From Bacteroidales bacterium (GTDB lineage Bacteria; Bacteroidota; Bacteroidia; Bacteroidales; UBA10428): a stretch of 64,000 nucleotides of DNA. How positions within the stretch are numbered: the first letter of the stretch is position 1; each line of letters starts with the position of its first letter. Below the pieces are notes generated by a model, which saw only the letters and a program-made list of their open reading frames with translations, was not told the DNA's origin and did not search any database. This document shows positions 1-64,000 of this stretch, piece by piece. A program made the translations under genes and the position numbers. The stretch is from positions 7,929 to 71,928 of the forward strand of contig JAFGTR010000028.1 of the NCBI GenBank assembly GCA_016934055.1. Direction: 5' to 3'.

Positions 1-1
1 C

Positions 2-910
2 AGCGGCCACGGCCTGGTAGAAGATTTCAGAAATTTGTGGCCCTATACTTTTTCAAACGATCAATATCCTTCTACTTATCCCTATGTGGTTGACAACAAT
101 TTGAAATGGGTCGGTGAAGAGGGGGCCAATATTGAAACTATTTTTGCCATTCATTACTCACCTTATGGCGGTTGGAATGCCCCTCAGAAGTTAAGTTACT
201 CAAATCAACTTGCTTTGTATATGGGAATACGTCACCAAAGTTATTATCCGTTTGGTCAGGGCTGGGGCATAGGTACTGTTAATCCACAGCTCTGGGACAG
301 CTTTGAACCTGATGATATCAGACAGCAGGGATCAATATTGAACCTCAAAGATACCCTTGCAAGTGAAGGCTCAATAAACCGTGAATACATCTGGGGCCAG
401 GATCAGCAATTTCATGAAACAGGACACTGGCAGAAGAAATATATCCCTGTCGTGGTAAAAATGGGTGCAGATTTGAAAGGTATGTATTTTGCCCTTCTTG
501 GAGAACCTGATAATATGCAGCTTTGGAACATGCAGGATGAAGTACTGATCCGTTTTGCCGATATATTGCTGATGGGTGCTGAACTGGGAAGTGCCAATGC
601 ACAAAATTACCTCGACAGGGTCAGAACAAGGGCCGGATTAGGCTCGGTACCGCCAACCCTTGAAAACATTAAACGTGAACGCAGGCATGAGCTTGCTTTC
701 GAAGGACTGCGGTATTTCGACCTGCTGCGCTGGCATGATATTGAAGCAGCCTTTGCCGAGGCCAACAACATACCTGTTAAGAACATAGGCGTTGATGAAA
801 TCTATACAGTCACTTACAGGCCTGAAACAGGAGGCTTCCTGCCTATTCCTGAATCACAGGTCAGGCTTTCCAATGGTGTGATGAAACAAAATACCGGTTG
901 GGAAGAATAG
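2..910 (+). CDS. SusD/RagB-family nutrient-binding outer-membrane protein, C-terminal part (5' end lies outside the window)
   Basis: The frame is open from nt 2, with no stop before the listed TTG at 35. C-terminal SusD hallmarks FADILLMGAELG and RERRHELAFEGLRYFDLLRW are present. A strong terminator follows. Confidence 0.85.
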   Translation, partial: SGHGLVEDFRNLWPYTFSNDQYPSTYPYVVDNNLKWVGEEGANIETIFAIHYSPYGGWNAPQKLSYSNQLALYMGIRHQSYYPFGQGWGIGTVNPQLWDSFEPDDIRQQGSILNLKDTLASEGSINREYIWGQDQQFHETGHWQKKYIPVVVKMGADLKGMYFALLGEPDNMQLWNMQDEVLIRFADILLMGAELGSANAQNYLDRVRTRAGLGSVPPTLENIKRERRHELAFEGLRYFDLLRWHDIEAAFAEANNIPVKNIGVDEIYTVTYRPETGGFLPIPESQVRLSNGVMKQNTGWEE

Positions 911-952
911 AACAAAAGAAGAACATAGATAATGATCAGCGTTTATGCTGAG

Positions 953-990
953 GATAAAAAAACCGGCACTCAAATGCCGGTTTTTTTATC
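953..990 (+). terminator. Rho-independent terminator, symmetric (A-tract / T-tract on both sides)
   Basis: GATAAAAAAACCGGCA-ctcaaa-TGCCGGTTTTTTTATC. Perfect 16-nt arms, 43 nt after the SusD-like stop. Confidence 0.8.
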
Positions 991-1003
991 CTTCAGCCTT
1001 GAA

Positions 1004-1021
1004 GCCTGCCGGCCGGCAGGC
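1004..1021. repeat. GC-rich 18-bp perfect palindrome GCCTGCCGGCCGGCAGGC, related to the CCTGCC..GGCAGG hairpins at 11906 and 45471
   Basis: Read directly. It shares the arms CCTGCC / GGCAGG(CAGG) with two other intergenic elements. Confidence 0.6.
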
Positions 1022-1023
1022 AG

Positions 1024-1091
1024 GTCATGCGGTCATGCAGTCTGGAAGTCATTAAGTCTTGCAGTCGACTGTGGACAGTAGACTGTAGACA
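1024..1091. repeat. Degenerate micro-tandem array: about six 8-nt units GTCnnnnn, then four 7-nt units GTnGACw
   Basis: GTCATGCG GTCATGCA GTCTGGAA GTCATTAA GTCTTGCA GTCGACT GTGGACA GTAGACT GTAGACA. Confidence 0.6.
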
Positions 1092-1176
1092 TATAAATTA
1101 TCCCAATCTGCTAAACATCATTTTTTCCTTATTATGATTCCATTACTTTTACTGTATTAGTATTATTATCTGACTT

Positions 1177-2139
1177 ATGGAACGCATATTGATAATCGGA
1201 GCTTCGGGCCAGATCGGATCTGAGCTGACATTAAAGCTCCGCGAATTATACGGGCATGAAAATGTTTTTGCCACCGATGTTAAAGATGCCCCTCCTGATA
1301 TCAAGGAAAAAGGCCCTTTCCAGTTGCTTGATGTAATGGATGACAAACACCTGATCCATTTTGTGATCCGTCATAAGATCACGCAGATTTATCACCTGGC
1401 GGCTGTTTTGTCGGGAAATGCCGAAAAGCTTCCGGTGCAGGCCTGGCACATCAACATGGACAGCCTGATGAACATTCTGGAAGTAGCAAAACTTGTTGAA
1501 GAAGTCAAAAAAGTCTTCTGGCCCAGTTCCATAGCTGTATTTGGGGCTACAACCCCGCGGCAGATGACACCACAGATCACTCTTATGGAGCCTTCAACCG
1601 TTTATGGTGTCAGTAAACTGGCCGGGGAACGATGGTGTGAATATTATTACAAACGATATGGGGTGGATATCCGAAGCCTGCGTTATCCGGGACTGATAAG
1701 CCATAAGACTGAGCCCGGCGGAGGCACCACCGACTGGGCCGTGGAAATTTATTATGAAGCGGTTAAAAAAAAGCAGTATACCAGTTTTGTTAACGCTGAT
1801 ACCATTATGCCCATGATGTTCATGGATGATGCCATTAAGGCTACCATAAGCCTTATGGAAGCCGGGCGTTCAAGCCTCACCACCCATTCGGCTTATAACA
1901 TAAGCGGGCTTAATTTGTCGCCCGCCATGGTGGCAGAAGACATCAAAAGATATATCCCTGATTTTTCCATTGAATACTTGCCTGATTTCCGCCAGCACAT
2001 TGCCGATACCTGGCCGCAGAGTGTGGATGACAGTGATTTCCGCCATGACATCGGCTGGCAACCCGCCTTTGCCCTCCCGGACATCACCGATGTTATGATA
2101 GATGAGATCAGAAAAAAAATCAGGACATCATTAACATAA
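1177..2139 (+). CDS. tdh: L-threonine 3-dehydrogenase, extended-SDR / UDP-glucose-4-epimerase-like type
   Basis: N-terminal Rossmann motif ILIIGASGQIGSEL. The motifs STVYGVSKLAGERWCEYY, YPGLIS and GGGTTDWAVEIY are typical of SDR-type TDH. It lies directly upstream of kbl, the classic tdh-kbl pair. Confidence 0.8.
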   Translation: MERILIIGASGQIGSELTLKLRELYGHENVFATDVKDAPPDIKEKGPFQLLDVMDDKHLIHFVIRHKITQIYHLAAVLSGNAEKLPVQAWHINMDSLMNILEVAKLVEEVKKVFWPSSIAVFGATTPRQMTPQITLMEPSTVYGVSKLAGERWCEYYYKRYGVDIRSLRYPGLISHKTEPGGGTTDWAVEIYYEAVKKKQYTSFVNADTIMPMMFMDDAIKATISLMEAGRSSLTTHSAYNISGLNLSPAMVAEDIKRYIPDFSIEYLPDFRQHIADTWPQSVDDSDFRHDIGWQPAFALPDITDVMIDEIRKKIRTSLT

Positions 2140-2185
2140 TGCCCGGACACCCTGGCAGGGTGTCCTTAACAAAAACAAGAAAGAT

Positions 2186-3376
2186 ATGTACGGAAAAATA
2201 AAGGAACATTTGCAGCAGGAACTCAGGAATATTGAGGAAGCCGGCCTGTATAAGAAGGAGAGAATCATCGTTTCTCCGCAGGATGCAGTAATAAAAATTG
2301 AAAACGGCGGGGAAGTGCTGAATTTCTGTGCCAACAACTATTTGGGATTGTCATCACACCCGGCACTTATTGAAGCTGCCCGGGAAGCTCTTGACACCTA
2401 TGGTTTTGGCATGTCATCAGTACGTTTTATATGCGGCACGACTGACCTGCATAAAGAACTTGAACGCAAAATAGCCACTTTTTTCGGCACTGAAGAAACC
2501 GTCCTTTATGCGGCCTGCTTCGATGCTAACGGAGGCATTTTTGAGCCCCTGTTATCTGAAAATGATGCCATTGTTTCCGATGCCCTCAATCACGCTTCCA
2601 TCATTGACGGGGTAAGATTGTGTAAAGCGCAGCGTTATCGTTACATTAATACTGACATGAACGATCTCGAGGAACAGTTAAAAAAAGCACAAAAACAGCG
2701 TTTCAGGATTATCGTAACCGACGGGGTTTTTTCAATGGACGGTAACGTGGCTCCTGTTGATAAGATATGTGAACTGGGCCGGAAATACGACGCCCTGGTG
2801 ATGGTGGATGAATGCCATTCAGCAGGAGTGGTAGGAAATACCGGACGCGGGGTAACAGAACTCTTTAACATCAGAGGCGAAGTGGATATCATCACCGGAA
2901 CACTGGGAAAAGCTTTTGGTGGCGCTATTGGCGGTTTCACAACAGGACGGAAAGAGATCATCGACCTTCTCAGGCAACGCTCAAGGCCTTATCTTTTCTC
3001 AAACTCAATTCCGCCAATGATCGCCGCTGCAGGAATTAAGATGTTTGATATGATGAGCGAAACAACGGTATTGCAGGATCGGCTCCATGCCAACACAGAT
3101 TATTTTAAGACCGGGATACAGGAAGCAGGTTTTACAATCAAACCGACTAAATCGGCTATTGTTGCCATCATGCTTTTTGACGCCAGATTATCACAGGATT
3201 TTGCTGCCGCGCTGTTGAAAGAGGGTATTTATGTTATCGGATTTTATTATCCGGTTGTACCACAAGGAGAAGCACGCATCAGGGTTCAGCTTTCTGCTGC
3301 GCATACAAAAGAGCATCTCGACAAAGCCCTGAAGGCTTTTGTTAAGGTGGGGAAAGAGATGAAGGTGATTGTCTGA
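2186..3376 (+). CDS. kbl: 2-amino-3-ketobutyrate CoA ligase (glycine C-acetyltransferase)
   Basis: 396 aa alpha-oxoamine synthase fold: FCANNYLGL, DECHSAGVVG, and the PLP-Lys context TGTLGKAFGG. Paired with tdh. Confidence 0.9.
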   Translation: MYGKIKEHLQQELRNIEEAGLYKKERIIVSPQDAVIKIENGGEVLNFCANNYLGLSSHPALIEAAREALDTYGFGMSSVRFICGTTDLHKELERKIATFFGTEETVLYAACFDANGGIFEPLLSENDAIVSDALNHASIIDGVRLCKAQRYRYINTDMNDLEEQLKKAQKQRFRIIVTDGVFSMDGNVAPVDKICELGRKYDALVMVDECHSAGVVGNTGRGVTELFNIRGEVDIITGTLGKAFGGAIGGFTTGRKEIIDLLRQRSRPYLFSNSIPPMIAAAGIKMFDMMSETTVLQDRLHANTDYFKTGIQEAGFTIKPTKSAIVAIMLFDARLSQDFAAALLKEGIYVIGFYYPVVPQGEARIRVQLSAAHTKEHLDKALKAFVKVGKEMKVIV

Positions 3377-3517
3377 ACCAGGATTTTCAGGATTCGAGAA
3401 TTACAGGATTTAATATTTTCTTGATTTCTGAAGTGGGCATAAGAATCTGAAGGTGCATGAGCATACTCAAGGAATAATCGTATCATCCTGATAATCCCTA
3501 AAAAACCTGGTTCAGAC
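3371..3517. repeat. 147-bp palindromic spacer (MITE-like or long bidirectional hairpin) between the convergent kbl and psd genes
   Basis: Perfect 12-nt inverted termini GTCTGAACCAGG (3371-3382) and CCTGGTTCAGAC (3506-3517). Imperfect complementarity extends inward. Internal repeats of about 9 nt (CAGGATT). Confidence 0.6.
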
Positions 3518-4173
3518 TATTTCCACAAAGCAATCACATCCACATTCCCTTTTACCTTCTGGTTTAATGTAACCTGAATATCTGCATCAAGCGGAAGAAA
3601 GATATCTGCACGTGACCCGAATTTGATAAAACCCAGCTCTTCTCCCTGTCTTATTTGTAATCCTTCTTTTGCATAGGTTACAATACGTCGTGCAACAGCT
3701 CCGGCAATCTGCCTGACCAGTATTTCCTGCCCTTTTGAATTTTTAATGACAACAGAAGCTCTTTCATTCAACTCCGATGATTTGGGATGCCAGGCAACCA
3801 GGTATTTCCCGGGGTGATATTTCAAATAAGTTACAAGGCCGTTTATCGGATAGCGGTTGACATGCACATTAAGCGGAGACATAAAAACAGAAACCTGCCA
3901 CCGCTCATCCTTGAAATACTCCTTCTCAAATGTTTTTTCAATAACCACAATTTTGCCGTCTGCCGGGCAAAGAATACTGTTTTCATCAGGGAAAACAGGC
4001 CTTAAAGGACTTCTGAAAAACCATAAGGCCAGCAAAAAAACCGGAATGGTAACAAGTGCCGTGATAATTTGAATCAATAAGCTGTCTGATACGGCATAAA
4101 CAATATAATTGACCAGGACAATGGCAGAAAAAACAATGGCTAATGTGAGTATACCTTCTTTGTGGATGTTCAT
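3517..4173 (-). CDS. psd: Phosphatidylserine decarboxylase proenzyme
   Basis: 218 aa with N-terminal TM helices, a conserved core, and the FGSR self-cleavage (G-S) site near the C-terminus. Adjacent to cdsA. Confidence 0.88.
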   Translation of the reverse strand: MNIHKEGILTLAIVFSAIVLVNYIVYAVSDSLLIQIITALVTIPVFLLALWFFRSPLRPVFPDENSILCPADGKIVVIEKTFEKEYFKDERWQVSVFMSPLNVHVNRYPINGLVTYLKYHPGKYLVAWHPKSSELNERASVVIKNSKGQEILVRQIAGAVARRIVTYAKEGLQIRQGEELGFIKFGSRADIFLPLDADIQVTLNQKVKGNVDVIALWK

Positions 4174-4185
4174 TTCTGTTGTATT

Positions 4186-5013
4186 TTATGGTAAAACAGT
4201 TTTCAATTTCAGGTAAGTAAATGAAATCGGAATAATAAACAAAAGAGAATCCATACGATCAAGCAGGCCGCCATGGCCGGGCATGAGACTGCCGGAGTCC
4301 TTAACCCCGGCGTTTCGCTTAAGCAAAGACTCGAACAAATCACCAAAGACACCAAATACAGATACCAGAAGGCTTAAAATAATCCAGTCCATACGAGGCA
4401 GTACAGGGGCAAAATAATTGAGAAAATATCCCAGTATAACAGTGAAAACGGCTCCTCCGATAAATCCTTCCCATGATTTTTTTGGAGAAATGCGTTCAAA
4501 CAGGCGATGTTTTCCGAAAAGCATACCAAACACATAGGCCCCGGTATCATTCAGCCAAATCAGGCATAAAAGACCCAACAATATACCGGGTGTATAAATA
4601 TGGTTGTTCATGTCGGGAAAGGCCAGCCATGCTGAAATTGAATAGGGAATGGCAATGTATATCCACCCGAAGATCAGCAATGCTGCCGATATTAAAGTGT
4701 TATCCCTGGTACGGTATAACCCGGCAATACAGATAAAAAGTACAGCAGGAATGATCAGTGTAAAAAAGGCCGGGTTCAGCATGCCTGAAAAACACAAATA
4801 GCTTAAGATAAATATAAGACTCCCTGTGATAATCCCGGAAAATTTTTGCACAGAGTAAGCCGGTTCAGGAAAGAAGCGATAAAATTCATGCAGGGTCAAA
4901 AAAGTAAGGACAAGAAATAACAGACCATAAAAATACTGACCGGCCACAATTGAACCTGCCATCAAGAGGATATATCCGATCCCGGAGAACAATCGTTTAA
5001 AAAAGTTATTCAA
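4186..5013 (-). CDS. cdsA: Phosphatidate cytidylyltransferase (CDP-diglyceride synthase)
   Basis: Polytopic membrane protein carrying the CdsA signature SLLKRNAGVKDSGSLMPGHGGLLDRMDS. Confidence 0.9.
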   Translation of the reverse strand: MNNFFKRLFSGIGYILLMAGSIVAGQYFYGLLFLVLTFLTLHEFYRFFPEPAYSVQKFSGIITGSLIFILSYLCFSGMLNPAFFTLIIPAVLFICIAGLYRTRDNTLISAALLIFGWIYIAIPYSISAWLAFPDMNNHIYTPGILLGLLCLIWLNDTGAYVFGMLFGKHRLFERISPKKSWEGFIGGAVFTVILGYFLNYFAPVLPRMDWIILSLLVSVFGVFGDLFESLLKRNAGVKDSGSLMPGHGGLLDRMDSLLFIIPISFTYLKLKTVLP

Positions 5014-5218
5014 AATGTGCTGATTTTAATAAATGCATGGCTTTAATAACATCTGTTCTTCTGACATGGACTTCGATGTAACCACTCGGATGAAGGTAAA
5101 CAGAATCTGTTTTGTTTATAATAACAGAATCAATGCCCTCGTCACTGAGAATATTTCTTGCATACTCTGCCCGGTAAATATTTCCGGTACTAAAAACGGT
5201 TGTCCAGTCATTTTCCAT
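5006..5218 (-). CDS. DUF2007-like small protein (putative signal-transducing protein)
   Basis: 70 aa. It sits between ftsH and cdsA and overlaps cdsA by 8 nt. The assignment is from recalled family resemblance only. Confidence 0.55.
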   Translation of the reverse strand: MENDWTTVFSTGNIYRAEYARNILSDEGIDSVIINKTDSVYLHPSGYIEVHVRRTDVIKAMHLLKSAHFE

Positions 5219-5248
5219 TGAATCTCTGCAAAACTATATCCACACTTG

Positions 5249-7339
5249 TCAGGCCGACTTCTTTATTGATTCTGCCTTGTCGTTTGTGTTACCTGTTTCA
5301 CTTTTTGCCTTAAGGCTTTTTGCAGTCTTCCGGGATTTTTTCTGTTTTTTGCCAACATCAGGAGTTTTGTCGCCTTTTCTTTTCCCAAAAATCTTTTCCA
5401 GATCTTCGGCAAAGATGACTTCCTTCTCAAGCAGTTGCTCCGAAAGTTTCGTCAGTCCTTCTTTATGTTCTTCCAGAATTCTCAAGGCTCTCTCATATTG
5501 TTGTGTTACTATTTCTTTTACCTCATGGTCAATCATTTCCGAGGTTTTTTCACTATAAGGCTTGTGGAATGAGTATTCCGATTGACCTGTAGAATCATAG
5601 AAACTGATATTTCCGACTTTATCGCTTAGTCCGAAATATATCACCATTGCATAGGCCTGCTTGGTAACTTTTTCGAGGTCATTAACCGCTCCTGTCGATA
5701 TCTTTTTAAAGATGGTCTGTTCAGAAGCCCTGCCACCCAATGTTGCACACATTTCATCCAGTAACTGTTCACGTGTTGTTATCTGTCTTTCTTCAGGCAA
5801 ATACCATGCGGCTCCCAGTGATTTGCCCCTTGGAATAATGGTTACCTTAACCATGGGATTGGCATGCTCAAGCAACCAGCTTACGGTTGCATGACCGCCT
5901 TCATGAAAAGCAATGGTCCGCTTTTCATCAGGTGAAATAATCTTGTTCTTTTTTTCAAGTCCTCCCACAATTCTGTCAATGGCATCGAGAAAATCTTGTT
6001 TCTGCACAGCCTTTTTACTTTTCCGGGCAGCTATAAGAGCAGCTTCATTGCATACGTTGGCAATATCCGCCCCCGAAAAGCCGGGTGTCTGGCGAGCCAG
6101 AAAATCGATATCAAGGCTTTTTTCAATTTTTATGGGCCTCAGATGAACCAGGAAAATTTCCCTGCGCTCAGTGAGGTCGGGAAGCTCAACATATATTTGT
6201 CTGTCAAAACGTCCGGCCCTGAGTAATGCTTTATCAAGAATATCGGCACGGTTCGTGGCAGCTAAAATAATAACGCCGGCATTGGATGCAAATCCGTCCA
6301 TTTCTGTCAGCAATTGATTCAGTGTATTTTCACGTTCATCATTTGCTCCAAAATTGGGATTTCTGCCTCTTGCCCGTCCTATTGCATCGATTTCATCAAT
6401 GAATACAATACACGGGGCCTTTTCTTTTGCCGTTTTGAACAGGTCTCGCACCCTTGATGCCCCTACGCCGACAAACATTTCAACAAAATCGGAACCCGAC
6501 AGTGAAAAAAACGGCACATGTGCCTCTCCGGCAACTGCCCTGGCAAGAAGTGTCTTTCCTGTTCCCGGTGGTCCAACCAAAAGAGCCCCCTTGGGAATTT
6601 TTCCTCCCAGGTCGGTATATTTTTTTGGCTTTTTCAGAAAGTCGACAATTTCCTTGATTTCAATCTTTGCCTCTTCCAAACCGGCAACATCTTTAAAATC
6701 GATTTTAACGTTAGTATCTTTATCAAAGATCTTGGCTTTCGATTTCCCTACATTGAAAATATTGGTTCCTCCGGCACCAGGTCCGCCTCCGCTCATTCTC
6801 CGGAAAATGACAATATACAATATAACCAGGGCAATAACAGGCAACAGGTACCAGATGACCTGACCAAAAGACTGTTTGTCTCTGGAAACTGCGTATATCT
6901 TATTCTCTTCGGAAACATCTTCCTGTGCCTCTTCAAGTCTTTCTTCAAATTTTTCAAGGGATAACATGCCCTGCAACTTGTAATGAGGTCCTGTACGGCT
7001 CAGTGCATTAAGCCCTTTTGATGTCAGTTTCTGATGTTTGGGTTGATTCAGGTACTCAGGTTTGATATAGATCTCAACATCTTTATTGTTGACAACAACT
7101 ACCTTCTGTACTTCACCCTTCAGCAACAACTCATTCTTAAAAAAATACCAGTCGATTTCCGGTGGCTGTTGCCCTGAATCAAATAAATAAATCGATACAA
7201 GAGTCATCCCTATGAGAACATAAAGCCATACAGCGTTAAATTTTGGCTTTTTATTCCCTGTAAATGAATTATCTGTTTTACGTTCTCTATTATTTTCAGT
7301 ATTATTGACAGATTCCTTTTTTTCGTTGGTTTCTTCCAT
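5249..7339 (-). CDS. ftsH: ATP-dependent zinc metalloprotease FtsH
   Basis: Walker A GPPGTGKT, Walker [10 protein letters not shown], second region of homology, and zinc motif HEGGHA. 696 aa with a lysine-rich tail. Confidence 0.96.
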
Positions 7340-7358
7340 CCTTGTTGATTCTTTATTT

Positions 7359-7715
7359 TTATTCTTCTTTTATAATTGTCAAGTCCGCATCTCCCCACAA
7401 TTCTTCGAGTTTATAATAATCACGGGCCTCTTTAATAAAAACATGTACTACCACAGATCCGTAATCGAGCAATATCCATCTTGCATTTTCGGTCCCCTCG
7501 CGATGTTTAACATTTGTTCCGGTCAATTCCTTAACTTTTTTCTCAACAGCATCGGCTATGGCATGGACCTGTGTTGTTGAACCGCCATGACACAGAATGA
7601 AACTATCGCACATGGCATATCCCAGTTTAATCAGATCAATTTTGACAACTTCTTTGCCCTTTTTGTCCAGTATTGCATCTGTTATACAATTTAGCAATTC
7701 GTTATTATTTCCCAA
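7359..7715 (-). CDS. rsfS: Ribosome silencing factor RsfS (Iojap family)
   Basis: 118 aa. The profile ILDKKGKEVVKIDL...HVFIKEARDYYKLEELW is typical of RsfS. The only available start in frame is TTG. Confidence 0.85.
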   Translation of the reverse strand: MGNNNELLNCITDAILDKKGKEVVKIDLIKLGYAMCDSFILCHGGSTTQVHAIADAVEKKVKELTGTNVKHREGTENARWILLDYGSVVVHVFIKEARDYYKLEELWGDADLTIIKEE

Positions 7716-7746
7716 AATTAATGAATGTATTAATAGTATTACTCTG

Positions 7747-7754
7747 CAAAATTA
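7747..7754 (-). promoter_or_regulatory. Candidate Bacteroidota -7 box TAATTTTG for rsfS-ftsH
   Basis: Matches TAnnTTTG 32 nt upstream of the rsfS TTG start. It is part of a 14-nt direct repeat. Confidence 0.4.
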
Positions 7755-7887
7755 ATGAATTTAGCAGGATTATAATGTATAATTCAGACCGTTTATCATG
7801 TCTGACATTTAGGTATCTTTGTTTTAACACCTTTGTTGTTTATTTGTTCTATCAACAATAGTACCAAAACCATCAAAGTCACCTTTT

Positions 7888-8640
7888 ATGCCTGCTGAAA
7901 TTACACTGGGATCCCCATTAATTCGACTCGATCATATTGATTCCACCAATGCCTATGCGATGAGCATAATCAAAAAGAGGGAGGCCGGAGAGGGGACTGT
8001 AATTTTGGCAGATTTTCAAACCGGGGGACGGGGTCAAAAGGGAAATGTCTGGGAGAGTCAGAAAGGGATGAATCTTACATTCAGTGTTATACTCTTCCCG
8101 GAATTTCTGGAGGCGGGCAAACAATTTTATCTGTTGATGAGTACATCTCTGGGTATGATTGATTTATTAAAGCAGGCAGGCATAAAAGCCATGATCAAAT
8201 GGCCGAATGACATCTGTGTTTCGGGTAAAAAAATAAGCGGAATACTGATTGAGAATTCCCTGAAAGGGGCTTATATATCATCATCGATCGTTGGAATCGG
8301 TTTGAATGTCAACCAGACACATTATGTAACCCCAGGCATAATGCCCACATCAGTAAAACTTGAAACAGGCAGGGAAATGAATTGCGACATTTTATTTTCC
8401 GAAACATTAAGACATCTCACAATATGGATACGCAAACTGTACAGGAATGAATGGCCTGCCATTCGTGAAAAATACCTTCAGCATCTCTGGCAATACCATA
8501 AATGGTCTGATTATGCAGACTCAACCGGCAGTTTCCGTGGCCGGATAACTGATATTCTTGAAGGAGGAGAGCTGGTGATTGAGAAACAAAACGGGATATA
8601 TGAAAAATATTTGTTTAAAGAAATAGAATATGGTTCATAA
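7888..8640 (+). CDS. birA: Biotin--[acetyl-CoA-carboxylase] ligase (no N-terminal HTH, group I)
   Basis: 250 aa. GRGQKGNVWES (the GRGRxGRxW-type motif) and KWPNDI are present. Confidence 0.85.
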   Translation: MPAEITLGSPLIRLDHIDSTNAYAMSIIKKREAGEGTVILADFQTGGRGQKGNVWESQKGMNLTFSVILFPEFLEAGKQFYLLMSTSLGMIDLLKQAGIKAMIKWPNDICVSGKKISGILIENSLKGAYISSSIVGIGLNVNQTHYVTPGIMPTSVKLETGREMNCDILFSETLRHLTIWIRKLYRNEWPAIREKYLQHLWQYHKWSDYADSTGSFRGRITDILEGGELVIEKQNGIYEKYLFKEIEYGS

Positions 8641-8666
8641 TCAAGCGATTAAGAGCTTCGACAGAA

Positions 8667-9071
8667 TTAACTAAACTTAATCTTTCCCATCTGCTCAACG
8701 AGCGTATCAATGAATTGCTGCAGGGGTTTTTGTGCCATCATCTGCAGAAACGGATTAAGGTCAGCGTCAAGTGTGAGTCTGGTGCGTGTATCGGCTTCGG
8801 CGGTTTGTTTTAGCTGGATCCATAATGTAAATGAATAAGGGCTGTCATGGCCTGATCCCAGTTTAATAAGATTATGCGGTTCCCTTTCAATAACTATAAG
8901 TTCGATTTCCCCGAGACCTGCAATGCCAAGTTTACAATTGTCCCTGTTAAACTCCCATGAGGTCAGTTTTTCTTTAGGAACCAGAGGCTCCAAATTGTTT
9001 AAATCAGAAAGAAAAGTGAATATTTTATCTTCATTATCCCGTATTTTGCCTACACGGCTTTCAATTCTCAT
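8667..9071 (-). CDS. SRPBCC-superfamily small protein (function unknown)
   Basis: 134 aa. Size and pattern resemble START/polyketide-cyclase-like proteins. Weak, recollection-based call. Confidence 0.45.
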   Translation of the reverse strand: MRIESRVGKIRDNEDKIFTFLSDLNNLEPLVPKEKLTSWEFNRDNCKLGIAGLGEIELIVIEREPHNLIKLGSGHDSPYSFTLWIQLKQTAEADTRTRLTLDADLNPFLQMMAQKPLQQFIDTLVEQMGKIKFS

Positions 9072-9098
9072 AAAATCATCTTATTGATTAAAAACAAT

Positions 9099-9737
9099 TC
9101 AATCCGGAGGGGTCCAGGTATCAGGACTTTTTCGCCATTGCTGTAAAACATAACGTGTATCAGCGTCAATATAATCTGACTCAACGGCAATCTCAAGCAA
9201 GGTTTCATAATTGCTGAGGGTAATCAGGGGGCAGTCAGCTTTACTGAAATTTTCAAGAGCAATATTGAAGCCGTATGTAAAAACAGCCAGCATACCCAGC
9301 ACTGTACAGCCCTGTTGCCTCAATGCCTCAACGGCCTTCAGGCTGCTCCCTCCGGTGGATATAAGGTCTTCTATAACAACAACCTTCTGGCCGGGTTTCG
9401 GATCGCCTTCAATAAGGTTTTCGAGACCATGGCTTTTGGGCTGTGGCCTTACATAAAAAAACGGAAGCCCAAGAGCATCTGCCACCAGTGCACCCTGTGC
9501 AATAGCCCCGGTTGCCACACCAGCAATAGCTTCTGTTGATAAATAATTTTCCTTTATAAGGTTCACCAGGCTATCTTTGATGAAGTTTCGAATTTCCGGA
9601 TAAGACAAGGTTTTTCTGTTGTCACAATAAATCGGCGATTTCCAGCCTGAAGCCCATAAAAAAGGATTTTTAGGGCTGAGTTTAATAGCCTGACATTGTA
9701 ACAATAATCGGGCGGTTTTTTTCTCATATTGTTCCAT
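9099..9737 (-). CDS. pyrE: Orotate phosphoribosyltransferase
   Basis: PRPP-binding motif VVVIEDLISTGGSS, plus WASGWKSPIYCDNR. I prefer the start at MEQYEKK (ATG 9737, 212 aa) over the listed 9800 start. Confidence 0.9.
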   Translation of the reverse strand: MEQYEKKTARLLLQCQAIKLSPKNPFLWASGWKSPIYCDNRKTLSYPEIRNFIKDSLVNLIKENYLSTEAIAGVATGAIAQGALVADALGLPFFYVRPQPKSHGLENLIEGDPKPGQKVVVIEDLISTGGSSLKAVEALRQQGCTVLGMLAVFTYGFNIALENFSKADCPLITLSNYETLLEIAVESDYIDADTRYVLQQWRKSPDTWTPPD

Positions 9738-9741
9738 TTCA

Positions 9742-9749
9742 CAAATGTA
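9742..9749 (-). promoter_or_regulatory. Candidate -7 box TACATTTG for pyrE, ending 4 nt before its ATG
   Basis: Matches TAnnTTTG on the minus strand. It overlaps the ATG (9745-9747) of the divergent NUDIX gene. Confidence 0.35.
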
Positions 9750-10365
9750 TAAAGTTTTTTTCAACGACCGGAATATAATTTTAACTGACGATTTCACCAA
9801 AACATTTCAGTTAAAATACGGCCTTTTTTACAGGTACCATAAGAAAGATGAGCTGAAGGAATTGCTGGATTTTTATCGCAATCTTAAAAAGATCGAAAAT
9901 CTCTTTATTTTTCATGATGACATTGAAGAGTTAAGGACCATTTTTCGGTCATGTTTTAAATTAATTGAAGCAGCCGGAGGAGTCATAAAAAATAGCAAAG
10001 GACAACTTCTGGTCATAAAAAGACGGGACCGCTGGGATCTGCCCAAAGGGAAACTTGATGCAGGCGAATCTTTTGAGGAAGCTGCTTTACGCGAAGTGGA
10101 AGAAGAATGCGGGATACAGGATCTCAAACTTATCTGCCGCCTGATGTCAACCTATCACTCCTACCTTATAGATGATCAACCTGTTTTGAAAAAAACCATG
10201 TGGTTTGACATCCTGTATAAAGGACATAAAAAGCCGGTTCCGGAACAAAAGGAAAACATCACAGAAATCCGATGGGTTAATCCCTCTGAAGTAAGCTCTT
10301 TTATGAAAGATACTTATGGAGCAATCCGGGATGTTTTAAAATACGCAAACCTGATCAATCTATAG
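9745..10365 (+). CDS. NUDIX hydrolase with N-terminal extension
   Basis: NUDIX box GKLDAGESFEEAALREVEEECG. Confidence 0.8.
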   Translation: MYKVFFNDRNIILTDDFTKTFQLKYGLFYRYHKKDELKELLDFYRNLKKIENLFIFHDDIEELRTIFRSCFKLIEAAGGVIKNSKGQLLVIKRRDRWDLPKGKLDAGESFEEAALREVEEECGIQDLKLICRLMSTYHSYLIDDQPVLKKTMWFDILYKGHKKPVPEQKENITEIRWVNPSEVSSFMKDTYGAIRDVLKYANLINL

Positions 10366-11769
10366 ATCGCCTCTGGCCTTCATAACTTCAAAGAGTCTGG
10401 TCTCAAAATTTTCTGACGGGGCAGGAGCTGGTGAATAAACAAGTTTACCATCGGGCCCGATGAGAAAATATGTAGGATAAGCCCGTATATCATATTCCTT
10501 TAAGACCTCAGGCTGATGACCATAATACAGAAAAATCCATTGATAATTATTGGTGCGCTTAAACTGATTAAAGGTTTCTTCATGCGGATCTGTTGAAATG
10601 GTTATGATGGTCAGTCGTTGATGATGCCTTTGATGAATATTGTTCAAAAGCTCAAATTCATTTATACAGGCATAACTGGTGCTCGTACAGAAATTGATAT
10701 AGACATATCTGCCTTTAAAATCTGTAAGCTTTACAAGATTGCTGTCAGCATCATACAGTTCAAAAAAGGGAGGATCATAACCGGGCTGTAACCGTGTAAT
10801 CTTATGTTTGATGTACAAACCAATCTCCTTATGTTTTGCGATCTTACTGCTGGCCACAAGTGAATCCAGTATGCTGAGCAATCCGTTTCGTGAGAATTCC
10901 GTGCTATAAAACTCATCGTATATTGATTTCAGTATGACCATTTCACGCAAAGTATCGCCAAGGATATTGCTATCGGCAGACAAAGTCTGAAGCAGAGATG
11001 AATAACACTTCCGATGGTTTATATCGTCGTACATTTTTCCCCCGGTTTCAGTCCGTGCAAAAAAGGTAAAATACTTTTCATACACCTGATCAAATAAGTC
11101 CATATATGCCGGATGAGAATACAAAACAGGTTTTCCGGTGAAATATTCCTGTGAAAGGCTTTTCACTTTTTGACTGTATGCCAGCAATTTCAGCTGCCCG
11201 TATGAATATTGACGGTAAGCCTCAAAAAAAGGATTTGAATACTTACCGAAAATTTTTTCAATTTGTTCAATGTCGTCATCTATTCTGCCAGGCTGTGACT
11301 TTAAATAGATATCATTAACATGCTTGTTATAATAAGGATTGTAAGCATCGTTAAACATCATGATAAGCACATTCAATTCATCTTCCCTGAAATTTTCCAA
11401 TCCGAGATGAATTTCCAAAGGCTCAAAAAAAGGATTTAACAATTCCTGCGTTGTTTTTTCCTCCTTTTCAGGGAGCACTACACGGTATTCCTGATGCGGT
11501 TCAATCCATAATATGGCTTTGTATATACCCAGGTTAGCATACACCTGCATGGTTTCAACGGCTTGTATCTCCAAGTGAAAATCTCCGGAAGAATCAATCT
11601 TACAACGTTTCAATTCCTTTTCGGTTTGCGAGATATGATCAGCAAGGGTATAAAAAACCAATTCCTCTCCGGCATAGGAAGGAGCATTCCCGCAAATAAT
11701 TACAGGCTGGGCCTGCAAAAGGTCAGCTGACAGGATGAGAAATGTAATATAAATAAAATATCGTACCAT
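10360..11769 (-). CDS. Secreted thioredoxin-fold (TlpA/redoxin-like) protein with a large N-terminal domain
   Basis: Signal peptide MVRYFIYITFLILSADLLQAQ (start moved to ATG 11769). The C-terminal about 130 aa have a redoxin layout (FKGRYVYINF...TIITISTD...YPTYFLIGPDGKLV). The active-site position reads C-TSTSYA-C rather than CxxC. Confidence 0.6.
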   Translation of the reverse strand: MVRYFIYITFLILSADLLQAQPVIICGNAPSYAGEELVFYTLADHISQTEKELKRCKIDSSGDFHLEIQAVETMQVYANLGIYKAILWIEPHQEYRVVLPEKEEKTTQELLNPFFEPLEIHLGLENFREDELNVLIMMFNDAYNPYYNKHVNDIYLKSQPGRIDDDIEQIEKIFGKYSNPFFEAYRQYSYGQLKLLAYSQKVKSLSQEYFTGKPVLYSHPAYMDLFDQVYEKYFTFFARTETGGKMYDDINHRKCYSSLLQTLSADSNILGDTLREMVILKSIYDEFYSTEFSRNGLLSILDSLVASSKIAKHKEIGLYIKHKITRLQPGYDPPFFELYDADSNLVKLTDFKGRYVYINFCTSTSYACINEFELLNNIHQRHHQRLTIITISTDPHEETFNQFKRTNNYQWIFLYYGHQPEVLKEYDIRAYPTYFLIGPDGKLVYSPAPAPSENFETRLFEVMKARGDL

Positions 11770-11881
11770 TTTAAAATCAGAGATTGATAATATATAACGT
11801 CGTTTTATAAAATATATCAGCGAAAGAGAATAGACCCTCACCTGTACTTCCAACCTGCTTTCCGGTATACAGGCCATTAAT

Positions 11882-11936
11882 CCCTCAAATCTTCAAATCT
11901 TCAAACCTGCCTGACGGCAGGCAGGCCCTCAAACCT
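11882..11936. repeat. REP-like element: three 8-nt units (nTCAAAnC), an 8-bp GC hairpin CCTGCCTG-acgg-CAGGCAGG, then CCCTCAAAC
   Basis: Read directly. A near-identical copy lies at 45455-45499. It sits just downstream of the coaD stop. Confidence 0.7.
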
Positions 11937-11942
11937 TAAAAA

Positions 11943-12419
11943 TCATTCCCTGATATTATAATTTGATGGCAAAAACTGACTGGCATCCCCGCCCTGTTTA
12001 ATGATTTCACGGATAATGGTTGAATTTATTGGCGTATGCTGAGGTAATGTCAGAAAAAATACCGTTTCTATATCCGGGAACATGGCCTTGTTGACCTGTG
12101 CGATGGCGCGTTCATATTCAAAATCCGCCGCAGTCCTTAATCCTCTTAAAATATAGCCGGCCCCGACAGACTTGCAATAGTCAACCGTAAGCCCCTTAAA
12201 GCTGTGTACCTCAACCCTGTCGGTGTCAGCAAAAACTTTTTTAATCCATTCAATGCGTTTTTCGAGCGGGAAATATGCTGTTTTTGTCGTATTGAACCCA
12301 ATGGCAATGATAATTTTATCGAACATTTTCAATGCTCTTCTCACAACCGATTCATGTCCGACGGTAAAAGGATCAAATGAACCGGGGAAAATAGCAACTT
12401 TCGTTGTTTGGTGTGTCAT
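11943..12419 (-). CDS. coaD: Phosphopantetheine adenylyltransferase
   Basis: AIFPGSFDPFTVGHESVV (the T/HxGH nucleotidyltransferase motif). About 158 aa from ATG 12419; the listed 12446 start is also possible. Confidence 0.9.
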   Translation of the reverse strand: MTHQTTKVAIFPGSFDPFTVGHESVVRRALKMFDKIIIAIGFNTTKTAYFPLEKRIEWIKKVFADTDRVEVHSFKGLTVDYCKSVGAGYILRGLRTAADFEYERAIAQVNKAMFPDIETVFFLTLPQHTPINSTIIREIIKQGGDASQFLPSNYNIRE

Positions 12420-12447
12420 TATATGCTTCTTTGTTTTGAGGTACAAA

Positions 12448-13095
12448 TTACGAATTAGTGATCATATTGAAAAGTGCTGAAAGGTTTTTTTCAACACGGA
12501 CGCCTGTGGTCAGGAGTTTTTCATAAGGCTGGTGCCCTCCGGAAACTAAAATACAACGACATCCCAGTGTCAGGGCCACTTCATAATCATGCGTGGTATC
12601 GCCCAGCAAGGTGATATTCCGGGCCGGCAGGGACGATTTTTCAATAAACTGCCTGGCTGTTTCAAGCTTACCATGGCCAAAGAAATTGCTGACGCCGACA
12701 ATATCCCTGAAATAATGAAGGATTTTGTGTTTTTTGATGGCTGTTGTCAGCGTATCTTGCTCCATAGCTGACAGCACAACCTGTTGTACACGGTTGAAGG
12801 AAAAATGTTTTAAAAGATTCAAAGCTCCCTTATGCAATGATGAACGCGATTCAAACCTGTTGTAATAAAAAATATATTCATCAGAAAGCGCATTAAAATC
12901 TTCTTTTTCAAAATTAAAACCCAGGTCTTTGTAAAAGTCAATTACCGGAAACCTGAACAACTCAAGATAAATATCTTTTGTGATCTTTTTTTTCCCCCTT
13001 TTTAACAGGATCTGGTTGATTGATTCAATGCATATATCGATATCGTTCAATAATGTTCCATTCCAGTCCCATATGATCATATCACAATCATTCAT
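12448..13095 (-). CDS. HAD-superfamily hydrolase (phosphoglycolate-phosphatase-like subfamily IA)
   Basis: Motif I is IIWDWNGTLLND, motif II VLSA, and the C-terminal motif LLGDTTHD. Confidence 0.7.
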   Translation of the reverse strand: MNDCDMIIWDWNGTLLNDIDICIESINQILLKRGKKKITKDIYLELFRFPVIDFYKDLGFNFEKEDFNALSDEYIFYYNRFESRSSLHKGALNLLKHFSFNRVQQVVLSAMEQDTLTTAIKKHKILHYFRDIVGVSNFFGHGKLETARQFIEKSSLPARNITLLGDTTHDYEVALTLGCRCILVSGGHQPYEKLLTTGVRVEKNLSALFNMITNS

Positions 13096-13124
13096 TATCT
13101 CTGCATCAGGATCAATTCGTACTG

Positions 13125-13658
13125 TTATTTACTGATAACTTCCAGACCTCCAAAAACCACATCTGATTCAATATAGAAGTGAGGGGCATCTCTTTTAAAA
13201 GAGTCAGTGTTGTATATTATACTGCCGAAGGCAACCGTATTTCCATCGGGCATTCGTGAACCCCCAAAAACCGCTTCTGATTTTACCTTAACGGGCATAT
13301 CAGGATTAATTCTGATAATGGCGGCGCCAAACACAACATCAATTTTTATTCTCACTGTTTCCATTAATTGTTCTTCCATCCCGGTAAAATCATATACCGA
13401 TTTGCCGAATATAACATTGTATTGCGTTCTGTCAGCAGGCGTCTCCCTGTAAGTGCGTTCAGAAAAAAAAGTATCCCTGTCTTTTTTGGATCTTTCAGGT
13501 ATCCAGCTTTTTCCCAACAGAATTCTTACACCAATAAGAATAATGACGACCGCAATGACAATACGAAAAAGATTAACATCAAAAACAATCCGGAAAATAA
13601 TTGCCAGACCAATAAATATCAGAATCAATCCCCAGAAAAATCCAGGCGCCATTTTCAT
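13125..13658 (-). CDS. Membrane protein, LiaF-C/DUF2154-like
   Basis: Two N-terminal TM helices, then a repeated beta-rich xVVFGG/VFGxx pattern (VVFGAAII, AVFGGSRM, VVFGGLEV). Confidence 0.45.
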   Translation of the reverse strand: MKMAPGFFWGLILIFIGLAIIFRIVFDVNLFRIVIAVVIILIGVRILLGKSWIPERSKKDRDTFFSERTYRETPADRTQYNVIFGKSVYDFTGMEEQLMETVRIKIDVVFGAAIIRINPDMPVKVKSEAVFGGSRMPDGNTVAFGSIIYNTDSFKRDAPHFYIESDVVFGGLEVISK

Positions 13659-13733
13659 ATATATTAAGGTTTATTTCAAAGACATTATCAGGATTGAAAA
13701 TTACGATTTTGTTTTAAATATATGCCGTTTTAT

Positions 13734-16190
13734 TTATTCAAAAATGAGAGGTTTATCAACTTTTTCCTGCAGCAATGTCAAATCAAGTACCTGCATGACA
13801 TTATCAACATAGTGAAATGTAAGTCCGTTTAAGTATATCTCCTTTATCTCACTGATATCCTTGCGGTTTTCTTCAGACATAATAATCTCTTTAATATCAG
13901 CACGTTTAGCGGCAAGAATTTTTTCTTTGATCCCTCCCACCGGCAACACTTTACCTCTGAGTGTAATTTCGCCTGTCATGGCAATACTTTTTTTCACTTT
14001 ACGCTGTGTAATGGCAGAAGCTATTGATGTAACCATTGTAATACCGGCAGAAGGCCCATCTTTAGGGATAGCTCCTTCAGGCACATGCAAATGTACATTC
14101 CAGTTTTCAAAAAGGCCGGGCTTAATATCAAGCTTTTCGCTGTGTGATTTTATATATTCAAGGGCAATGACAGCCGACTCTTTCATAACATCCCCAAGGT
14201 TACCGGTGATGGTCAGAACACCTTTACCCCTGCTGAGACTTGTTTCAACAAACAATATTTCACCTCCCGAGGCTGTCCATGCAAGACCTGTAACAACACC
14301 GGCAAACTCATTTCCCTGATATTTATCCTTAAGGTATTTTGGCGGACCCAGGATAATCTCTATATCCTTTATGGCTAATTTAACATTATAGCTTTCATTA
14401 AGGGCCACTTTCATGGCTGTAATCCTGCAGATTTTGGCAAGCTGCTTATCAAGTTCACGCACCCCTGATTCACGCGTGTAATTATCAATGATATATTCAA
14501 TAACCTGAGATGTGAATTTCAGGTGTTTTTTCATAAGACCATGATTCTTCAGTTCCTTTGGAATAAGATGTCGTTTGGCTATTTCTACCTTTTCCTCCAG
14601 AATGTATCCTGGAATGTTGATCAATTCCATCCGGTCAATGAGTGCAGGATTGATGGTGCTTGTAGTGTTTGCCGTGGCAATAAACAACACTTTTGAAACG
14701 TCATATTCCAGTTCAAGAAAATTGTCATAGAAAGTGCTGTTTTGCTCGGGATCAAGCACTTCCAGCAAGGCAGACGCAGGATCTCCGTGAAAGTCCCTGC
14801 CAACTTTGTCAATTTCATCGAGTACAAAAACCGGATTTGATGTTTTTGTTTTTTTCAGACTCTGGACTATCCGGCCTGGCATTGCCCCAATGTATGTTTT
14901 GCGGTGTCCACGGATTTCGGCTTCATCATGAAGTCCGCCCAGCGACATCCGTATATATTTCCGGTTAAGGGCTTTGGCAATGGATTTTCCCAGGGATGTT
15001 TTTCCGACACCCGGAGGACCATAAAGACAGATAATAGGAGATTTCAGATCACCCTTCAACTTCAAAACAGCCAGGTGCTCCACAATTCTTTCTTTCACCT
15101 TTTCAAGGCCGAAATGATCCTTATCGAGGATGGCCCTTGCCCTGTGAAGGTCAAAATTATCTTTTGTATACTCGTTCCAGGGGAGTTCCAATAATGTCTG
15201 AAGGTAATTGATCTGAACCGAATATTCGCCTGTAGCAGGATTCAGACGGTTAAGTTTTTCCACTTCTTTCAGAAAAACTGCTGAGACATCTTTACTCCAT
15301 TTTTTCTTCCTGCCCCTGGCTTTCAGCTCTTCTATCTCCTGTTCCAGGGGATTGCCTCCCAGTTCATCCTGGATTGTCTTCATCTGCTGGTGGAGAAAAT
15401 ATTCGCGCTGTTGCTGGTCAATGTCGAGTCTGACTTTATTCTGAATATCATTTTTCAATTCAAGCAATTGTACCTCTCTTGAAAGATATTGAAGCAACAG
15501 TGTTGCCCTTTTTTTCAGGTTATTGGTCTCCAGGAGCTGCTGTTTCTCTGTAATTTTAATATCACTGTTTGAACTGATAAAATTGATCAGGAAGGAAGAA
15601 CTTTCAATATTGCGCACCGCAAATGAAGTTTCCTGCGGTATGTTGCTGGATAATTTTATGATTTTTAGTGAAAGGTCTTTCAATGAGCCAATAATGGCTT
15701 CAAATTCCGGATCTTTTTTCCGGGGTTTGGAATCATCCATAGGACTTACCTTACCTATCAGATATGGCTCTTTGGAAAGAACACCTTCAAACTGAAAACG
15801 CTTTTTGCCCTGGATAATGACAGAGGTTGATCCATCAGGCATCTCCAGTATTCTTAAAATATGCGCTATGGTCCCTATCTTATATAATTCATCAGGAGCA
15901 GGATCTTCGTTATTAGGATCCTTTTGTGCCAGTGTACCGATTATTTTTGTTTTCTGATAAGAATCGCGTACCAGTTTCATCGATCTGTTCCTTCCCACCG
16001 TTATGGGAATGATGACCCCCGGAAACAATACCGTGTTGCGCAAAGGCAACACAGGCAAACTATCGGGTATTTGAGTCATGTTAAGACTATCTTCATCCTC
16101 TTCCGATATAAGGGGTATGAAATCACTGTCATCATTAATGGGTGAAGCAATAAACAAGTTGTTGTGTTTTTTATCCTGTGATATACTCAT
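13734..16190 (-). CDS. lon: ATP-dependent Lon protease (LonA)
   Basis: 818 aa with a LON N-domain. Walker [10 protein letters not shown], Walker [10 protein letters not shown], and the catalytic Ser context [11 protein letters not shown]. Confidence 0.96.
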
Positions 16191-16248
16191 AAATTATAAT
16201 TCCTGCAAATAATAACAAAATTCTGGACAAAATGTCAGTTGCCTGTGT

Positions 16249-16269
16249 TAAAATAATGGCATTATTTTA
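16249..16269. promoter_or_regulatory. 21-bp perfect palindrome TAAAATAATG-g-CATTATTTTA abutting the -12 element of the lon sigma-54 promoter
   Basis: Read directly. 10-1-10 symmetry centred on about 16259, the predicted transcription start zone. Confidence 0.45.
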
Positions 16270-16286
16270 TAGCAATCGTTGTGCCA
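16270..16286 (-). promoter_or_regulatory. Sigma-54 (RpoN) -24/-12 promoter candidate upstream of lon
   Basis: The minus strand reads TGGCAC-AACGA-TTGC-TA, a perfect fit to TGGCAC-N5-TTGCw. It is intergenic, 80 nt upstream of the lon ATG. Confidence 0.6.
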
Positions 16287-16329
16287 ATCATAATAATCCA
16301 ACGATATAAACGCAGACAATCTCATCAGT

Positions 16330-16372
16330 AAATTTAAACAAAAAGCTCCGTCTTCAGGAAGAGAACGGAGCT
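16330..16372 (-). terminator. Rho-independent terminator after rpmE
   Basis: Stem GCTCCGT/ACGGAGC (16345-16351 / 16365-16371), followed on the minus strand by TTTTTGTTT. Confidence 0.7.
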
Positions 16373-16390
16373 CAATCGCAAAAAAAAAAA

Positions 16391-16660
16391 TTATTTACTC
16401 TTCTTCTTATCGAAATGGTCCTTGTATCGGTTCATAAATTTGTCGACGCGTCCTGCTGTATCAACAAGTTTCATCTTACCTGTGTAGAACGGATGTGATG
16501 TGTTTGAAATCTCAATCTTCACCAGCGGATATTCATTTCCGTCTTCAAGCTTAACGGTTTCCTTTGTATTGACTGTTGACCGGGTAACAAAAGTATGACC
16601 ATTGGACATATCTCTGAATGCAATTAACCGATAGTTGTCCGGATGTATTCCCTTTTTCAT
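16391..16660 (-). CDS. rpmE: 50S ribosomal protein L31, type B
   Basis: [10 protein letters not shown]...HPFYTG. No CxxC zinc ribbon. Start moved to ATG 16660 (89 aa). Confidence 0.9.
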
Positions 16661-16692
16661 TTGTTTATAATTTCCTTTTTTAAAATGGCTTG

Positions 16693-16700
16693 CAAAGATA
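16693..16700 (-). promoter_or_regulatory. Candidate -7 box TATCTTTG for rpmE
   Basis: Matches TAnnTTTG 33 nt upstream of the rpmE ATG. Confidence 0.45.
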
Positions 16701-16731
16701 TGCATTCATTTTTAAAACACCAAGAGAAACT

Positions 16732-17922
16732 CTATTCATTTTTATTGTTTTTGCTAAACTTCCGGCTTTGATTCGTGAATCTCACGAACTCAGCATTTCT
16801 GTCAAAAAGGTATCTGTATGTTACGTGTGTTTTCTCTTTTGTTGCTCCAAACTGACTGTACATACGGTTTACCGTCAGATTATAATCACCAACCCATGAT
16901 AATTCGAGTTCAGACATTCCCAGGCTCCTCATCGCACCGGTTAATTTCAGATAGAGTGCCCCAACTACGCCTGTACGCTGAAACTCGGGGATAACCCCTG
17001 ATAACAGTAGCCTGGCACGGGTTACAGCGCGTCTGCGATAATATATCAGTTTTAAACTGTTTAACAGGTTCAGTTTGCCATTTTTCAATTTTCTGAATAC
17101 CTGGTTAATATCCGGAAAGGCTATAAGAAATCCGATGGGCATATCGTTGTGATAAGCAAACCAAATGGTTTTTTCATTGAGTAATGCCTTAGCATCCGTA
17201 AAAATGCCATAGAAATCTTCGTATTTCAACGGTGTGTAATTTTCAAGAAAGTCAGCCCATACCTTGTTGTACATTTCAACCAGTTGTTTCAGGAAAACTT
17301 CAGCTTTATCCATTTCAAGATGACGGAAAGAATACTCGGGCTTTTCAAAAAAATGCTCGGCAAATTTTTTCATCCTTTCAGGATACGGATTGCTGAAAAC
17401 ATCATGAAAGCTATACTGTTCAAAATAATTCCGGAAACCGTAACCTTCAAAAAGTTCCTTATAATAAGGAAAATTATAGGGCATGCCATAGCCCTGGCGG
17501 GTAAATCCCTCAACAAGCAAGCCCCAGTACACAAAATTTTCGCCGAAATTTATCGGACCGTCCATAGCTTTCATTCCATTGGCTTCAAGCCATTCACGGG
17601 CTGTCTGGAAAAGAAGATTGGCTGCCTGTTGATCATCGATACACTCAAAAAAACCAATACCGCCGGCAGGTTGTGGATTACTGAAAGCCTTGTTCTTATC
17701 ATAAAAAGCTGCAATACGTCCGATGAGCTTACCCATATCATCTTTTAATATCCAGCGAATGGCATCTCCATGGCTAAAACAATTATTTTTTGCCGGATTG
17801 AAAATACTCTCAATTTCTATATCCAGGGGGCAGGTCCAGTTTTCATCATCTTTATAAAGGATCTTGGGAACCTGGTGAAATTCATTACGGGATTTTTTAT
17901 CTTTTACTTCAATACAATTCAT
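16732..17922 (-). CDS. GNAT-family N-acetyltransferase-like protein (about 396 aa, function unknown)
   Basis: C-terminal acetyl-CoA motif-A-like VIPEFQRTGVVGALY. The long N-terminal region is uncharacterised. Start moved to MNCIEV so it does not overlap the upstream stop. Confidence 0.5.
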   Translation of the reverse strand: MNCIEVKDKKSRNEFHQVPKILYKDDENWTCPLDIEIESIFNPAKNNCFSHGDAIRWILKDDMGKLIGRIAAFYDKNKAFSNPQPAGGIGFFECIDDQQAANLLFQTAREWLEANGMKAMDGPINFGENFVYWGLLVEGFTRQGYGMPYNFPYYKELFEGYGFRNYFEQYSFHDVFSNPYPERMKKFAEHFFEKPEYSFRHLEMDKAEVFLKQLVEMYNKVWADFLENYTPLKYEDFYGIFTDAKALLNEKTIWFAYHNDMPIGFLIAFPDINQVFRKLKNGKLNLLNSLKLIYYRRRAVTRARLLLSGVIPEFQRTGVVGALYLKLTGAMRSLGMSELELSWVGDYNLTVNRMYSQFGATKEKTHVTYRYLFDRNAEFVRFTNQSRKFSKNNKNE

Positions 17923-17932
17923 ATGGACGGTG

Positions 17933-19405
17933 TTAAGTGATATCAAACCATGTTGAAAGCCATTCGGGCGCCTTGTTTACACGTGAAACATGCTCAAATT
18001 CATTCTTTTTAGGATCATAAAGATAATCTTTTTTCAAAAAATCAATATTTCCGATGATTTCATTTAAGGCTTTCATAAAAAAACGAACCTCATTGTTCCG
18101 CATGGTAGGATGCAGAGAAAGCCTTATCCAACCGGGCTTATCAGACAGATCGCCCCGGTTTATCTTTTCTGTTATCTCATGAGAACGGTAATAACTGACT
18201 TCCAGTAAATAATGACCGTATGTTCCTGCACAAACGCATCCTCCTCTTACCTGGATACCATAAAGGTCACTTAACAGTTTAACCAGCAAATTATAGTGTA
18301 TTGACTGATGATAAAAGGAAATGACACCCAGCCTGTGATCAACATTATCAGCCAGAATCTTAATGCCCTTTACTTTACGAAGTCCCGATATGGCCAGCAT
18401 AACCAGTTCATCCTCCCGCCTGAGGATGTTGTCCACGCCCATTTCTTCTTTCAGCTTGATAGCAAGAGCCGCTCTGATGGCCTGAAGAAATCCCGGAGTG
18501 CCACCATCTTCGCGCATTTCAATATTATCAGTGTATTTATATTCACCCCAGGGATTGGTCCATTCAACCGTTCCTCCTCCTGAATCATCCGGCGCTTTGG
18601 CATTGTACAATGATTTATTGAATATTAAAACTCCTGAAGATCCCGGACCACCAAGAAACTTATGAGGGGAGAAATATATGGCATCGAGTTTCTGCAAAGG
18701 GTTTTCGGGATGCATATTCATATTAACATAAGGCGCTGAAGCAGCAAAATCAATAAAACATATTCCATTATGCTTATGCATAATTTCTGCCATTTCATGA
18801 TAAGGCGTAATGATGCCGGTCACATTCGAGCAGGCTGTAAACGCACCTATCTTATATTTCCGGCCGGCATATTTTCTGACTTCATGCTCCAGTTCATTCA
18901 GGTCAATCAACAATCCGGGACCGGGTTTTATCATCACAACATCGGCAAAGGTTTCGTACCATGAAGTATGATTGGAGTGATGTTCCATATGGGTCAGAAA
19001 AATAACGGGTCGGTCAGCTGATGTAAAAAAATTACCTTTATCAGACAGATTGCAGCCTTTCAGTCCCATAATGCGCTGCAGTTTGTTCACAACCGATGTC
19101 ATGCCTGAGCCAAATGTGATGATGACATCATCTGTTCCGGCATTGACATGTTTCTTAATCAGATCATGTGCATAATGGTAGCTGAGAGTCATGCGTGTAC
19201 CCGTCTCACTTGTTCCGGTATGTGTATTGGCAACAAAAGGCCCGAATATATTGGCTATTCTATCCTCAATTGGTTTGTATAAGCGTCCGCTTGCTATCCA
19301 GTCGAAATAATGAATTTTCTTTCGCCCAAAGGGTGTATTGTAGTATGTGCTGATTCCTGCTATATTTTTCCGGAAATCATCAAAATATTTTTCCAGTGGA
19401 GACAT
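17933..19405 (-). CDS. Class-V-fold PLP-dependent enzyme (cysteine desulfurase / selenocysteine lyase-like)
   Basis: PLP-lysine context FSPHKFLGGPGSSGVL, plus HHSNHTSW. Start moved to MSPLEKY (ATG 19405), because the listed N-terminus is a low-complexity read-through. Confidence 0.7.
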   Translation of the reverse strand: MSPLEKYFDDFRKNIAGISTYYNTPFGRKKIHYFDWIASGRLYKPIEDRIANIFGPFVANTHTGTSETGTRMTLSYHYAHDLIKKHVNAGTDDVIITFGSGMTSVVNKLQRIMGLKGCNLSDKGNFFTSADRPVIFLTHMEHHSNHTSWYETFADVVMIKPGPGLLIDLNELEHEVRKYAGRKYKIGAFTACSNVTGIITPYHEMAEIMHKHNGICFIDFAASAPYVNMNMHPENPLQKLDAIYFSPHKFLGGPGSSGVLIFNKSLYNAKAPDDSGGGTVEWTNPWGEYKYTDNIEMREDGGTPGFLQAIRAALAIKLKEEMGVDNILRREDELVMLAISGLRKVKGIKILADNVDHRLGVISFYHQSIHYNLLVKLLSDLYGIQVRGGCVCAGTYGHYLLEVSYYRSHEITEKINRGDLSDKPGWIRLSLHPTMRNNEVRFFMKALNEIIGNIDFLKKDYLYDPKKNEFEHVSRVNKAPEWLSTWFDIT

Positions 19406-19650
19406 CTGCTTGAGATATAATATAAACTGAGCAAAGATAAAAGATGAAAGAACAAAGAAAAATGATGTATGCGTAAAATAGAAGGTTATCAATAAGAAAA
19501 TGATATATCTCATTAAACAGGCTTGATTTTATGTTGTGTACCATCAGTCTTCGGTTTTCAAAAAAACTTCCGGTCAGCCATGAAAAATCTATGATACTTT
19601 ATCTTTATGCTTTTGCGGTATGATTATTTTTAAATACTGTGAAAGAATAT

Positions 19651-19658
19651 TATCTTTG
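19651..19658 (+). promoter_or_regulatory. Candidate -7 box TATCTTTG for tRNA-His
   Basis: Matches TAnnTTTG 14 nt upstream of the tRNA 5' end. Confidence 0.45.
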
Positions 19659-19671
19659 CCGTCCTGAATAT

Positions 19672-19747
19672 GGTGGTCGTAGCTCAGTTGGTTAGAGCGC
19701 CAGATTGTGGCTCTGGAGGTCGCCGGTTCGAGTCCGGTCTTCCACCC
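19672..19747 (+). tRNA. tRNA-His (anticodon GTG) with encoded G-1
   Basis: Hand-folded cloverleaf. D arm GCTC-AGTTGGTTA-GAGC; anticodon arm CCAGA-TTGTGGC-TCTGG; T arm GCCGG-TTCGAGT-CCGGT. An extra 5' G is opposite C73. The acceptor stem has two internal mismatches. No encoded CCA. Confidence 0.75.
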
Positions 19748-19814
19748 GAAAGCCCCCTAAATCCCCCTAAGGGGGACTTAAAGAATGCACGGTATTGAAC
19801 CAATGCTTAACCGA

Positions 19815-19838
19815 AACCCGGAGTTATCCGGGTTTTTG
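19815..19838 (+). terminator. Rho-independent terminator about 70 nt downstream of tRNA-His
   Basis: AACCCGGA-gtta-TCCGGGTT followed by TTTGTT. Confidence 0.65.
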
Positions 19839-19986
19839 TTATTTGCAGGATTGTTTTTAAAAAACATTGATGAAAGGTGAGAAATCTCATCAGTGGTTTG
19901 GGTTAAATGAAAAGTGGATTCGCGTACCTTTGATGAACGGCATAAAATCGTTTCAATCAATCAGTAAAAAATGAATTCATGCACCC

Positions 19987-21291
19987 ATGAATAAGGTTAA
20001 AACCATACAGTATAAGCTGGATGAAAAAGAAAAAGAGCTGAAAGCTCTGAAAAAAACTCTTAAATCCATTACACAATCTGCAAAACAGAATGAAGAGCTC
20101 TTACATTCTCTCGTTGAAGCTGCTGCCGGAAAAATCGGTCAGGATTTTTTTGATAACATTGTCATTAAGTTATCAGAATGGTTAAACGCTGAATGTGTGC
20201 TGATTGGAAGGATAGTCGGATATGAAAGGATACAGGCTGTTCCTTTATACCTGGATGGTACAATCCGGCATGATTTCTCATATGAACTGGAGGGTTCGCC
20301 TTGCGACATCACTACACGGAAAGGGTATTGTGAATATGCTGAAAACGTTATGTATCTGTTTCCGAAAGATAAGATACTTGTTGACCTGCATGCTGAAGGA
20401 TATATCGGCACCGCACTGTATAACAGATCGGGTGAAATTAACGGCGTGATATGTGCTGTTTCGAGGAAAAAGCTTATGATACCTCCGTATGCCAGGGATA
20501 TCATGAAAATAATCGGCGCCAGGGTATCTGCCGAAATTGAACGGATGAAAACAGAAGAGGCTCTCAAACAGTCAGAAACTGAACTAAAAGAGAGCAACGC
20601 CACCAAAGATAAACTGTTTTCTATCATTGCCCATGATTTAAGAAGTCCCTTGAGCACTTTGATGGGTTTTACCGAGCTTTTAATCAGAAATTTTGAAAAA
20701 ATCGAAACAAAGAAGCAAAAAGAAATTATCGGATTGATTAACAAGAGTACAAACGATACCTATAAATTACTTGAAAACCTGTTAACCTGGGCTCTTGCTC
20801 AACGCGGACTGATTCATTACAACCAGGATCATGTAAACCTTGAAGTATTGATAAAAGAAAACATATTGCTGTTGGAGAACACAGCACTGGAAAAAGAAAT
20901 CTCAATTGTCAACAAAGCCGGCAAAGATATTGTTGTAAAAGCAGACCGCCAGATGGTATCCACCATTTTGCGGAACCTGTTGACCAATGCGATAAAGTTT
21001 ACGCCGGTTAAGGGACAAATTGAAATAACAGCAAAAATATTACCGGGAGAAAAACCGAAGTCAGCCGAAATATGCGTATCCGATAACGGCATTGGAATGG
21101 ATGCCGGTAAAATAGCCGGACTTTTCAAGCCTGAGAGTCATTTTTCAGAAGCAGGAACAGCCGCCGAGAAGGGAACAGGACTTGGATTGATTATTTGTAA
21201 AGAATTCATTGAAAAGAACGGTGGTGCAATTAATGTACAAAGTGAATCCGGAAAGGGCAGCAAATTTACTTTCACACTTGAGGCTGTATAA
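19987..21291 (+). CDS. Cytoplasmic GAF-domain sensor histidine kinase
   Basis: N-terminal coiled coil and a GAF-like region. H-box FSIIAHDLRSPL, N-box LRNLLTNAIKFT, G-boxes DNGIGM and GTGLGL. Confidence 0.85.
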   Translation: MNKVKTIQYKLDEKEKELKALKKTLKSITQSAKQNEELLHSLVEAAAGKIGQDFFDNIVIKLSEWLNAECVLIGRIVGYERIQAVPLYLDGTIRHDFSYELEGSPCDITTRKGYCEYAENVMYLFPKDKILVDLHAEGYIGTALYNRSGEINGVICAVSRKKLMIPPYARDIMKIIGARVSAEIERMKTEEALKQSETELKESNATKDKLFSIIAHDLRSPLSTLMGFTELLIRNFEKIETKKQKEIIGLINKSTNDTYKLLENLLTWALAQRGLIHYNQDHVNLEVLIKENILLLENTALEKEISIVNKAGKDIVVKADRQMVSTILRNLLTNAIKFTPVKGQIEITAKILPGEKPKSAEICVSDNGIGMDAGKIAGLFKPESHFSEAGTAAEKGTGLGLIICKEFIEKNGGAINVQSESGKGSKFTFTLEAV

Positions 21292-21573
21292 TTAAAATTT
21301 TACTTTTTCTTTCCAGTTCCACCATTTCAGTTTTTCCGGATCCCTTTCCTGTTGCGGTGTTTCAGCAAAATAAACTGCACACCGTAAAACATAAAGCAGA
21401 CAACGATCCTGGGTTTTTCCGGCATAGTCATTGGACAATGCATACAACCTTTCCGGATCCATGCCTTTAAGATCTTCAACATGGTGAATGCCTATATTCC
21501 GCAAGTCCTGTGCAATTGATTTACCGACACCGGGAATATCTGTCAGGGTTTGAGCAGTCGCAAATATTTTCAT
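21292..21573 (-). CDS. Helix-hairpin-helix small protein (Cdd1/pathogenicity-locus-like family)
   Basis: 93 aa. LTDIPGVGKSIAQDL is an HhH motif. It lies 5 nt downstream of the MCP gene. Family assignment is from recollection. Confidence 0.5.
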   Translation of the reverse strand: MKIFATAQTLTDIPGVGKSIAQDLRNIGIHHVEDLKGMDPERLYALSNDYAGKTQDRCLLYVLRCAVYFAETPQQERDPEKLKWWNWKEKVKF

Positions 21574-21578
21574 AATAA

Positions 21579-22823
21579 CTAAAATCTTTCAAAATCTTTA
21601 TCATCTTCAGAGGATGGCACAATGCCCTTTATACTCTTCAGCTTATATCCGTCAGACTGCTTTTCACCGGTTTTAACATCAGGCATGTCAGATGGCCTTT
21701 TAAACTGTTGTTTATTGTTTGTTTTAAAGAAAGAAATTAACTCGGTAAGTTGCTCTGCCTGCGAAGACAATTCCTCAGCATTGGAGGAAAGTTCTTCTGC
21801 CGAAGAAGCATTTTGTTGTGTTACACTGTTTAATTGCTGTATAGCAGAACTGACCTGGTTAGCTCCGTTATTTTGCTCAATGCTTGAAGCGGTAATTTCC
21901 TGTATAAGCCTGGTTGTTTTTTCAACAGTGGGAAGAGTATTGACCATCACTTCACCGGCTCCGTTAGTCAGCTCAAAGCTTTCATGGGTCAGACTGACAA
22001 TTTCTTCTGCTGCAACTTTACTCCTTTCAGCAAGCTTTCTGACTTCAGCAGCCACTACGGCAAAACCTTTACCATGCTCTCCTGCCCTGGCAGCTTCAAC
22101 AGCTGCATTCAGTGCAAGAATATTGGTTTGAAAAGCAATATCGTTGATGACAGTTATCTTCTCAAGTATAGTCTTATTCGCTTCAACAGCCTTTTTTGCC
22201 CTTGAGGAAACCTCCATGATTCCATTATTGGCTTCCTGTGATGTTGATTCTGTTTGTTGTGCGTTCTCGGTATTGCTCGCAATATTAGCAGCCATCTGTT
22301 CCATCGTGGAAGATATTTCTTCAACTGTGGATGCCTGTTCATTGGCCCCCTGCGATAACTGCTGAGATGCATTACTGATTTGCTGGCTGGCGGCATGAAG
22401 ATGATCGGCATTTCTGTCAATTTTCATAATTATATTATGCAAATTGCTCACCAGTTCGGCAAGAGAATTATTCAATATGCCTAATTCGTTCTGAGCTTTT
22501 GTTTCCTGAATTTTGATATCCAGGTTCCCCTCTGACACAGCTTTTACCTGAGAAATGGCATTATCCAGCGGTTTACGCAATAGATTATTAATTATAATAA
22601 ATACCACTGTGCCGAGTGCAAAATTCAGTGGCGTAATCCACAGCATATGAATTCCCCCCAGTTTATACTGAACCAGGTCAGCAAACGTAATATAAAAGAT
22701 AAACAATACGATGTAAAAGCTGAAAGTAAACATGATGGATTTCCTGAAGATAAGTTTCAGAATCAGATAAGCCACCGGTATACCGCCGATGACTACCAAG
22801 GCCTGTCTAAGATATTCATTCAT
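21579..22823 (-). CDS. Methyl-accepting chemotaxis protein (membrane-embedded N-terminus, HAMP, MA domain)
   Basis: Highly conserved hairpin tip [44 protein letters not shown] region after the N-terminal TM helices. Confidence 0.9.
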
Positions 22824-23182
22824 GATCTGCCGATTTTAAAAAAAATTCAAAGGAAAACAATCACATCTTTTTGATTATTATTTATATGTAATGTAATAAT
22901 TTCTTTTGAGATTCTCAAGCGTTTTCCCCATTCTGTTCGAATAATAAATTTTCGGGAGATTCATTTATACTCTGCTTATGCAGACTGGATTATGAGAACG
23001 CAAATCCAGCCTGGCTTTTGCCGGTATATCAAAATCGTGCGGACATAATACCGGGAATGGTTTTGTGAAGTCGTACAGCAGTTAGTATATTGAGGCAATT
23101 AAGATATGATAAAAAGAATAACGGCAGATTATTTATCTATAAATCAATATACTGTTCAATATTAAGCGCTTTGGTTTTAATA

Positions 23183-24961
23183 TCAATAAGTTGTATTATG
23201 AATGAACTTTACAATGGTTGTTGTGCCGGCAGATTTGATTTTAAGAAAGTAGAGTCCTGAAGGAAGTTCATCCACATCCACTTCAACTTCAAACGCCTTA
23301 GGTTCAATATATTCTGTCATCATGTTTCTGCCGGAAAGATCAAGAATTTCACATCTTGCCCCGGCAAATCTTTCTGTTGATCTAATCATTAACAGCTGGT
23401 TGACAGGATTGGGATAGATTTCAATTCCGGAAACTGAATGACCGGAATCATATTTTCCATCGAAAATTAATGAAGTACTTCCCGGGGGATCACAGGTTCC
23501 CCATTTGTATGCATATGTTGTGTTTGCAATGCCGATGGTATATTTTCTTTTGATCCCGTCCCATAAAGCGCAGGCAGAAGGAACGGTCTCACTGGCAGTA
23601 AGATTACTGTCGTTCAGGAAAATGAAAGATCCTGAGTCTCCCGGACTAAGATAGGTGAAACAACTGTAAATCCCATCCCCGATATCAGCCATGGTAAGGA
23701 GGGTATCTGAACCACCTGTAATATCACCGGCAACGTAAACGCCTTTTGACATATCCTGACCGCTCATATCCACCTTAAAGATGACTTTAACCGTATTGAG
23801 GTCTTCATAAAATTGTGGCTCCATCCACCGGCCCCCGCCGTTTTCCATAAAGTTGGTGTTAACCGGATCAAAGAATACAAGGTGATCATGCGATGATCCC
23901 TGCCCCCAGGGCGTTCTGCAAGGCGTTGAAACCCAGGCAGGTTCCCAGAATATGACCCCGGAACCTCCTGATCTTTTTACCTCACGGGTATAATCAACCA
24001 TATATTCCAGTTGTTTTTCGGGAATGACAGGCAGATAGGCCGGATCGGGTGTTGTAACGATATTTCCCAAGGCATCATAGTTCTGTGTCGTCCATAAATA
24101 ACCGGTTTCTACCACCATGGCCTCATAACCGGGATGAGCCGACAGCAATGACCTTATGGCTGAACCCAGCGATGAAATGCTGCCACCATGCCAGGCATAG
24201 TAGTATGAGAAACCCATAATATCAAAATCGGTAACACCGTTGCTGATAATATTATTATACCACCAGCTTAATATATTGAGACCGGCACAATGTAAAGCTA
24301 TTTTTGGCTTGATTGATGTTGTCTGACTAACATCCCTGACGGCCTGAACAGCTGCATTATACAGTTGGGCATGCCGCGACCAGCTTGAACTCACACTTCC
24401 TCCCGCATTCCAGTTATCCACCGTTGTATGTTTCAGAATGCCATCATTGGTTTCATTGCCTATCTTCACAATCCCGGGCATCAGTGAATCGGCGTTAAGC
24501 TCTGTAAGGACAGCTGTGGTATAATTATACACTGAGTCTTTTAATGCTGCCAGATCATTTGCCACACCCAGCCATCGCGAAGGTATGACCTGACGTCCAG
24601 GATCAGCCCACATGTCGGAAAAATGAAAATCAAGCATAACTTCCATTCCTGCAGCCTTGCTGCGGGCTATGGTTTCCTTCACATCTTCGAAATCGGAGTA
24701 TTGAAGTTTCACGCCTTCGGGTTGTACAAGAGAATTCTGCCACACCGGATCAACCCACAACCTTACCCTTACCAGGTTTGTCCCGTGATCAGCAAAGATC
24801 TGGTAGACATCTTTCGGAATGCCGTTTTCTTTGAAAACAGCGCCGCAGTCTTCCATCTGGTTGACATAGGATAGATCATTGCCACGGTAAAAAGTCTGGC
24901 CGGTTACAATATGATTTGGCATGAAAAAAACCAATAATAAAAAATGCTGTAATCTCATCAT
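23183..24961 (-). CDS. Endo-beta-1,4-galactanase (GH53) with a beta-sandwich module and a T9SS type-A C-terminal sorting domain
   Basis: GH53 pattern GNDLSYVNQMED...NLVRVRLWVDP. Acid/base VKIGNETN and nucleophile VVETGY. The C-terminus YPNPVNQLLMI...LPSGLYFLKIK is a Por secretion tail. Confidence 0.8.
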   Translation of the reverse strand: MMRLQHFLLLVFFMPNHIVTGQTFYRGNDLSYVNQMEDCGAVFKENGIPKDVYQIFADHGTNLVRVRLWVDPVWQNSLVQPEGVKLQYSDFEDVKETIARSKAAGMEVMLDFHFSDMWADPGRQVIPSRWLGVANDLAALKDSVYNYTTAVLTELNADSLMPGIVKIGNETNDGILKHTTVDNWNAGGSVSSSWSRHAQLYNAAVQAVRDVSQTTSIKPKIALHCAGLNILSWWYNNIISNGVTDFDIMGFSYYYAWHGGSISSLGSAIRSLLSAHPGYEAMVVETGYLWTTQNYDALGNIVTTPDPAYLPVIPEKQLEYMVDYTREVKRSGGSGVIFWEPAWVSTPCRTPWGQGSSHDHLVFFDPVNTNFMENGGGRWMEPQFYEDLNTVKVIFKVDMSGQDMSKGVYVAGDITGGSDTLLTMADIGDGIYSCFTYLSPGDSGSFIFLNDSNLTASETVPSACALWDGIKRKYTIGIANTTYAYKWGTCDPPGSTSLIFDGKYDSGHSVSGIEIYPNPVNQLLMIRSTERFAGARCEILDLSGRNMMTEYIEPKAFEVEVDVDELPSGLYFLKIKSAGTTTIVKFIHNTTY

Positions 24962-25148
24962 GCTGAATTTAAATCAAAATCAATACAATATCATTAAGCC
25001 CACGCCGAAAAGTATATTTTCACAACTCAGGCCCCGGGCTGCAGTGAATCATAAAACATGATCCGGTCATTACGAACTCTTTCAGTTGCTTTGTCATTTT
25101 GTATATGAGGGTGACATTCCAGTTTCCAGACTAACCGGGGTAAACTCA

Positions 25149-27659
25149 TCATTTAATGGTTAAACTTACTTTATACTCCGGAATAATCTCATAATCTGTA
25201 ATCTGCAAAAATTCATTCTCATTTTTAAAATCAGGTAGAATATCCTTGTTAAAATAGCTCAGATAAGCTGCATTCTTGCGCATTGGAATAAAATAAAAAA
25301 CCATATCATGTTCCTGCAGCCTCGGTGCAAATCGCTTTAGTCCGATCAGCCAGGGTTCTCCGATATAAAAATTGTCGGTTTGAAGTTCTCCGTCAAGGAA
25401 GCACAAAGCCCGGTCCCCGCGGTAATTAAACTTTATGAATACATCATTGAGATTGGTTAAATCAAGATCGCCGGCAGCAAGAACCATATGACGGTCATCG
25501 GTCATGGTCAGCTTAACAGCAGGAACAGCTTTTGGAACGCTGACATTCCATTTTGTCATATATAAATTCATACTTTTCAGCGGCATGATATTGGCATTCA
25601 AGGCAGTCAGAGTATTTGCCTGCGGGTATATTTCAATTTCCCATTTCTCTTTACCTTTGCTCATAAGATTTATCACTTCATTCTCTTCCAGTACCAATGA
25701 CTCGCTTATCATCAGGTATTGATAACCGGGCTTCCCGGTAAGATAGGCATTCAAAGCTTTCTCCGCAGGAATAATGAGAAAATGTGTTTTTTCTCCCGGG
25801 AGATCAATGGTGCATTCAAAAACACGACCTTCCTCACCACTAACAAGTGTATTGCCATTTTGTTGAAAAGCAGTGGCCCCATATGTTTTGATCTTCGTTA
25901 AAGGTACTTTTAAAACAATCTCCGGGGATAACCCTTCCACCGAAAAAAATACATGGTAAGCCTCACCTGCGTTGACAAATGAGCATAAGGGCTGCACTGT
26001 GGCGTATTTAACCGGCAGTCCGCTGAATTCAATATTGAAAGGCAGGATAACCGAAGTTCCTGTCTTCATTTTAAAGCTTCCGGTTTCAGGAATTGATATT
26101 TCTTCTTCTCTGGTTTTAATTTTAATTTGCAGGTTATGCAGATCAGGTGTCACAACATGATCCTGAAAATTGTGCATAAAAACAAATCCTTTCATTCCGT
26201 CACTTCTCACGGCATAACGCAGCGTTGCCGTGTCCGCAGGGGTGATCCGGCTGTTTGTTTCAGGCAGTAAGGTTGGCAGGGGCGCCAATATTGAACCATA
26301 GTGCTGCAAAAAATAATTTACCAGTTTCAGGCTGTAAAATCCCTGTCCGGGCGTTCCAAATTCACGGACTGGCGCCTGGTAGTCATATGATTTGTTGGTA
26401 TAGCCGAAGCCCTCGGTATAATACAAAGGACCATCGGAAGGATTTGTGCCGCCGTGGTACATATAGTATCCCAGTCCGTTTGTACCGCTTCCCAGGGTTC
26501 GCACCATCAGGGGCAGAAAGCTTTCAGCCGGCACACGGGGACGTTTTGTATAGGTAATGCACATGCCTGTCCCCAGTTCAGCTGCCATGGAAGGATACAG
26601 TTCCGGGTTGTAGCTTACAGGTGAATAATCAGGATTCCTATGGAGATCTTTATACAGGTAAAGGGTTGATGGAACATCGCTGGATACCCAGGTGGGATAA
26701 GCATAACCTCCTGAAACAGGTATGGATCCTTTCTCAACAATTGTGGCAAAGCCCCATCCTGTTGCTGTGTATATCGGAGCTTCAATACCGTTTTTCTTTG
26801 CCATTTCCTTCAGTGTCTTCATGTGTTCCTGTCCGTATGCCCTGTAGTCATTGCCCATTTCATTCACACCCACTCCGCCCTGTATAATTTTACGATCGAA
26901 ACGGGCTGCCGACCATTCTTTCTCACTTCCCATATAATGCAGTGACCAGGGGGCCGCTGAATGCTGGTATTCATTCTCAAGCTGAATGCCGATGATGGGC
27001 CCTCCATCCTTAAAATATAAGCCCTTAAGCTGTTGGGCAACCTGTGTATAAAGCCGACTTGCATAAAACAGGTAGCCCGGATCATTTGAACGTATCTCGA
27101 AGGGTCGGCCGTAAAGCCAGTCGGGCAGACCCCCGTTACGCATTTCACCGTGGGCGAAAGGACCAATACGGACAATGACCTCAACATCATTTTTGCCGCA
27201 CAGTTCAACGAATTTACGAAGGTTGAGATCACCTTCCCAGTTAAAGACACCTTCCTGCCGTTCGTGCAGGATCCAAAACACATAGCTGGCAATAACATTG
27301 ATTCCGCCCGCTTTCATCTTCTTAATTTCCTCATCCCAGTATTGATTGGGATAGCGGCTGTAATGAAATTCACCCATTACAGGGAAAAAAGGTTTTCCGT
27401 TTCGCTCAATATAATAACTGTTGACTTCAATGGATTCACCGGTGACACTTTCTCCTCCCAGATCAAGATGACCTCTGAGAATTTCCTTGTGGGCAACTGA
27501 AACATCAATGGTGTAAATATTCTGCGCTTTTACACCCGTCATAATTCCTGTTGATAATAACAGGAACAATACCAAAGGCAGGTTATGAATCCCGTATCGG
27601 CAGAGACCATAAAATATCGGCATCGGGGTCGGGCAAACAAATGATGTATTATCCTTCAT
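25149..27659 (-). CDS. Beta-galactosidase, GH35
   Basis: GKPFFPVMGEFHYSRYP, the GH35 signature GIQLENEY, and GGTNFG-like HGGTNP. The start is uncertain (27659, 27623 or 27686). Confidence 0.88.
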   Translation of the reverse strand: MKDNTSFVCPTPMPIFYGLCRYGIHNLPLVLFLLLSTGIMTGVKAQNIYTIDVSVAHKEILRGHLDLGGESVTGESIEVNSYYIERNGKPFFPVMGEFHYSRYPNQYWDEEIKKMKAGGINVIASYVFWILHERQEGVFNWEGDLNLRKFVELCGKNDVEVIVRIGPFAHGEMRNGGLPDWLYGRPFEIRSNDPGYLFYASRLYTQVAQQLKGLYFKDGGPIIGIQLENEYQHSAAPWSLHYMGSEKEWSAARFDRKIIQGGVGVNEMGNDYRAYGQEHMKTLKEMAKKNGIEAPIYTATGWGFATIVEKGSIPVSGGYAYPTWVSSDVPSTLYLYKDLHRNPDYSPVSYNPELYPSMAAELGTGMCITYTKRPRVPAESFLPLMVRTLGSGTNGLGYYMYHGGTNPSDGPLYYTEGFGYTNKSYDYQAPVREFGTPGQGFYSLKLVNYFLQHYGSILAPLPTLLPETNSRITPADTATLRYAVRSDGMKGFVFMHNFQDHVVTPDLHNLQIKIKTREEEISIPETGSFKMKTGTSVILPFNIEFSGLPVKYATVQPLCSFVNAGEAYHVFFSVEGLSPEIVLKVPLTKIKTYGATAFQQNGNTLVSGEEGRVFECTIDLPGEKTHFLIIPAEKALNAYLTGKPGYQYLMISESLVLEENEVINLMSKGKEKWEIEIYPQANTLTALNANIMPLKSMNLYMTKWNVSVPKAVPAVKLTMTDDRHMVLAAGDLDLTNLNDVFIKFNYRGDRALCFLDGELQTDNFYIGEPWLIGLKRFAPRLQEHDMVFYFIPMRKNAAYLSYFNKDILPDFKNENEFLQITDYEIIPEYKVSLTIK

Positions 27660-27697
27660 ATCAAATAAATTAATATTATAACACACCGTAAATATAG

Positions 27698-27746
27698 GTC
27701 AGAAAAAAACAAAAACCCCTGCGAGAATTTACGGATTCCCGCAGGG
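27698..27746 (-). terminator. Hairpin plus T-tract between the T9SS glycan-binding candidate and the GH35 gene
   Basis: Stem CCCTGCG/CGCAGGG (27717-27723 / 27740-27746), followed on the minus strand by TTTTTGTTTTTTT. Confidence 0.55.
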
Positions 27747-27789
27747 TATATTTTGCGAAGATTTAAAATCCTTGCCTAATGCAAAGTTT

Positions 27790-28494
27790 TTAATTTACAA
27801 TCAGTTTTCTGACCCCTGAAAACTCACGGTCCTTAACCTTTATGAAATAAACACCTTTAGGAAGTGTTCCTGTCTTCAATTTGATCAGGGTATTGTTTAT
27901 CCTTGCCTGATTTATGTTAAGGGCTTTCCCGGAAATATCAAACAGTTCTACAGACAGAACGTCTGTGTGACGGGGTAATCTGAGTGTGACCTCCTCACCG
28001 GCAGGGTTGGGAAAAATATCAAATGCCAGATCTTTTTCTTTCTCTGCAAGGCCTGACGAAGGTTCCCAGTTCGGGCACTTACCAAAATAGCACATGATGG
28101 TCACATCTGTTTCAGGCACCACAATATACCTGTCAGATCCATACCTCAGGGGATAATCTGCAACACAGGCAGAATCAAACCATTCACGGTATCGCTGGTA
28201 GTAAGTCCAGTCCTGGTTGCCGGCACTGTCCCAGGAGTTAACGGTAATAAAATAATAGGCCAGTGAATCATTGCCGTCGCCGTCTACGGTTCCGGGATCA
28301 AGACTTGTACTCCAGGTATAAAGGCTGTCACCGAGGTCAAACATGGGCTGAAATTCCCAGTTTGTAACCGAACCAACAATAAAAACCGTGTCAAGGGGAA
28401 GATCCTGGCCTGACATCTTTAAATTAAAGGTGATGTTCACACTAAAAGCCTGAATTGAAAAGGCCATGAGTAAAAGTGTAAAAAGTTTTTTCAT
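27790..28494 (-). CDS. Secreted beta-sandwich protein with T9SS type-A sorting domain, in the SusE/F position (candidate surface glycan-binding protein)
   Basis: Signal peptide [18 protein letters not shown]. The module NITFNLKMSGQDL resembles VIFKVDMSGQDM in the GH53 protein. C-terminus FPNPAGEEVTL...LPKGVYFIKV. Confidence 0.6.
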   Translation of the reverse strand: MKKLFTLLLMAFSIQAFSVNITFNLKMSGQDLPLDTVFIVGSVTNWEFQPMFDLGDSLYTWSTSLDPGTVDGDGNDSLAYYFITVNSWDSAGNQDWTYYQRYREWFDSACVADYPLRYGSDRYIVVPETDVTIMCYFGKCPNWEPSSGLAEKEKDLAFDIFPNPAGEEVTLRLPRHTDVLSVELFDISGKALNINQARINNTLIKLKTGTLPKGVYFIKVKDREFSGVRKLIVN

Positions 28495-28660
28495 AGTTCC
28501 TGATTTAGAAGTTAATAATTCATTCTGATTCATTCAATAGTAGTCGAAAATTTGCCGATTTTCTATTTATTGGCCACCAAAGCACCAGAACACCAAATTC
28601 TGAAGGGTTCTTTGCAAAAGATTTGTAATGTTCTGATGAAGGGGTCCATATTAATCATTC

Positions 28661-28694
28661 AAAAAATCCTGCGAGGGCAGTATGCCCTCACAGG
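28661..28694 (-). terminator. Hairpin plus T-tract just after susD
   Basis: Minus strand CCTGTGAGGGCA-tac-TGCCCTCGCAGG followed by ATTTTTTG. Confidence 0.6.
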
Positions 28695-28706
28695 AGACAT
28701 TAACTA

Positions 28707-30233
28707 TTAATAACCATCATTTTGTGTAAGCTTTCCCTCACTGTTGTTGATGGCGTAAGAAGGTATCGGGCACAGAGCAGGAGCGTCAGCATTTTTGCCC
28801 GCTACTGCAGCCAATGCTGAAGGCCATTTCCCATGCCTGATCAGGTCGGTTTTCCGGAATCCTTCCAGGTACAATTCCCATCCTCTTTCCCTCAATATGG
28901 CATCATTAAAGGCCTGTTGTGAGGCTATGTCTTCAGCTGCCAGCGGGCCGATATTTGCCCTTATTCTCACACTTTCAACAAGAGCAATAGCTTCCGTAGT
29001 GGGACCGCCGTTGTTATTGTTAATGGCTTCTGCAAGCATCAGCAAAACATCAGCATACCTGGCCAGGATGATATCATTACCCTGGTAACCGCCTTCGATA
29101 CCCTCATCAGGGAATTTCCTGATAAGGGCTCCCCGCATGGCAGGGTTGCTGGTCCGTGTCCTGACAGCATCCTGTCCGGGTCTGACCGTTGAAGGCCTCC
29201 TGGTATATTCTGTTACAAACAGTCTTCTTTCGTCAGCCGGATCAAAAGAGTCATAAAAATCCCAGGTGACCATAAATACACCATCGCCCCAGCCGCCGTT
29301 GATAACCTTATCACCCGGGTAATCTTCAGGGTAGCAATAGAAGGCAATCGGGTTAAAGTTCTTCAGCTCATCGTTTTCAGGGCTACAGGAAACCGCCCAT
29401 ATGTTCTCTGTATTTTGTTCGGTAGCTTCACGGAAAAGACTGGCATAATCATCAACCAGCTGATAACCAAGTGTTGTGATTTCCCTGCCCACCGATTCGG
29501 CATTCACAAAATCCTTCTCATTCATGTAAAGCCTCATCAATAGTGTCAAACCCAGGCCTTTATTAAACCTTCCGTATTCCGGCGGATCTTTTTCGAGATT
29601 ATCAGCGGCATAACGCAGATCTTCAGCAATAGCGGCAACAAAAGACTCTCTTGATGGACGGCTTAAGTTGCTCTCGGCTTCGACATCTCCGACTATATCA
29701 TAATCCAGGATTACCGGAACAGGACCAAAATAATTCAACAGGAAAGACATGATCCATCCCCTGGCCAGCCGGGCTTCAGCAACAAATTGTGTCTTCGCGG
29801 CCTCTGATAAATCAGATTTTTCAAGGTCACCAATAATTTTGGTCGCACGGGTTACAAACCTGACTTTTTCAAAATGGCTTTCCGCCTTGCTTTCATTTAA
29901 CATATAATCAAAATTGCAGGTACTTTGCCCTTCCCAGAAACCACCCCATTGTGTAAATGCCGTAAAAATATCGGAAGGCATATCAAGCATCACAAGATGT
30001 CCGCGTTCGGGGCAGAAAAAACCATTCGTCCAGTCAGTCCCTGCTTCCTGGTACCCCCAGCTTCCCATGAAAGGTTTATAGAGTTCTATCATGTATAACT
30101 CATATTCCTGTTCATTGGAAGGGAAAGTTGTGGGCGACAGGGTGCCGTATAATTGCGGATCGAGGCCTTTTTCGCAACCATTAAGAAATAAAACGGATGC
30201 TGCTATAAATAGTATGATGAGTGTATTTTTCAT
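28707..30233 (-). CDS. susD: SusD/RagB-family lipoprotein
   Basis: Lipobox LFLNGC. C-terminal ADVLLMLAEA and ILRERGWELYLEGFRKTDLIR. Directly downstream of SusC. Confidence 0.9.
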   Translation of the reverse strand: MKNTLIILFIAASVLFLNGCEKGLDPQLYGTLSPTTFPSNEQEYELYMIELYKPFMGSWGYQEAGTDWTNGFFCPERGHLVMLDMPSDIFTAFTQWGGFWEGQSTCNFDYMLNESKAESHFEKVRFVTRATKIIGDLEKSDLSEAAKTQFVAEARLARGWIMSFLLNYFGPVPVILDYDIVGDVEAESNLSRPSRESFVAAIAEDLRYAADNLEKDPPEYGRFNKGLGLTLLMRLYMNEKDFVNAESVGREITTLGYQLVDDYASLFREATEQNTENIWAVSCSPENDELKNFNPIAFYCYPEDYPGDKVINGGWGDGVFMVTWDFYDSFDPADERRLFVTEYTRRPSTVRPGQDAVRTRTSNPAMRGALIRKFPDEGIEGGYQGNDIILARYADVLLMLAEAINNNNGGPTTEAIALVESVRIRANIGPLAAEDIASQQAFNDAILRERGWELYLEGFRKTDLIRHGKWPSALAAVAGKNADAPALCPIPSYAINNSEGKLTQNDGY

Positions 30234-30251
30234 ATTTTATCATTTTTAGCG

Positions 30252-33200
30252 TTAGAAATTGGCATTTACCCCGATTGAAAATGTACTGGTCATCGGATAT
30301 GGCGCTGCTGCACTTACCCTTGGTTTCGGGAAACTGATCTCAGGATCGCCACCCTTGTATTTTGTAATAATAAAAGGATTTTGTGCATCAAGGTATAACC
30401 TGAGATTTGGTATTACTTTTTTGAGTGCAGGATTATTAAAGGTATAGCCCAGGGTAATATTCCGGCAACGGACAAAGTCTTTTTTGTCAAGCCAGGTATC
30501 AACACCGGCGCTTAATCCCAGGGATGATTCATTATATGCAATCCCAGGTAATATACCATCCGGATTCTCTGTGCTCCATACATTCCTGATATCCTGTGAT
30601 CCGTTTTGTGTTCCGTTGACAAAGGCCAGGGGATCAGCCCAGGCATAGCTGTTGTTCCAGTCCCATGCCCCGAACTGTCCGTAGAAGAAAATGCCCAGAT
30701 CCCAGTTCTTTATTGTGAAATTATTGCCGAAACCAATGATAATTTTCGGGTCCATGCTATACATAACAACATCATCATTATTCAGGGAATCATTGCCATC
30801 CCTGTCAACAAATACCGGAGAACCGGGTTGCCGTGCATTCGAAGGCTGGTAATCGCTTGCCGTTTCGCCAATCTGCAGGATGCCGTCAGTTTCATAAACG
30901 TAGATCGCCCTGACAGGATCGGTTTCATTAATATAGGACTGTAGCCCTTCATAAGGAGGTCTTTCCACCCAGGTATGCTTGTAATGTGATAGATTCAGAA
31001 TACTCCGCCATTCAACAATTCCTGACTTCACATTGATGGTATTTATTGCGATCTCATAGCCCTTCCTCACCTGATGGCCTGAATTCACAGGATAGGTCTG
31101 GATGGATGCCAGCGGCGCCGTTGGTGCATTGCTGTATATCAGGTTCGGGTTATCATCCTGGAACAGATCAACCGATCCTGATAACCTGCTGCCGAACAGG
31201 CTGAAATCGAGTCCGATGTTGGTCATCACCGTCTTTTCCCATTCCAGGTCAGGCTGATCAGTGGCAACCTGATAATAAGCCGGGTATATTGTTTGCCCGT
31301 CATCAAAAGTAACCTGTACCTGGCGAGTGCCGTTCTTATCGGATTCAAACCTTCCCATCGCCACTGTGCCCCAGGTTCTTCCGGTTGTTCCAATGCTGGC
31401 TCTCAGCTTCAAAAGGTTGATCATATCAACATTCATCAGGAAGGACTCGTTAGAGATTTTCCATCCAACAGAAGCTGAAGGAAAGGCAGCAAATTTGTTA
31501 TCTGAAAAGAACTTATCATAGCCATCGTAACGTATAGATAACATAACCAGATATTTATCCAGAATATCAAAGTTACCCCTGGCAAAGTAAGATCTTTTCT
31601 TATCAACCGATTTACTTGAAAAAGCTGTTTTTGTCGGGGCCGCTTCAATACTGCTTGTGTTAATAGCGTCGAGCATATCAGAAGCTTCGATGCCATAACT
31701 GTAATAGTCATCCTGATACTGGCCAACGCCACCCATAAGGTCAAGATTCAGGAATTCCCCGATCTTCTTATTGAAACTCAGGATGGCTTCCATCGTCTGG
31801 TTCTGTCTTCTGTTTTCGAAGAGAGAACCTCTTGACTGGTAAATCTGGCCCCAGTATACCGTTGACGGAATATAAAAATCACGATTGGCATTTTCAAAGT
31901 TGTTACCATATAACAGTTTGCCTTTCAGCAGATTGGGAATAATGTCAATGTCCAGAGAGATGGTACTCAATATGCCGCTACTCACCGTATTGTCTTTAAC
32001 ATCTATAAGAGAAACAGGGTTTGCAATAATAGCAAACTGTGAATAAGAACCATCTTCATTCCTCACCGGAATGGTGGGATCGTAAGCTAATGCTGCCTGA
32101 AGCATACCATATCCCTGCGATCCTGAGCCCCCTGCCTGTTCACCTGCGCCTGAATTGGTGTAAAAATTACGGCTGGCATTGATGCTGGTATATAATTTGA
32201 GAAATTTTGCCAATTGGAAGGAAACATTTAGTCTGCCGTTGTAACGTGTAAGATCGGAATGTTCCAGGATACCATTCTGATGGTAATAATTTCCGGAGAA
32301 GAAATACGATACTTTTTCAGACCCGCCATTAATGGACAAGGAATGATTGTCAATGCTTCCGTTTCTGATGACCTCATCCAGCCAGTTGGTTCCGTCACCT
32401 GCTGCTGCAATGACACTGTCAGAATAAGGGATCGTTAACCCCATGGCAGGTGTCGCACCAAAAGGGTCCATTCTCCTGTCATACAGATATTTATCTTCAT
32501 AAAGATGGTTGAAGTATGTCATATAATCAGCGGCATTTAAAGGTTCAATGTAGTTCATTGCCCTTACCACAGAGTGGCTGCCGTTATAGGTCACATTCAT
32601 TTTTCCGGCTCTTCCCTTTTTCGTGGTGATAAGTATAACACCGTCTGCAGCTGCAACACCATAGATGGAAGCACTGGCATCTTTCAACACTTCAACCGAT
32701 TCAATGTCATTGGGGTTAATATCGGCCAGGCCGCCCCGGTCCACACCCTGAAGTTCAATGGTCCCGTTGTCAGGTTCCAGACCGGAATTCGGGTAAACAA
32801 TTCCGTCGATAACGATCAAAGGATTTGATCTGCCTCTGATTGACAGGTCAATTCTGCCGCCGGGTTCATTGCTTTCCTGAACAACACTCAGGCCGGCAGC
32901 CCTTCCGAAGAGGAGCTGGGAAATATTGTTGTTGGCAGCAGATGGCACGTCCTCCGGATCAACTTTTACGATGGAGGTCGTCAGATTTTGTTTCGATATG
33001 GTTCCGTAACCAATCACCACAACTTCCTGTAAGGCCTCTATATTCTCAACCAGGGCAAGTGATATGCTGGTTTGGTTTCTCACCTCAACCTCTTTCGTCA
33101 GATAACCGATAAAAGAGAAAACAAGCACTGAATTTGGTCCGGCCACCGTTATGGTGAAATTTCCATCTGTATCAGTGATGGTTCCATTTGTGGTTCCTTT

Positions 33201-33644
33201 TTCCACCACATTAACACCCGGCAATGCCTCATTTGTAACGGACGCAACCACTCTCCCTGATATCCTGATGCCCTGACCGGAAATCGTATTGGGGGTAATA
33301 ACAATCAGGTTGTTCTCCAGCACGGTGAATTTCATCTCGGTCTCGTTCATCATCCTGTTCAGTACATCCTGCAGTTTTGTCTTTTCAACACTGAGGGTAA
33401 TGGTTTTATCCCTGACAACTTCGTTAATGTACAGAAACCGCACATCACATTGCTGTTCTATCTCATGAAAAACCTGGGCTATTGGGGCATTTTTCAGATC
33501 GAGCGTAATTTCAGCTGTTTGTGAAAAGCTGTTAGCAAAGGTTTGAAGGGCTCCCAACACTATCAGCAAAAAGGTCAGTTTCATGGTGAGTAAAATTTTT
33601 TTACGGCATCTAAAAATGATACCTTTCGTAAAGGGTTTATTCAT
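30252..33644 (-). CDS. susC: SusC/RagA-family TonB-dependent transporter with N-terminal STN signalling domain
   Basis: STN-like region (ITLDLKNAPIAQVFHEIEQQCDVRFLY), CarboxypepD_reg-like region (ISGRVV...GVNVVEKGTTNGTITDTDGNFTI), TonB-box/plug, and a beta-barrel ending in ...GVNANF. An alternative start is ATG 33584. Confidence 0.93.
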   Translation of the reverse strand: MNKPFTKGIIFRCRKKILLTMKLTFLLIVLGALQTFANSFSQTAEITLDLKNAPIAQVFHEIEQQCDVRFLYINEVVRDKTITLSVEKTKLQDVLNRMMNETEMKFTVLENNLIVITPNTISGQGIRISGRVVASVTNEALPGVNVVEKGTTNGTITDTDGNFTITVAGPNSVLVFSFIGYLTKEVEVRNQTSISLALVENIEALQEVVVIGYGTISKQNLTTSIVKVDPEDVPSAANNNISQLLFGRAAGLSVVQESNEPGGRIDLSIRGRSNPLIVIDGIVYPNSGLEPDNGTIELQGVDRGGLADINPNDIESVEVLKDASASIYGVAAADGVILITTKKGRAGKMNVTYNGSHSVVRAMNYIEPLNAADYMTYFNHLYEDKYLYDRRMDPFGATPAMGLTIPYSDSVIAAAGDGTNWLDEVIRNGSIDNHSLSINGGSEKVSYFFSGNYYHQNGILEHSDLTRYNGRLNVSFQLAKFLKLYTSINASRNFYTNSGAGEQAGGSGSQGYGMLQAALAYDPTIPVRNEDGSYSQFAIIANPVSLIDVKDNTVSSGILSTISLDIDIIPNLLKGKLLYGNNFENANRDFYIPSTVYWGQIYQSRGSLFENRRQNQTMEAILSFNKKIGEFLNLDLMGGVGQYQDDYYSYGIEASDMLDAINTSSIEAAPTKTAFSSKSVDKKRSYFARGNFDILDKYLVMLSIRYDGYDKFFSDNKFAAFPSASVGWKISNESFLMNVDMINLLKLRASIGTTGRTWGTVAMGRFESDKNGTRQVQVTFDDGQTIYPAYYQVATDQPDLEWEKTVMTNIGLDFSLFGSRLSGSVDLFQDDNPNLIYSNAPTAPLASIQTYPVNSGHQVRKGYEIAINTINVKSGIVEWRSILNLSHYKHTWVERPPYEGLQSYINETDPVRAIYVYETDGILQIGETASDYQPSNARQPGSPVFVDRDGNDSLNNDDVVMYSMDPKIIIGFGNNFTIKNWDLGIFFYGQFGAWDWNNSYAWADPLAFVNGTQNGSQDIRNVWSTENPDGILPGIAYNESSLGLSAGVDTWLDKKDFVRCRNITLGYTFNNPALKKVIPNLRLYLDAQNPFIITKYKGGDPEISFPKPRVSAAAPYPMTSTFSIGVNANF

Positions 33645-33689
33645 AAATTTGTACAGTTTAGAGTTAATAATTAATTAATTCTGATTACC

Positions 33690-33721
33690 GGGCTGATGAA
33701 TGTTGCCGCATTTATCAGCCC
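33690..33721 (-). other. 8-bp hairpin (GGGCTGAT/ATCAGCCC) between fecR-like and susC
   Basis: Read directly. No clear T-tract, so function is uncertain. Confidence 0.35.
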
Positions 33722-33763
33722 TCTTTTTCAGGTTTTACAGGTTTTTTTGTCATAGGCTAAAGG

Positions 33764-34858
33764 TTAATTATTTGTTTTATCCAGAAAAGACACTTCAATC
33801 TTGTTTTTATTGATCGAATAATTGAACCCGGGCGTGGCGACTTTCAAAGCACGTAAGGCTTGTTCCACTGTCTCTTTTTCAAATATGCCCGTATAGTTCA
33901 GGTTGTCTGAAGGATTGTCAAGCAGGGTGATCTCCACATCATACCAGCGTTCTATTTTTATCAGCAATGATTCAAATGGCTCATTGATAAAAATGAGCTT
34001 ATGATCCTTCCAGGAAATGACAGGCATAGCATCTACATTGCTTGATATTTTGGCAGTACGGATATTCATTATCTTTTCGGGTAATGTCTTTCCGTTATCA
34101 AGTGTAAAACGCTCTGCATATCTTTGAAAAATAACTTTCTGATTAGGTTTTAAGATAACTGTCTGCTTATGACCCTTTGATTCCGTGAGAGTTTGAATTT
34201 CCAGCATTCCTGAAAGCAAAGTGGCTTCAACTGTATTGTCCTCGCGATAGGATTTCAGGTTAAACGTTGTACCCAGGACCTTGAGCTGTATCTCGGAGGT
34301 GCGCACATAAAACGGATGAGATTTGTCAGCAACCACATCAAAATAGGCCTCTCCCTCCAGTTCAACCTTTCTGTTCTGATTAAAATTCAAGGCATATTTC
34401 AAAGTGGAACCACTGTTCAGCCATCCTTTGGAACCATCAGGAAGGTTGAAACTTACCCTCGATCCCATAGTGGAATGTATCTCTGCCCAGGCAATTTTTT
34501 CATAATTGGCACCTCCTGCATACTGGCGGTATGCCAAAATACCAAAGGCGAGAAGAAGAGGCAGCAGGATAACGGCTGCAACCCTGTAATACGATCTCAG
34601 AATTCTGAACAAAGTCCTGTTTTCAGTGATGTTTTTGTTCATGTTCATTCTGAAATGAATCTTATGCAGAACATTATCAAGATTTTTTTCAGGTATATCA
34701 GCCCTATCAATGAAACAATTCCACTGGTGTGACAGAAAGGATTTCAATGTACTTCGCCTGCTGTCATCATTAAAGACTTCCTGAATATAATCAGCATCAT
34801 GCCCTTCTGATTTGCCGTTAAAATAACGCTCCAGTCTTTCCTTATCAACGTTGTTCAT
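33764..34858 (-). CDS. FecR-family anti-sigma factor (single-pass, periplasmic FecR + DUF4974-type C-terminus)
   Basis: N-terminal LERYFNGK..., one TM helix (AAVILLPLLLAFGILAY), and a FecR-type beta-rich periplasmic part. Lies between the ECF sigma and SusC. Start moved to MNNVDKE. Confidence 0.88.
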   Translation of the reverse strand: MNNVDKERLERYFNGKSEGHDADYIQEVFNDDSRRSTLKSFLSHQWNCFIDRADIPEKNLDNVLHKIHFRMNMNKNITENRTLFRILRSYYRVAAVILLPLLLAFGILAYRQYAGGANYEKIAWAEIHSTMGSRVSFNLPDGSKGWLNSGSTLKYALNFNQNRKVELEGEAYFDVVADKSHPFYVRTSEIQLKVLGTTFNLKSYREDNTVEATLLSGMLEIQTLTESKGHKQTVILKPNQKVIFQRYAERFTLDNGKTLPEKIMNIRTAKISSNVDAMPVISWKDHKLIFINEPFESLLIKIERWYDVEITLLDNPSDNLNYTGIFEKETVEQALRALKVATPGFNYSINKNKIEVSFLDKTNN

Positions 34859-35010
34859 CCTGTTTGAGAGTTTATACAGGTTATATCCGCAAAACCAAAA
34901 AAACACCTATCCGGTCCCTGTTTTTTACATAGGATATAAGATAACAAATATCCGTGAGAAAACAGGGTTTCCCCGGGACTAATGAACAATGATCACTGAA
35001 ACTTGATCCT

Positions 35011-35595
35011 TTACAAGATAAAAAGGTATACAAACAACAACCCGACAATACGTTCATCGGTCAGATTATGGCGAATGAATCTGAGTGCTTCCGTAAGCTG
35101 GTTTTCAACCGTTTTTTTACTGATGTTCAGATCAGCTGCAATTTCTTTTACCGAAAGTCCTTCAAAACGGCTTTTGGTAAATATCTCCTTACGGCGCAGG
35201 GGTAACTTTGACACCAGATCATCCAGCCTGCTTTTTAATGAATTGAAATCAACCTTTTCTATTGTGTCCAGGTTGAAGTCATCCATAACCTGCGATTTTA
35301 AATAAGTGTTTACCAGTGAACGGTTCCGGAAATGTTTACGAATAATATTGAAGGCAATGGTGAAGATATATGATCGGAATGAGAGTTCTTCTTTTAATGC
35401 TGTACGTTTCTCCCAGACTTTTGTGAATACTTCCTGGACAAGTTCTTCACATTCAGGCTCTGAACGAAGGTAACCAAATGAAAAGTAATACAAGCGCCGG
35501 CCATAATAGCCGAACAACTCATTAAAAGCCAGCATATCACCTCTTTTAAGGCTTCTGACCAATTGGTTTTCTATATGATGCGGAAGATGTTCCAA
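35011..35595 (-). CDS. ECF-type RNA polymerase sigma-70 factor
   Basis: 194 aa. Region 2 (FNELFGYYGRRLYYFSFGYL...EELVQEVFTKVW) and region 4 HTH (GLSVKEIAADLNISKKTVENQL). Confidence 0.9.
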   Translation of the reverse strand: MEHLPHHIENQLVRSLKRGDMLAFNELFGYYGRRLYYFSFGYLRSEPECEELVQEVFTKVWEKRTALKEELSFRSYIFTIAFNIIRKHFRNRSLVNTYLKSQVMDDFNLDTIEKVDFNSLKSRLDDLVSKLPLRRKEIFTKSRFEGLSVKEIAADLNISKKTVENQLTEALRFIRHNLTDERIVGLLFVYLFIL

Positions 35596-35623
35596 TATTC
35601 AGATTTGCATCTGCCTGTTATTT

Positions 35624-35631
35624 CAAAAGTA
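35624..35631 (-). promoter_or_regulatory. Candidate -7 box TACTTTTG for the ECF sigma gene
   Basis: Matches TAnnTTTG 29 nt upstream of the ATG at 35595. Confidence 0.4.
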
Positions 35632-35705
35632 AATTTAGAAAAATATCTGTTTTAATCAGTCCTTTAAAAATGTGCATTACTACCCCACAGGAATGTTATG
35701 CTGAT

Positions 35706-37061
35706 TTAATTCCCCTCAGGTTTAACAGTCTCATAAAACGGACTTACTGGCCAGGTCCACTCTTCAAAAGAATCAGGCTGTGATGGGTTATAAAGCGGTG
35801 TAACTATCAGGTATGCGGCAAGATCGGGAACTGATGCCTTAATGCCTTCCACAACACATTTTGCCAGTTGATAGGCCCCGTATGCACTATGATGGGAATT
35901 ATCCATGAGTTCAGTATCCTGACCCGGAAACGAAGCTGCCAGATAATGTACAAACAATTTTTTTGAACCTTCCACACCAAGCGCTTCATAAAGAACAGCG
36001 CTCATTTTGTTAAGGTCAATAAGAGGCACGTTTTCTTCCTGCGCAACCTGTCGCATAGCTTCGGGATAATCGCCGTGCGTATTAATTATTTTTCCATTTT
36101 CATTAAAATTCCTGCGGTGCATAGGTGTTATCAATACAGGAAATGCGTTTTTCATCCGGGTCATACAGATATATTTCTTCAGCATTTCCTTATATCCCGT
36201 GAATGCTTCAACATAGGCTGAGCTGGCCGGTTTCTGGTCATTATGACCGAATTCTATAAACAGATAATCACCCGGACGAATATGCCTCATAACTTTCATC
36301 AATCTTCTTTCAGCAACAAAACTTTTCAGCGCCTCTCCCGACTCGGCATAATTAGCCACCACCACTTCTGAATTAAAAAATGCGGTTATCATCTGTCCCC
36401 ATGCCGCCCAGGGTTCTTTTGCCTGATCGGTCACTGTTGAATTTCCGGCCAGAAATAATGTTTTTACAGTGTCTGTTTTCTTTATAACAACAGCATTAAC
36501 GCATGGCCTTGTGTTATTGAATTCCAGCGTCAGCTTATTGTCCCAGTTCACATAATCGTATTCCCTCGTTTTTAACCTGATGCTGAGGGTATCGTTAATA
36601 CGGGGTGTACGGACACTGACCATTATTTCACTGGTTTTATATTCACCCCTTAAAGTCTTTATATCCTCAAGCATCAACCTTCTCGATTCAGCTTTGACGG
36701 TCGTATGGGTTTCACCTTTTTTGTCGCCACTGGTAATAGTGATTTCATAATTACCTTCCGGCAGGTCAACAACAAAATAAAAGGGCCTGTTGCTTGTGCA
36801 AAAATCACGGTGTAACGCGTCTCTTCCTCCACGGTCAACGTCTGTTAAAGGTATCCCGGAAACAAATCCATATCCTCTTTCGGGATTATAGATCATGTTA
36901 CCGGTAACTCTTTTGTATCCGTGTTGTACTCTACCCGGGCCCATATCAAACTGGAGGCAGAATACCGGTTCTTTGCCACAGATTATCTGACCGTTTAGCC
37001 TTGTATTTATAGCTGATACGGCAAATGTCATGCATAAAAATAAGATCATTAATTTCATCAT
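35706..37061 (-). CDS. SGNH/GDSL hydrolase, rhamnogalacturonan acetylesterase-like (CE12) with an N-terminal beta-sandwich domain
   Basis: Block I LFLAGNSTVTDQ, block III FGHND, block V DNSHHS. Signal peptide present. Start could be 37061, 37058 or GTG 37079. Confidence 0.7.
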   Translation of the reverse strand: MMKLMILFLCMTFAVSAINTRLNGQIICGKEPVFCLQFDMGPGRVQHGYKRVTGNMIYNPERGYGFVSGIPLTDVDRGGRDALHRDFCTSNRPFYFVVDLPEGNYEITITSGDKKGETHTTVKAESRRLMLEDIKTLRGEYKTSEIMVSVRTPRINDTLSIRLKTREYDYVNWDNKLTLEFNNTRPCVNAVVIKKTDTVKTLFLAGNSTVTDQAKEPWAAWGQMITAFFNSEVVVANYAESGEALKSFVAERRLMKVMRHIRPGDYLFIEFGHNDQKPASSAYVEAFTGYKEMLKKYICMTRMKNAFPVLITPMHRRNFNENGKIINTHGDYPEAMRQVAQEENVPLIDLNKMSAVLYEALGVEGSKKLFVHYLAASFPGQDTELMDNSHHSAYGAYQLAKCVVEGIKASVPDLAAYLIVTPLYNPSQPDSFEEWTWPVSPFYETVKPEGN

Positions 37062-37075
37062 AATGACAATACAGA

Positions 37076-38500
37076 TCACTTATCATAAAACATCAATGCG
37101 CTATCGTTGATTTCAATCTTGTGATGCCTGATTAAATTAATCACCTCAGCACCGGCGAGCAGGACCGGCCCGTAACCATGGGCGGCAAATACATTCACAG
37201 GCCGGTGAGCATAAAAAGCCGGGTCAAAAGCCATGCCGGTACCGACGCAGGTGCCTTCCACCTGTCCTTTTTTATTCACTTTGGTTGATACAGCATTCCA
37301 GGCCAGCAGCACCATAGGACCATATGCCCGTGCATCGACATATCCACAGTTTATAGCCCGAGCAATGGAATAAGTGAAAATAGCCGTGGCTGAAGTTTCC
37401 AGGTAGGAATCATGACGGTCCAGCAACTGATGCCAGAATCCCCGATCTGACTGGCAGGCTGCAAGACCCCTGATATGGGCTTTCAATAATTCAAGAACCT
37501 CAGTATATCCGGGATGATTCTCCGGCAATACATCAAGCAATTCAATCATGGCCATGATGGCCCATCCGTTCGCCCTGGCCCAGTGAAACTGTGGATGAGG
37601 ATCCATATCATTCACCCATCCGTGCATAAACAGTCCATTTTCAGCATTGAACATCCGTTTTGAAAACTGCAGGACCTGTTTCACGGCGTCGTTAAAATAT
37701 TGCCGTTCACCGGTGAGTTTCGCCATCTGGGCGAGAGCCGGTACGCTCATGAACAGATCATCGAGCCAAATGGTATTGGGAAGCGGTCTGTTCCGGGCAA
37801 GAGTGCCATCGGCAAGCCTGAATTCCTTTTTGCTTATAAAATGTATATAATTGTCGGTGATGAACCCAAAATTGCCTTCAAAACCCATGCGCTTTGTTTT
37901 GATCAGAGCAGCGCACATAGATCCCGCATCATCGAGTGCACGAGGCTCCAGCACTGACCTGACAGGTGTTTTATCAGCAGGGATTTCTCCAGTCTTCTCA
38001 TGATATGAAGCAACAACATCAGCAATGAACCTGAGTCTTTTAACAGTATAATCCGTAAAACGTATATCCCCTGTAACCTCTCCCGCCAAAAGCATACCGG
38101 CATAGGTCACACCCCACTCATAGCTGATAAGCCTGAAATCACCCCTGGCAAATTCTGTTTTGTCATCAACAACTAAAAGGTCTGTAATCTCTTTGCCTGT
38201 TACCCCGCTGATCAACTTCACGGGCGTTGCATCGTTCAGATAATCGTATATCCTATCCAGCACATCTTTTATCTGTTCAACTTCCGGCAAACCGTACGGT
38301 ACGGGATAATCAGGCTGTAAAGCATGCAGAGGTGTATTGGAATCATTTATGACCGATGTCTGAACCTGTGCAGTTAATGAGACATTTAAGATCAGTAATA
38401 ACAATCCTGTTATTAAAAACCAACAATTCTGCCTCACAGCATATTGGCACCACCTTTCCGAAACCAGCCTTCTACAAAATGTCACAATCTGTTTTTCCAT
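37076..38500 (-). CDS. Unsaturated rhamnogalacturonyl hydrolase-like, GH105 (GH88/105 fold)
   Basis: WLDDLFMSVPALAQMAKLTG, HGW...WARANGW, and an (alpha/alpha)6-type pattern. Confidence 0.78.
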   Translation of the reverse strand: MEKQIVTFCRRLVSERWCQYAVRQNCWFLITGLLLLILNVSLTAQVQTSVINDSNTPLHALQPDYPVPYGLPEVEQIKDVLDRIYDYLNDATPVKLISGVTGKEITDLLVVDDKTEFARGDFRLISYEWGVTYAGMLLAGEVTGDIRFTDYTVKRLRFIADVVASYHEKTGEIPADKTPVRSVLEPRALDDAGSMCAALIKTKRMGFEGNFGFITDNYIHFISKKEFRLADGTLARNRPLPNTIWLDDLFMSVPALAQMAKLTGERQYFNDAVKQVLQFSKRMFNAENGLFMHGWVNDMDPHPQFHWARANGWAIMAMIELLDVLPENHPGYTEVLELLKAHIRGLAACQSDRGFWHQLLDRHDSYLETSATAIFTYSIARAINCGYVDARAYGPMVLLAWNAVSTKVNKKGQVEGTCVGTGMAFDPAFYAHRPVNVFAAHGYGPVLLAGAEVINLIRHHKIEINDSALMFYDK

Positions 38501-38652
38501 TATTACCGGATTGAATTAATAAGATTAAGAACACTAAAAATAGAAAAAACGATACTAAGGTCAAAATCTGACCCGTCGGAACAGATATTGTATTTTTATT
38601 TTGGAATAAAGATCAGGTGACGTATTTTCGTTTTCTTAAATCAAAATGCAAC

Positions 38653-39519
38653 ATGCCCTGGGTAAACTTTCATTCACACTGCCATTATTGTGACGGGAAA
38701 GCCGCACCGGAGGCCTACCTGGTCAAAGCAATCGAAAAGGGCTTTCCTGCATATGGATACTCATCACATGCACCGCTTCCTTTTTCCACAAAATGGAACA
38801 TGAAGCAGGAGCAGCTGCCCGCCTACCTTGAAGAGATCAAACTTCTGAAAGAAAAGTACAAAGAAAAAATACAGGTATACACCGGCCTTGAAGTCGATTA
38901 TTTAGGAAGATCATGGGGTTTTCATAATCCGTTTTTTAAAAATATCAAACTGGATTATACGGTTGGATCGATACATTTTGTTGATCATTTTCCTGATGGC
39001 AGACCGTGGACAATTGACGGTGCATCGGAAGAATTCTTCAGGGGCTTTGAACTGATCTTTAATAACAATGTGCAAAAACTTGTCAGACGTTATTATGAAC
39101 TGGTAAAAGAAATGATCATTATGGATCATCCTTCCATCATCGGTCACCTCGATAAAATCAAAATGCACAACCGCCTTAAACCCTTTCTCGATGACCAGGA
39201 AGGCTGGTACATGGACATCCTGGAAGAAACACTCGATCTTATCGCAGATAATAAATGCATCGTCGAAGTCAATACACGAGGTGTATATCGTTATGGTCAG
39301 ACTGATTTATATCCCGGAAAATGGATACTGGGAAGGATCCGGCAGAAAAAAATACCGGTCATGATCAATTCTGACGCTCACCTCCCCGATGAAATAAATG
39401 CAAAGCATGCATATGCTGCCGCCATCTTAAAAAGTATCGGATTTGACTCACTGAAGATATTGAAGGACAACCGGTGGACCGAGTGTCCTTTCACAGAATC
39501 GGGTATTATCTGGGATTAA
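38653..39519 (+). CDS. Histidinol-phosphatase HisJ-family PHP-domain protein
   Basis: PHP metal motifs NFHSHCHYCDG, GSIHF and NSDAH. Start moved to MPWVNFH (ATG 38653). Confidence 0.78.
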   Translation: MPWVNFHSHCHYCDGKAAPEAYLVKAIEKGFPAYGYSSHAPLPFSTKWNMKQEQLPAYLEEIKLLKEKYKEKIQVYTGLEVDYLGRSWGFHNPFFKNIKLDYTVGSIHFVDHFPDGRPWTIDGASEEFFRGFELIFNNNVQKLVRRYYELVKEMIIMDHPSIIGHLDKIKMHNRLKPFLDDQEGWYMDILEETLDLIADNKCIVEVNTRGVYRYGQTDLYPGKWILGRIRQKKIPVMINSDAHLPDEINAKHAYAAAILKSIGFDSLKILKDNRWTECPFTESGIIWD

Positions 39520-39995
39520 TAATTGGTCTCACTGATGATCTGCCCTGTCTCATTATAGCTGATCCATTTTCCTGTTCTGCTGTTCATGTTGAACTGTCCC
39601 TTTTCCTTCATCAGACCATTACCGTACCACGAGGAATATGGGCCTGAAAGGCTGTCATTGTTATAATTTGCTTCAATGACCTTATTCCCTTTCTGATCCC
39701 AGTATTCCCACTTACCCATGCAATAACCGTTCCTGTAATGACCTTTCCAACGAAGTTTCCCACTGCTGTAATAGGCTACAGCTTCACCATCAAGGATACC
39801 GTTTTTAAACTGAAATTTTTCCTTGATCAGGTTGGTATCGCTGAAAACAACCTTGCAGGTGCCGGTAAACGGATTAATATCGTTACTGCTGTAAAACAGA
39901 TCGTGTCTGATATCACTCTCTGTTATCGTTACCTCTTTATTGCAGGATACCAGTACAAATAACGCTATGACAATATATCCTTTCATTATTTCCAA
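39516..39995 (-). CDS. MORN-repeat lipoprotein (YwqK-family-like)
   Basis: Lipobox LVSC. Repeated G-x-G-x-Y/W-x-x-G motifs (DGEAVAYYSSGKL, GKWEYWDQKGN, GPYSSWYGNG, GKWISYNETG). Confidence 0.65.
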   Translation of the reverse strand: MEIMKGYIVIALFVLVSCNKEVTITESDIRHDLFYSSNDINPFTGTCKVVFSDTNLIKEKFQFKNGILDGEAVAYYSSGKLRWKGHYRNGYCMGKWEYWDQKGNKVIEANYNNDSLSGPYSSWYGNGLMKEKGQFNMNSRTGKWISYNETGQIISETNY

Positions 39996-40203
39996 CGTTA
40001 GTAGTTTGTATTCAGGTAATATTACGAAGCAACGTCAGGCATGTTATTTTATGTTGATGAACATACCTTTATTGAAAATGAAAGAAAGATATTTCCGGAT
40101 AAATGCACCGCAGAGAAATAAGAGAAAAGAACAAAGATAACAGACAAATACTGCCGCTGGTAATGAATATATTGTCGTTTTGGGTGAATGTCCCGGGAGT
40201 CTG

Positions 40204-41571
40204 TCAACGGTACAGGTAAATAAAACCGGTTTTGCGATAACGGTTATTCGGATCCCCGCTAAGGGCATCAAGCACATAAAAATAAACACCCTGACTGAGT
40301 TCCAGGCCCCATGATGTCTTTCCATCCCAGATGATCCTGGGCCCTTCAGCTTTGTATACCAGCGTGCCCGTGCGTGCAAAAATCTTAATTGACAATGGAA
40401 TATCCCCAATGCTGCTGATTTCAAAGAAATCATTCACATCGTCGCCATTCGGTGTAAAGACATTCTGCACATATAACTCCTCAAAGATATAAATGATCAC
40501 TTCACCCGAACTGGTGCATCCGAAATTATCACTAACTGTTAACCTTACCAGGTAAGATGTATCAGCAGCCGGGAATTTTACGACTTCCCGCCTGCCATTA
40601 CGTGTGCCAACATCACTGATGTCCCAGAGATAAGTGTACGTTGCAGCATCATCGGTGACACCTGTATGTTCCAGCACGTAGGTATCGAAAGTTACAGTGT
40701 CGGTATAACTGAATTCCGCAGGCGATAACAACTGTACGTGGATAAGATCCTGCTCAACAACACCGTGAACAACATCGCCGTTAATGACAACCCCAACATC
40801 GTAATAACCCGGATTGTCATAGACAACAGTGTCGGGATCAACTGAATTACTGGTTGTACCATTGCCGAAATCCCAGTTTATGGCACCAATGGTATCTGTG
40901 TCAACGTTGCCCAGTGAAAACTTAACCCTGGCCTCACCACAGGCAAATGTATCGCTGGCAATGATATCCGGCAATCCGGGCGGTATGGTCAAAACAATTG
41001 CCTGTTCTGTGCTGTCATTACAACCTGCGGGCGTAGAGACAGATAATTTTACATTGTACGTACCCGGGCCCGGATACGTATGAACAACATTGCGCTCATC
41101 ACTGAAGGAACCATCACCAAAATCCCAGCTGTAAATTCCGGCATTGACGTAAGGCTGGTCTTTATGCCTGAATGATACGGCATAAAAACCGAGCTCTGTT
41201 GTGTCATTGTATGTGAAATCAGCGGTTATGGTAGGATAAACAGTAATATAATTAGATTTGATGATAGGATCATTTTCGAGCATGTTGGTAGCGTCTCTGC
41301 CAAAGAACAATATAATGGTATAAGGACCTGGAACATTATAAAATACAGAATCAGGGTCTGCTATATAACTGCTTTCACCATTTCCAAAATCCCATGCAAA
41401 ACTGTTAATGGTATCGACGCCGGAATTATTATTAAAAGTGAACTTTACCATAAATGAATCACATCCCTCAGTTATATTAGCGGTAAAATCATAAACCCCG
41501 CTCTGAGCCATACCGGCGAAGGGGCATAAAAGAGCCAGGGTGATAATTGTTATGTGCTTTTTAAATTGCAT
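40204..41571 (-). CDS. Multi-PKD-domain secreted protein with T9SS type-B (gliding-motility C-terminal) sorting domain
   Basis: Repeated WDFGNG/WDFGDG PKD signatures (x3). The C-terminal VFTPNGDDVNDFFEI is the hallmark of the type-B sorting domain. Start moved to MQFKKH (ATG 41571). Confidence 0.8.
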   Translation of the reverse strand: MQFKKHITIITLALLCPFAGMAQSGVYDFTANITEGCDSFMVKFTFNNNSGVDTINSFAWDFGNGESSYIADPDSVFYNVPGPYTIILFFGRDATNMLENDPIIKSNYITVYPTITADFTYNDTTELGFYAVSFRHKDQPYVNAGIYSWDFGDGSFSDERNVVHTYPGPGTYNVKLSVSTPAGCNDSTEQAIVLTIPPGLPDIIASDTFACGEARVKFSLGNVDTDTIGAINWDFGNGTTSNSVDPDTVVYDNPGYYDVGVVINGDVVHGVVEQDLIHVQLLSPAEFSYTDTVTFDTYVLEHTGVTDDAATYTYLWDISDVGTRNGRREVVKFPAADTSYLVRLTVSDNFGCTSSGEVIIYIFEELYVQNVFTPNGDDVNDFFEISSIGDIPLSIKIFARTGTLVYKAEGPRIIWDGKTSWGLELSQGVYFYVLDALSGDPNNRYRKTGFIYLYR

Positions 41572-41578
41572 CCGGTTT

Positions 41579-42754
41579 CTATATATTCTTAGTAAGCGAC
41601 TTGACAAATTTAAAGTTATTAAAAAATTCCTTTGCAAAAACTCTTATGACAATATAAGCTGGAATAGCGGCTATCATACCCAAAATACCACCCAGACCAC
41701 CAGCCATTAGTAAAACAATGAAGATCTCCAGCGGATGGGCATTAACACTGCTTGAGTATATAAATGGCTGAAAAAACCAGTTGTCTATTGCCTGGACAAT
41801 AATACAGACCACCAAAACCCATATCAGTAAAGGCAGTAATTCCGATGTAAAGGGCAGTTGCATATGGGTGACAAAACCTATCAATACAGCCAGGCTGCTT
41901 CCGATAATAGGCCCGATATATGGAATAATATTAAATACGCCTGCCAGAAATCCCATTAACAATGCATCACTGAATGAAATGCCAACAATTAAAAATCCGA
42001 TAAAACTGAATAAAATGACACCTGTTAATTCCAGCACAAGACCACCAAAATAACGTACCAGCAATTTCTTTGTGGATGTCATAATATTGTTTGCTTCATC
42101 AGCCAGATGATCGGGAATAACTGCCAATAGTCCTTTGGCGAAAAGTGATTCATCTTTCAGAAAGAAAAAAGTGATAAATATGGTACTGAAAATAGCCACG
42201 GCAACGTTACCCACTGCCCCTGCAACCGAGCTGAAGAAACCGGCAACAGAGTCAATGTTGATCTTTGAAGCAATTTTCATGGCAATTTCCTCTACTGAAA
42301 AACCACTCTCAGGAAAAACTTTGAAACGGCTTAAAAACTCTTCCACCCTTCCCAGTGGTTCCTGCAAACTGGCAGCAAGACGCTGAATGTTAAGATTAGA
42401 AAGTTCATTAGCCTTGTTTACAATAAGGGGTATAAAAATGCTGAAAAACATGAGAATAACACCAATAAGGATAATGAGCGTAATAACGGAACGGACGGCC
42501 GGAGGTAACCTGAATTTGCGTATTCTCATTTTGCCAAGCAGGTCAAAAACCGGTCGGCCGAGCAAAGCCAAAACCAGAGATAAAAGGATATAGATTACAA
42601 TATTTTTAAAATACCACAGGATATAACCTAACAAAACAAGGCCTAGTGCAGTGAAGATATACCGCGCGGTTTTGCTCATCATCAATGAAATAAGGCCTAA
42701 AAATAGTAAAAAAAGCCCCCCGGTTATTGTTAATAACTGAAAAGAAATTAACAT
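41579..42754 (-). CDS. AI-2E family transporter (PerM/UPF0118)
   Basis: Polytopic membrane protein with IPYIGPIIG and the typical C-terminal helices. The true start may be MMSKTARY (42682). Confidence 0.82.
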
Positions 42755-42803
42755 CTGTAGATAACTTTATCAGATTCATTCATGAGCATTATGGCTTCTT
42801 TGC

Positions 42804-42811
42804 TATTTTTG
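42804..42811 (+). promoter_or_regulatory. Candidate -7 box TATTTTTG for thyA-folA
   Basis: Matches TAnnTTTG 30 nt upstream of the thyA ATG. Confidence 0.4.
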
Positions 42812-42840
42812 CGACGTCGAATTTATTGAAATCAAAACAG

Positions 42841-43635
42841 ATGAAACCATACCTGGAATTGTTACAGCATGCACTGGAAAACGGCTCTGAAAAAAAGGAC
42901 AGAACCGGAACCGGCACGATCAGTATTTTCGGACACCAGATGAGGTTTAATCTTGCGGAGGGTTTTCCGTTAATGACAACAAAAAAGCTTCACCTCAAAT
43001 CCATTATATATGAGCTCCTCTGGTTTCTGAAAGGAGAAACAAATACAAAATTCCTTACTGATAACGGTGTAACCATCTGGAATGAATGGGCTGATGCCCA
43101 TGGTGATCTTGGTCACATTTATGGTTTTCAGTGGAGGTCATGGCCTTCCTATTCAGGAAAATCCATTGATCAGATAGAAAAAGTCATTCAGTCAATCAGG
43201 CATAATCCCGATTCCCGGCGCCATATCGTAAGTGCATGGAATGTTGCCGATCTTGAGAATATGGCGCTTCCGCCGTGCCATGTTTTGTTTCAGTTTTACG
43301 TTGCTGATGGTAAATTATCACTGCAATTGTATCAGCGAAGTGCCGACATTTTTCTGGGCGTGCCTTTTAATATTGCTTCCTATTCCCTTTTACTCATGAT
43401 GGTAGCCCAGGTTACAGGCCTCGAAGCAGGTGAATTCATCCATACACTCGGTGATGCCCATATTTACAGGAACCATATTGAACAAGTGCGCCTGCAACTG
43501 TCGCGTGAACCGCGTTCACTGCCTTTCATGAAACTTAATCCCGGTATCAGATCAATCTTTGGTTTCACCTATCAGGATTTCAGCCTTGAGAACTATGATC
43601 CTCACCCCCACATTAAAGGGGAAATATCCGTTTAA
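42841..43635 (+). CDS. thyA: Thymidylate synthase (ThyA type)
   Basis: [15 protein letters not shown]...DRTGTGT...[12 protein letters not shown] (catalytic Cys). 264 aa from ATG 42841. Confidence 0.96.
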
Positions 43636-43646
43636 TAGTGTTGCCC

Positions 43647-44150
43647 ATGATTAAACCCATTTCAATTATTGTCGCTGTTGCTGAAAACAATGCCATAGGA
43701 AAAGATAACAGGTTACTGTGGCATGTATCAGCAGATTTGAAGCGCTTTAAACGCTTAACTTCTGGCCACACCATAGTTATGGGGAAAAATACCTATTTTT
43801 CTCTGCCCGTAAAACCCCTTGCAAATCGCAGGAATATCATCATCACTGACAATATTAACGACTCTTTCGCAGGATGTGAAATGGCTTATTCTATTGACGA
43901 AGCTTTGCAACTATGCGATGCTGAAAAAGAAAACTTTGTGATCGGCGGAGCTTCCATCTACCGGCAATTCCTGCCTTTTACACAAAAACTGTATATTACA
44001 TCAGTCCATAAATCATATGATGCCGACACTTTTTTCCCCGAGATTTCTTCTGAACAATGGGAAATTACAGAAAAAGAGAATGTTATAAAAGACACTCAAA
44101 ATGATTTTTCCTATTCCTTTATAACCTATCGAAGAAAAAATTATCTTTAA
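43647..44150 (+). CDS. folA: Dihydrofolate reductase
   Basis: ISIIVAVAENNAIGKDNRLLWH...VMGKNTYFSLP...GGASIY. Immediately after thyA. Confidence 0.9.
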   Translation: MIKPISIIVAVAENNAIGKDNRLLWHVSADLKRFKRLTSGHTIVMGKNTYFSLPVKPLANRRNIIITDNINDSFAGCEMAYSIDEALQLCDAEKENFVIGGASIYRQFLPFTQKLYITSVHKSYDADTFFPEISSEQWEITEKENVIKDTQNDFSYSFITYRRKNYL

Positions 44151-44175
44151 TGGTTTAACATTAACTCAATATCAT

Positions 44176-44619
44176 ATGAAAAGAAATTTCTTCGTCTTAT
44201 TCCTTCTGGCGCTATCTGCCAGCTTTCTTTACGGACAGGCTGATAATCTGGTCGGAATCTATCTGACAGCTGAGAAAACTTCTCAGGTCAGAGTATTCAA
44301 GGCTACCAATGACAAATATTATGGCAAAGTTGAATGGCTCAAAGAAGAACCCGACAAACTGGATGTTAACAATCCCGATGAAAAGCTCAGGAATAAAAAA
44401 GTATGGGGTCTTATCATTCTGAAAGACTTCTCTTATAACGAATCTAAAAACCGATGGGAAGGCGGTACAATTTATGATCCGGATAACGGGAAAACCTATG
44501 ATGCTTTTATATGGTTTGACGAAGACAACAAAACCCTGCACCTTAAAGGATATGTGTTGGGTATGAAATTCGTGGGAAGAGAAACCATATGGATCAGGGA
44601 GGCTGAGCTAAGACAATAA
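44176..44619 (+). CDS. DUF2147-domain secreted protein
   Basis: Signal peptide, then GKVEWLKEE...NPDEKLRNKKVWGLIILKDF...WEGGTIYDPDNGKTYDA, typical of DUF2147. Confidence 0.65.
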   Translation: MKRNFFVLFLLALSASFLYGQADNLVGIYLTAEKTSQVRVFKATNDKYYGKVEWLKEEPDKLDVNNPDEKLRNKKVWGLIILKDFSYNESKNRWEGGTIYDPDNGKTYDAFIWFDEDNKTLHLKGYVLGMKFVGRETIWIREAELRQ

Positions 44620-44703
44620 GCAGCCGTAGCCTGAAAACGGGAGCCACCGGAAAATGAAAGACCTTATCACTGCCGGGAAAGTAATATGTTGGTTATGCTG
44701 CCC

Positions 44704-45285
44704 TTATCCCTCATACCTGCCCGATATAACCTTCCAGTCAAGTATATCCCAGAAGGCCTGCAGATAATCAGGCCTATTATTCTGATAATCGAGATAATAC
44801 GCATGCTCCCAGACATCGCAGGTTAAAAGCGGCAATAAACCATTTCGCAAAGGATTGCCGGCATTGGATTCCTGGACGATATCAAGGGTAAGATCTTCCT
44901 TTTTCACCATCCAGACCCAGCCTGATCCAAAAAGTGTAATGGCCGATTTTGAGAATTCTTCCTTAAAAGAATCAAAAGACCCATACTGTTTGCTTATAGC
45001 TTCGGCAAGCCTCCCCGCAGGTTCATGCAAACCCCCGGGTGAAAAGCTTAGAAAATAAAAGGTATGATTCCATACCTGAGCACCGTTGTTGAAAATGCCG
45101 CCATCAGCTTCACGGACAATCTGCTCAAGAGTTGCATTTTCAAACTTTGTTCCCGGTATCAGTTTGTTCAGGTTGTTGATATAGCCCTGGTGATGTTTAC
45201 CATAATGAAATTCAAGCGTCTGCTTCGAAATATGAGGGTGGAGCGCATCAAGGGCATACGGCAGTTTCGGCAATTCAAATGGCAT
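44704..45285 (-). CDS. sodB: Superoxide dismutase, Fe-type
   Basis: PYALDALHPHIS...FHYGKHH, Fe-type AQVWNHTFYF, and [18 protein letters not shown]. Confidence 0.9.
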   Translation of the reverse strand: MPFELPKLPYALDALHPHISKQTLEFHYGKHHQGYINNLNKLIPGTKFENATLEQIVREADGGIFNNGAQVWNHTFYFLSFSPGGLHEPAGRLAEAISKQYGSFDSFKEEFSKSAITLFGSGWVWMVKKEDLTLDIVQESNAGNPLRNGLLPLLTCDVWEHAYYLDYQNNRPDYLQAFWDILDWKVISGRYEG

Positions 45286-45454
45286 AGTTGTTATTGTTTT
45301 TAATTATCCTACAAGATACAGAAATTTTCGAAAAATAACAAAAGCCATTTAGAGTAAAATAGTCGACGGTCTAAAGTCCACAGAAAATTTCTAAATAATC
45401 TCTGGTCAACAGTCAACTGTTCACAGAAGATTTGCAACCCTGCCTTCCGGCAGA

Positions 45455-45499
45455 CCCTCAAATCTTTAAACCTACCTGACGGCAGGCAGGCCCTCAAAC
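45455..45499. repeat. Second copy of the REP-like element (8-nt units + hairpin CCTACCTG-acgg-CAGGCAGG + CCCTCAAAC). An extra hairpin CTGCC-ttcc-GGCAG lies at 45440-45453.
   Basis: Near-identical to 11882-11936. It overlaps the last 9 codons and the stop of the Mn-type SOD. Confidence 0.7.
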
Positions 45500-46086
45500 T
45501 TTCGTCCAACCTCATCCCAGTTGATGACATTCCAGAAAGCTGCCACATAGTCATTCCTGCGGTTCTGGTATTTCAGATAATAAGCATGCTCCCATACGTC
45601 AAGGCCAAGAATGGGTGTTCCTTTCACATCGGCGATATCCATTAAAGGATTATCCTGATTGGGTGTTGAAACAACTTTCAGCTCCTGCCCGCTTTTTATC
45701 AGCCAGGCCCAGCCAGAGCCAAAACGTGTCATCGCAGCGGAAGAAAAGGTTTCCTTAAATTTTTCAAAAGATCCGAAATACCGGTTAACAGCTGCGGCAA
45801 GGTCACCTGAAGGCTGACCACCACCGGTAGGCGACATGATCTCCCAGAACAGATTGTGATTGTAAAAACCACCCCCGTTATTTCTCACGGCCACAGGCAA
45901 TTTTGATACTGAAGTCAGAATTTCTTCTATTTTTTTGTTTTCCCACTCTCCTCCTGCCAAAGCATTGTTAAGGTTGGTGGTGTAAGCGGCGTGATGCTTT
46001 GTATGATGGATTTCCATTGTAAGGGCATCAACATGAGGTTCCAGCGCTCCATAATCATACGCCAATTTTGGTAATTCAAATGCCAT
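45472..46086 (-). CDS. sodA: Superoxide dismutase, Mn-type or cambialistic
   Basis: [11 protein letters not shown]...IHHTKHH, Mn-type [13 protein letters not shown], and [18 protein letters not shown]. The C-terminal KFEGLPAVR is encoded by the repeat element. Confidence 0.9.
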
Positions 46087-46121
46087 ATCTTTTCTTTTAA
46101 AGTTTATTAATTGAATTCATT

Positions 46122-46140
46122 ATTTAGAATTATTCTAAAT
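46122..46140. promoter_or_regulatory. 19-bp perfect 9-1-9 palindrome ATTTAGAAT-t-ATTCTAAAT (operator candidate) between sodA and waaA
   Basis: Read directly. It lies 36 nt upstream of the sodA ATG and 78 nt upstream of the waaA ATG. Confidence 0.4.
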
Positions 46141-46217
46141 TATAGGTAAAACATTAATTATTCCTGTTTGTTCAAAAATTGATTTACTTTGTTACCTGTT
46201 CAGTCAGAGCTAAGAAC

Positions 46218-47453
46218 ATGAAGTACATCTATTCAGCCGGTTTGCACATTTATTACCTCGGTATCCTGGCAGCATCTTTATTCAATCAGAAGGCGCGCTT
46301 ATGGATTCTCGGCAGGAAAAATGTTTTCCGTCAGATCAGGGAATCGGTTAAAAATGAACCGCTGATATGGATCCATGCAGCATCTCTGGGGGAGTTCGAA
46401 CAAGGCCGGCCAGTCATTGAGGAAATTAAGCATCGTTATAAAAAATATAAAATACTGCTCACCTTTTTTTCTCCATCAGGTTACGAAATTCGCAGGCAGT
46501 ATAATGGTGCTGACTATGTTTTTTATCTTCCACTTGACACAAGATACAATGCCCGTCGTTTCATCGGTCTGATAAACCCGGCCATGGCAATATTCATTAA
46601 ATATGAATTCTGGTATCATTACATTCATCAACTTTATAAGAGTCATATCCCCGTTTATCTTATTTCGGGTATTTTCAGACCTGATCAGATCTTTTTCAGA
46701 TTTTACGGCTGCTGGTTTCGCAAAATGCTTTTTTATTTCAGTCATCTGTTTGTGCAGACAGAAGAATCCAGACTTTTATTAAAAGATATTAAAATTAACA
46801 ACGTGACCCTGGCAGGAGATACACGGTTTGACCGTGTACTGCAAATCGCATCGGGGACCAGAAATATTCGGGTTGCTCAGGTTTTTAAAGGGGATAGTCC
46901 TTGTGTGGTTGCCGGCAGCACATGGCCTCCTGATGAAAATTTTCTGCTTGAGTTTATTCATGCTTATAACGGACAGGCTAAGTTCATCATAGCGCCTCAC
47001 GAAGTGCATGATGATCATATCCGGAAAATCATCCGGCAGCTTAAGAAACCTCATATAAGGTTTTCCTCGGCTCATGAAGATAATATTGCTGATAAACAGG
47101 TGCTCATCATTGACAACATTGGCATGCTTTCATCCTTATATCGTTATGGCGATATAGCTTATATCGGCGGCGGATTCGGCAATGGTATTCACAACATTCT
47201 CGAAGCTGCGACTTTTGGACTCCCCATAATATTTGGCCCCAACTATTCAAAATTCAATGAGGCGGTTGAACTGATCCGGCTGGGTGGAGCCTTGAGCTTC
47301 AACACTATGGAAGAACTGAACATAAACCTGAAACAATGGCTGGATTTCAGAGAAGCAAGATTAAAAGCCGGCAGTATTTCAAAAAATTTCGTTCACAAAA
47401 AAGCCGGTGCAACAGAGACTATTATCAACCGGATATTTTCAGAGCAGAAATAA
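46218..47453 (+). CDS. waaA: 3-deoxy-D-manno-octulosonic acid (Kdo) transferase
   Basis: IWIHAASLGEFEQGRPVIE is the typical KdtA N-terminal motif. GT30-like C-terminal half. Start moved to MKYIYS (ATG 46218). Confidence 0.88.
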   Translation: MKYIYSAGLHIYYLGILAASLFNQKARLWILGRKNVFRQIRESVKNEPLIWIHAASLGEFEQGRPVIEEIKHRYKKYKILLTFFSPSGYEIRRQYNGADYVFYLPLDTRYNARRFIGLINPAMAIFIKYEFWYHYIHQLYKSHIPVYLISGIFRPDQIFFRFYGCWFRKMLFYFSHLFVQTEESRLLLKDIKINNVTLAGDTRFDRVLQIASGTRNIRVAQVFKGDSPCVVAGSTWPPDENFLLEFIHAYNGQAKFIIAPHEVHDDHIRKIIRQLKKPHIRFSSAHEDNIADKQVLIIDNIGMLSSLYRYGDIAYIGGGFGNGIHNILEAATFGLPIIFGPNYSKFNEAVELIRLGGALSFNTMEELNINLKQWLDFREARLKAGSISKNFVHKKAGATETIINRIFSEQK

Positions 47454-47837
47454 GATAAGTCCATGATTTCAGTTTGCCTCCAGCAGGCAGAATCGTTATA
47501 CTCCTGAAATCTGATTCTCACGAATAAAATGCCTGAATCTCCGGAAAAAGCTGAAATTACAGTTATTCCTCACAGGCATTGCAACAAAAAGTGTTATGGC
47601 CTTTCTGACAAGGCAAACAGAAAAGAGTTAAATCGCGGATAAACAGCATTATCGCCGCATACAGGAAAAACACACACATTTCTTTCTGTTAATGATGAAA
47701 AAGTGACCGTTTATTCTTATATTTAACTTAAGTTGGAATTTATTGAAATTATAACCGGCAACCTGCATTATTTTATTATTTTTTTATTGTAAAACACGAT
47801 TATCATATTTAGTATACTAACCAATAATTATATTAAA

Positions 47838-48248
47838 ATGGGATTATTAGACAGTCTTTTAAGTATGGCTTCAGCTGCGCCTAAGGCTACAAAAACCAAC
47901 CAGAATGCAGTCACAAGTATTATGGACGTTTTGATGAACAACCAACAGGGCGGCGGCCTTGATAACATTGTGGATAAGCTTACAAAAGCAGGGCTTGGGA
48001 ATGCCGTAGGATCATGGATCAGCACAGGGAAAAACAAATCTGTTAAATCAAGTAAGCTCAGTAATGCGCTTGGCAGTGATATAGTCTCACAAATTGCCGG
48101 GAAACTTGGTGTGTCAAATTCTTCAGCTTCAGGATTGCTGGCAAAATTTCTGCCCCTGATCATTGACAAGCTGACCCCGGATGGAAAAACCTCCTCTGCA
48201 AGCCAGATAGGCGTTCAGGATATTCTGGGCAAGATCCTTAAACAATAA
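47838..48248 (+). CDS. YidB/DUF937-family protein
   Basis: 136 aa. GGLDNIVDKLTKAGLGNAVGSWISTGKN and LAKFLPLIIDKLTPDG match the DUF937 pattern. Confidence 0.65.
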   Translation: MGLLDSLLSMASAAPKATKTNQNAVTSIMDVLMNNQQGGGLDNIVDKLTKAGLGNAVGSWISTGKNKSVKSSKLSNALGSDIVSQIAGKLGVSNSSASGLLAKFLPLIIDKLTPDGKTSSASQIGVQDILGKILKQ

Positions 48249-48300
48249 AAGGTCTTCTTAAAAGGCACCTTTTGAGAAAAATTTATCCTTAAACACCTTA

Positions 48301-48335
48301 AGCCGGGTTAATCAACGCCCGGCTTTACTATTTTG
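48301..48335 (+). terminator. Rho-independent terminator after the yidB-like gene
   Basis: AGCCGGG-ttaatcaacg-CCCGGCT followed by TTACTATTTT. Confidence 0.6.
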
Positions 48336-48439
48336 AAGTCAGCCAACAGATTGATCTGTCCTCTGTAAATGAATTGTATTGTCTGAAAACGAATAATTTC
48401 TTGTTTTGATTGATTAAAACTTTTAGCTGTAAATCATGA

Positions 48440-48603
48440 CATGACCTTCAGTCTTTGTTCTTTCTTCTGATGTCTTTTATCTTGCTTCTTGGCTCCTGGT
48501 CTTTATTCTTGGCTCTATATTGATTTCCGATTTCCGAAGTTATAACACCCACACTACCCGTCACTCCTACCTGTCTTTTTTCTTTTATCTTTTATCTTTG
48601 ATC
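48440..48603. repeat. Pyrimidine-rich low-complexity tract with 7-, 8- and 20-nt stutters downstream of kdsB
   Basis: TTCTTGGCTC x2 (48486, 48506), GATTTCC x2, TCTTTTA/TCTTTGA x3. Confidence 0.5.
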
Positions 48604-49353
48604 TCACCTGCCTAACATCTTTACAGCCTTGGCCAGATCTTCCGGTGTATCAATACCAAAACTTTCATAATCGGTAAGTTTGACCAGTATGCGATAACCA
48701 TTTTCAATCCAGCGGAGTTGTTCAAGTGATTCAGCTTTTTCAAGGGGTGTTGTCTCAAGTTTTACTATGTCTGACAGAATCTCCCTGCGAAAGGCATATA
48801 ATCCGATATGCAGCAGGAAACTGTGATGATTATGCCATTCATCCTGTTGAGTTTCTCTCAGGTAGGGTATGGCAGACCGGCTGAAGTATATAGCTTCATT
48901 GTTTTTGTTCAGAACCACTTTTGGTTTATGCGGATCGAAAATCTCTTCAATATTATGCGCCGGCCTGGCCAGAGTTGCAATCTGTATTCTGTGATCCGAA
49001 AAACATGATTCAATAAGTGTCAGCTGAGCCGGTTGAATAAAGGGTTCATCTCCCTGAATGTTAACAATGATATCGAATACTGATGAATACAGTTTTTCAG
49101 CATGGCCCAGCGCTTCTGCACACCGTTCGGTACCACTTTTATGGGCTGCCGATGTCATAACAGCCTGTCCTCCAAAATTAATGACCGCAGATGAAATGCG
49201 CTCATCATCAGTAGCCACGACAACATGATGAAAAACCTTGCATGCCTGTTCATACACCCTTTGAATCATCGGCTTTCCTCCCATATCAGCCAGCGGTTTT
49301 CCGGGGAACCTGGAAGAAGCAAAACGTGCCGGTATTATAGCAATACTTTTCAT
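48604..49353 (-). CDS. kdsB: 3-deoxy-manno-octulosonate cytidylyltransferase (CMP-Kdo synthetase)
   Basis: AIIPARFASSRFPGKPLADMGGKPMI and IVNIQGDEP. Start moved to MKSIAII. Confidence 0.9.
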   Translation of the reverse strand: MKSIAIIPARFASSRFPGKPLADMGGKPMIQRVYEQACKVFHHVVVATDDERISSAVINFGGQAVMTSAAHKSGTERCAEALGHAEKLYSSVFDIIVNIQGDEPFIQPAQLTLIESCFSDHRIQIATLARPAHNIEEIFDPHKPKVVLNKNNEAIYFSRSAIPYLRETQQDEWHNHHSFLLHIGLYAFRREILSDIVKLETTPLEKAESLEQLRWIENGYRILVKLTDYESFGIDTPEDLAKAVKMLGR

Positions 49354-49552
49354 ACGCATAAGCCGTTTAAATAACAGGATCTGCAAATATGCAGACTTTG
49401 GCAAAAACCTGTTAAAACACGACCAAATGTAATGAATAATTAGCGTTCAATAAAACATGAAAAAATGGCAGTAACATTTTCCTCAAAAACGATTATTATT
49501 GTAATTTTGTCAGACGGAAATATCCATAAGCCATGTTTTTGGAGAAAAATAA

Positions 49553-50794
49553 ATGGAAAATATTGAATTACAGAAAATAAAACAGCGTTTTAGCATCATT
49601 GGCAACGCTCCCGGTTTAAACCGTGCTATTGACATTGCCCTGCAGGTAGCCCCTACCGATCTTTCAGTTTTGATTACCGGAGAAAGCGGTGTTGGGAAAG
49701 AAGTTTTTCCCAAGATTATTCATCAGTTCAGTTCCCGCAAACATGGGACTTATATTGCTGTGAATTGCGGCGCTATACCTGAAGGAACAATTGATTCAGA
49801 ATTATTTGGTCATGAAAAAGGCTCTTTTACCGGTGCTTATGAGAGCCGGAAAGGTTATTTTGAAGTAGCTAACGGCGGAACCATATTTCTTGATGAGATT
49901 GCAGAGCTTCCCCTGTCCACACAGGTAAGATTATTAAGGGTTCTTGAAACGGGTGAGTTTTTGAAAGTCGGATCATCTAAAGTGGTTAAAACCAATGTCA
50001 GGGTTATTGCAGCGACCAATGTTGACATTCAGCATGCTATTCAGGAAGAGCGTTTTCGGGAAGATCTTTTTTACAGGCTCAACACAGTGCCCATTGAAAT
50101 ACCACCTTTGCGGGACAGAAAAGAGGACATTATGCTGTTATTCCGCAAATTTGCTATAGATTTTGCCGAAAAAAACCGGATGCCGGCCATCACCCTTTCA
50201 GATGACGCCATGAGAATCCTTTCAAACTATCGCTGGCCCGGCCATATACGTCAGCTGAAAAATATCACCGAACAGATATCGATCATTGAATCAAAAAGGG
50301 AAATCACCGCTGAAATATTACAGCAATATCTTCCCGATTATTATGAATCAAAATTGCCCGCATTATATGATGCAATCGATCAGAAGACATTTGCCACAGA
50401 AAGGGAGATCCTGTATAAGATACTTTTTGATATGAAAAATGATGTCAATGACCTGAAAAAACTTGTTTTTGAGATTATGCAACACGGTCCGGCCGCTGCT
50501 GAAGTACACGAAGGCCATGCCAGTGTTATACAGAAACTTTATGAAGATGTGGATGCGGTCATGACCGATGAAAAGGCCGCGCGTAAGTTTGAAATAATAA
50601 AACCTCAATCTGATAATATCCAGGACACCCAGGAGGTCTTTGAAGAATCATTGTCTCTGGCAGACAAAGAAATGGAGCTTATTATCAAAGCACTGGAAAA
50701 ACATCACGGCAAACGAAAAAATGCGGCCAATGAGCTGGGTATCTCAGAACGGACATTGTACAGAAAAATTAAAGAATACAATATTGAAGATTAA
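49553..50794 (+). CDS. Sigma-54-dependent transcriptional activator (bEBP) without an N-terminal sensory/receiver domain
   Basis: The AAA+ core starts about 20 aa from the N-terminus. Walker A GESGVGKE, GAFTGA-loop variant GSFTGA, Walker B IFLDEI, RVIAATN, C-terminal Fis-type HTH ELGISERTLYRKIKEY. An insert of about 110 aa sits between the AAA+ core and the HTH. Confidence 0.9.
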   Translation: MENIELQKIKQRFSIIGNAPGLNRAIDIALQVAPTDLSVLITGESGVGKEVFPKIIHQFSSRKHGTYIAVNCGAIPEGTIDSELFGHEKGSFTGAYESRKGYFEVANGGTIFLDEIAELPLSTQVRLLRVLETGEFLKVGSSKVVKTNVRVIAATNVDIQHAIQEERFREDLFYRLNTVPIEIPPLRDRKEDIMLLFRKFAIDFAEKNRMPAITLSDDAMRILSNYRWPGHIRQLKNITEQISIIESKREITAEILQQYLPDYYESKLPALYDAIDQKTFATEREILYKILFDMKNDVNDLKKLVFEIMQHGPAAAEVHEGHASVIQKLYEDVDAVMTDEKAARKFEIIKPQSDNIQDTQEVFEESLSLADKEMELIIKALEKHHGKRKNAANELGISERTLYRKIKEYNIED

Positions 50795-50800
50795 AATGTT

Positions 50801-51313
50801 ATGAAAAGAACCTTGACATGGACAATCATTTTGTGGGTCTCATGGTTGACTCAGGGTTGTTTTACCTTTTCACTGACCACAAAGGATGCCTCAATACCAA
50901 TTGAAGCGGAGACTGTTTCTGTACAATACTTTCAGAATATGGCCAGGATCGTTGAACCTGCTCTCAGCCAACAGTTAACGGATGATCTGAAAGATTATAT
51001 ACAGGAAAATACCAGACTGAAGCTGATCAATGGGGCAGGCGACCTTGATTTCGAAGGAACCATAACCGGTTATGATATAAAACCGGTATCCATAACATCT
51101 GATGAACAGGCAGCACAAAACCGTTTTACGATAACAGTTAAAGTGAAGTATACATGCTCCGTAAAAGAGGACATGGATTATGATGCCAGTTTCTCAAGAT
51201 ATGAAGATTTTGATTCTTCACAGGATTTTGAGACTGTAAAAAATGATATGACCGAAAGGATAATGAAGTTGCTTATAGAAGATATCTATAATAAAGCATT
51301 TGTTAACTGGTGA
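50801..51313 (+). CDS. LptE-like lipoprotein
   Basis: Lipobox LTQGC. 170 aa. The position between the sigma-54 activator and secG is, as I recall, conserved in Bacteroidota. Confidence 0.55.
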   Translation: MKRTLTWTIILWVSWLTQGCFTFSLTTKDASIPIEAETVSVQYFQNMARIVEPALSQQLTDDLKDYIQENTRLKLINGAGDLDFEGTITGYDIKPVSITSDEQAAQNRFTITVKVKYTCSVKEDMDYDASFSRYEDFDSSQDFETVKNDMTERIMKLLIEDIYNKAFVNW

Positions 51314-51320
51314 TACAGGT

Positions 51321-52316
51321 ATGCTGAGTAATGACATATTGATAAAATACATTGACAATCCGGAATTGCTGAATTCACAGTCATTAAAGGAAATTCAGCT
51401 TCTGACAGACCAATATCCTTTCTTTCAGACTGCCCGTTTACTGGAAGTCAAAAATCATCATGCTGCCGGTTCTTCCGGTTTTCAGTCGAAACTCCATTTT
51501 GGGGCAGCCTATGTTGCTGATCGCAAAATCCTGTATGAACTTATTTATCCTCTTGAAACAAAAACCATAAGGTCCGAAGAGAAAGAGAAAGATGAAACCG
51601 TGACCGGAAAAGTTGAAAAAGAAATAAAACCCACCCTGAAAGAGAACATTGCCGACATCATGGCAACCCAATTGCAAATAATCGATTCGCTCGATCCTGA
51701 GGCTGCTGAACTGATCCCTATGATTTCCCTTGATATTGAAAAGGAATACGGCGGATTGGAAACAGAAGAAAATATCATGAGCCATGAAAATACCGGTGAT
51801 GAGATTATATGGCTTGAAGGGGCTGAAACTGATCACCTGGTTTCAGTTAATCAGGATGAACCCTCGGTTTTGTCGGTTGATAAACACGAAGCCCTGATTG
51901 ACCTGGAGGAAGAAGATACAGTTGAACAGGTTTCCGCAGATATTGATCTGAAAACTGAACAGCCGGCGGAAAATGAAATGCATCAGGAAGCCGGACCTGA
52001 TGTTCCGGATATACAGCAGGAAACTGAAATTCCGGACAAAGATGAAACTCCCAGTAAAAGTACATTAATTGACCGCTTTATTGAGACAAATCCTCGTATT
52101 GCACCACCGGTTGGACCTGTCCCGGAAATTGATGTATCAGCGGAAAGTGTTAAGGAAGATGAAGGATTTCTTACTGATACACTGGCAAAAATTTATGTTA
52201 AACAGGGGTATTATTCAAAAGCTATTTTTGCTTATGAAAAATTGATGTTGAAATATCCGGAAAAAAGTACTTACTTTGCAGCCCAAATTGAAGAGATTAA
52301 AAAAATAATGGAATAG
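51321..52316 (+). CDS. Hypothetical acidic protein with a C-terminal TPR-like motif
   Basis: The central region is very D/E-rich. The C-terminus YVKQGYYSKAIFAYEKLMLKYPEKSTYFAAQIEEIKK is TPR-like. Start moved to ATG 51321. Confidence 0.5.
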   Translation: MLSNDILIKYIDNPELLNSQSLKEIQLLTDQYPFFQTARLLEVKNHHAAGSSGFQSKLHFGAAYVADRKILYELIYPLETKTIRSEEKEKDETVTGKVEKEIKPTLKENIADIMATQLQIIDSLDPEAAELIPMISLDIEKEYGGLETEENIMSHENTGDEIIWLEGAETDHLVSVNQDEPSVLSVDKHEALIDLEEEDTVEQVSADIDLKTEQPAENEMHQEAGPDVPDIQQETEIPDKDETPSKSTLIDRFIETNPRIAPPVGPVPEIDVSAESVKEDEGFLTDTLAKIYVKQGYYSKAIFAYEKLMLKYPEKSTYFAAQIEEIKKIME

Positions 52317-52335
52317 TTCACTGTGAACCGTGAAC

Positions 52336-52383
52336 ATCAAATCATCAAATCATTAAATCATCAAATCATTAAATCAATAAATA
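52336..52383. repeat. Six tandem 8-nt units (ATCAAATC ATCAAATC ATTAAATC ATCAAATC ATTAAATC AATAAATA) ending 4 nt before the secG ATG
   Basis: Read directly. Preceded by GTGAAC x2 (52323, 52330). Confidence 0.8.
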
Positions 52384-52387
52384 AACT

Positions 52388-52711
52388 ATGTACGGATTAA
52401 TTATAGGAATTGTCTTGTTTCTTTCCATTCTTCTGATCCTTGTTATCCTGGTTCAGAATCCCAAAGGAGGAGGTCTGGCATCCGGATTTTCATCTTCCAA
52501 TCAAATTATGGGCGTTAAGCGAACAGCTGATTTTATTGAAAAAGCCACATGGGGTTTTGCCTCCGCTATTGTAGCGTTGAGCATAATTGCCACAATGTTT
52601 ATTAACCGGAATAAAGAAACCGGAATCCAGACCAAGATCCAAAATATTGAAAATGCTATTCCCGCTGATCAGATGCCAACTTATCCCACCAATATACCCG
52701 GGGAAGAATAA
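52388..52711 (+). CDS. secG: Preprotein translocase subunit SecG
   Basis: 107 aa with two TM helices. LVQNPKGGGL is the SecG signature. Confidence 0.85.
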   Translation: MYGLIIGIVLFLSILLILVILVQNPKGGGLASGFSSSNQIMGVKRTADFIEKATWGFASAIVALSIIATMFINRNKETGIQTKIQNIENAIPADQMPTYPTNIPGEE

Positions 52712-52744
52712 GACTGTTATATCAAAAGGATAATGAAGAAATAT

Positions 52745-52783
52745 AAAAAAGTGTCAGTATGTCATAGTAACTGACACTTTTTT
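52745..52783 (+). terminator. Rho-independent terminator after secG (13-bp stem, symmetric A/T tracts)
   Basis: AAAAAAGTGTCAG-tatgtcatagtaa-CTGACACTTTTTT. Confidence 0.8.
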
Positions 52784-52929
52784 ATTCTGTGACAGAAATG
52801 CAGACTTTTTTACAAGATACTGAAATTCTGTTTTTTAATGCTTTCAGCCGGATTTTCTTTTGTTTATCCATTACGGAAAACCTGAAAAACTGTCCATTCC
52901 GGGCATGATAAAATACATGTTATTGTATT

Positions 52930-52945
52930 TGGCACAGAATTCGCT
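52930..52945 (+). promoter_or_regulatory. Sigma-54 -24/-12 promoter candidate upstream of groES
   Basis: TGGCAC-AGAAT-TCGC-T versus the consensus TGGCAC-N5-TTGCw. There is one mismatch, and GG/GC and spacing are intact. It lies 50 nt upstream of the groES ATG, after the secG terminator. Confidence 0.5.
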
Positions 52946-52994
52946 AACAGTCAATACGAATTTTTAAGATATGTTTAACTTAAAATAATAGGAT

Positions 52995-53273
52995 ATGTCA
53001 GATGTAAAAATTAAACCTTTAGCCGACAGGGTGGTTATAAAACCATTGGAAGCCCAGGAAAAAACTGTTAGCGGGATCATCATCCCCGATTCTGCCAAGG
53101 AAAAACCCCAGCGTGGAACTGTCGTTGCAGCAGGACCCGGTACAAAAGATGAAAAAATTGAAGTGAAAGTAGGTGATGTTGTTTTGTATGGAAAATATGC
53201 AGGAACAGAAATCAACATCGATGGCACGGATTATCTGATCATGAAGCAGACTGATATTCTGGCCATTGTATAA
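52995..53273 (+). CDS. groES: Co-chaperonin GroES
   Basis: [12 protein letters not shown]...[24 protein letters not shown]... 92 aa. Confidence 0.96.
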
Positions 53274-53292
53274 CCTTATGAATAAACAATAA

Positions 53293-54945
<1,653 letters not shown>

Positions 54946-54965
54946 AATATATTTCCTTTTAACAT

Positions 54966-54998
54966 AAAAACCTCGTCGGCATGACGGGGTTTTTTTTT
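54966..54998 (+). terminator. Rho-independent terminator after groEL
   Basis: AAAAACCTCGTC-ggcat-GACGGGGTTTTTTTTT. Confidence 0.85.
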
Positions 54999-55146
54999 GC
55001 CTGACACCTCTCGTTTTTGAATCATATTAGATTGCATTTCATTAAAACATTGTGTAAATTTATTTGTAAAGTACGGCATGAATGGCAGTTTTGACTTTTC
55101 TGTACATTGGATGCTCCAATGATATTCTGCAAGGTTATCAGTGATT

Positions 55147-58100
55147 ATGTTTAAAAGGAAAAGCCTGGCGAAGATGAAAGAAGAAAAAAATCCGGAGAAA
55201 ATTTTTGATCAGTTTTTCTCAAACAGCATAGATCTTCTTTGTATTGCCGATATGCAGGGCTATTTCAGAAAGCTCAATCCGGAATGGGAACGTACCCTGG
55301 GTTATTCATTATCCGAACTGGAGGGAAAAAAGTTTATTGAATTTGTTCATCCTGAAGATGTTGAGAATACTGTTGAAGCTACAGTTCAACTGGCAAACAA
55401 TCGGCAGGTACACAACTTCATAAACCGATACAGACACAAGGATGGTTCATACCGTTGGATAGAATGGCGATCATTTCCCGCAGAAGAAATGATCTATGCC
55501 TCAGCACATGATATTACGGAACAGAAAAAGACCGAAGAGGCTTTGAAAGAAAGTGAAGAAAGGAATCGCCTTATTTCTTCGCTGGTTGCAGATTACGTAT
55601 TTAAATTTGAAGTGGATGAAAATAAAAATCTGAACCTGACCTATATTTCTGAAAACTTCAGAGAATTAACCGGCCGGACCACCGATGAAGCAAAGGATAT
55701 CAGCAACTGGGCGAATATATTTTATCCGGAAGACTTGCCAAAAGTTCAGCAATTCATACAACAAATGCTGTCGGACGCCAGACCCGGTGAACTGGAATGC
55801 AGATCATTGACGAAAGGAAGAATACGATGGATAAGCATATATGCAAAACCCGGGACTGATGAAACAACAGGACGGGTTATTTCCATAACCGGTGCTGTTA
55901 AGGATATTTCAGGTAAAAAAGCAGCAGAAACGGAACTGCGGCAAAGTGAGGAAAAATTCCGCTCTATCGTAGAGCATTCCCTGGCCGGCATTTTCACGAT
56001 TGATGAAAACTTCCGTTTTATTTATGTTAATGATGAATTGTGCAAAATTGCAGGTTATTCCCACGATGCAATTATCGGCATGGACTTTCGTAAGCTTTTG
56101 TCACCAAAAAGCCTTGAAATGGTTGTTGATCGATATAGACGCAGACAAAAGGGAGAAGTCGTGCCCCACCGTTATGAAATTGACATAATTCGTGGTGACG
56201 GGGAAATCCGACAGGCTGAAATGATGGTGAATGTTATTAAAAATAGTGAAGGAAAACCCCGCAGTATGGGACAGCTCATTGACATTACCGAACGGAAAAA
56301 GACTGAAAATGATTTGCGCGAAAGTGAGTTTCGTTTACGCAGCTTTATTGAAGAATCCCTCGAAGGTGTGGTTATAATAAATGAAAAAGGCCTTATTGAA
56401 GAATGGAACCAGAAGGCTGAAACCATCACAGATCTATCACGTGATAAGGCCATTAATCAGTATTGGTGGCATATCATCTATGAGTTGCTGCCACCTGAAA
56501 GGCGCACTATTATATCGGAAAAACAACTGGAAAACGCCATTAAGGAAATCCTGAAAACCGGAAAAATAACCTCTAAACCAAATGATAATTACGCCATTAA
56601 ACATCCTGATGGTGTAATCAAATATATCGAACAAAAGGAATTTACCATCAAAACGGAAACCGGTTACCGCATCGCCGGTATCCTGACAGATATTACAGAT
56701 AAAATCCAAACCGAAGCATCACTGGAACAGGCCAGAATGTTTAACGATGCCTTGCTTGAAAGCACGCCGGGTCTTGTTTACATATACGATGAAAAGGGTA
56801 ACCTTGTAAGCTGGAACAAGCGTCATGAAACAGAAACCGGTTATGATGCCGGCGAACTTGCCCATATGAACCTTTACGACTGGTTTAAGGATGAGATTAA
56901 AAAAACTACCAAAAACAAAATAAAGGATTTTTCAGCCGAAACCGTTATGAATTACGAGGCACCCATCATCAAAAAAAACGGTGATGAAGTTCTGTATTAT
57001 TTTTCTACCGTTACCACAATGATTAACGGAAAGAAATATTATGTAGGGATAGGTTTGGATATATCCGAACAAAAACGTATAGAAAACGAGCTCCGGCAGT
57101 TTGCCGGATTACATCAGACCATACTCGATACCGTTTCGGTAGGTCTCATCTATGTTAAGGATCGTAAAATCCAATGGGCAAACAGCTTATTCTTCAGAAT
57201 GTACGGTTATGAATACCAGGAAACATTTGAGGCTGACACATCTATGCTGTATAAAAGCAAAGAAGATTACCGGAGGATTGGAAAAGAGGCTTATCCTGTA
57301 CTGGCTAAAGGCGAAATATATTCCACCGAAACACAGGCGAAAAAGAAAGATGGCAGTGTTTTTTGGGTTTTCTTAAGTGGAAAAGCCCTGGATCCGGACA
57401 AGCCCGAAGAGGGTTCCATCTGGATGATACAGGATATCACTGAAAGAAGGAATACTGAGCTTGCCCTGAAAAAAAGTGAAGCTCAGTTCAGAGACATGAC
57501 CCAGAACATTCCGGGAATGGTCTTTCAATTTTATACCCGTAAAAATGGTGATCAGGGGTTTAATTATGTCAGTGATCAGTCATTGAAATTCCTGGGAATT
57601 GAAAAAGAAAAAACCACGGATTTTTATAATGAATTCATTAATGGTATTGCTGAAGAAGACCGGCAAAGATTTTTTTCTTCAGTTCAGACAGCAGTTAACA
57701 ACATGTCGAGATGGCAATTTGAAGGAAAATACGTTAAGCGCGATGGAAAACATATGTATTTCAAGGGTATAGCCCAACCAAAGATGGCAGACCAGGAAAT
57801 TATTTTTGACGGATTGATACTTGATGTCACTGAAAAAAGAATGGCCGAAGAAAGACTGCGCGAAAGCGAACAACTCTATCGAAGTATAGTTGAGATGGCC
57901 CCTGACGGGATAACCCTTATCGATCTGACAGGTAAAATACTGATGTGCAACAAACAAATGGCGACACTTCTGGGCTATGATGACATTGATCAGGTCATCG
58001 GCCTAAAAGTAACAGATGTCATCGCACCGGAGTTACACACCAAACTGATACAGGATTCACATTACATACAGGAACATGGCCATTCAGAAAGTTTGCGCTA

Positions 58101-59355
58101 TAAATATGTGAAAAAAGACGGCACTTTTTTTACCGGGCATTACCGGGGCTCTATGATATATGACATCGACGGACATCCTGTCGCCTACCTTGGGATTGTT
58201 ACAGACATCACTGAAAAAGAGAAAGCCGAAGAAGCCATAAAACAGAGCGAGGAATCGCTGAACCAGGCACAGCATATGGCAAAGATCGGCAATATGGAAC
58301 TTGACCTGGATAAAGATACCGGTTATTTTTCCGATGAATTGTATAAGCTTTTCGGATTAGATCCCGGAAAAGGTGTCCCGAAATTTAATGACTTCATAAA
58401 GGTTATTCATCCTGATGACCGGCAAATTATCATTAACACCAACAAGCCCCGCAAAAAAACAGCACAATCACTCACAATTGAATACCGAAGCAATCCTGCC
58501 CTCGGTCCGGTAAGGTATTTCCTGTCAAACAACGAAATGTTTTATGATCCGGTTGCCGGATCACGAAAATTAATTGCCACTATTCAGGATATAACCGAAC
58601 GAAAAAAAGCTGAAGCTGAGATAATAAAGCTAAACCAGGAGCTCGAAAAAAAGGTGGAAGAAAGAACAGTTAAACTGAACGAAGCCGTTAAAGATCTTGA
58701 ATCATTCGCCTATAGCGTATCTCACGATTTACGGGCACCTATCCGTCATATAGATGGATTTCTTAAATTGTTGTATGCCAATATTATACATCCAAATGAA
58801 GCTATAACAGGTTACTATAATAAAATTGAAAGTGCGGCACAACGTATGTCGGTCATGATAGACAGCCTCCTCACTTTTTCACGACTGGGGAGAAAAGAAT
58901 TGACATTTTCAGAGATTGATACGGATACGATTATTCATGAGATCATTGAATTATATAAAACGGATATCGGGAACCGCAAAATTCAATGGAAAATTTCCAG
59001 GCTTCCACATATACATGGCGACAAAAATTTAATTAAATTGGTATTTGAGAACCTTATTTCAAACGCTGTCAAATACACATCGAAAAAACAAAAGGCCATC
59101 ATTGAAATAGGATCAACTTTTGAAAACGGACAACATAAGATATTTATCAGAGATAATGGCATCGGCTTTGATATGGCTTATGCCGATAAGCTTTTTGGTG
59201 TTTTTCAACGCCTCCATAATGCTGAGGATTATGAAGGAATAGGTATCGGACTGGCAAATGTGAAACAGATTATAGAAAAACATGAAGGAACAATAAAAGC
59301 TGAAGGCATAATTAATAAAGGAGCAACCTTCTGTCTTACCCTACCCAAAAACTGA
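55147..59355 (+). CDS. Cytoplasmic multi-PAS sensor histidine kinase (nine PAS/PAC modules + HisKA + HATPase_c)
   Basis: Nine recurrences of the PAC-end/linker motif D-[IV]-[TS]-[EDG]-x-[KRIE]-[KRQ], each followed by a short acidic coiled segment. H-box FAYSVSHDLRAPIRHIDGF, N-box ENLISNAVKYT, G-boxes DNGIGF and GIGIGL. No TM helix. GTG 55141 is also a possible start. Confidence 0.9.
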   Translation: MFKRKSLAKMKEEKNPEKIFDQFFSNSIDLLCIADMQGYFRKLNPEWERTLGYSLSELEGKKFIEFVHPEDVENTVEATVQLANNRQVHNFINRYRHKDGSYRWIEWRSFPAEEMIYASAHDITEQKKTEEALKESEERNRLISSLVADYVFKFEVDENKNLNLTYISENFRELTGRTTDEAKDISNWANIFYPEDLPKVQQFIQQMLSDARPGELECRSLTKGRIRWISIYAKPGTDETTGRVISITGAVKDISGKKAAETELRQSEEKFRSIVEHSLAGIFTIDENFRFIYVNDELCKIAGYSHDAIIGMDFRKLLSPKSLEMVVDRYRRRQKGEVVPHRYEIDIIRGDGEIRQAEMMVNVIKNSEGKPRSMGQLIDITERKKTENDLRESEFRLRSFIEESLEGVVIINEKGLIEEWNQKAETITDLSRDKAINQYWWHIIYELLPPERRTIISEKQLENAIKEILKTGKITSKPNDNYAIKHPDGVIKYIEQKEFTIKTETGYRIAGILTDITDKIQTEASLEQARMFNDALLESTPGLVYIYDEKGNLVSWNKRHETETGYDAGELAHMNLYDWFKDEIKKTTKNKIKDFSAETVMNYEAPIIKKNGDEVLYYFSTVTTMINGKKYYVGIGLDISEQKRIENELRQFAGLHQTILDTVSVGLIYVKDRKIQWANSLFFRMYGYEYQETFEADTSMLYKSKEDYRRIGKEAYPVLAKGEIYSTETQAKKKDGSVFWVFLSGKALDPDKPEEGSIWMIQDITERRNTELALKKSEAQFRDMTQNIPGMVFQFYTRKNGDQGFNYVSDQSLKFLGIEKEKTTDFYNEFINGIAEEDRQRFFSSVQTAVNNMSRWQFEGKYVKRDGKHMYFKGIAQPKMADQEIIFDGLILDVTEKRMAEERLRESEQLYRSIVEMAPDGITLIDLTGKILMCNKQMATLLGYDDIDQVIGLKVTDVIAPELHTKLIQDSHYIQEHGHSESLRYKYVKKDGTFFTGHYRGSMIYDIDGHPVAYLGIVTDITEKEKAEEAIKQSEESLNQAQHMAKIGNMELDLDKDTGYFSDELYKLFGLDPGKGVPKFNDFIKVIHPDDRQIIINTNKPRKKTAQSLTIEYRSNPALGPVRYFLSNNEMFYDPVAGSRKLIATIQDITERKKAEAEIIKLNQELEKKVEERTVKLNEAVKDLESFAYSVSHDLRAPIRHIDGFLKLLYANIIHPNEAITGYYNKIESAAQRMSVMIDSLLTFSRLGRKELTFSEIDTDTIIHEIIELYKTDIGNRKIQWKISRLPHIHGDKNLIKLVFENLISNAVKYTSKKQKAIIEIGSTFENGQHKIFIRDNGIGFDMAYADKLFGVFQRLHNAEDYEGIGIGLANVKQIIEKHEGTIKAEGIINKGATFCLTLPKN

Positions 59356-59360
59356 CAAAT

Positions 59361-59801
59361 ATGGAAAAAATACCGGTCATACTGTATGCGGAAGACAACC
59401 TGAATGACATTGAGCTGACATTAGCGGCTTTCAGGGAAAGCAACCTCGCCAACCAGGTTGATGTTGTCCGCGACGGTGAGGAAGTGCTGGATTATCTCTT
59501 TTACAGAGGAAAATATGTCAACAGAGAAAAATCAATCCCTGTTTTTGTATTGCTCGACCTTAAAATGCCAAAGCTTGACGGAATAGAAACACTAAAAAAA
59601 ATCCGCGCCTCAGAAGAATACAGAAATCTGCCCGTGGTTATGCTGACTTCCTCTCAGATGGAATCTGATGTTTATAAAAGCTATCAGCTCGGGGTTAACG
59701 GATTTGTTGTTAAGCCCATTGATTTTGCTGATTTTGTGAAAGCCATTAAGGGCATTGGCTATTTCTGGGCTATATTGAATACCTCACCATGCAAGTTATG
59801 A
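59361..59801 (+). CDS. Stand-alone receiver-domain response regulator (Rcp/CheY-like)
   Basis: 146 aa. AEDNLNDIEL, phospho-acceptor context LLDLKMPKLDG, MLTSS, and VVKP. Confidence 0.9.
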   Translation: MEKIPVILYAEDNLNDIELTLAAFRESNLANQVDVVRDGEEVLDYLFYRGKYVNREKSIPVFVLLDLKMPKLDGIETLKKIRASEEYRNLPVVMLTSSQMESDVYKSYQLGVNGFVVKPIDFADFVKAIKGIGYFWAILNTSPCKL

Positions 59802-61720
59802 CCAAAACAGACCTCCACATACTGATGCTTGAAGACGAGCCTTTGGATGCCGAACTGAACAAAGCACAGCTTTTATTGCTTGAGGAATATAATTGCATTG
59901 TTAACCTTGTGGGCGACAAACAATCCTATCTGCATGCCCTTGAAACAACTAATCCTGACATTATTCTCAGCGATTATAACCTTCCGCAATACAATGGTTT
60001 AGAGGCCCTGCATGACCTCAGGAAAAGAAATATGCTTATTCCGTTTATTTTTGTTACAGGCACATTAAATGAAGAAACAGCGGCCGGCACCATTAAAGCA
60101 GGAGCCTGGGATTATGTTGTTAAAGACAGGTTATTTCGTTTACCGCTGGCTATTCGCAGTGTTCTTAAACTTAAGGATGAAAGAATGATTGCCTATAAGG
60201 CAGAAGAAAAGATCAACCGGCTGGTAACAGCCATTGAACAGACATCATCACAGATCATTGTTACCGATGAATCAGGAAAGATAGAATATGCCAATAAAAA
60301 GTTTTCTGAAATTACAGGATTCCCTTTTGAAGACATCCTTGGAAAAGAAATCACTAACTTATTCTCACCTGAAGAGATTGACACAGAAAACGGGTCTTTA
60401 GCCTGGAATGCATTTAAAAAAGGGGAGGTGATCCGGGGTGAGACACAGAGCAAAAAAAAGAACGGATCTTCATTCTGGGAATTTGTAACCATTACGCCCA
60501 TTAAAAATACTGATAACATAATAACAAATTATGTCGTTGTTAAAGAGGATATTACACAACGCAAAATCATGGAGCAGGAATTGCTGGATGCCCTAAAAAA
60601 AGCAGAACAATCCGATAAACTTAAAGATGCCTTCCTGCAAAATCTGTCTCATGAAATTCGAACTCCACTGAACGCTATTGTAGGTTTTTCCGAACTGTTA
60701 CACAGCGGAACTGAAAAAAACATCGATATAATAAAGGAGTATACATCCATAATACGAAGCAGCAGTAATCAATTATTGTCTATCGTCTCGGATATACTTA
60801 CCATTGCCAGTATACAGACCGGACAGGAAAGAATTGTTTTTAAAACAGTAGATGTTGACGGGCTTATTGATCATTTATATGAAATATTCCTGCCTGTGGC
60901 GAATGAAAAAAAGCTGACCTTATCACTGAATAAACCTTTTACTGATAAGACCGTTTTCATCCAAACCGATGAGACCAAACTCAACCAGATCCTTACCAAC
61001 CTCTTAAACAATGCTTTTAAATTCACACACCAGGGTTTTGTTGAACTGAAATACAGAATTCTGGATAAAACGATCGATTTTTATGTTACTGACACCGGTA
61101 TAGGAATATCAAAAGAATCACAAACATTTATATTTGAACGTTTCAGGCAGGCCGGAAAATCTATTCATATTGATTATGGGGGAACCGGTCTTGGGCTTTC
61201 CATTTCAAGTTCCTTTGCACATATGCTTGGCGGTACTCTTCATGTAAACTCCGAGCCCGGCAAAGGATCAACTTTTGTTTTCTCTTTACCATTCACAACC
61301 GTAGAAAAATCCAAAGCATCTGAAGAAGATGCCATCGTAACCCTTGCTGAAAAAAAGCTTACGATTCTTGTCGTGGAAGATGAAATTAACAATTTCATGC
61401 TTATTGAAGCCATTCTTAAAAAACACGATGTCAAGATACTTCATGCCGCAAATGGTTATGAGGCATTGAAAATATGTGAGAAAAATCCACATATCAATCT
61501 TGTACTGATGGATATTAAAATGCCGGAAATGGATGGTGTACAGGCATTCAAAGAAATAAGAAAGATAAATACCCATTTGCCTATTATTGCTCAGACAGCC
61601 TATGCCCTGGAAAAAGAAAAACAGGAATTCCTCAGCATCGGATTTGATGACTACATTGCCAAACCCCTTGACCGCAGGAAATTGCTTAATCTCATCAGCA
61701 TTTATACCGGATCAGCCTGA
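59789..61720 (+). CDS. Hybrid histidine kinase: REC - PAS - HisKA - HATPase_c - REC
   Basis: N-terminal receiver (LMLEDEPLD...SDYNLPQYNG), PAS, H-box LSHEIRTPLNAIVGF, G-box GTGLGLSIS, C-terminal receiver (VVEDEINN...MDIKMPEMDG). It overlaps the preceding gene by 13 nt. Confidence 0.9.
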   Translation: MQVMTKTDLHILMLEDEPLDAELNKAQLLLLEEYNCIVNLVGDKQSYLHALETTNPDIILSDYNLPQYNGLEALHDLRKRNMLIPFIFVTGTLNEETAAGTIKAGAWDYVVKDRLFRLPLAIRSVLKLKDERMIAYKAEEKINRLVTAIEQTSSQIIVTDESGKIEYANKKFSEITGFPFEDILGKEITNLFSPEEIDTENGSLAWNAFKKGEVIRGETQSKKKNGSSFWEFVTITPIKNTDNIITNYVVVKEDITQRKIMEQELLDALKKAEQSDKLKDAFLQNLSHEIRTPLNAIVGFSELLHSGTEKNIDIIKEYTSIIRSSSNQLLSIVSDILTIASIQTGQERIVFKTVDVDGLIDHLYEIFLPVANEKKLTLSLNKPFTDKTVFIQTDETKLNQILTNLLNNAFKFTHQGFVELKYRILDKTIDFYVTDTGIGISKESQTFIFERFRQAGKSIHIDYGGTGLGLSISSSFAHMLGGTLHVNSEPGKGSTFVFSLPFTTVEKSKASEEDAIVTLAEKKLTILVVEDEINNFMLIEAILKKHDVKILHAANGYEALKICEKNPHINLVLMDIKMPEMDGVQAFKEIRKINTHLPIIAQTAYALEKEKQEFLSIGFDDYIAKPLDRRKLLNLISIYTGSA

Positions 61721-64000
61721 TCAACCTTTCAGCAAAAGAAGTTTATCCTTCGCTTCATAAACCGTTTCAATATTATCGATGGTCAGAATAAGTCTGTTGT
61801 TTCCTTCTTTCATTCTGAATTGCCTGTGATCCTTCTGGATTACGGTAAGGATAGTGCCAAACACCAATGATTTGTAAAAGTCAGAATCAGGATCTGAAAT
61901 GAAATACCCGATCATTTTCCGGCCCTTGAGCAAGAGCTTTTCAAAACCCAGACTGACGGCCAGCCATCGTAACCTTACCACTTCAATCAACTCAACAGAC
62001 TCGGGTGGCAAAGGACCAAAACGGTCTTTTAGCTGGTTTTCGAATGAAGCAAGTGCATTTTCATTTTCTATCTGATCGAGTTGCCGGTAAAGATCCATTC
62101 GCTCTGCCACGTTTGAAATATAGAAATCGGGGAAGAGCAATTCAAGGTCCGTATCAATCTGACAATCTTTAAGATAATATGAAGATGCCGGTTTATGTTC
62201 CTTTTCGGTTTCAAATACCGCCTTGTATTCTTTTTCTTTGAGCTCCTGAATGGCTTCATTGAGAATGCGCGTATATGTTTCAAAACCAATATCGGCAATA
62301 AATCCGCTCTGTTCAGCGCCCAGCAGGTTACCCGCGCCACGAATATCGAGATCCTGTAAGGCTATATTGAATCCGCTTCCCAGGTCGGAAAATTCCTCAA
62401 TGGCTTTTACCCTTCTTCGTGCTTCAGGTGTCATAAGATGCAAAGGCGGTGCCAACAGGTAACAGAAAGCTTTCTTGTTCGACCTGCCAACGCGGCCACG
62501 AAGCTGATGAAGGTCACTAAGGCCAAAATGATGTGCATTGTTGATGAAAATTGTATTGGCATTTGGTATATCGAGCCCTGATTCAATAATTGTTGTCGAG
62601 ACCAATACGTCATAATCACCTCTGATAAAATCAAGCATGGTCTTTTCAAGCTTCTGACCCTCCATCTGGCCATGGGCAACAATGGTTCTGACACCGGGAC
62701 AAAGTCGCTGCACCAGACTTTGAATTTCAACAATATTCTGAATCCTGTTGTGGATAAAAAAGACCTGTCCGCCCCGCGAGACCTCATATAAAATACCTTC
62801 CTTGATGATATCCTCATTAAAGGTATGCAATTCGGTTACAATGGGATGACGATTCGGAGGCGGCGTATTGATGACAGACAGATCGCGGGCTCCCATCAGA
62901 GAAAACTGTAAAGTGCGCGGAATGGGAGTCGCTGTCAGTGTTAAAGTGTCGACATTCAGTTTCAGCCTTTTCAGTTTTTCTTTGGCCGCAACACCAAATT
63001 TTTGCTCTTCATCAAGGATGAGCAGGCCAAGATCTTTGAAGTGAACATCAGAGCCCAATAAACGATGTGTGCCAATGATAATGTCGACTTTCCCTTTCCC
63101 CAGATTCTCCAGCGTTATCTTTTGGTCTTTTGGTTTTCTCAACCTGCTGATATGATCGACATGGCAGGGAAAATCTTTCAGCCTTTCACTGAAAGTATTG
63201 TAATGCTGTAAAGCCAGTATTGTGGTGGGCACAAGAACGGCCACCTGTTTGTTGTCGGCAACAGCCTTAAAAGAAGCCCTAACAGCAACCTCAGTCTTTC
63301 CAAAACCTACATCGCCACATATCAGCCTGTCCATGGGAACTTCCGACTCCATATCTTCTTTGACTGCACGACTGGCTTTCTCCTGATCCGGCGTATCTTC
63401 AAAAATGAAAGAAGCCTCAAGCTCATATTGAAGATAAGTATCAGGAGAAAATGCCATGCCTTTTATCATCCTGCGTTTTGCATAAAGTGCAATCAAATCC
63501 CGGGCTATATCCTGAATCTTTCTTTTTGTTGATTGTTTCAAACGCTGCCAGGCTCCGCTTCCCAGTTTATAAAGACGCGGAGGCCCTTCTTCCCTGCCTT
63601 TGTATTTTGATATTTTGTGAAGAGAATGAATGCTCACATATAATATATCCTGATCCTGGTAAACCAGTCTTACAGCTTCCTGCATCCTGCCGTTGATATT
63701 AATTTTTTCAAGACCTCCGAATTTACCTATGCCATGATCAATATGAACCACATAATCACCGGGCTGTAAGCCTTTTAATTCCTTCAGTGTAAAGGCTCCC
63801 TTGTCAGAAAAATAAGCATCAAGGGTATATTTGTGATAGCGTTCAAATATCTGGTGATCAGTGAAACAGCATATTCTGATATCCTGATCTACAAATCCCC
63901 CGTGCAGGGTCTGGTGTAAAGGCCGAAAAGACAGTAACGGGTTAATGTCATGGAAAATGGCTGTCAGACGATCAATCTGTTTTTCACTGTCGCTTAAAAT
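61721..64000 (-). CDS. mfd: Transcription-repair coupling factor Mfd, C-terminal about 760 aa (5' end lies outside the window)
   Basis: The frame stays open from 63751 to the window edge; I translated it codon by codon. PGDYVVHIDHGIGKF, helicase motif I GDVGFGKTEVA, DEEQKFG, and a TRG/translocation motif region. Confidence 0.95.
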   Translation of the reverse strand: MLSDSEKQIDRLTAIFHDINPLLSFRPLHQTLHGGFVDQDIRICCFTDHQIFERYHKYTLDAYFSDKGAFTLKELKGLQPGDYVVHIDHGIGKFGGLEKININGRMQEAVRLVYQDQDILYVSIHSLHKISKYKGREEGPPRLYKLGSGAWQRLKQSTKRKIQDIARDLIALYAKRRMIKGMAFSPDTYLQYELEASFIFEDTPDQEKASRAVKEDMESEVPMDRLICGDVGFGKTEVAVRASFKAVADNKQVAVLVPTTILALQHYNTFSERLKDFPCHVDHISRLRKPKDQKITLENLGKGKVDIIIGTHRLLGSDVHFKDLGLLILDEEQKFGVAAKEKLKRLKLNVDTLTLTATPIPRTLQFSLMGARDLSVINTPPPNRHPIVTELHTFNEDIIKEGILYEVSRGGQVFFIHNRIQNIVEIQSLVQRLCPGVRTIVAHGQMEGQKLEKTMLDFIRGDYDVLVSTTIIESGLDIPNANTIFINNAHHFGLSDLHQLRGRVGRSNKKAFCYLLAPPLHLMTPEARRRVKAIEEFSDLGSGFNIALQDLDIRGAGNLLGAEQSGFIADIGFETYTRILNEAIQELKEKEYKAVFETEKEHKPASSYYLKDCQIDTDLELLFPDFYISNVAERMDLYRQLDQIENENALASFENQLKDRFGPLPPESVELIEVVRLRWLAVSLGFEKLLLKGRKMIGYFISDPDSDFYKSLVFGTILTVIQKDHRQFRMKEGNNRLILTIDNIETVYEAKDKLLLLKG

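Follow-up and report, generated by a model that had tools for sequence, protein, structure and literature searches.

The sigma-32 (RpoH) system of Proteobacteria and the HrcA/CIRCE system both place lon, groESL, dnaK and clpB under one dedicated switch, which works by replacement of the sigma factor or by derepression. To our knowledge, most Bacteroidota lack both sigma-32 and HrcA. A lon gene transcribed from a sigma-54 promoter upon heat is said to exist in another phylum: Ueki and Inouye reportedly described in 2002 that the heat-shock promoter of lonD in Myxococcus xanthus is activated by the two-component system HsfA/HsfB.

The closest described arrangement is that of Flavobacterium psychrophilum (class Flavobacteriia), for which Guérin et al. 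2021 mapped the 5' ends of transcripts (ISME Commun, PMC9723704). In that paper, a sigma-54-type motif named SM4 is found upstream of groES-groEL, lon, dnaK, grpE-dnaJ, htpG, clpB and skp, and the chaperone and lon promoters fall into one co-expression cluster, B254, with high basal expression. For the lon start, Table S2 of the paper gives GG at -25/-24, the base after TTG at -12 and a leader of 116 nt. The authors present three candidate sigma-54 activators, none of which they assign, and no enhancer is described in the text considered here. A 2025 in-silico survey in PLoS One (PMC12316311) reports that sigma-54 promoters are enriched at GroEL, GroES, DnaK, DnaJ, GrpE and IbpA, with the same enrichment at the proteases COG0542, COG0466 and COG1066, in Flavobacteriia and Bacteroidia; for grpE and groES it refers to Sabree et al. 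2009 (Blattabacterium), and it states that activator specificity is unavailable for most organisms. The survey differs from the present work in being matrix-based, in working at the level of orthologous groups and in containing no enhancer analysis. COG0466 we take to be Lon. In the transcriptome papers on Bacteroides thetaiotaomicron sigma-54 is not treated.

Here we analysed a window of 64 kb (the whole stretch of DNA presented above) from an uncultured Bacteroidales bacterium of the class Bacteroidia, in which an earlier note, made from the sequence alone, had pointed out a sigma-54 consensus upstream of lon (Table 1). The comparison with F. psychrophilum is close: the lon box reads ATGGCACAATCCTTGA there and TTGGCACAACGATTGC in the window, with like geometry relative to the mapped start; groES-groEL has a companion promoter in both; and both share the gene cluster activator-lptE-X-secG-groES-groEL. 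The two differ in their class and in the lon leader, which is 116 nt long in F. psychrophilum and predicted to be 70 nt long in the window. The lon promoter is a correct new instance of a published Bacteroidota arrangement, and the finding as stated is ordinary because the phenomenon has already been published. The earlier note had argued that, with such a promoter, the proteostasis genes of this lineage would be regulated by a logic of their own; the logic is supported, its novelty is not, as it is already contained in PMC9723704 and PMC12316311. What the present analysis adds to the F. psychrophilum picture is a helically phased motif, TGNCA-N3-TGNC(A).

Table 1. Features of the 64-kb window considered in this study
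Feature	Position	Strand	Basis or remark
lon (LonA, ATP-dependent endopeptidase La, 818 aa)	13734..16190	-	TIGR00763, 929 bits vs cutoff 608
Second conserved motif, CTGACATTTTGTCC (TGNCA-N3-TGNC), candidate activator site	16225..16238	-	Conserved block in comparison with relative L001 and lon loci
Predicted lon transcription start, 70-nt leader	16260	-	Analogy with mapped F. psychrophilum lon start
Sigma-54 -24/-12 box of lon, TGGCACAACGATTGC (TGGCAC-AACGA-TTGC)	16272..16286	-	Perfect match, conservation, top matrix score
Terminator-like hairpin and T-run after rpmE; upstream bound of lon promoter region	16339..16373	-	Identical in relative L001
rpmE (type B ribosomal protein L31)	16391..16660	-	Profile match; likely start ATG 16660
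Sigma-54 activator (bEBP), 413 aa, candidate activator of lon and groES	49553..50794	+	Profile search, GSFTGA loop, synteny
lptE	50801..51313	+	Profile search; links activator gene to groES-groEL
Unknown ORF (X)	51300..52316	+	Conserved cluster
secG	52388..52711	+	Profile search; conserved cluster
TGNCA pentamer array (TGTCA-GTA-TGTCA ... CTGACA), candidate groES enhancer	52751..52783	+	178 nt upstream of groES box
Sigma-54 -24/-12 box of groES-groEL, TGGCACAGAATTCGC (TGGCAC-AGAAT-TCGC)	52930..52944	+	One mismatch; 18.4 bits
groES	52995..53273	+	Profile search
groEL	53311..54945	+	Profile search

Sequence and position of the sigma-54 box upstream of lon

Read on the minus strand from 16287 to 16270, the sequence upstream of lon is T-TGGCAC-AACGA-TTGC-TA. 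All 10 of the 10 pattern positions are matched, and exactly 10 bp separate the GG (16285/16284) from the GC dinucleotide (16273/16272). The box is intergenic and sense-oriented, in the gap of 200 nt that separates the rpmE stop (16391) from the lon ATG; the distance from the ATG is 82 nt to the C of TTGC and 80 nt to the last base quoted in the earlier note. For rpmE a start at 16660 is more likely than one at 16705, because in the longer open reading frame the profile match sets in only at residue 16. On both strands of the window, TGGCAC-N5-TTGC is matched perfectly at exactly two positions, namely the lon box and 62440..62454 on the minus strand, within the mfd coding region. In dinucleotide-preserving shuffles of the window the mean number of perfect matches was 0.12, and two matches were reached in 0 of 100 shuffles. 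When one mismatch is permitted, nine matches are found in the window as against 4.6 expected; since this enrichment is mild, the relaxed pattern alone carries little information.

Signals of other promoter types were searched for as well. An exact TAnnTTTG (the housekeeping box) does not occur in the rpmE-lon gap, and the CIRCE inverted repeat, TTAGCACTC-N9-GAGTGCTAA, has no match in the whole window with up to three mismatches. A generic sigma-70 hit (CTGACA-18-TATTAT, 16238..16209) was rejected, because it does not rise above shuffled sequence, its consensus is foreign to Bacteroidota, in which the generic sigma-70 consensus is not in use (PMC7366714), and its '-35' is the conserved TGACA pentamer described below. 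No RpoN-box peptide is encoded in the 64-kb window, and rpoN itself is not located there. What the earlier note had read from the letters holds on re-reading: the perfect consensus with its spacing and position, the placement in the 200-bp gap behind the rpmE terminator, the expectation of about 0.12 chance matches (reproduced by the shuffles), the missing TAnnTTTG between the site and the lon start, the missing CIRCE-type repeat and the second perfect consensus inside mfd.

By analogy with the mapped start in F. psychrophilum, transcription of lon is predicted to start at 16260, the same position that the earlier note had predicted. Sigma-54 RNA polymerase would bind the GG and GC elements of the box as a closed complex, an AAA+ activator would hydrolyse ATP and the promoter would open, and transcription would then begin near 16260, giving the 70-nt leader.

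Conservation of the lon box

For comparison, 80 lon loci were taken from GTDB genomes of Bacteroidales, Marinilabiliales, Flavobacteriales, Chitinophagales and Sphingobacteriales (61-89% Lon identity to the window), and in 77 of them boxes in sense orientation were counted in the 300 nt preceding lon. Allowing up to two mismatches, the box is present in 70 of the 77 loci, compared with 8 of 77 on the antisense strand and about 9 per 300 nt in coding and distal controls. Up to one mismatch gives 37 of 77 loci (0-1 in the controls), and perfect matches occur in 9 of 77 loci (none in the controls). Orthologous position and orientation are kept in Bacteroidales, Flavobacteriales, Chitinophagales and Sphingobacteriales, and the lineage consensus of the box is TGGCAY-A-N4-TTG-[A/C]. 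In L001, the closest relative (Lon identity 89%), both terminator and box are kept, while what lies between them is scrambled and the flanks have diverged.

We then scored both strands of the window (128 kb) with a position weight matrix built from 135 sites of other genomes only (73 lon and 62 groES sites). The lon site ranks first with 21.6 bits and the groES site second with 18.4 bits. The perfect consensus inside mfd reaches only 12.9 bits by the same lineage matrix and is probably a chance match. Conservation in 70 of 77 loci and the top matrix score in the window both speak for the promoter. Judged from sequence, the box at 16272-16286 on the minus strand is very probably a functional sigma-54 (RpoN) promoter of lon, orthologous to the proteostasis sigma-54 promoters found throughout Bacteroidota. 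All points of the earlier claim of a working promoter that can be checked computationally (conservation, matrix rank, the groES counterpart, the presence of an activator gene and the mapped start of the orthologous F. psychrophilum promoter) support it.

The companion promoter of groES-groEL

The earlier note had also mentioned a near-identical element at groES in the same window. This element lies 51 nt before the groES ATG, deviates from the pattern at one position and is well conserved. For its analysis we used 80 groEL loci from metagenomes (71-80% identity), 67 of which had enough sequence for the box count. A TGGCAY-N5-TTG with at most one mismatch is found 40-130 nt before groES in 62 of these 67 loci, while chance would give 0.05 per 250 nt. 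In its -12 part the groES box varies more than that of lon, with forms such as TATG, TTCG and TGTG; the 'mismatch' in the groES box of the window is itself conserved, as the TTCGC variant recurs in many loci.

A second conserved motif and its helical phasing

In the alignment of the interval between the lon box and the lon ATG, a block CTGACA-N3-TG-N-C stands out. At lon, 35-37 nt separate it from the -12 box, and it is located inside the leader; in the window it corresponds to about +23..+36 of the transcript predicted above. A perfect TG[AC]CA-N3-TGNC is present between box and ATG in 59 of the 77 lon loci. Counted from the T of TGGCA, it starts at an offset of 49-51 nt in 22 loci from several orders; other offsets are 61, 72 and 82-83, all of which show the helical spacing of the groES sites described below. 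In Flavobacteriaceae the offsets are 116-121, which corresponds to a constant 12 nt before the ATG and is off the lattice of the groES sites; the motif in the window (offset 49) deviates from this lattice by at most 0.5 nt. Searches for enriched k-mers and gapped dyads upstream of the lon box revealed no phylum-wide element, only a TGTTACA[CG]TTT element specific to Flavobacteriaceae and A/T runs. Space upstream of the lon box is short in many Bacteroidales, where 10-40 nt separate it from the end of the neighbouring gene.

At groES, 41 of 60 loci have a perfect TGNCA-N3-TGNCA within 200 nt upstream of the box; elsewhere in these loci there are 16 matches in 499 kb, i.e. 0.009 per 280 nt. Many loci have a single 13-mer only, equivalent to one dimer site. 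The offsets of the motif cluster at -14, -25, -36, -46, -57, -67, -78 and -88, and a Rayleigh analysis gives R 0.81 for a period of 10.25-10.5 nt (p ~5e-11, n=36), with no signal at the tested periods of 8, 9, 12 and 13. Between the dyad centre and the GG of the -24 element there is a whole number of helical turns. Phylogenetic independence of the loci is not given, but shared ancestry cannot explain the phasing, since eight distinct offset classes fit one lattice.

The motif is also seen at the mapped clpB promoter of F. psychrophilum, where the stretch given by the source (-50..+10; PMC9723704) contains (TG)ACATTTTGTCC at offset -25. As a comparison we used five sigma-54-type promoters in the fetched loci that belong to non-proteostasis genes (for lipoproteins, an MscS channel and a radical-SAM enzyme); none of the five has the motif within 150 nt. 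When all fetched loci were scanned by regex for DnaK, ClpB, HtpG, GrpE and similar genes, ftsH in the window was the only one returned. Of the full 13-mer the 64-kb window holds just two copies, one inside a GH53 gene and the other at 52752, in the pentamer array upstream of groES. In the groES region of the window, the perfect motif at -178 is off the lattice, and only degenerate copies, at -47 and -140, are in phase. The array overlaps the terminator hairpin of secG, and the same arrangement is seen in related loci. Since the motif is embedded in this hairpin where secG adjoins, part of its conservation could serve termination. Literature searches for the motif, in several spellings, and for the candidate activator treated below yielded no description of either; the motif is apparently absent from the literature searched and new here.

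A candidate activator

The earlier note had named a sigma-54 activator at 49553-50794, and profile searches agree. The protein has an AAA+ domain at residues 15-182 (PF00158, 226 bits, with the GSFTGA loop), a lid at 187-262, a variable linker and an HTH_8 domain at 369-409. With the AAA+ domain starting at residue 15, the protein has no sensor or receiver domain. In 18 orthologues the lid is followed by a conserved helix, by about 60 residues of variable sequence and finally by an invariant HTH; a flexible tether of this kind would be suitable for sites near the promoter, whether upstream or downstream. The gene carries a TAATTTTG box of its own, a promoter of the housekeeping type.

Of 47 loci whose upstream sequence is long enough, about 20 show the gene order activator-lptE-X-secG-groES-groEL; about 60% of groES loci are without this synteny. 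F. psychrophilum has the same gene order with an activator of 418 aa, which is steadily expressed and co-transcribed with lptE and not with groES (PMC9723704).

In its architecture the candidate resembles PspF, the activator of the phage shock response in Escherichia coli: both consist of AAA+ and a C-terminal HTH only, lack a sensor, and (in the candidate, presumably) are controlled in trans and drive a stress regulon. The candidate is not an orthologue of PspF. None of the NCBIfam models reaches its cutoff with this protein, and TIGR02974, although aligned full-length over residues 15-409, attains 273.1 bits compared with a cutoff of 443.55. A PspA-like partner was not recognised among the annotated neighbours in the window. 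PspF targets envelope genes, whereas the candidate's targets would be cytoplasmic proteostasis genes. PspF sites lie at -80 to -126, whereas the sites proposed here lie near the promoter or downstream of it.

Lacking a sensor domain, the protein is presumably regulated in trans, for which an inhibitor, chaperone titration or proteolysis could be envisaged. A sensor-less activator that is made constitutively might also fit the high basal expression of the regulon. From synteny and architecture we tentatively name the AAA+/linker/HTH protein at 49553-50794 as the activator of lon and groES, an assignment that is nearly an even call.

Discussion

Promoter, candidate enhancer and candidate activator combine into what we consider, with good confidence, the best overall explanation of the locus. 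Its components differ in certainty, and each has to be weighed against other readings. It is hardly credible that the lon box fits the consensus by accident, as the site inside mfd probably does. The second perfect match in coding sequence and the merely mild enrichment of one-mismatch matches (nine compared with 4.6) would be in line with an accident, but conservation at 70 of 77 orthologous loci, in four orders and on the sense strand only, effectively refutes it, and the top score with the lineage matrix and the mapped start at the orthologous F. psychrophilum box point in the same direction. The identity of the activator is less certain. Another sigma-54 activator encoded elsewhere in the genome, e.g. 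of the response-regulator type, could drive lon and groES, with the protein at 49553-50794 serving the envelope genes lptE and secG instead; we regard this as possible but somewhat doubtful. It would agree with the three such proteins of F. psychrophilum, left unassigned by the authors, with the co-transcription of the gene with lptE rather than groES reported there, and with the roughly 60% of groES loci in which the synteny is missing. A two-component activator is, as mentioned above, reportedly also what operates at lonD of Myxococcus. On the other hand, the gene order is shared by members of two classes (Bacteroidia and Flavobacteriia), strong basal expression of the regulon agrees with an activator that lacks a sensor and is constitutively competent, and the long variable tether fits sites near the promoter on either side.

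For the motif TGNCA-N3-TGNC(A), we favour on balance a role as docking site of the activator, on the same helix face as the -24 element. The activator would dock downstream of the promoter at lon (16238-16225) and upstream of it at groES. Short-range dependence on the face of the helix is a hallmark of sigma-54 enhancers, known from work on NifA and NtrC sites, and the motif behaves in this way: a dyad-type site co-occurs with the promoters of the regulon and keeps to one face of the helix. Its location is less usual. Classical sigma-54 enhancer sites lie 80-150 bp upstream, whereas the lon site is downstream and many groES sites are only 1-60 bp from the -24 box, the closest ones (at -14) abutting it. 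These positions would also suit an operator: a dedicated repressor, comparable in function to HrcA/CIRCE or HspR/HAIR, would block the access of the activator at groES or act as a roadblock in the lon leader, the promoter itself being real. The dyad-like 13-mer is specific to proteostasis genes, its lon copy at +23..+36 is in a classical repressor or roadblock position, and it abuts the -24 box in some groES loci. We nevertheless consider a repressor unlikely: sites extend out to -88 and beyond in strict helical register, and strict register at a distance is the mark of activation from one face of the helix, whereas occlusion would not require it. Moreover, no candidate repressor gene is linked to the lon or groES loci, and, as sigma-54 promoters are generally silent without their activator, a repressor would not be needed for tight control. 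Still far less probable is that the lon motif is an RNA hairpin or thermometer in the leader which controls translation or stability and is unrelated to the groES motif. It does lie within the predicted leader, and the Flavobacteriaceae copy keeps its constant 12 nt to the ATG and has an upstream arm able to pair. This hairpin reading was dropped, since the central bases of the pentamers are non-complementary (A/A in 30 loci, A/T in 17, A/G in 6) and without covariation, and the folding of the leader compared with shuffled sequence gives z = +0.22. The groES copies lie upstream, are not transcribed from the groES promoter and follow the register of the DNA helix. An Rfam scan of 15900-16500 with E <= 10 gave matches at chance level only (ROSE_2 with 15 bits compared with a threshold of 65). 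Non-complementary centres, no excess folding, no Rfam match and upstream groES copies in helical register thus speak for a DNA site to which a protein binds and against an element acting as RNA.

With the activator-docking reading of the motif, the locus can be compared with the other known switches. It shares with the sigma-32 and HrcA/CIRCE systems the control of chaperone and protease genes by one switch, and differs from both in that the promoters would be opened by an activator at the expense of ATP instead of being served by another sigma factor or derepressed, and in that CIRCE is missing. With lonD of M. xanthus it has in common a lon gene under a sigma-54 promoter. There, in another phylum, a phosphorylated response regulator is said to act, whereas the candidate in the window is without a receiver domain.

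A wider proposal, and in our view a rather doubtful one as a whole, is that the entire cytoplasmic heat-shock and proteostasis regulon of Bacteroidota is run by one previously undescribed switch, composed of a PspF-like sensor-less activator with a long tether, whose gene adjoins lptE-secG-groESL, and a phased 13-bp site. The site would be located upstream of the promoter (groES, clpB) or inside the leader (lon), in strict register with the -24 element, and the stress signal would act on the activator in trans, e.g. by chaperone titration or by Lon-dependent turnover. If true, turnover of the activator by Lon would close a feedback loop through the lon promoter. A natural sigma-54 enhancer at +30 in a leader, or one abutting the -24 box, would, if true, be unusual for this class of promoters. 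The lon promoter as such confirms the known picture that sigma-54 drives the chaperones and proteases of Bacteroidota, a phylum that includes dominant gut symbionts, fish pathogens and marine degraders. The added value lies in the phased 13-mer and the syntenic candidate activator, with which the heat-shock sensing arm of Bacteroidota becomes directly testable.

Conserved motifs around the lon and groES promoters

Downstream of the sigma-54 box, the lon leader of the window carries a CTGACA-N3-TGNC motif (see table). In the lon loci fetched from GTDB genomes (L001-L080) it recurs phylum-wide in the interval from the sigma-54 box to the ATG, and in many orders its start lies 35–37 nt downstream of the -12 TTG. 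In Flavobacteriaceae we observed a perfect palindrome, TGACAGTTTGTCA, ~25 nt past the lon ATG, within the first ~50 nt of the coding sequence (L042, L044, L045, L048, L053, L054, L056, L059, L061, L062, L065, L067, L068, L071, L073 and L077-L079). Since its synonymous positions are invariant in these loci, the sequence comparison suggests a constraint acting at the DNA level, and a second site of the CTGACA-N3-TGNC type. Flavobacteriaceae lon loci (e.g. L027, L040, L051, L065, L068) also contain TGTTACA[CG]TTT followed by an A-run, 40–120 nt upstream of the sigma-54 box and adjoining a gene in divergent orientation; this element is lineage-specific and was not found in Bacteroidales.

Upstream of groES, in the window and among the fetched groEL/groES loci (L081-L160), an array of TGNCA pentamers also serves as the secG terminator hairpin. 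A near-identical array is found in the distant loci L082, L090, L121 and L125, despite a SecG identity of only 40–50%; such conservation of a terminator at the sequence level is unusual.

Other sigma-54-type boxes

The second perfect TGGCAC-N5-TTGC of the window, inside mfd, is most likely a chance match; the lineage matrix (built from other genomes) gives it a score of just 12.9 bits, and no gene in the same orientation follows it. High-scoring boxes in five fetched loci precede genes for lipoproteins, a radical-SAM enzyme and an MscS-type channel, and none of them has the 13-mer TGNCA-N3-TGNC(A) nearby. The box in L150 is another lon promoter, adjoining groEL. Upstream of the rsfS-ftsH operon, a weak sigma-54-like box and an exact housekeeping box are both present. 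The ftsH gene of F. psychrophilum shows co-expression with the sigma-54 chaperone cluster, but has no mapped start site in that species.

Features of the window and of the fetched loci
Feature	Position	Strand	Remark
CTGACA-N3-TGNC	16225..16238	-	lon leader
TGNCA array	52751..52783	+	TGTCA-GTA-TGTCA ... CTGACA, then T-run
TGGCAC-N5-TTGC	62440..62454	-	within mfd, coding strand
rsfS-ftsH operon	5249..7715	-	
TGGTAC-TATTG-TTGA	7852..7866	-	9.8 bits; 137 nt before rsfS
TAATTTTG	7747..7754	-	exact housekeeping box, rsfS-ftsH
TAnnTTTG	49502..49509	+	exact -7 type box; 44 nt before activator ATG
177-aa ORF	13125..13658	-	75 nt downstream of lon, same strand
HAMP, methyl-accepting chemotaxis signalling domain	21579..22823	-	
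Multi-PAS histidine kinase	55141..59355	+	1404 aa
Sigma-54-type box	L087:10034	+	high-scoring
Sigma-54-type box	L136:7463	+	high-scoring
Sigma-54-type box	L149:6308	+	high-scoring
Sigma-54-type box	L122:9917	-	high-scoring
Sigma-54-type box	L156:6425	+	high-scoring
Sigma-54-type box	L150:8934	-	

Neighbouring genes and the activator

The 177-aa ORF, whose similarity to the LiaF C-terminal domain is weak and sub-threshold (E 3e-4), may be co-transcribed with lon. The mechanically called rpmE ORF (16391..16705, minus strand) is 15 codons too long; a second ATG, together with where the profile match begins, indicates 16660 as its start. Finding a chemoreceptor-type protein is surprising, since this Bacteroidales lineage usually lacks flagella. 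No sigma-54 box was found before the sensor-less activator gene (49553..50794), which, judging from its upstream sequence, is probably expressed constitutively and without autoregulation.

Follow-up and report, generated by a model that had tools for sequence, protein, structure and literature searches.

The groES gene (92 aa; 52995-53273, + strand; NCBIfam GroES, E = 1e-39) is followed on the same strand by groEL (544 aa; 53311-54945), which was identified from its open reading frame and translation and has 70-95% identity to the GroEL proteins of relatives. An intrinsic terminator consisting of a 13-bp stem and a T-run lies after groEL (54966-54994, +) and closes a groES-groEL transcription unit of ~2.0 kb. 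All coordinates are those of the window, i.e., the whole 64,000-nt stretch of DNA that was analyzed.

Upstream of groES and also on the + strand are the genes for a bacterial enhancer-binding protein (EBP; 49553-50794), an LptE-like protein (50801-51313; PF04390), a conserved protein labelled 'TPR' (51300-52316; recognized by its synteny in relatives) and SecG (52388-52711; TIGR00810), the last gene of the upstream operon. As originally predicted, secG ends in a strong terminator. Folding and a repeat search placed its hairpin at 52743-52785 (+), with 16-bp arms that are 100% complementary, a dG of -20.4 kcal/mol (z -4.5) and a T-run after it. A generic sigma-70/terminator scan did not report this hairpin because its loop exceeds 8 nt. 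The hairpin sequence is kept in distant relatives, and a second, weaker hairpin follows at 52792-52831. The distance from the secG terminator to the groES promoter described below is ~144 nt, in agreement with the predicted 145 or so.

A gene for a 1404-aa multi-PAS histidine kinase (55141-59355, +) begins 200 nt downstream of groEL, and a hybrid kinase/receiver gene (59789-61720, +) comes after it. A methyl-accepting chemotaxis protein, a type of protein believed to be uncommon in Bacteroidota, is encoded at 21579-22823 (-). Tandem Fe/Mn superoxide dismutase genes are present at 44704-45285 (-) and 45472-46086 (-).

Predicted sigma-54 promoter of groES-groEL

The intergenic region between secG and groES contains a sigma-54 promoter core, TTGGCACAGAATTCGCT (52929-52945, +), which points at groES and in its surroundings reads ...catgttattgtatTTGGCACagaatTCGCTaacagtcaatacgaa... 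The core consists of T52929, TGGCAC (52930-52935), the spacer AGAAT (52936-52940), TCGC (52941-52944) and T52945. The 15-nt motif TGGCACAGAATTCGC occupies 52930-52944, with GG and GC spaced as in sigma-54 promoters. The original prediction had the sequence right, but its coordinates were slightly off: it placed the site at 52930-52945, an interval of 16 nt, whereas the string that it quoted is 17 nt long and begins at 52929. The remaining geometry agrees with what had been proposed. The site departs from TGGCAC-N5-TTGC at a single position, a T to C change in the -12 region that gives TCGC and lies outside the GG and GC. Both invariant dinucleotides are present at the canonical spacing, the -24 GG at 52931-52932 and the -12 GC at 52943-52944. 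Fifty nucleotides separate the -12 C from the groES ATG at 52995, and the T of TGG is 65 nt away from this ATG.

The transcription start predicted from the geometry of the -12 element is at 52956-52958 (+), which would give a 5' UTR of ~37-39 nt. This predicted start coincides with a CGAA motif, which relatives also have at that position. A block resembling tCGAAAtTTGAAAA is found at the predicted start and in the early 5' UTR (about 52956-52970), where the window version is ACGAATTTTTAAGA. Similar blocks occur at the same position in loci L081, L089, L109, L139, L140, L122, L092 and L116. No thermometer-like structure was apparent when the predicted groES 5' UTR was folded (z = -0.5), and an Rfam search of 52300-53400 returned only sub-threshold noise.

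Conservation was assessed in two sets of loci. A GroES-based scan, with one genome per GTDB species, gave 80 loci, 71 of them from Bacteroidota; an EBP-based metagenome scan gave 80 further loci, of which 45 include groES. In 69 of the 71 Bacteroidota genomes, the 250 nt that precede groES contain the pattern TGG[CT]A-N8-G; shuffled sequences would give 3.7. All 45 metagenomic relatives with groES have the site, scoring 16.4-23.7 bits on the matrix described below and located 59-129 nt before the ATG. Together, 114 of 116 relatives have the promoter at the orthologous place, a count that overstates independence as the loci are phylogenetically related. Over 99 distinct relatives, the T of TGG lies a median of 65 nt before the ATG, and the modal distance is that of the window. 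Some matches outside the Bacteroidota (L062, L068 and L080) have a CIRCE element instead.

The window is most closely related to uncultured Bacteroidales MAGs and to one metagenome contig. The closest relative, L081, has 92% identity in GroES, 95% in GroEL and 88% in the EBP. Its site, TGGCATAGAATTCGCT, is also 65 nt from the ATG and has the same TCGC variant, in which the T-to-C change is shared by 11 other relatives as well. When the spacers of L081 and the window were compared by eye, the core was nearly identical while the flanks had diverged, and the distance between terminator and promoter differed by ~110 nt. Loss of the motif in close relatives had been named as an observation that would speak against the promoter. 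The motif is retained there, and in L081 it is retained at the same distance.

The 99 distinct sites define a lineage consensus, tTGGCAYAwwwTnTGm. Thus the canonical -12 C is itself variable in the groES sites of Bacteroidota (A 46, C 27 and T 23 of 99). At the position where the window departs from the general consensus, C is a minority state found in 11 of the 99 sites (~11%). The comparison of these sites shows that the TCGC variant of the -12 element is, by all appearances, tolerated and inherited. Only two of the 71 Bacteroidota genomes, L023 and L043, have no sigma-54 site upstream of groES. In L023 (Ferruginibacter) a sigmaA box, TAccTTTG, is found in its place, and in L043 groES follows almost directly after the secG terminator.

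A second sigma-54 promoter in the window, TGGCACAACGATTGCT (16271-16286, -), is a perfect match and is located 81 nt before the ATG (16190) of lon (13734-16190, -; TIGR00763, E = 2e-279), after the terminator of an L31-like gene. The motif is thus present at several proteostasis genes of the window, groES-groEL and lon both. The two sites had also been thought to resemble each other 5' of the -24 box. This resemblance extends over 13 of 16 positions, 7 of which are TTGGCAC itself; relatives keep only the T directly before TGG (74 of 99), so the likeness carries no weight.

The reading of the groES site as a sigma-54 promoter passed every test that is possible on sequence. Region 52929-52945 is very probably a functional, conserved sigma-54 (RpoN) promoter of the bicistronic groES-groEL unit in a Bacteroidota bacterium of the Bacteroidia type. 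No RpoN-like ORF was present among the window ORFs scanned; the host genome presumably encodes rpoN, as is general knowledge for the phylum.

Enhancer-binding protein and TGNCA dyads

The EBP gene lies 2.2 kb upstream of the groES promoter. Its product matches PF00158, PF25601 and PF02954 as well as NCBIfam, and has no N-terminal regulatory domain. PF00158 covers residues 15-182, with Walker A at 43-50 and GSFTGA at 90-95, and the HTH_8 domain covers residues 369-409. PDB homologues include NtrC1, FleQ, ZraR and PspF (E = 1e-60 to 1e-69). With Walker A, GSFTGA and HTH_8 all intact, the protein should be competent as a sigma-54 activator.

The overall architecture is that of PspF: the AAA+ domain begins at about residue 14, a Fis-type HTH is at the C-terminus, and receiver and sensor domains are absent. 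The window EBP differs from PspF in that its linker is ~120 aa longer and in that its proposed targets are cytoplasmic chaperones and proteases. PspF is the E. coli phage-shock activator and is autoregulated, and the candidate sites at the promoter of the window EBP are reminiscent of this. The longer linker contains a motif, EREILYKxLFDM..DLKKL (residues 283-304; window 50399-50464), which is strongly conserved in orthologues. It lies between the AAA+ lid and a variable part of the linker, and no Pfam model covers it. The motif is a candidate for a regulatory or partner-binding helix.

Among the 71 Bacteroidota genomes, about 45 have the gene order EBP-lptE-x-secG-groES-groEL. All 45 metagenomic loci with groES are syntenic, and several loci long enough to reach groES lack it. 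The promoter region of the EBP operon (49466-49512, +) has a sigmaA -7 box, TAATTTTG, at 49502-49509. Two TGNCA half-sites flank this box, at 49466-49470 and 49508-49512, 42 bp apart.

TGNCA pentamers are enriched at least 10-fold upstream of the -24 box in relatives; TGACA, for example, was found there in 39 loci, where 3.6 would be expected. Counted from the T of TGG, the starts of the pentamers are at -17, -25, -38 and -46. A search pattern, TGAMANNNTGTCM, had been defined post hoc from the window, and its statistics were therefore not relied on. The palindrome TGACA-N3-TGTCA, derived from relatives (L009, L035 and L042 among them), was used instead, with at most one mismatch. This dyad, TGACANNNTGTCA, occurs 104 times in the 29.5 kb that span -200 to +60 of the groES sites and 35 times in 1.06 Mb elsewhere, i.e., at a 107-fold density near groES sigma-54 sites. 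After de-replication, 35 of 49 groups have it, where 0.27 would be expected. The distance from dyad to -24 box has a period of 10.1 bp and is therefore helically phased; when each cluster was represented by a single proximal dyad (n = 22), R was 0.64, a value reached in 0 of 2000 null trials. Sixteen of the dyads found elsewhere precede the sigmaA -7 box of the EBP-encoding operon, which in Flavobacteriales is miaB-EBP, by ~20 nt. The loci behind these dyad counts are related to one another and do not amount to independent observations.

In the window itself there are three dyad matches, two of which are no more than 200 bp away from the two sigma-54 promoters. One dyad, TGTCAgtaTGTCA (52752-52764, +), is inside the secG terminator hairpin; it begins 178 nt before the T of TGG and is in register. 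Additional TGACA pentamers are present at 52772-52776, also in the hairpin, and at 52790-52794. A degenerate dyad, TGAAAaacTGTCC (52883-52895, +), precedes the T of TGG by 47 nt and has near-identical counterparts in L047, L002 and L049. At lon, the dyad TGACAttTTGTCC (16225-16237, -) agrees with TGACA-N3-TGTCA at 9 of 10 specified positions and is in the predicted 5' UTR, downstream of the promoter.

The occurrence of the dyad at the promoter of the EBP operon suggests that it may be the enhancer of that activator. As had been suggested, the adjacent PspF-like EBP may be the activator of groES-groEL, acting via TGNCA-N3-TGNCA dyads; the shared dyad element lends this some indirect support. 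The association of the dyads with groES promoters, the 10.1-bp register and their recurrence at the EBP operon lead to a broader proposal, which we put forward tentatively: the dyads might be the enhancer of a phylum-wide proteostasis circuit of Bacteroidota, with the EBP of the conserved EBP-lptE-x-secG-groES-groEL neighborhood, which has no regulatory domain, as its master activator. If so, the EBP would be the functional counterpart of sigma-32 or HrcA and would regulate itself, and in many lineages the secG terminator hairpin would serve also as an EBP enhancer. No description of the dyad element or of the activator assignment was found in the searchable literature.

It is also possible, if somewhat doubtful, that the promoter is real but is activated by another EBP encoded elsewhere in the genome, the dyads then belonging to a conserved secG terminator or serving as the operator for some other transcription factor, for example a stress repressor. 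A sigma-54 interaction domain is found in three proteins of Flavobacterium psychrophilum, and none of these candidate activators has been assigned (PMC9723704). Dyad half-sites make up the secG terminator hairpin in many lineages, and many dyads of syntenic loci sit in a hairpin followed by a T-run, i.e., in a terminator, which alone could account for part of the dyad signal in syntenic relatives. However, plain palindromes with no T-run are found in the non-syntenic loci L009, L035, L042 and L044, and TGNCA clusters are not a general feature of terminators within the window. The helical phasing to the -24 box and the 16 copies at the EBP-operon promoter also argue against this alternative. 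Several loci, mostly of Chitinophagales and Cytophagales and some of Bacteroidales, keep the promoter with no EBP-groES synteny, and the location of the lon dyad in the 5' UTR is one typical of repressors; both points favor it.

The proposed mechanism is as follows. Sigma-54 holoenzyme would bind the -24 GG and the -12 GC and form a closed complex, which an AAA+ EBP would open by ATP hydrolysis. The transcript would then begin at about 52956-52958 and stop at the 54966-54994 terminator. We infer that the groES-groEL operon is responsive to protein-folding stress, and its induction by heat is assumed by analogy.

Significance of the match and other control elements

The consensus TGGCAC-N5-TTGC, when one mismatch is allowed, has 9 matches in the 64-kb window against 4.6 expected. 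A consensus match by itself is therefore not significant, and a position matrix was built from the groES promoters of other Bacteroidota. These promoters came from 69 genomes and did not include that of the window. The 52930 site scores 20.2 bits on this matrix, above the training median of 19.1, and ranks first on both strands of the window (128 kb), where 0.07 such matches are expected in shuffles. In 1.4 Mb of related loci, both strands included, there were 16 matches of at least 13 bits at non-groES positions and none of at least 20 bits. A second set of loci had 8 non-groES matches of at least 15 bits in 1.34 Mb.

A perfect TGGCAC-N5-TTGC at 62440-62454 (-) was dismissed as a chance match, as it is inside the coding sequence of mfd (TRCF); this too means that consensus matches alone are not evidence. 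Other high matrix matches, at 18792 and 48139/48155, were dismissed because they are within coding sequence, and one at 44326 because it has no co-oriented gene downstream.

No CIRCE element and no exact sigmaA -7 box had been seen upstream of groES, and both absences were confirmed: CIRCE (TTAGCACTC-N9-GAGTGCTAA) had 0 matches there with up to 3 mismatches, and TAnnTTTG has no exact copy in 52712-52994. One-mismatch versions of the box are present at 52855, 52924 (TGTATTTG) and 52970 (TATGTTTA), and those at 52924 and 52970 could add some sigmaA-dependent transcription of groES.

The sigma-54 match could in principle be a chance motif, with groES-groEL transcribed from a sigmaA promoter at the degenerate box 52924 or 52970, or by read-through from secG. 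The lack of enrichment of the one-mismatch consensus, the perfect match inside mfd and the three one-mismatch sigmaA boxes are in accord with this. Opposed to it are the rank of the site as the top matrix match, its retention at the orthologous place in relatives and the almost identical core of L081 amid diverged flanks that differ by ~110 nt in length. In addition, two terminator-like hairpins follow secG, and in F. psychrophilum the groS row of Table S2 gives a sigma-54-type start (TSS 867211) for the promoter TTGGCATAATTTCTGA, 14 nt after the -12 G and with a 30-nt UTR (PMC9723704). Taken together, a chance origin is very improbable.

Extremely unlikely is a reading in which TGGCA-N8-G is no sigma-54 promoter but an operator to which a regulator protein binds, in the manner of a CIRCE-like repressor site: the poor retention of the canonical -12 C and the similarity of TGGCA to the nearby TGNCA half-sites would fit it, but the element is not palindromic, and the T, GG and G 12 nt downstream are at the fixed spacing of the sigma-54 signature in all selected sites, an invariance that is partly circular as the selecting pattern demands these bases. 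The F. psychrophilum start 14 nt after the -12 G also disagrees with an operator, as do the remFG experiments of that study, in which promoter activity was tested by mutating conserved SM4 bases (PMC9723704).

Sigma-54 control of chaperones and proteases in Bacteroidota

In E. coli, groESL is controlled by sigma-32 (RpoH), and in Gram-positive bacteria and alpha-proteobacteria by CIRCE/HrcA; in these systems chaperonins are likewise tied to folding stress. They operate by a regulated abundance of sigma-32 or by a repressor, in contrast to the activator-dependent closed complex proposed for the window. To our knowledge, chaperone control in Bacteroidota uses neither sigma-32 nor HrcA/CIRCE. What has been documented in this phylum instead is the use of sigma-54 promoters at groESL, lon, dnaK and related genes. 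A parallel elsewhere is lonD of Myxococcus xanthus, a heat-shock protease gene which, like the window genes, has a sigma-54 promoter. Its activator HsfA differs in being a two-component response regulator from another phylum that serves a single gene.

A published case is F. psychrophilum, where 5'-end RNA-seq linked the sigma-54 motif SM4 to groS-groL, lon, dnaK, grpE-dnaJ, htpG, clpB and skp (Guerin et al. 2021, PMC9723704). In its co-expression cluster B254, five out of seven units have SM4 promoters (PMC9723704). The arrangement is close to that of the window. The same gene pair has secG directly upstream and an EBP-LptE operon a few genes farther upstream, the motif is of the same type (TTGGCATAATTTCTGA there and TTGGCACAGAATTCGCT in the window), the distance to the ATG is about 57 nt there and 65 nt in the window, and lon has a sigma-54 site in both. 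There are also differences. F. psychrophilum belongs to the Flavobacteriia whereas the window organism is Bacteroidia-like, and its -12 element is CTGA rather than TCGC. Second, a TGTCA half-site lies 17 nt upstream of its TGG, and the window has none at that place. Third, its promoter is backed by TSS and expression data, whereas that of the window is predicted from sequence.

A 2025 survey found COGs of the GroES, GroEL, DnaK, DnaJ, GrpE and Lon type enriched for predicted sigma-54 sites in Bacteroidota, with the enrichment reported for Flavobacteriia, Bacteroidia and Cytophagia (Carrera-Reyna et al., PMC12316311). It cites Sabree et al. 2009 for groES and grpE of B. thetaiotaomicron (PMC12316311). 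The survey differs from the present analysis in working at the level of phylum and COG; its available sections name no activator and describe no enhancer element (PMC12316311). Francke et al. 2011 make no mention of Bacteroidetes chaperones. Given the two published studies (PMC9723704 and PMC12316311), sigma-54 control of chaperones and proteases in Bacteroidota is not new.

The groES site belongs to this phylum-wide sigma-54 chaperone/protease regulon of Bacteroidota, and lon is its second member in the window, outside which its other members are located. The regulon fills in Bacteroidota the role that sigma-32 or HrcA/CIRCE has elsewhere. The window adds a clean example of the Bacteroidia type to this known control. 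It also adds, from the phased dyad and its copy at the EBP's own promoter, a testable hypothesis on enhancer and activator.

A further protease gene of the window, ftsH, is preceded by a weaker match. Upstream of rsfS-ftsH there is a TGGTAC-N5-TTGA at 7866-7852 (-), TGGTACtattgTTGA, which scores 9.9 bits and adjoins a divergent biotin-ligase gene. In F. psychrophilum, ftsH is co-expressed with the sigma-54 chaperone cluster and has no mapped TSS (PMC9723704). Two exact sigmaA boxes (TAATTTTG) are located nearer to rsfS, within 7715-7757 (-).
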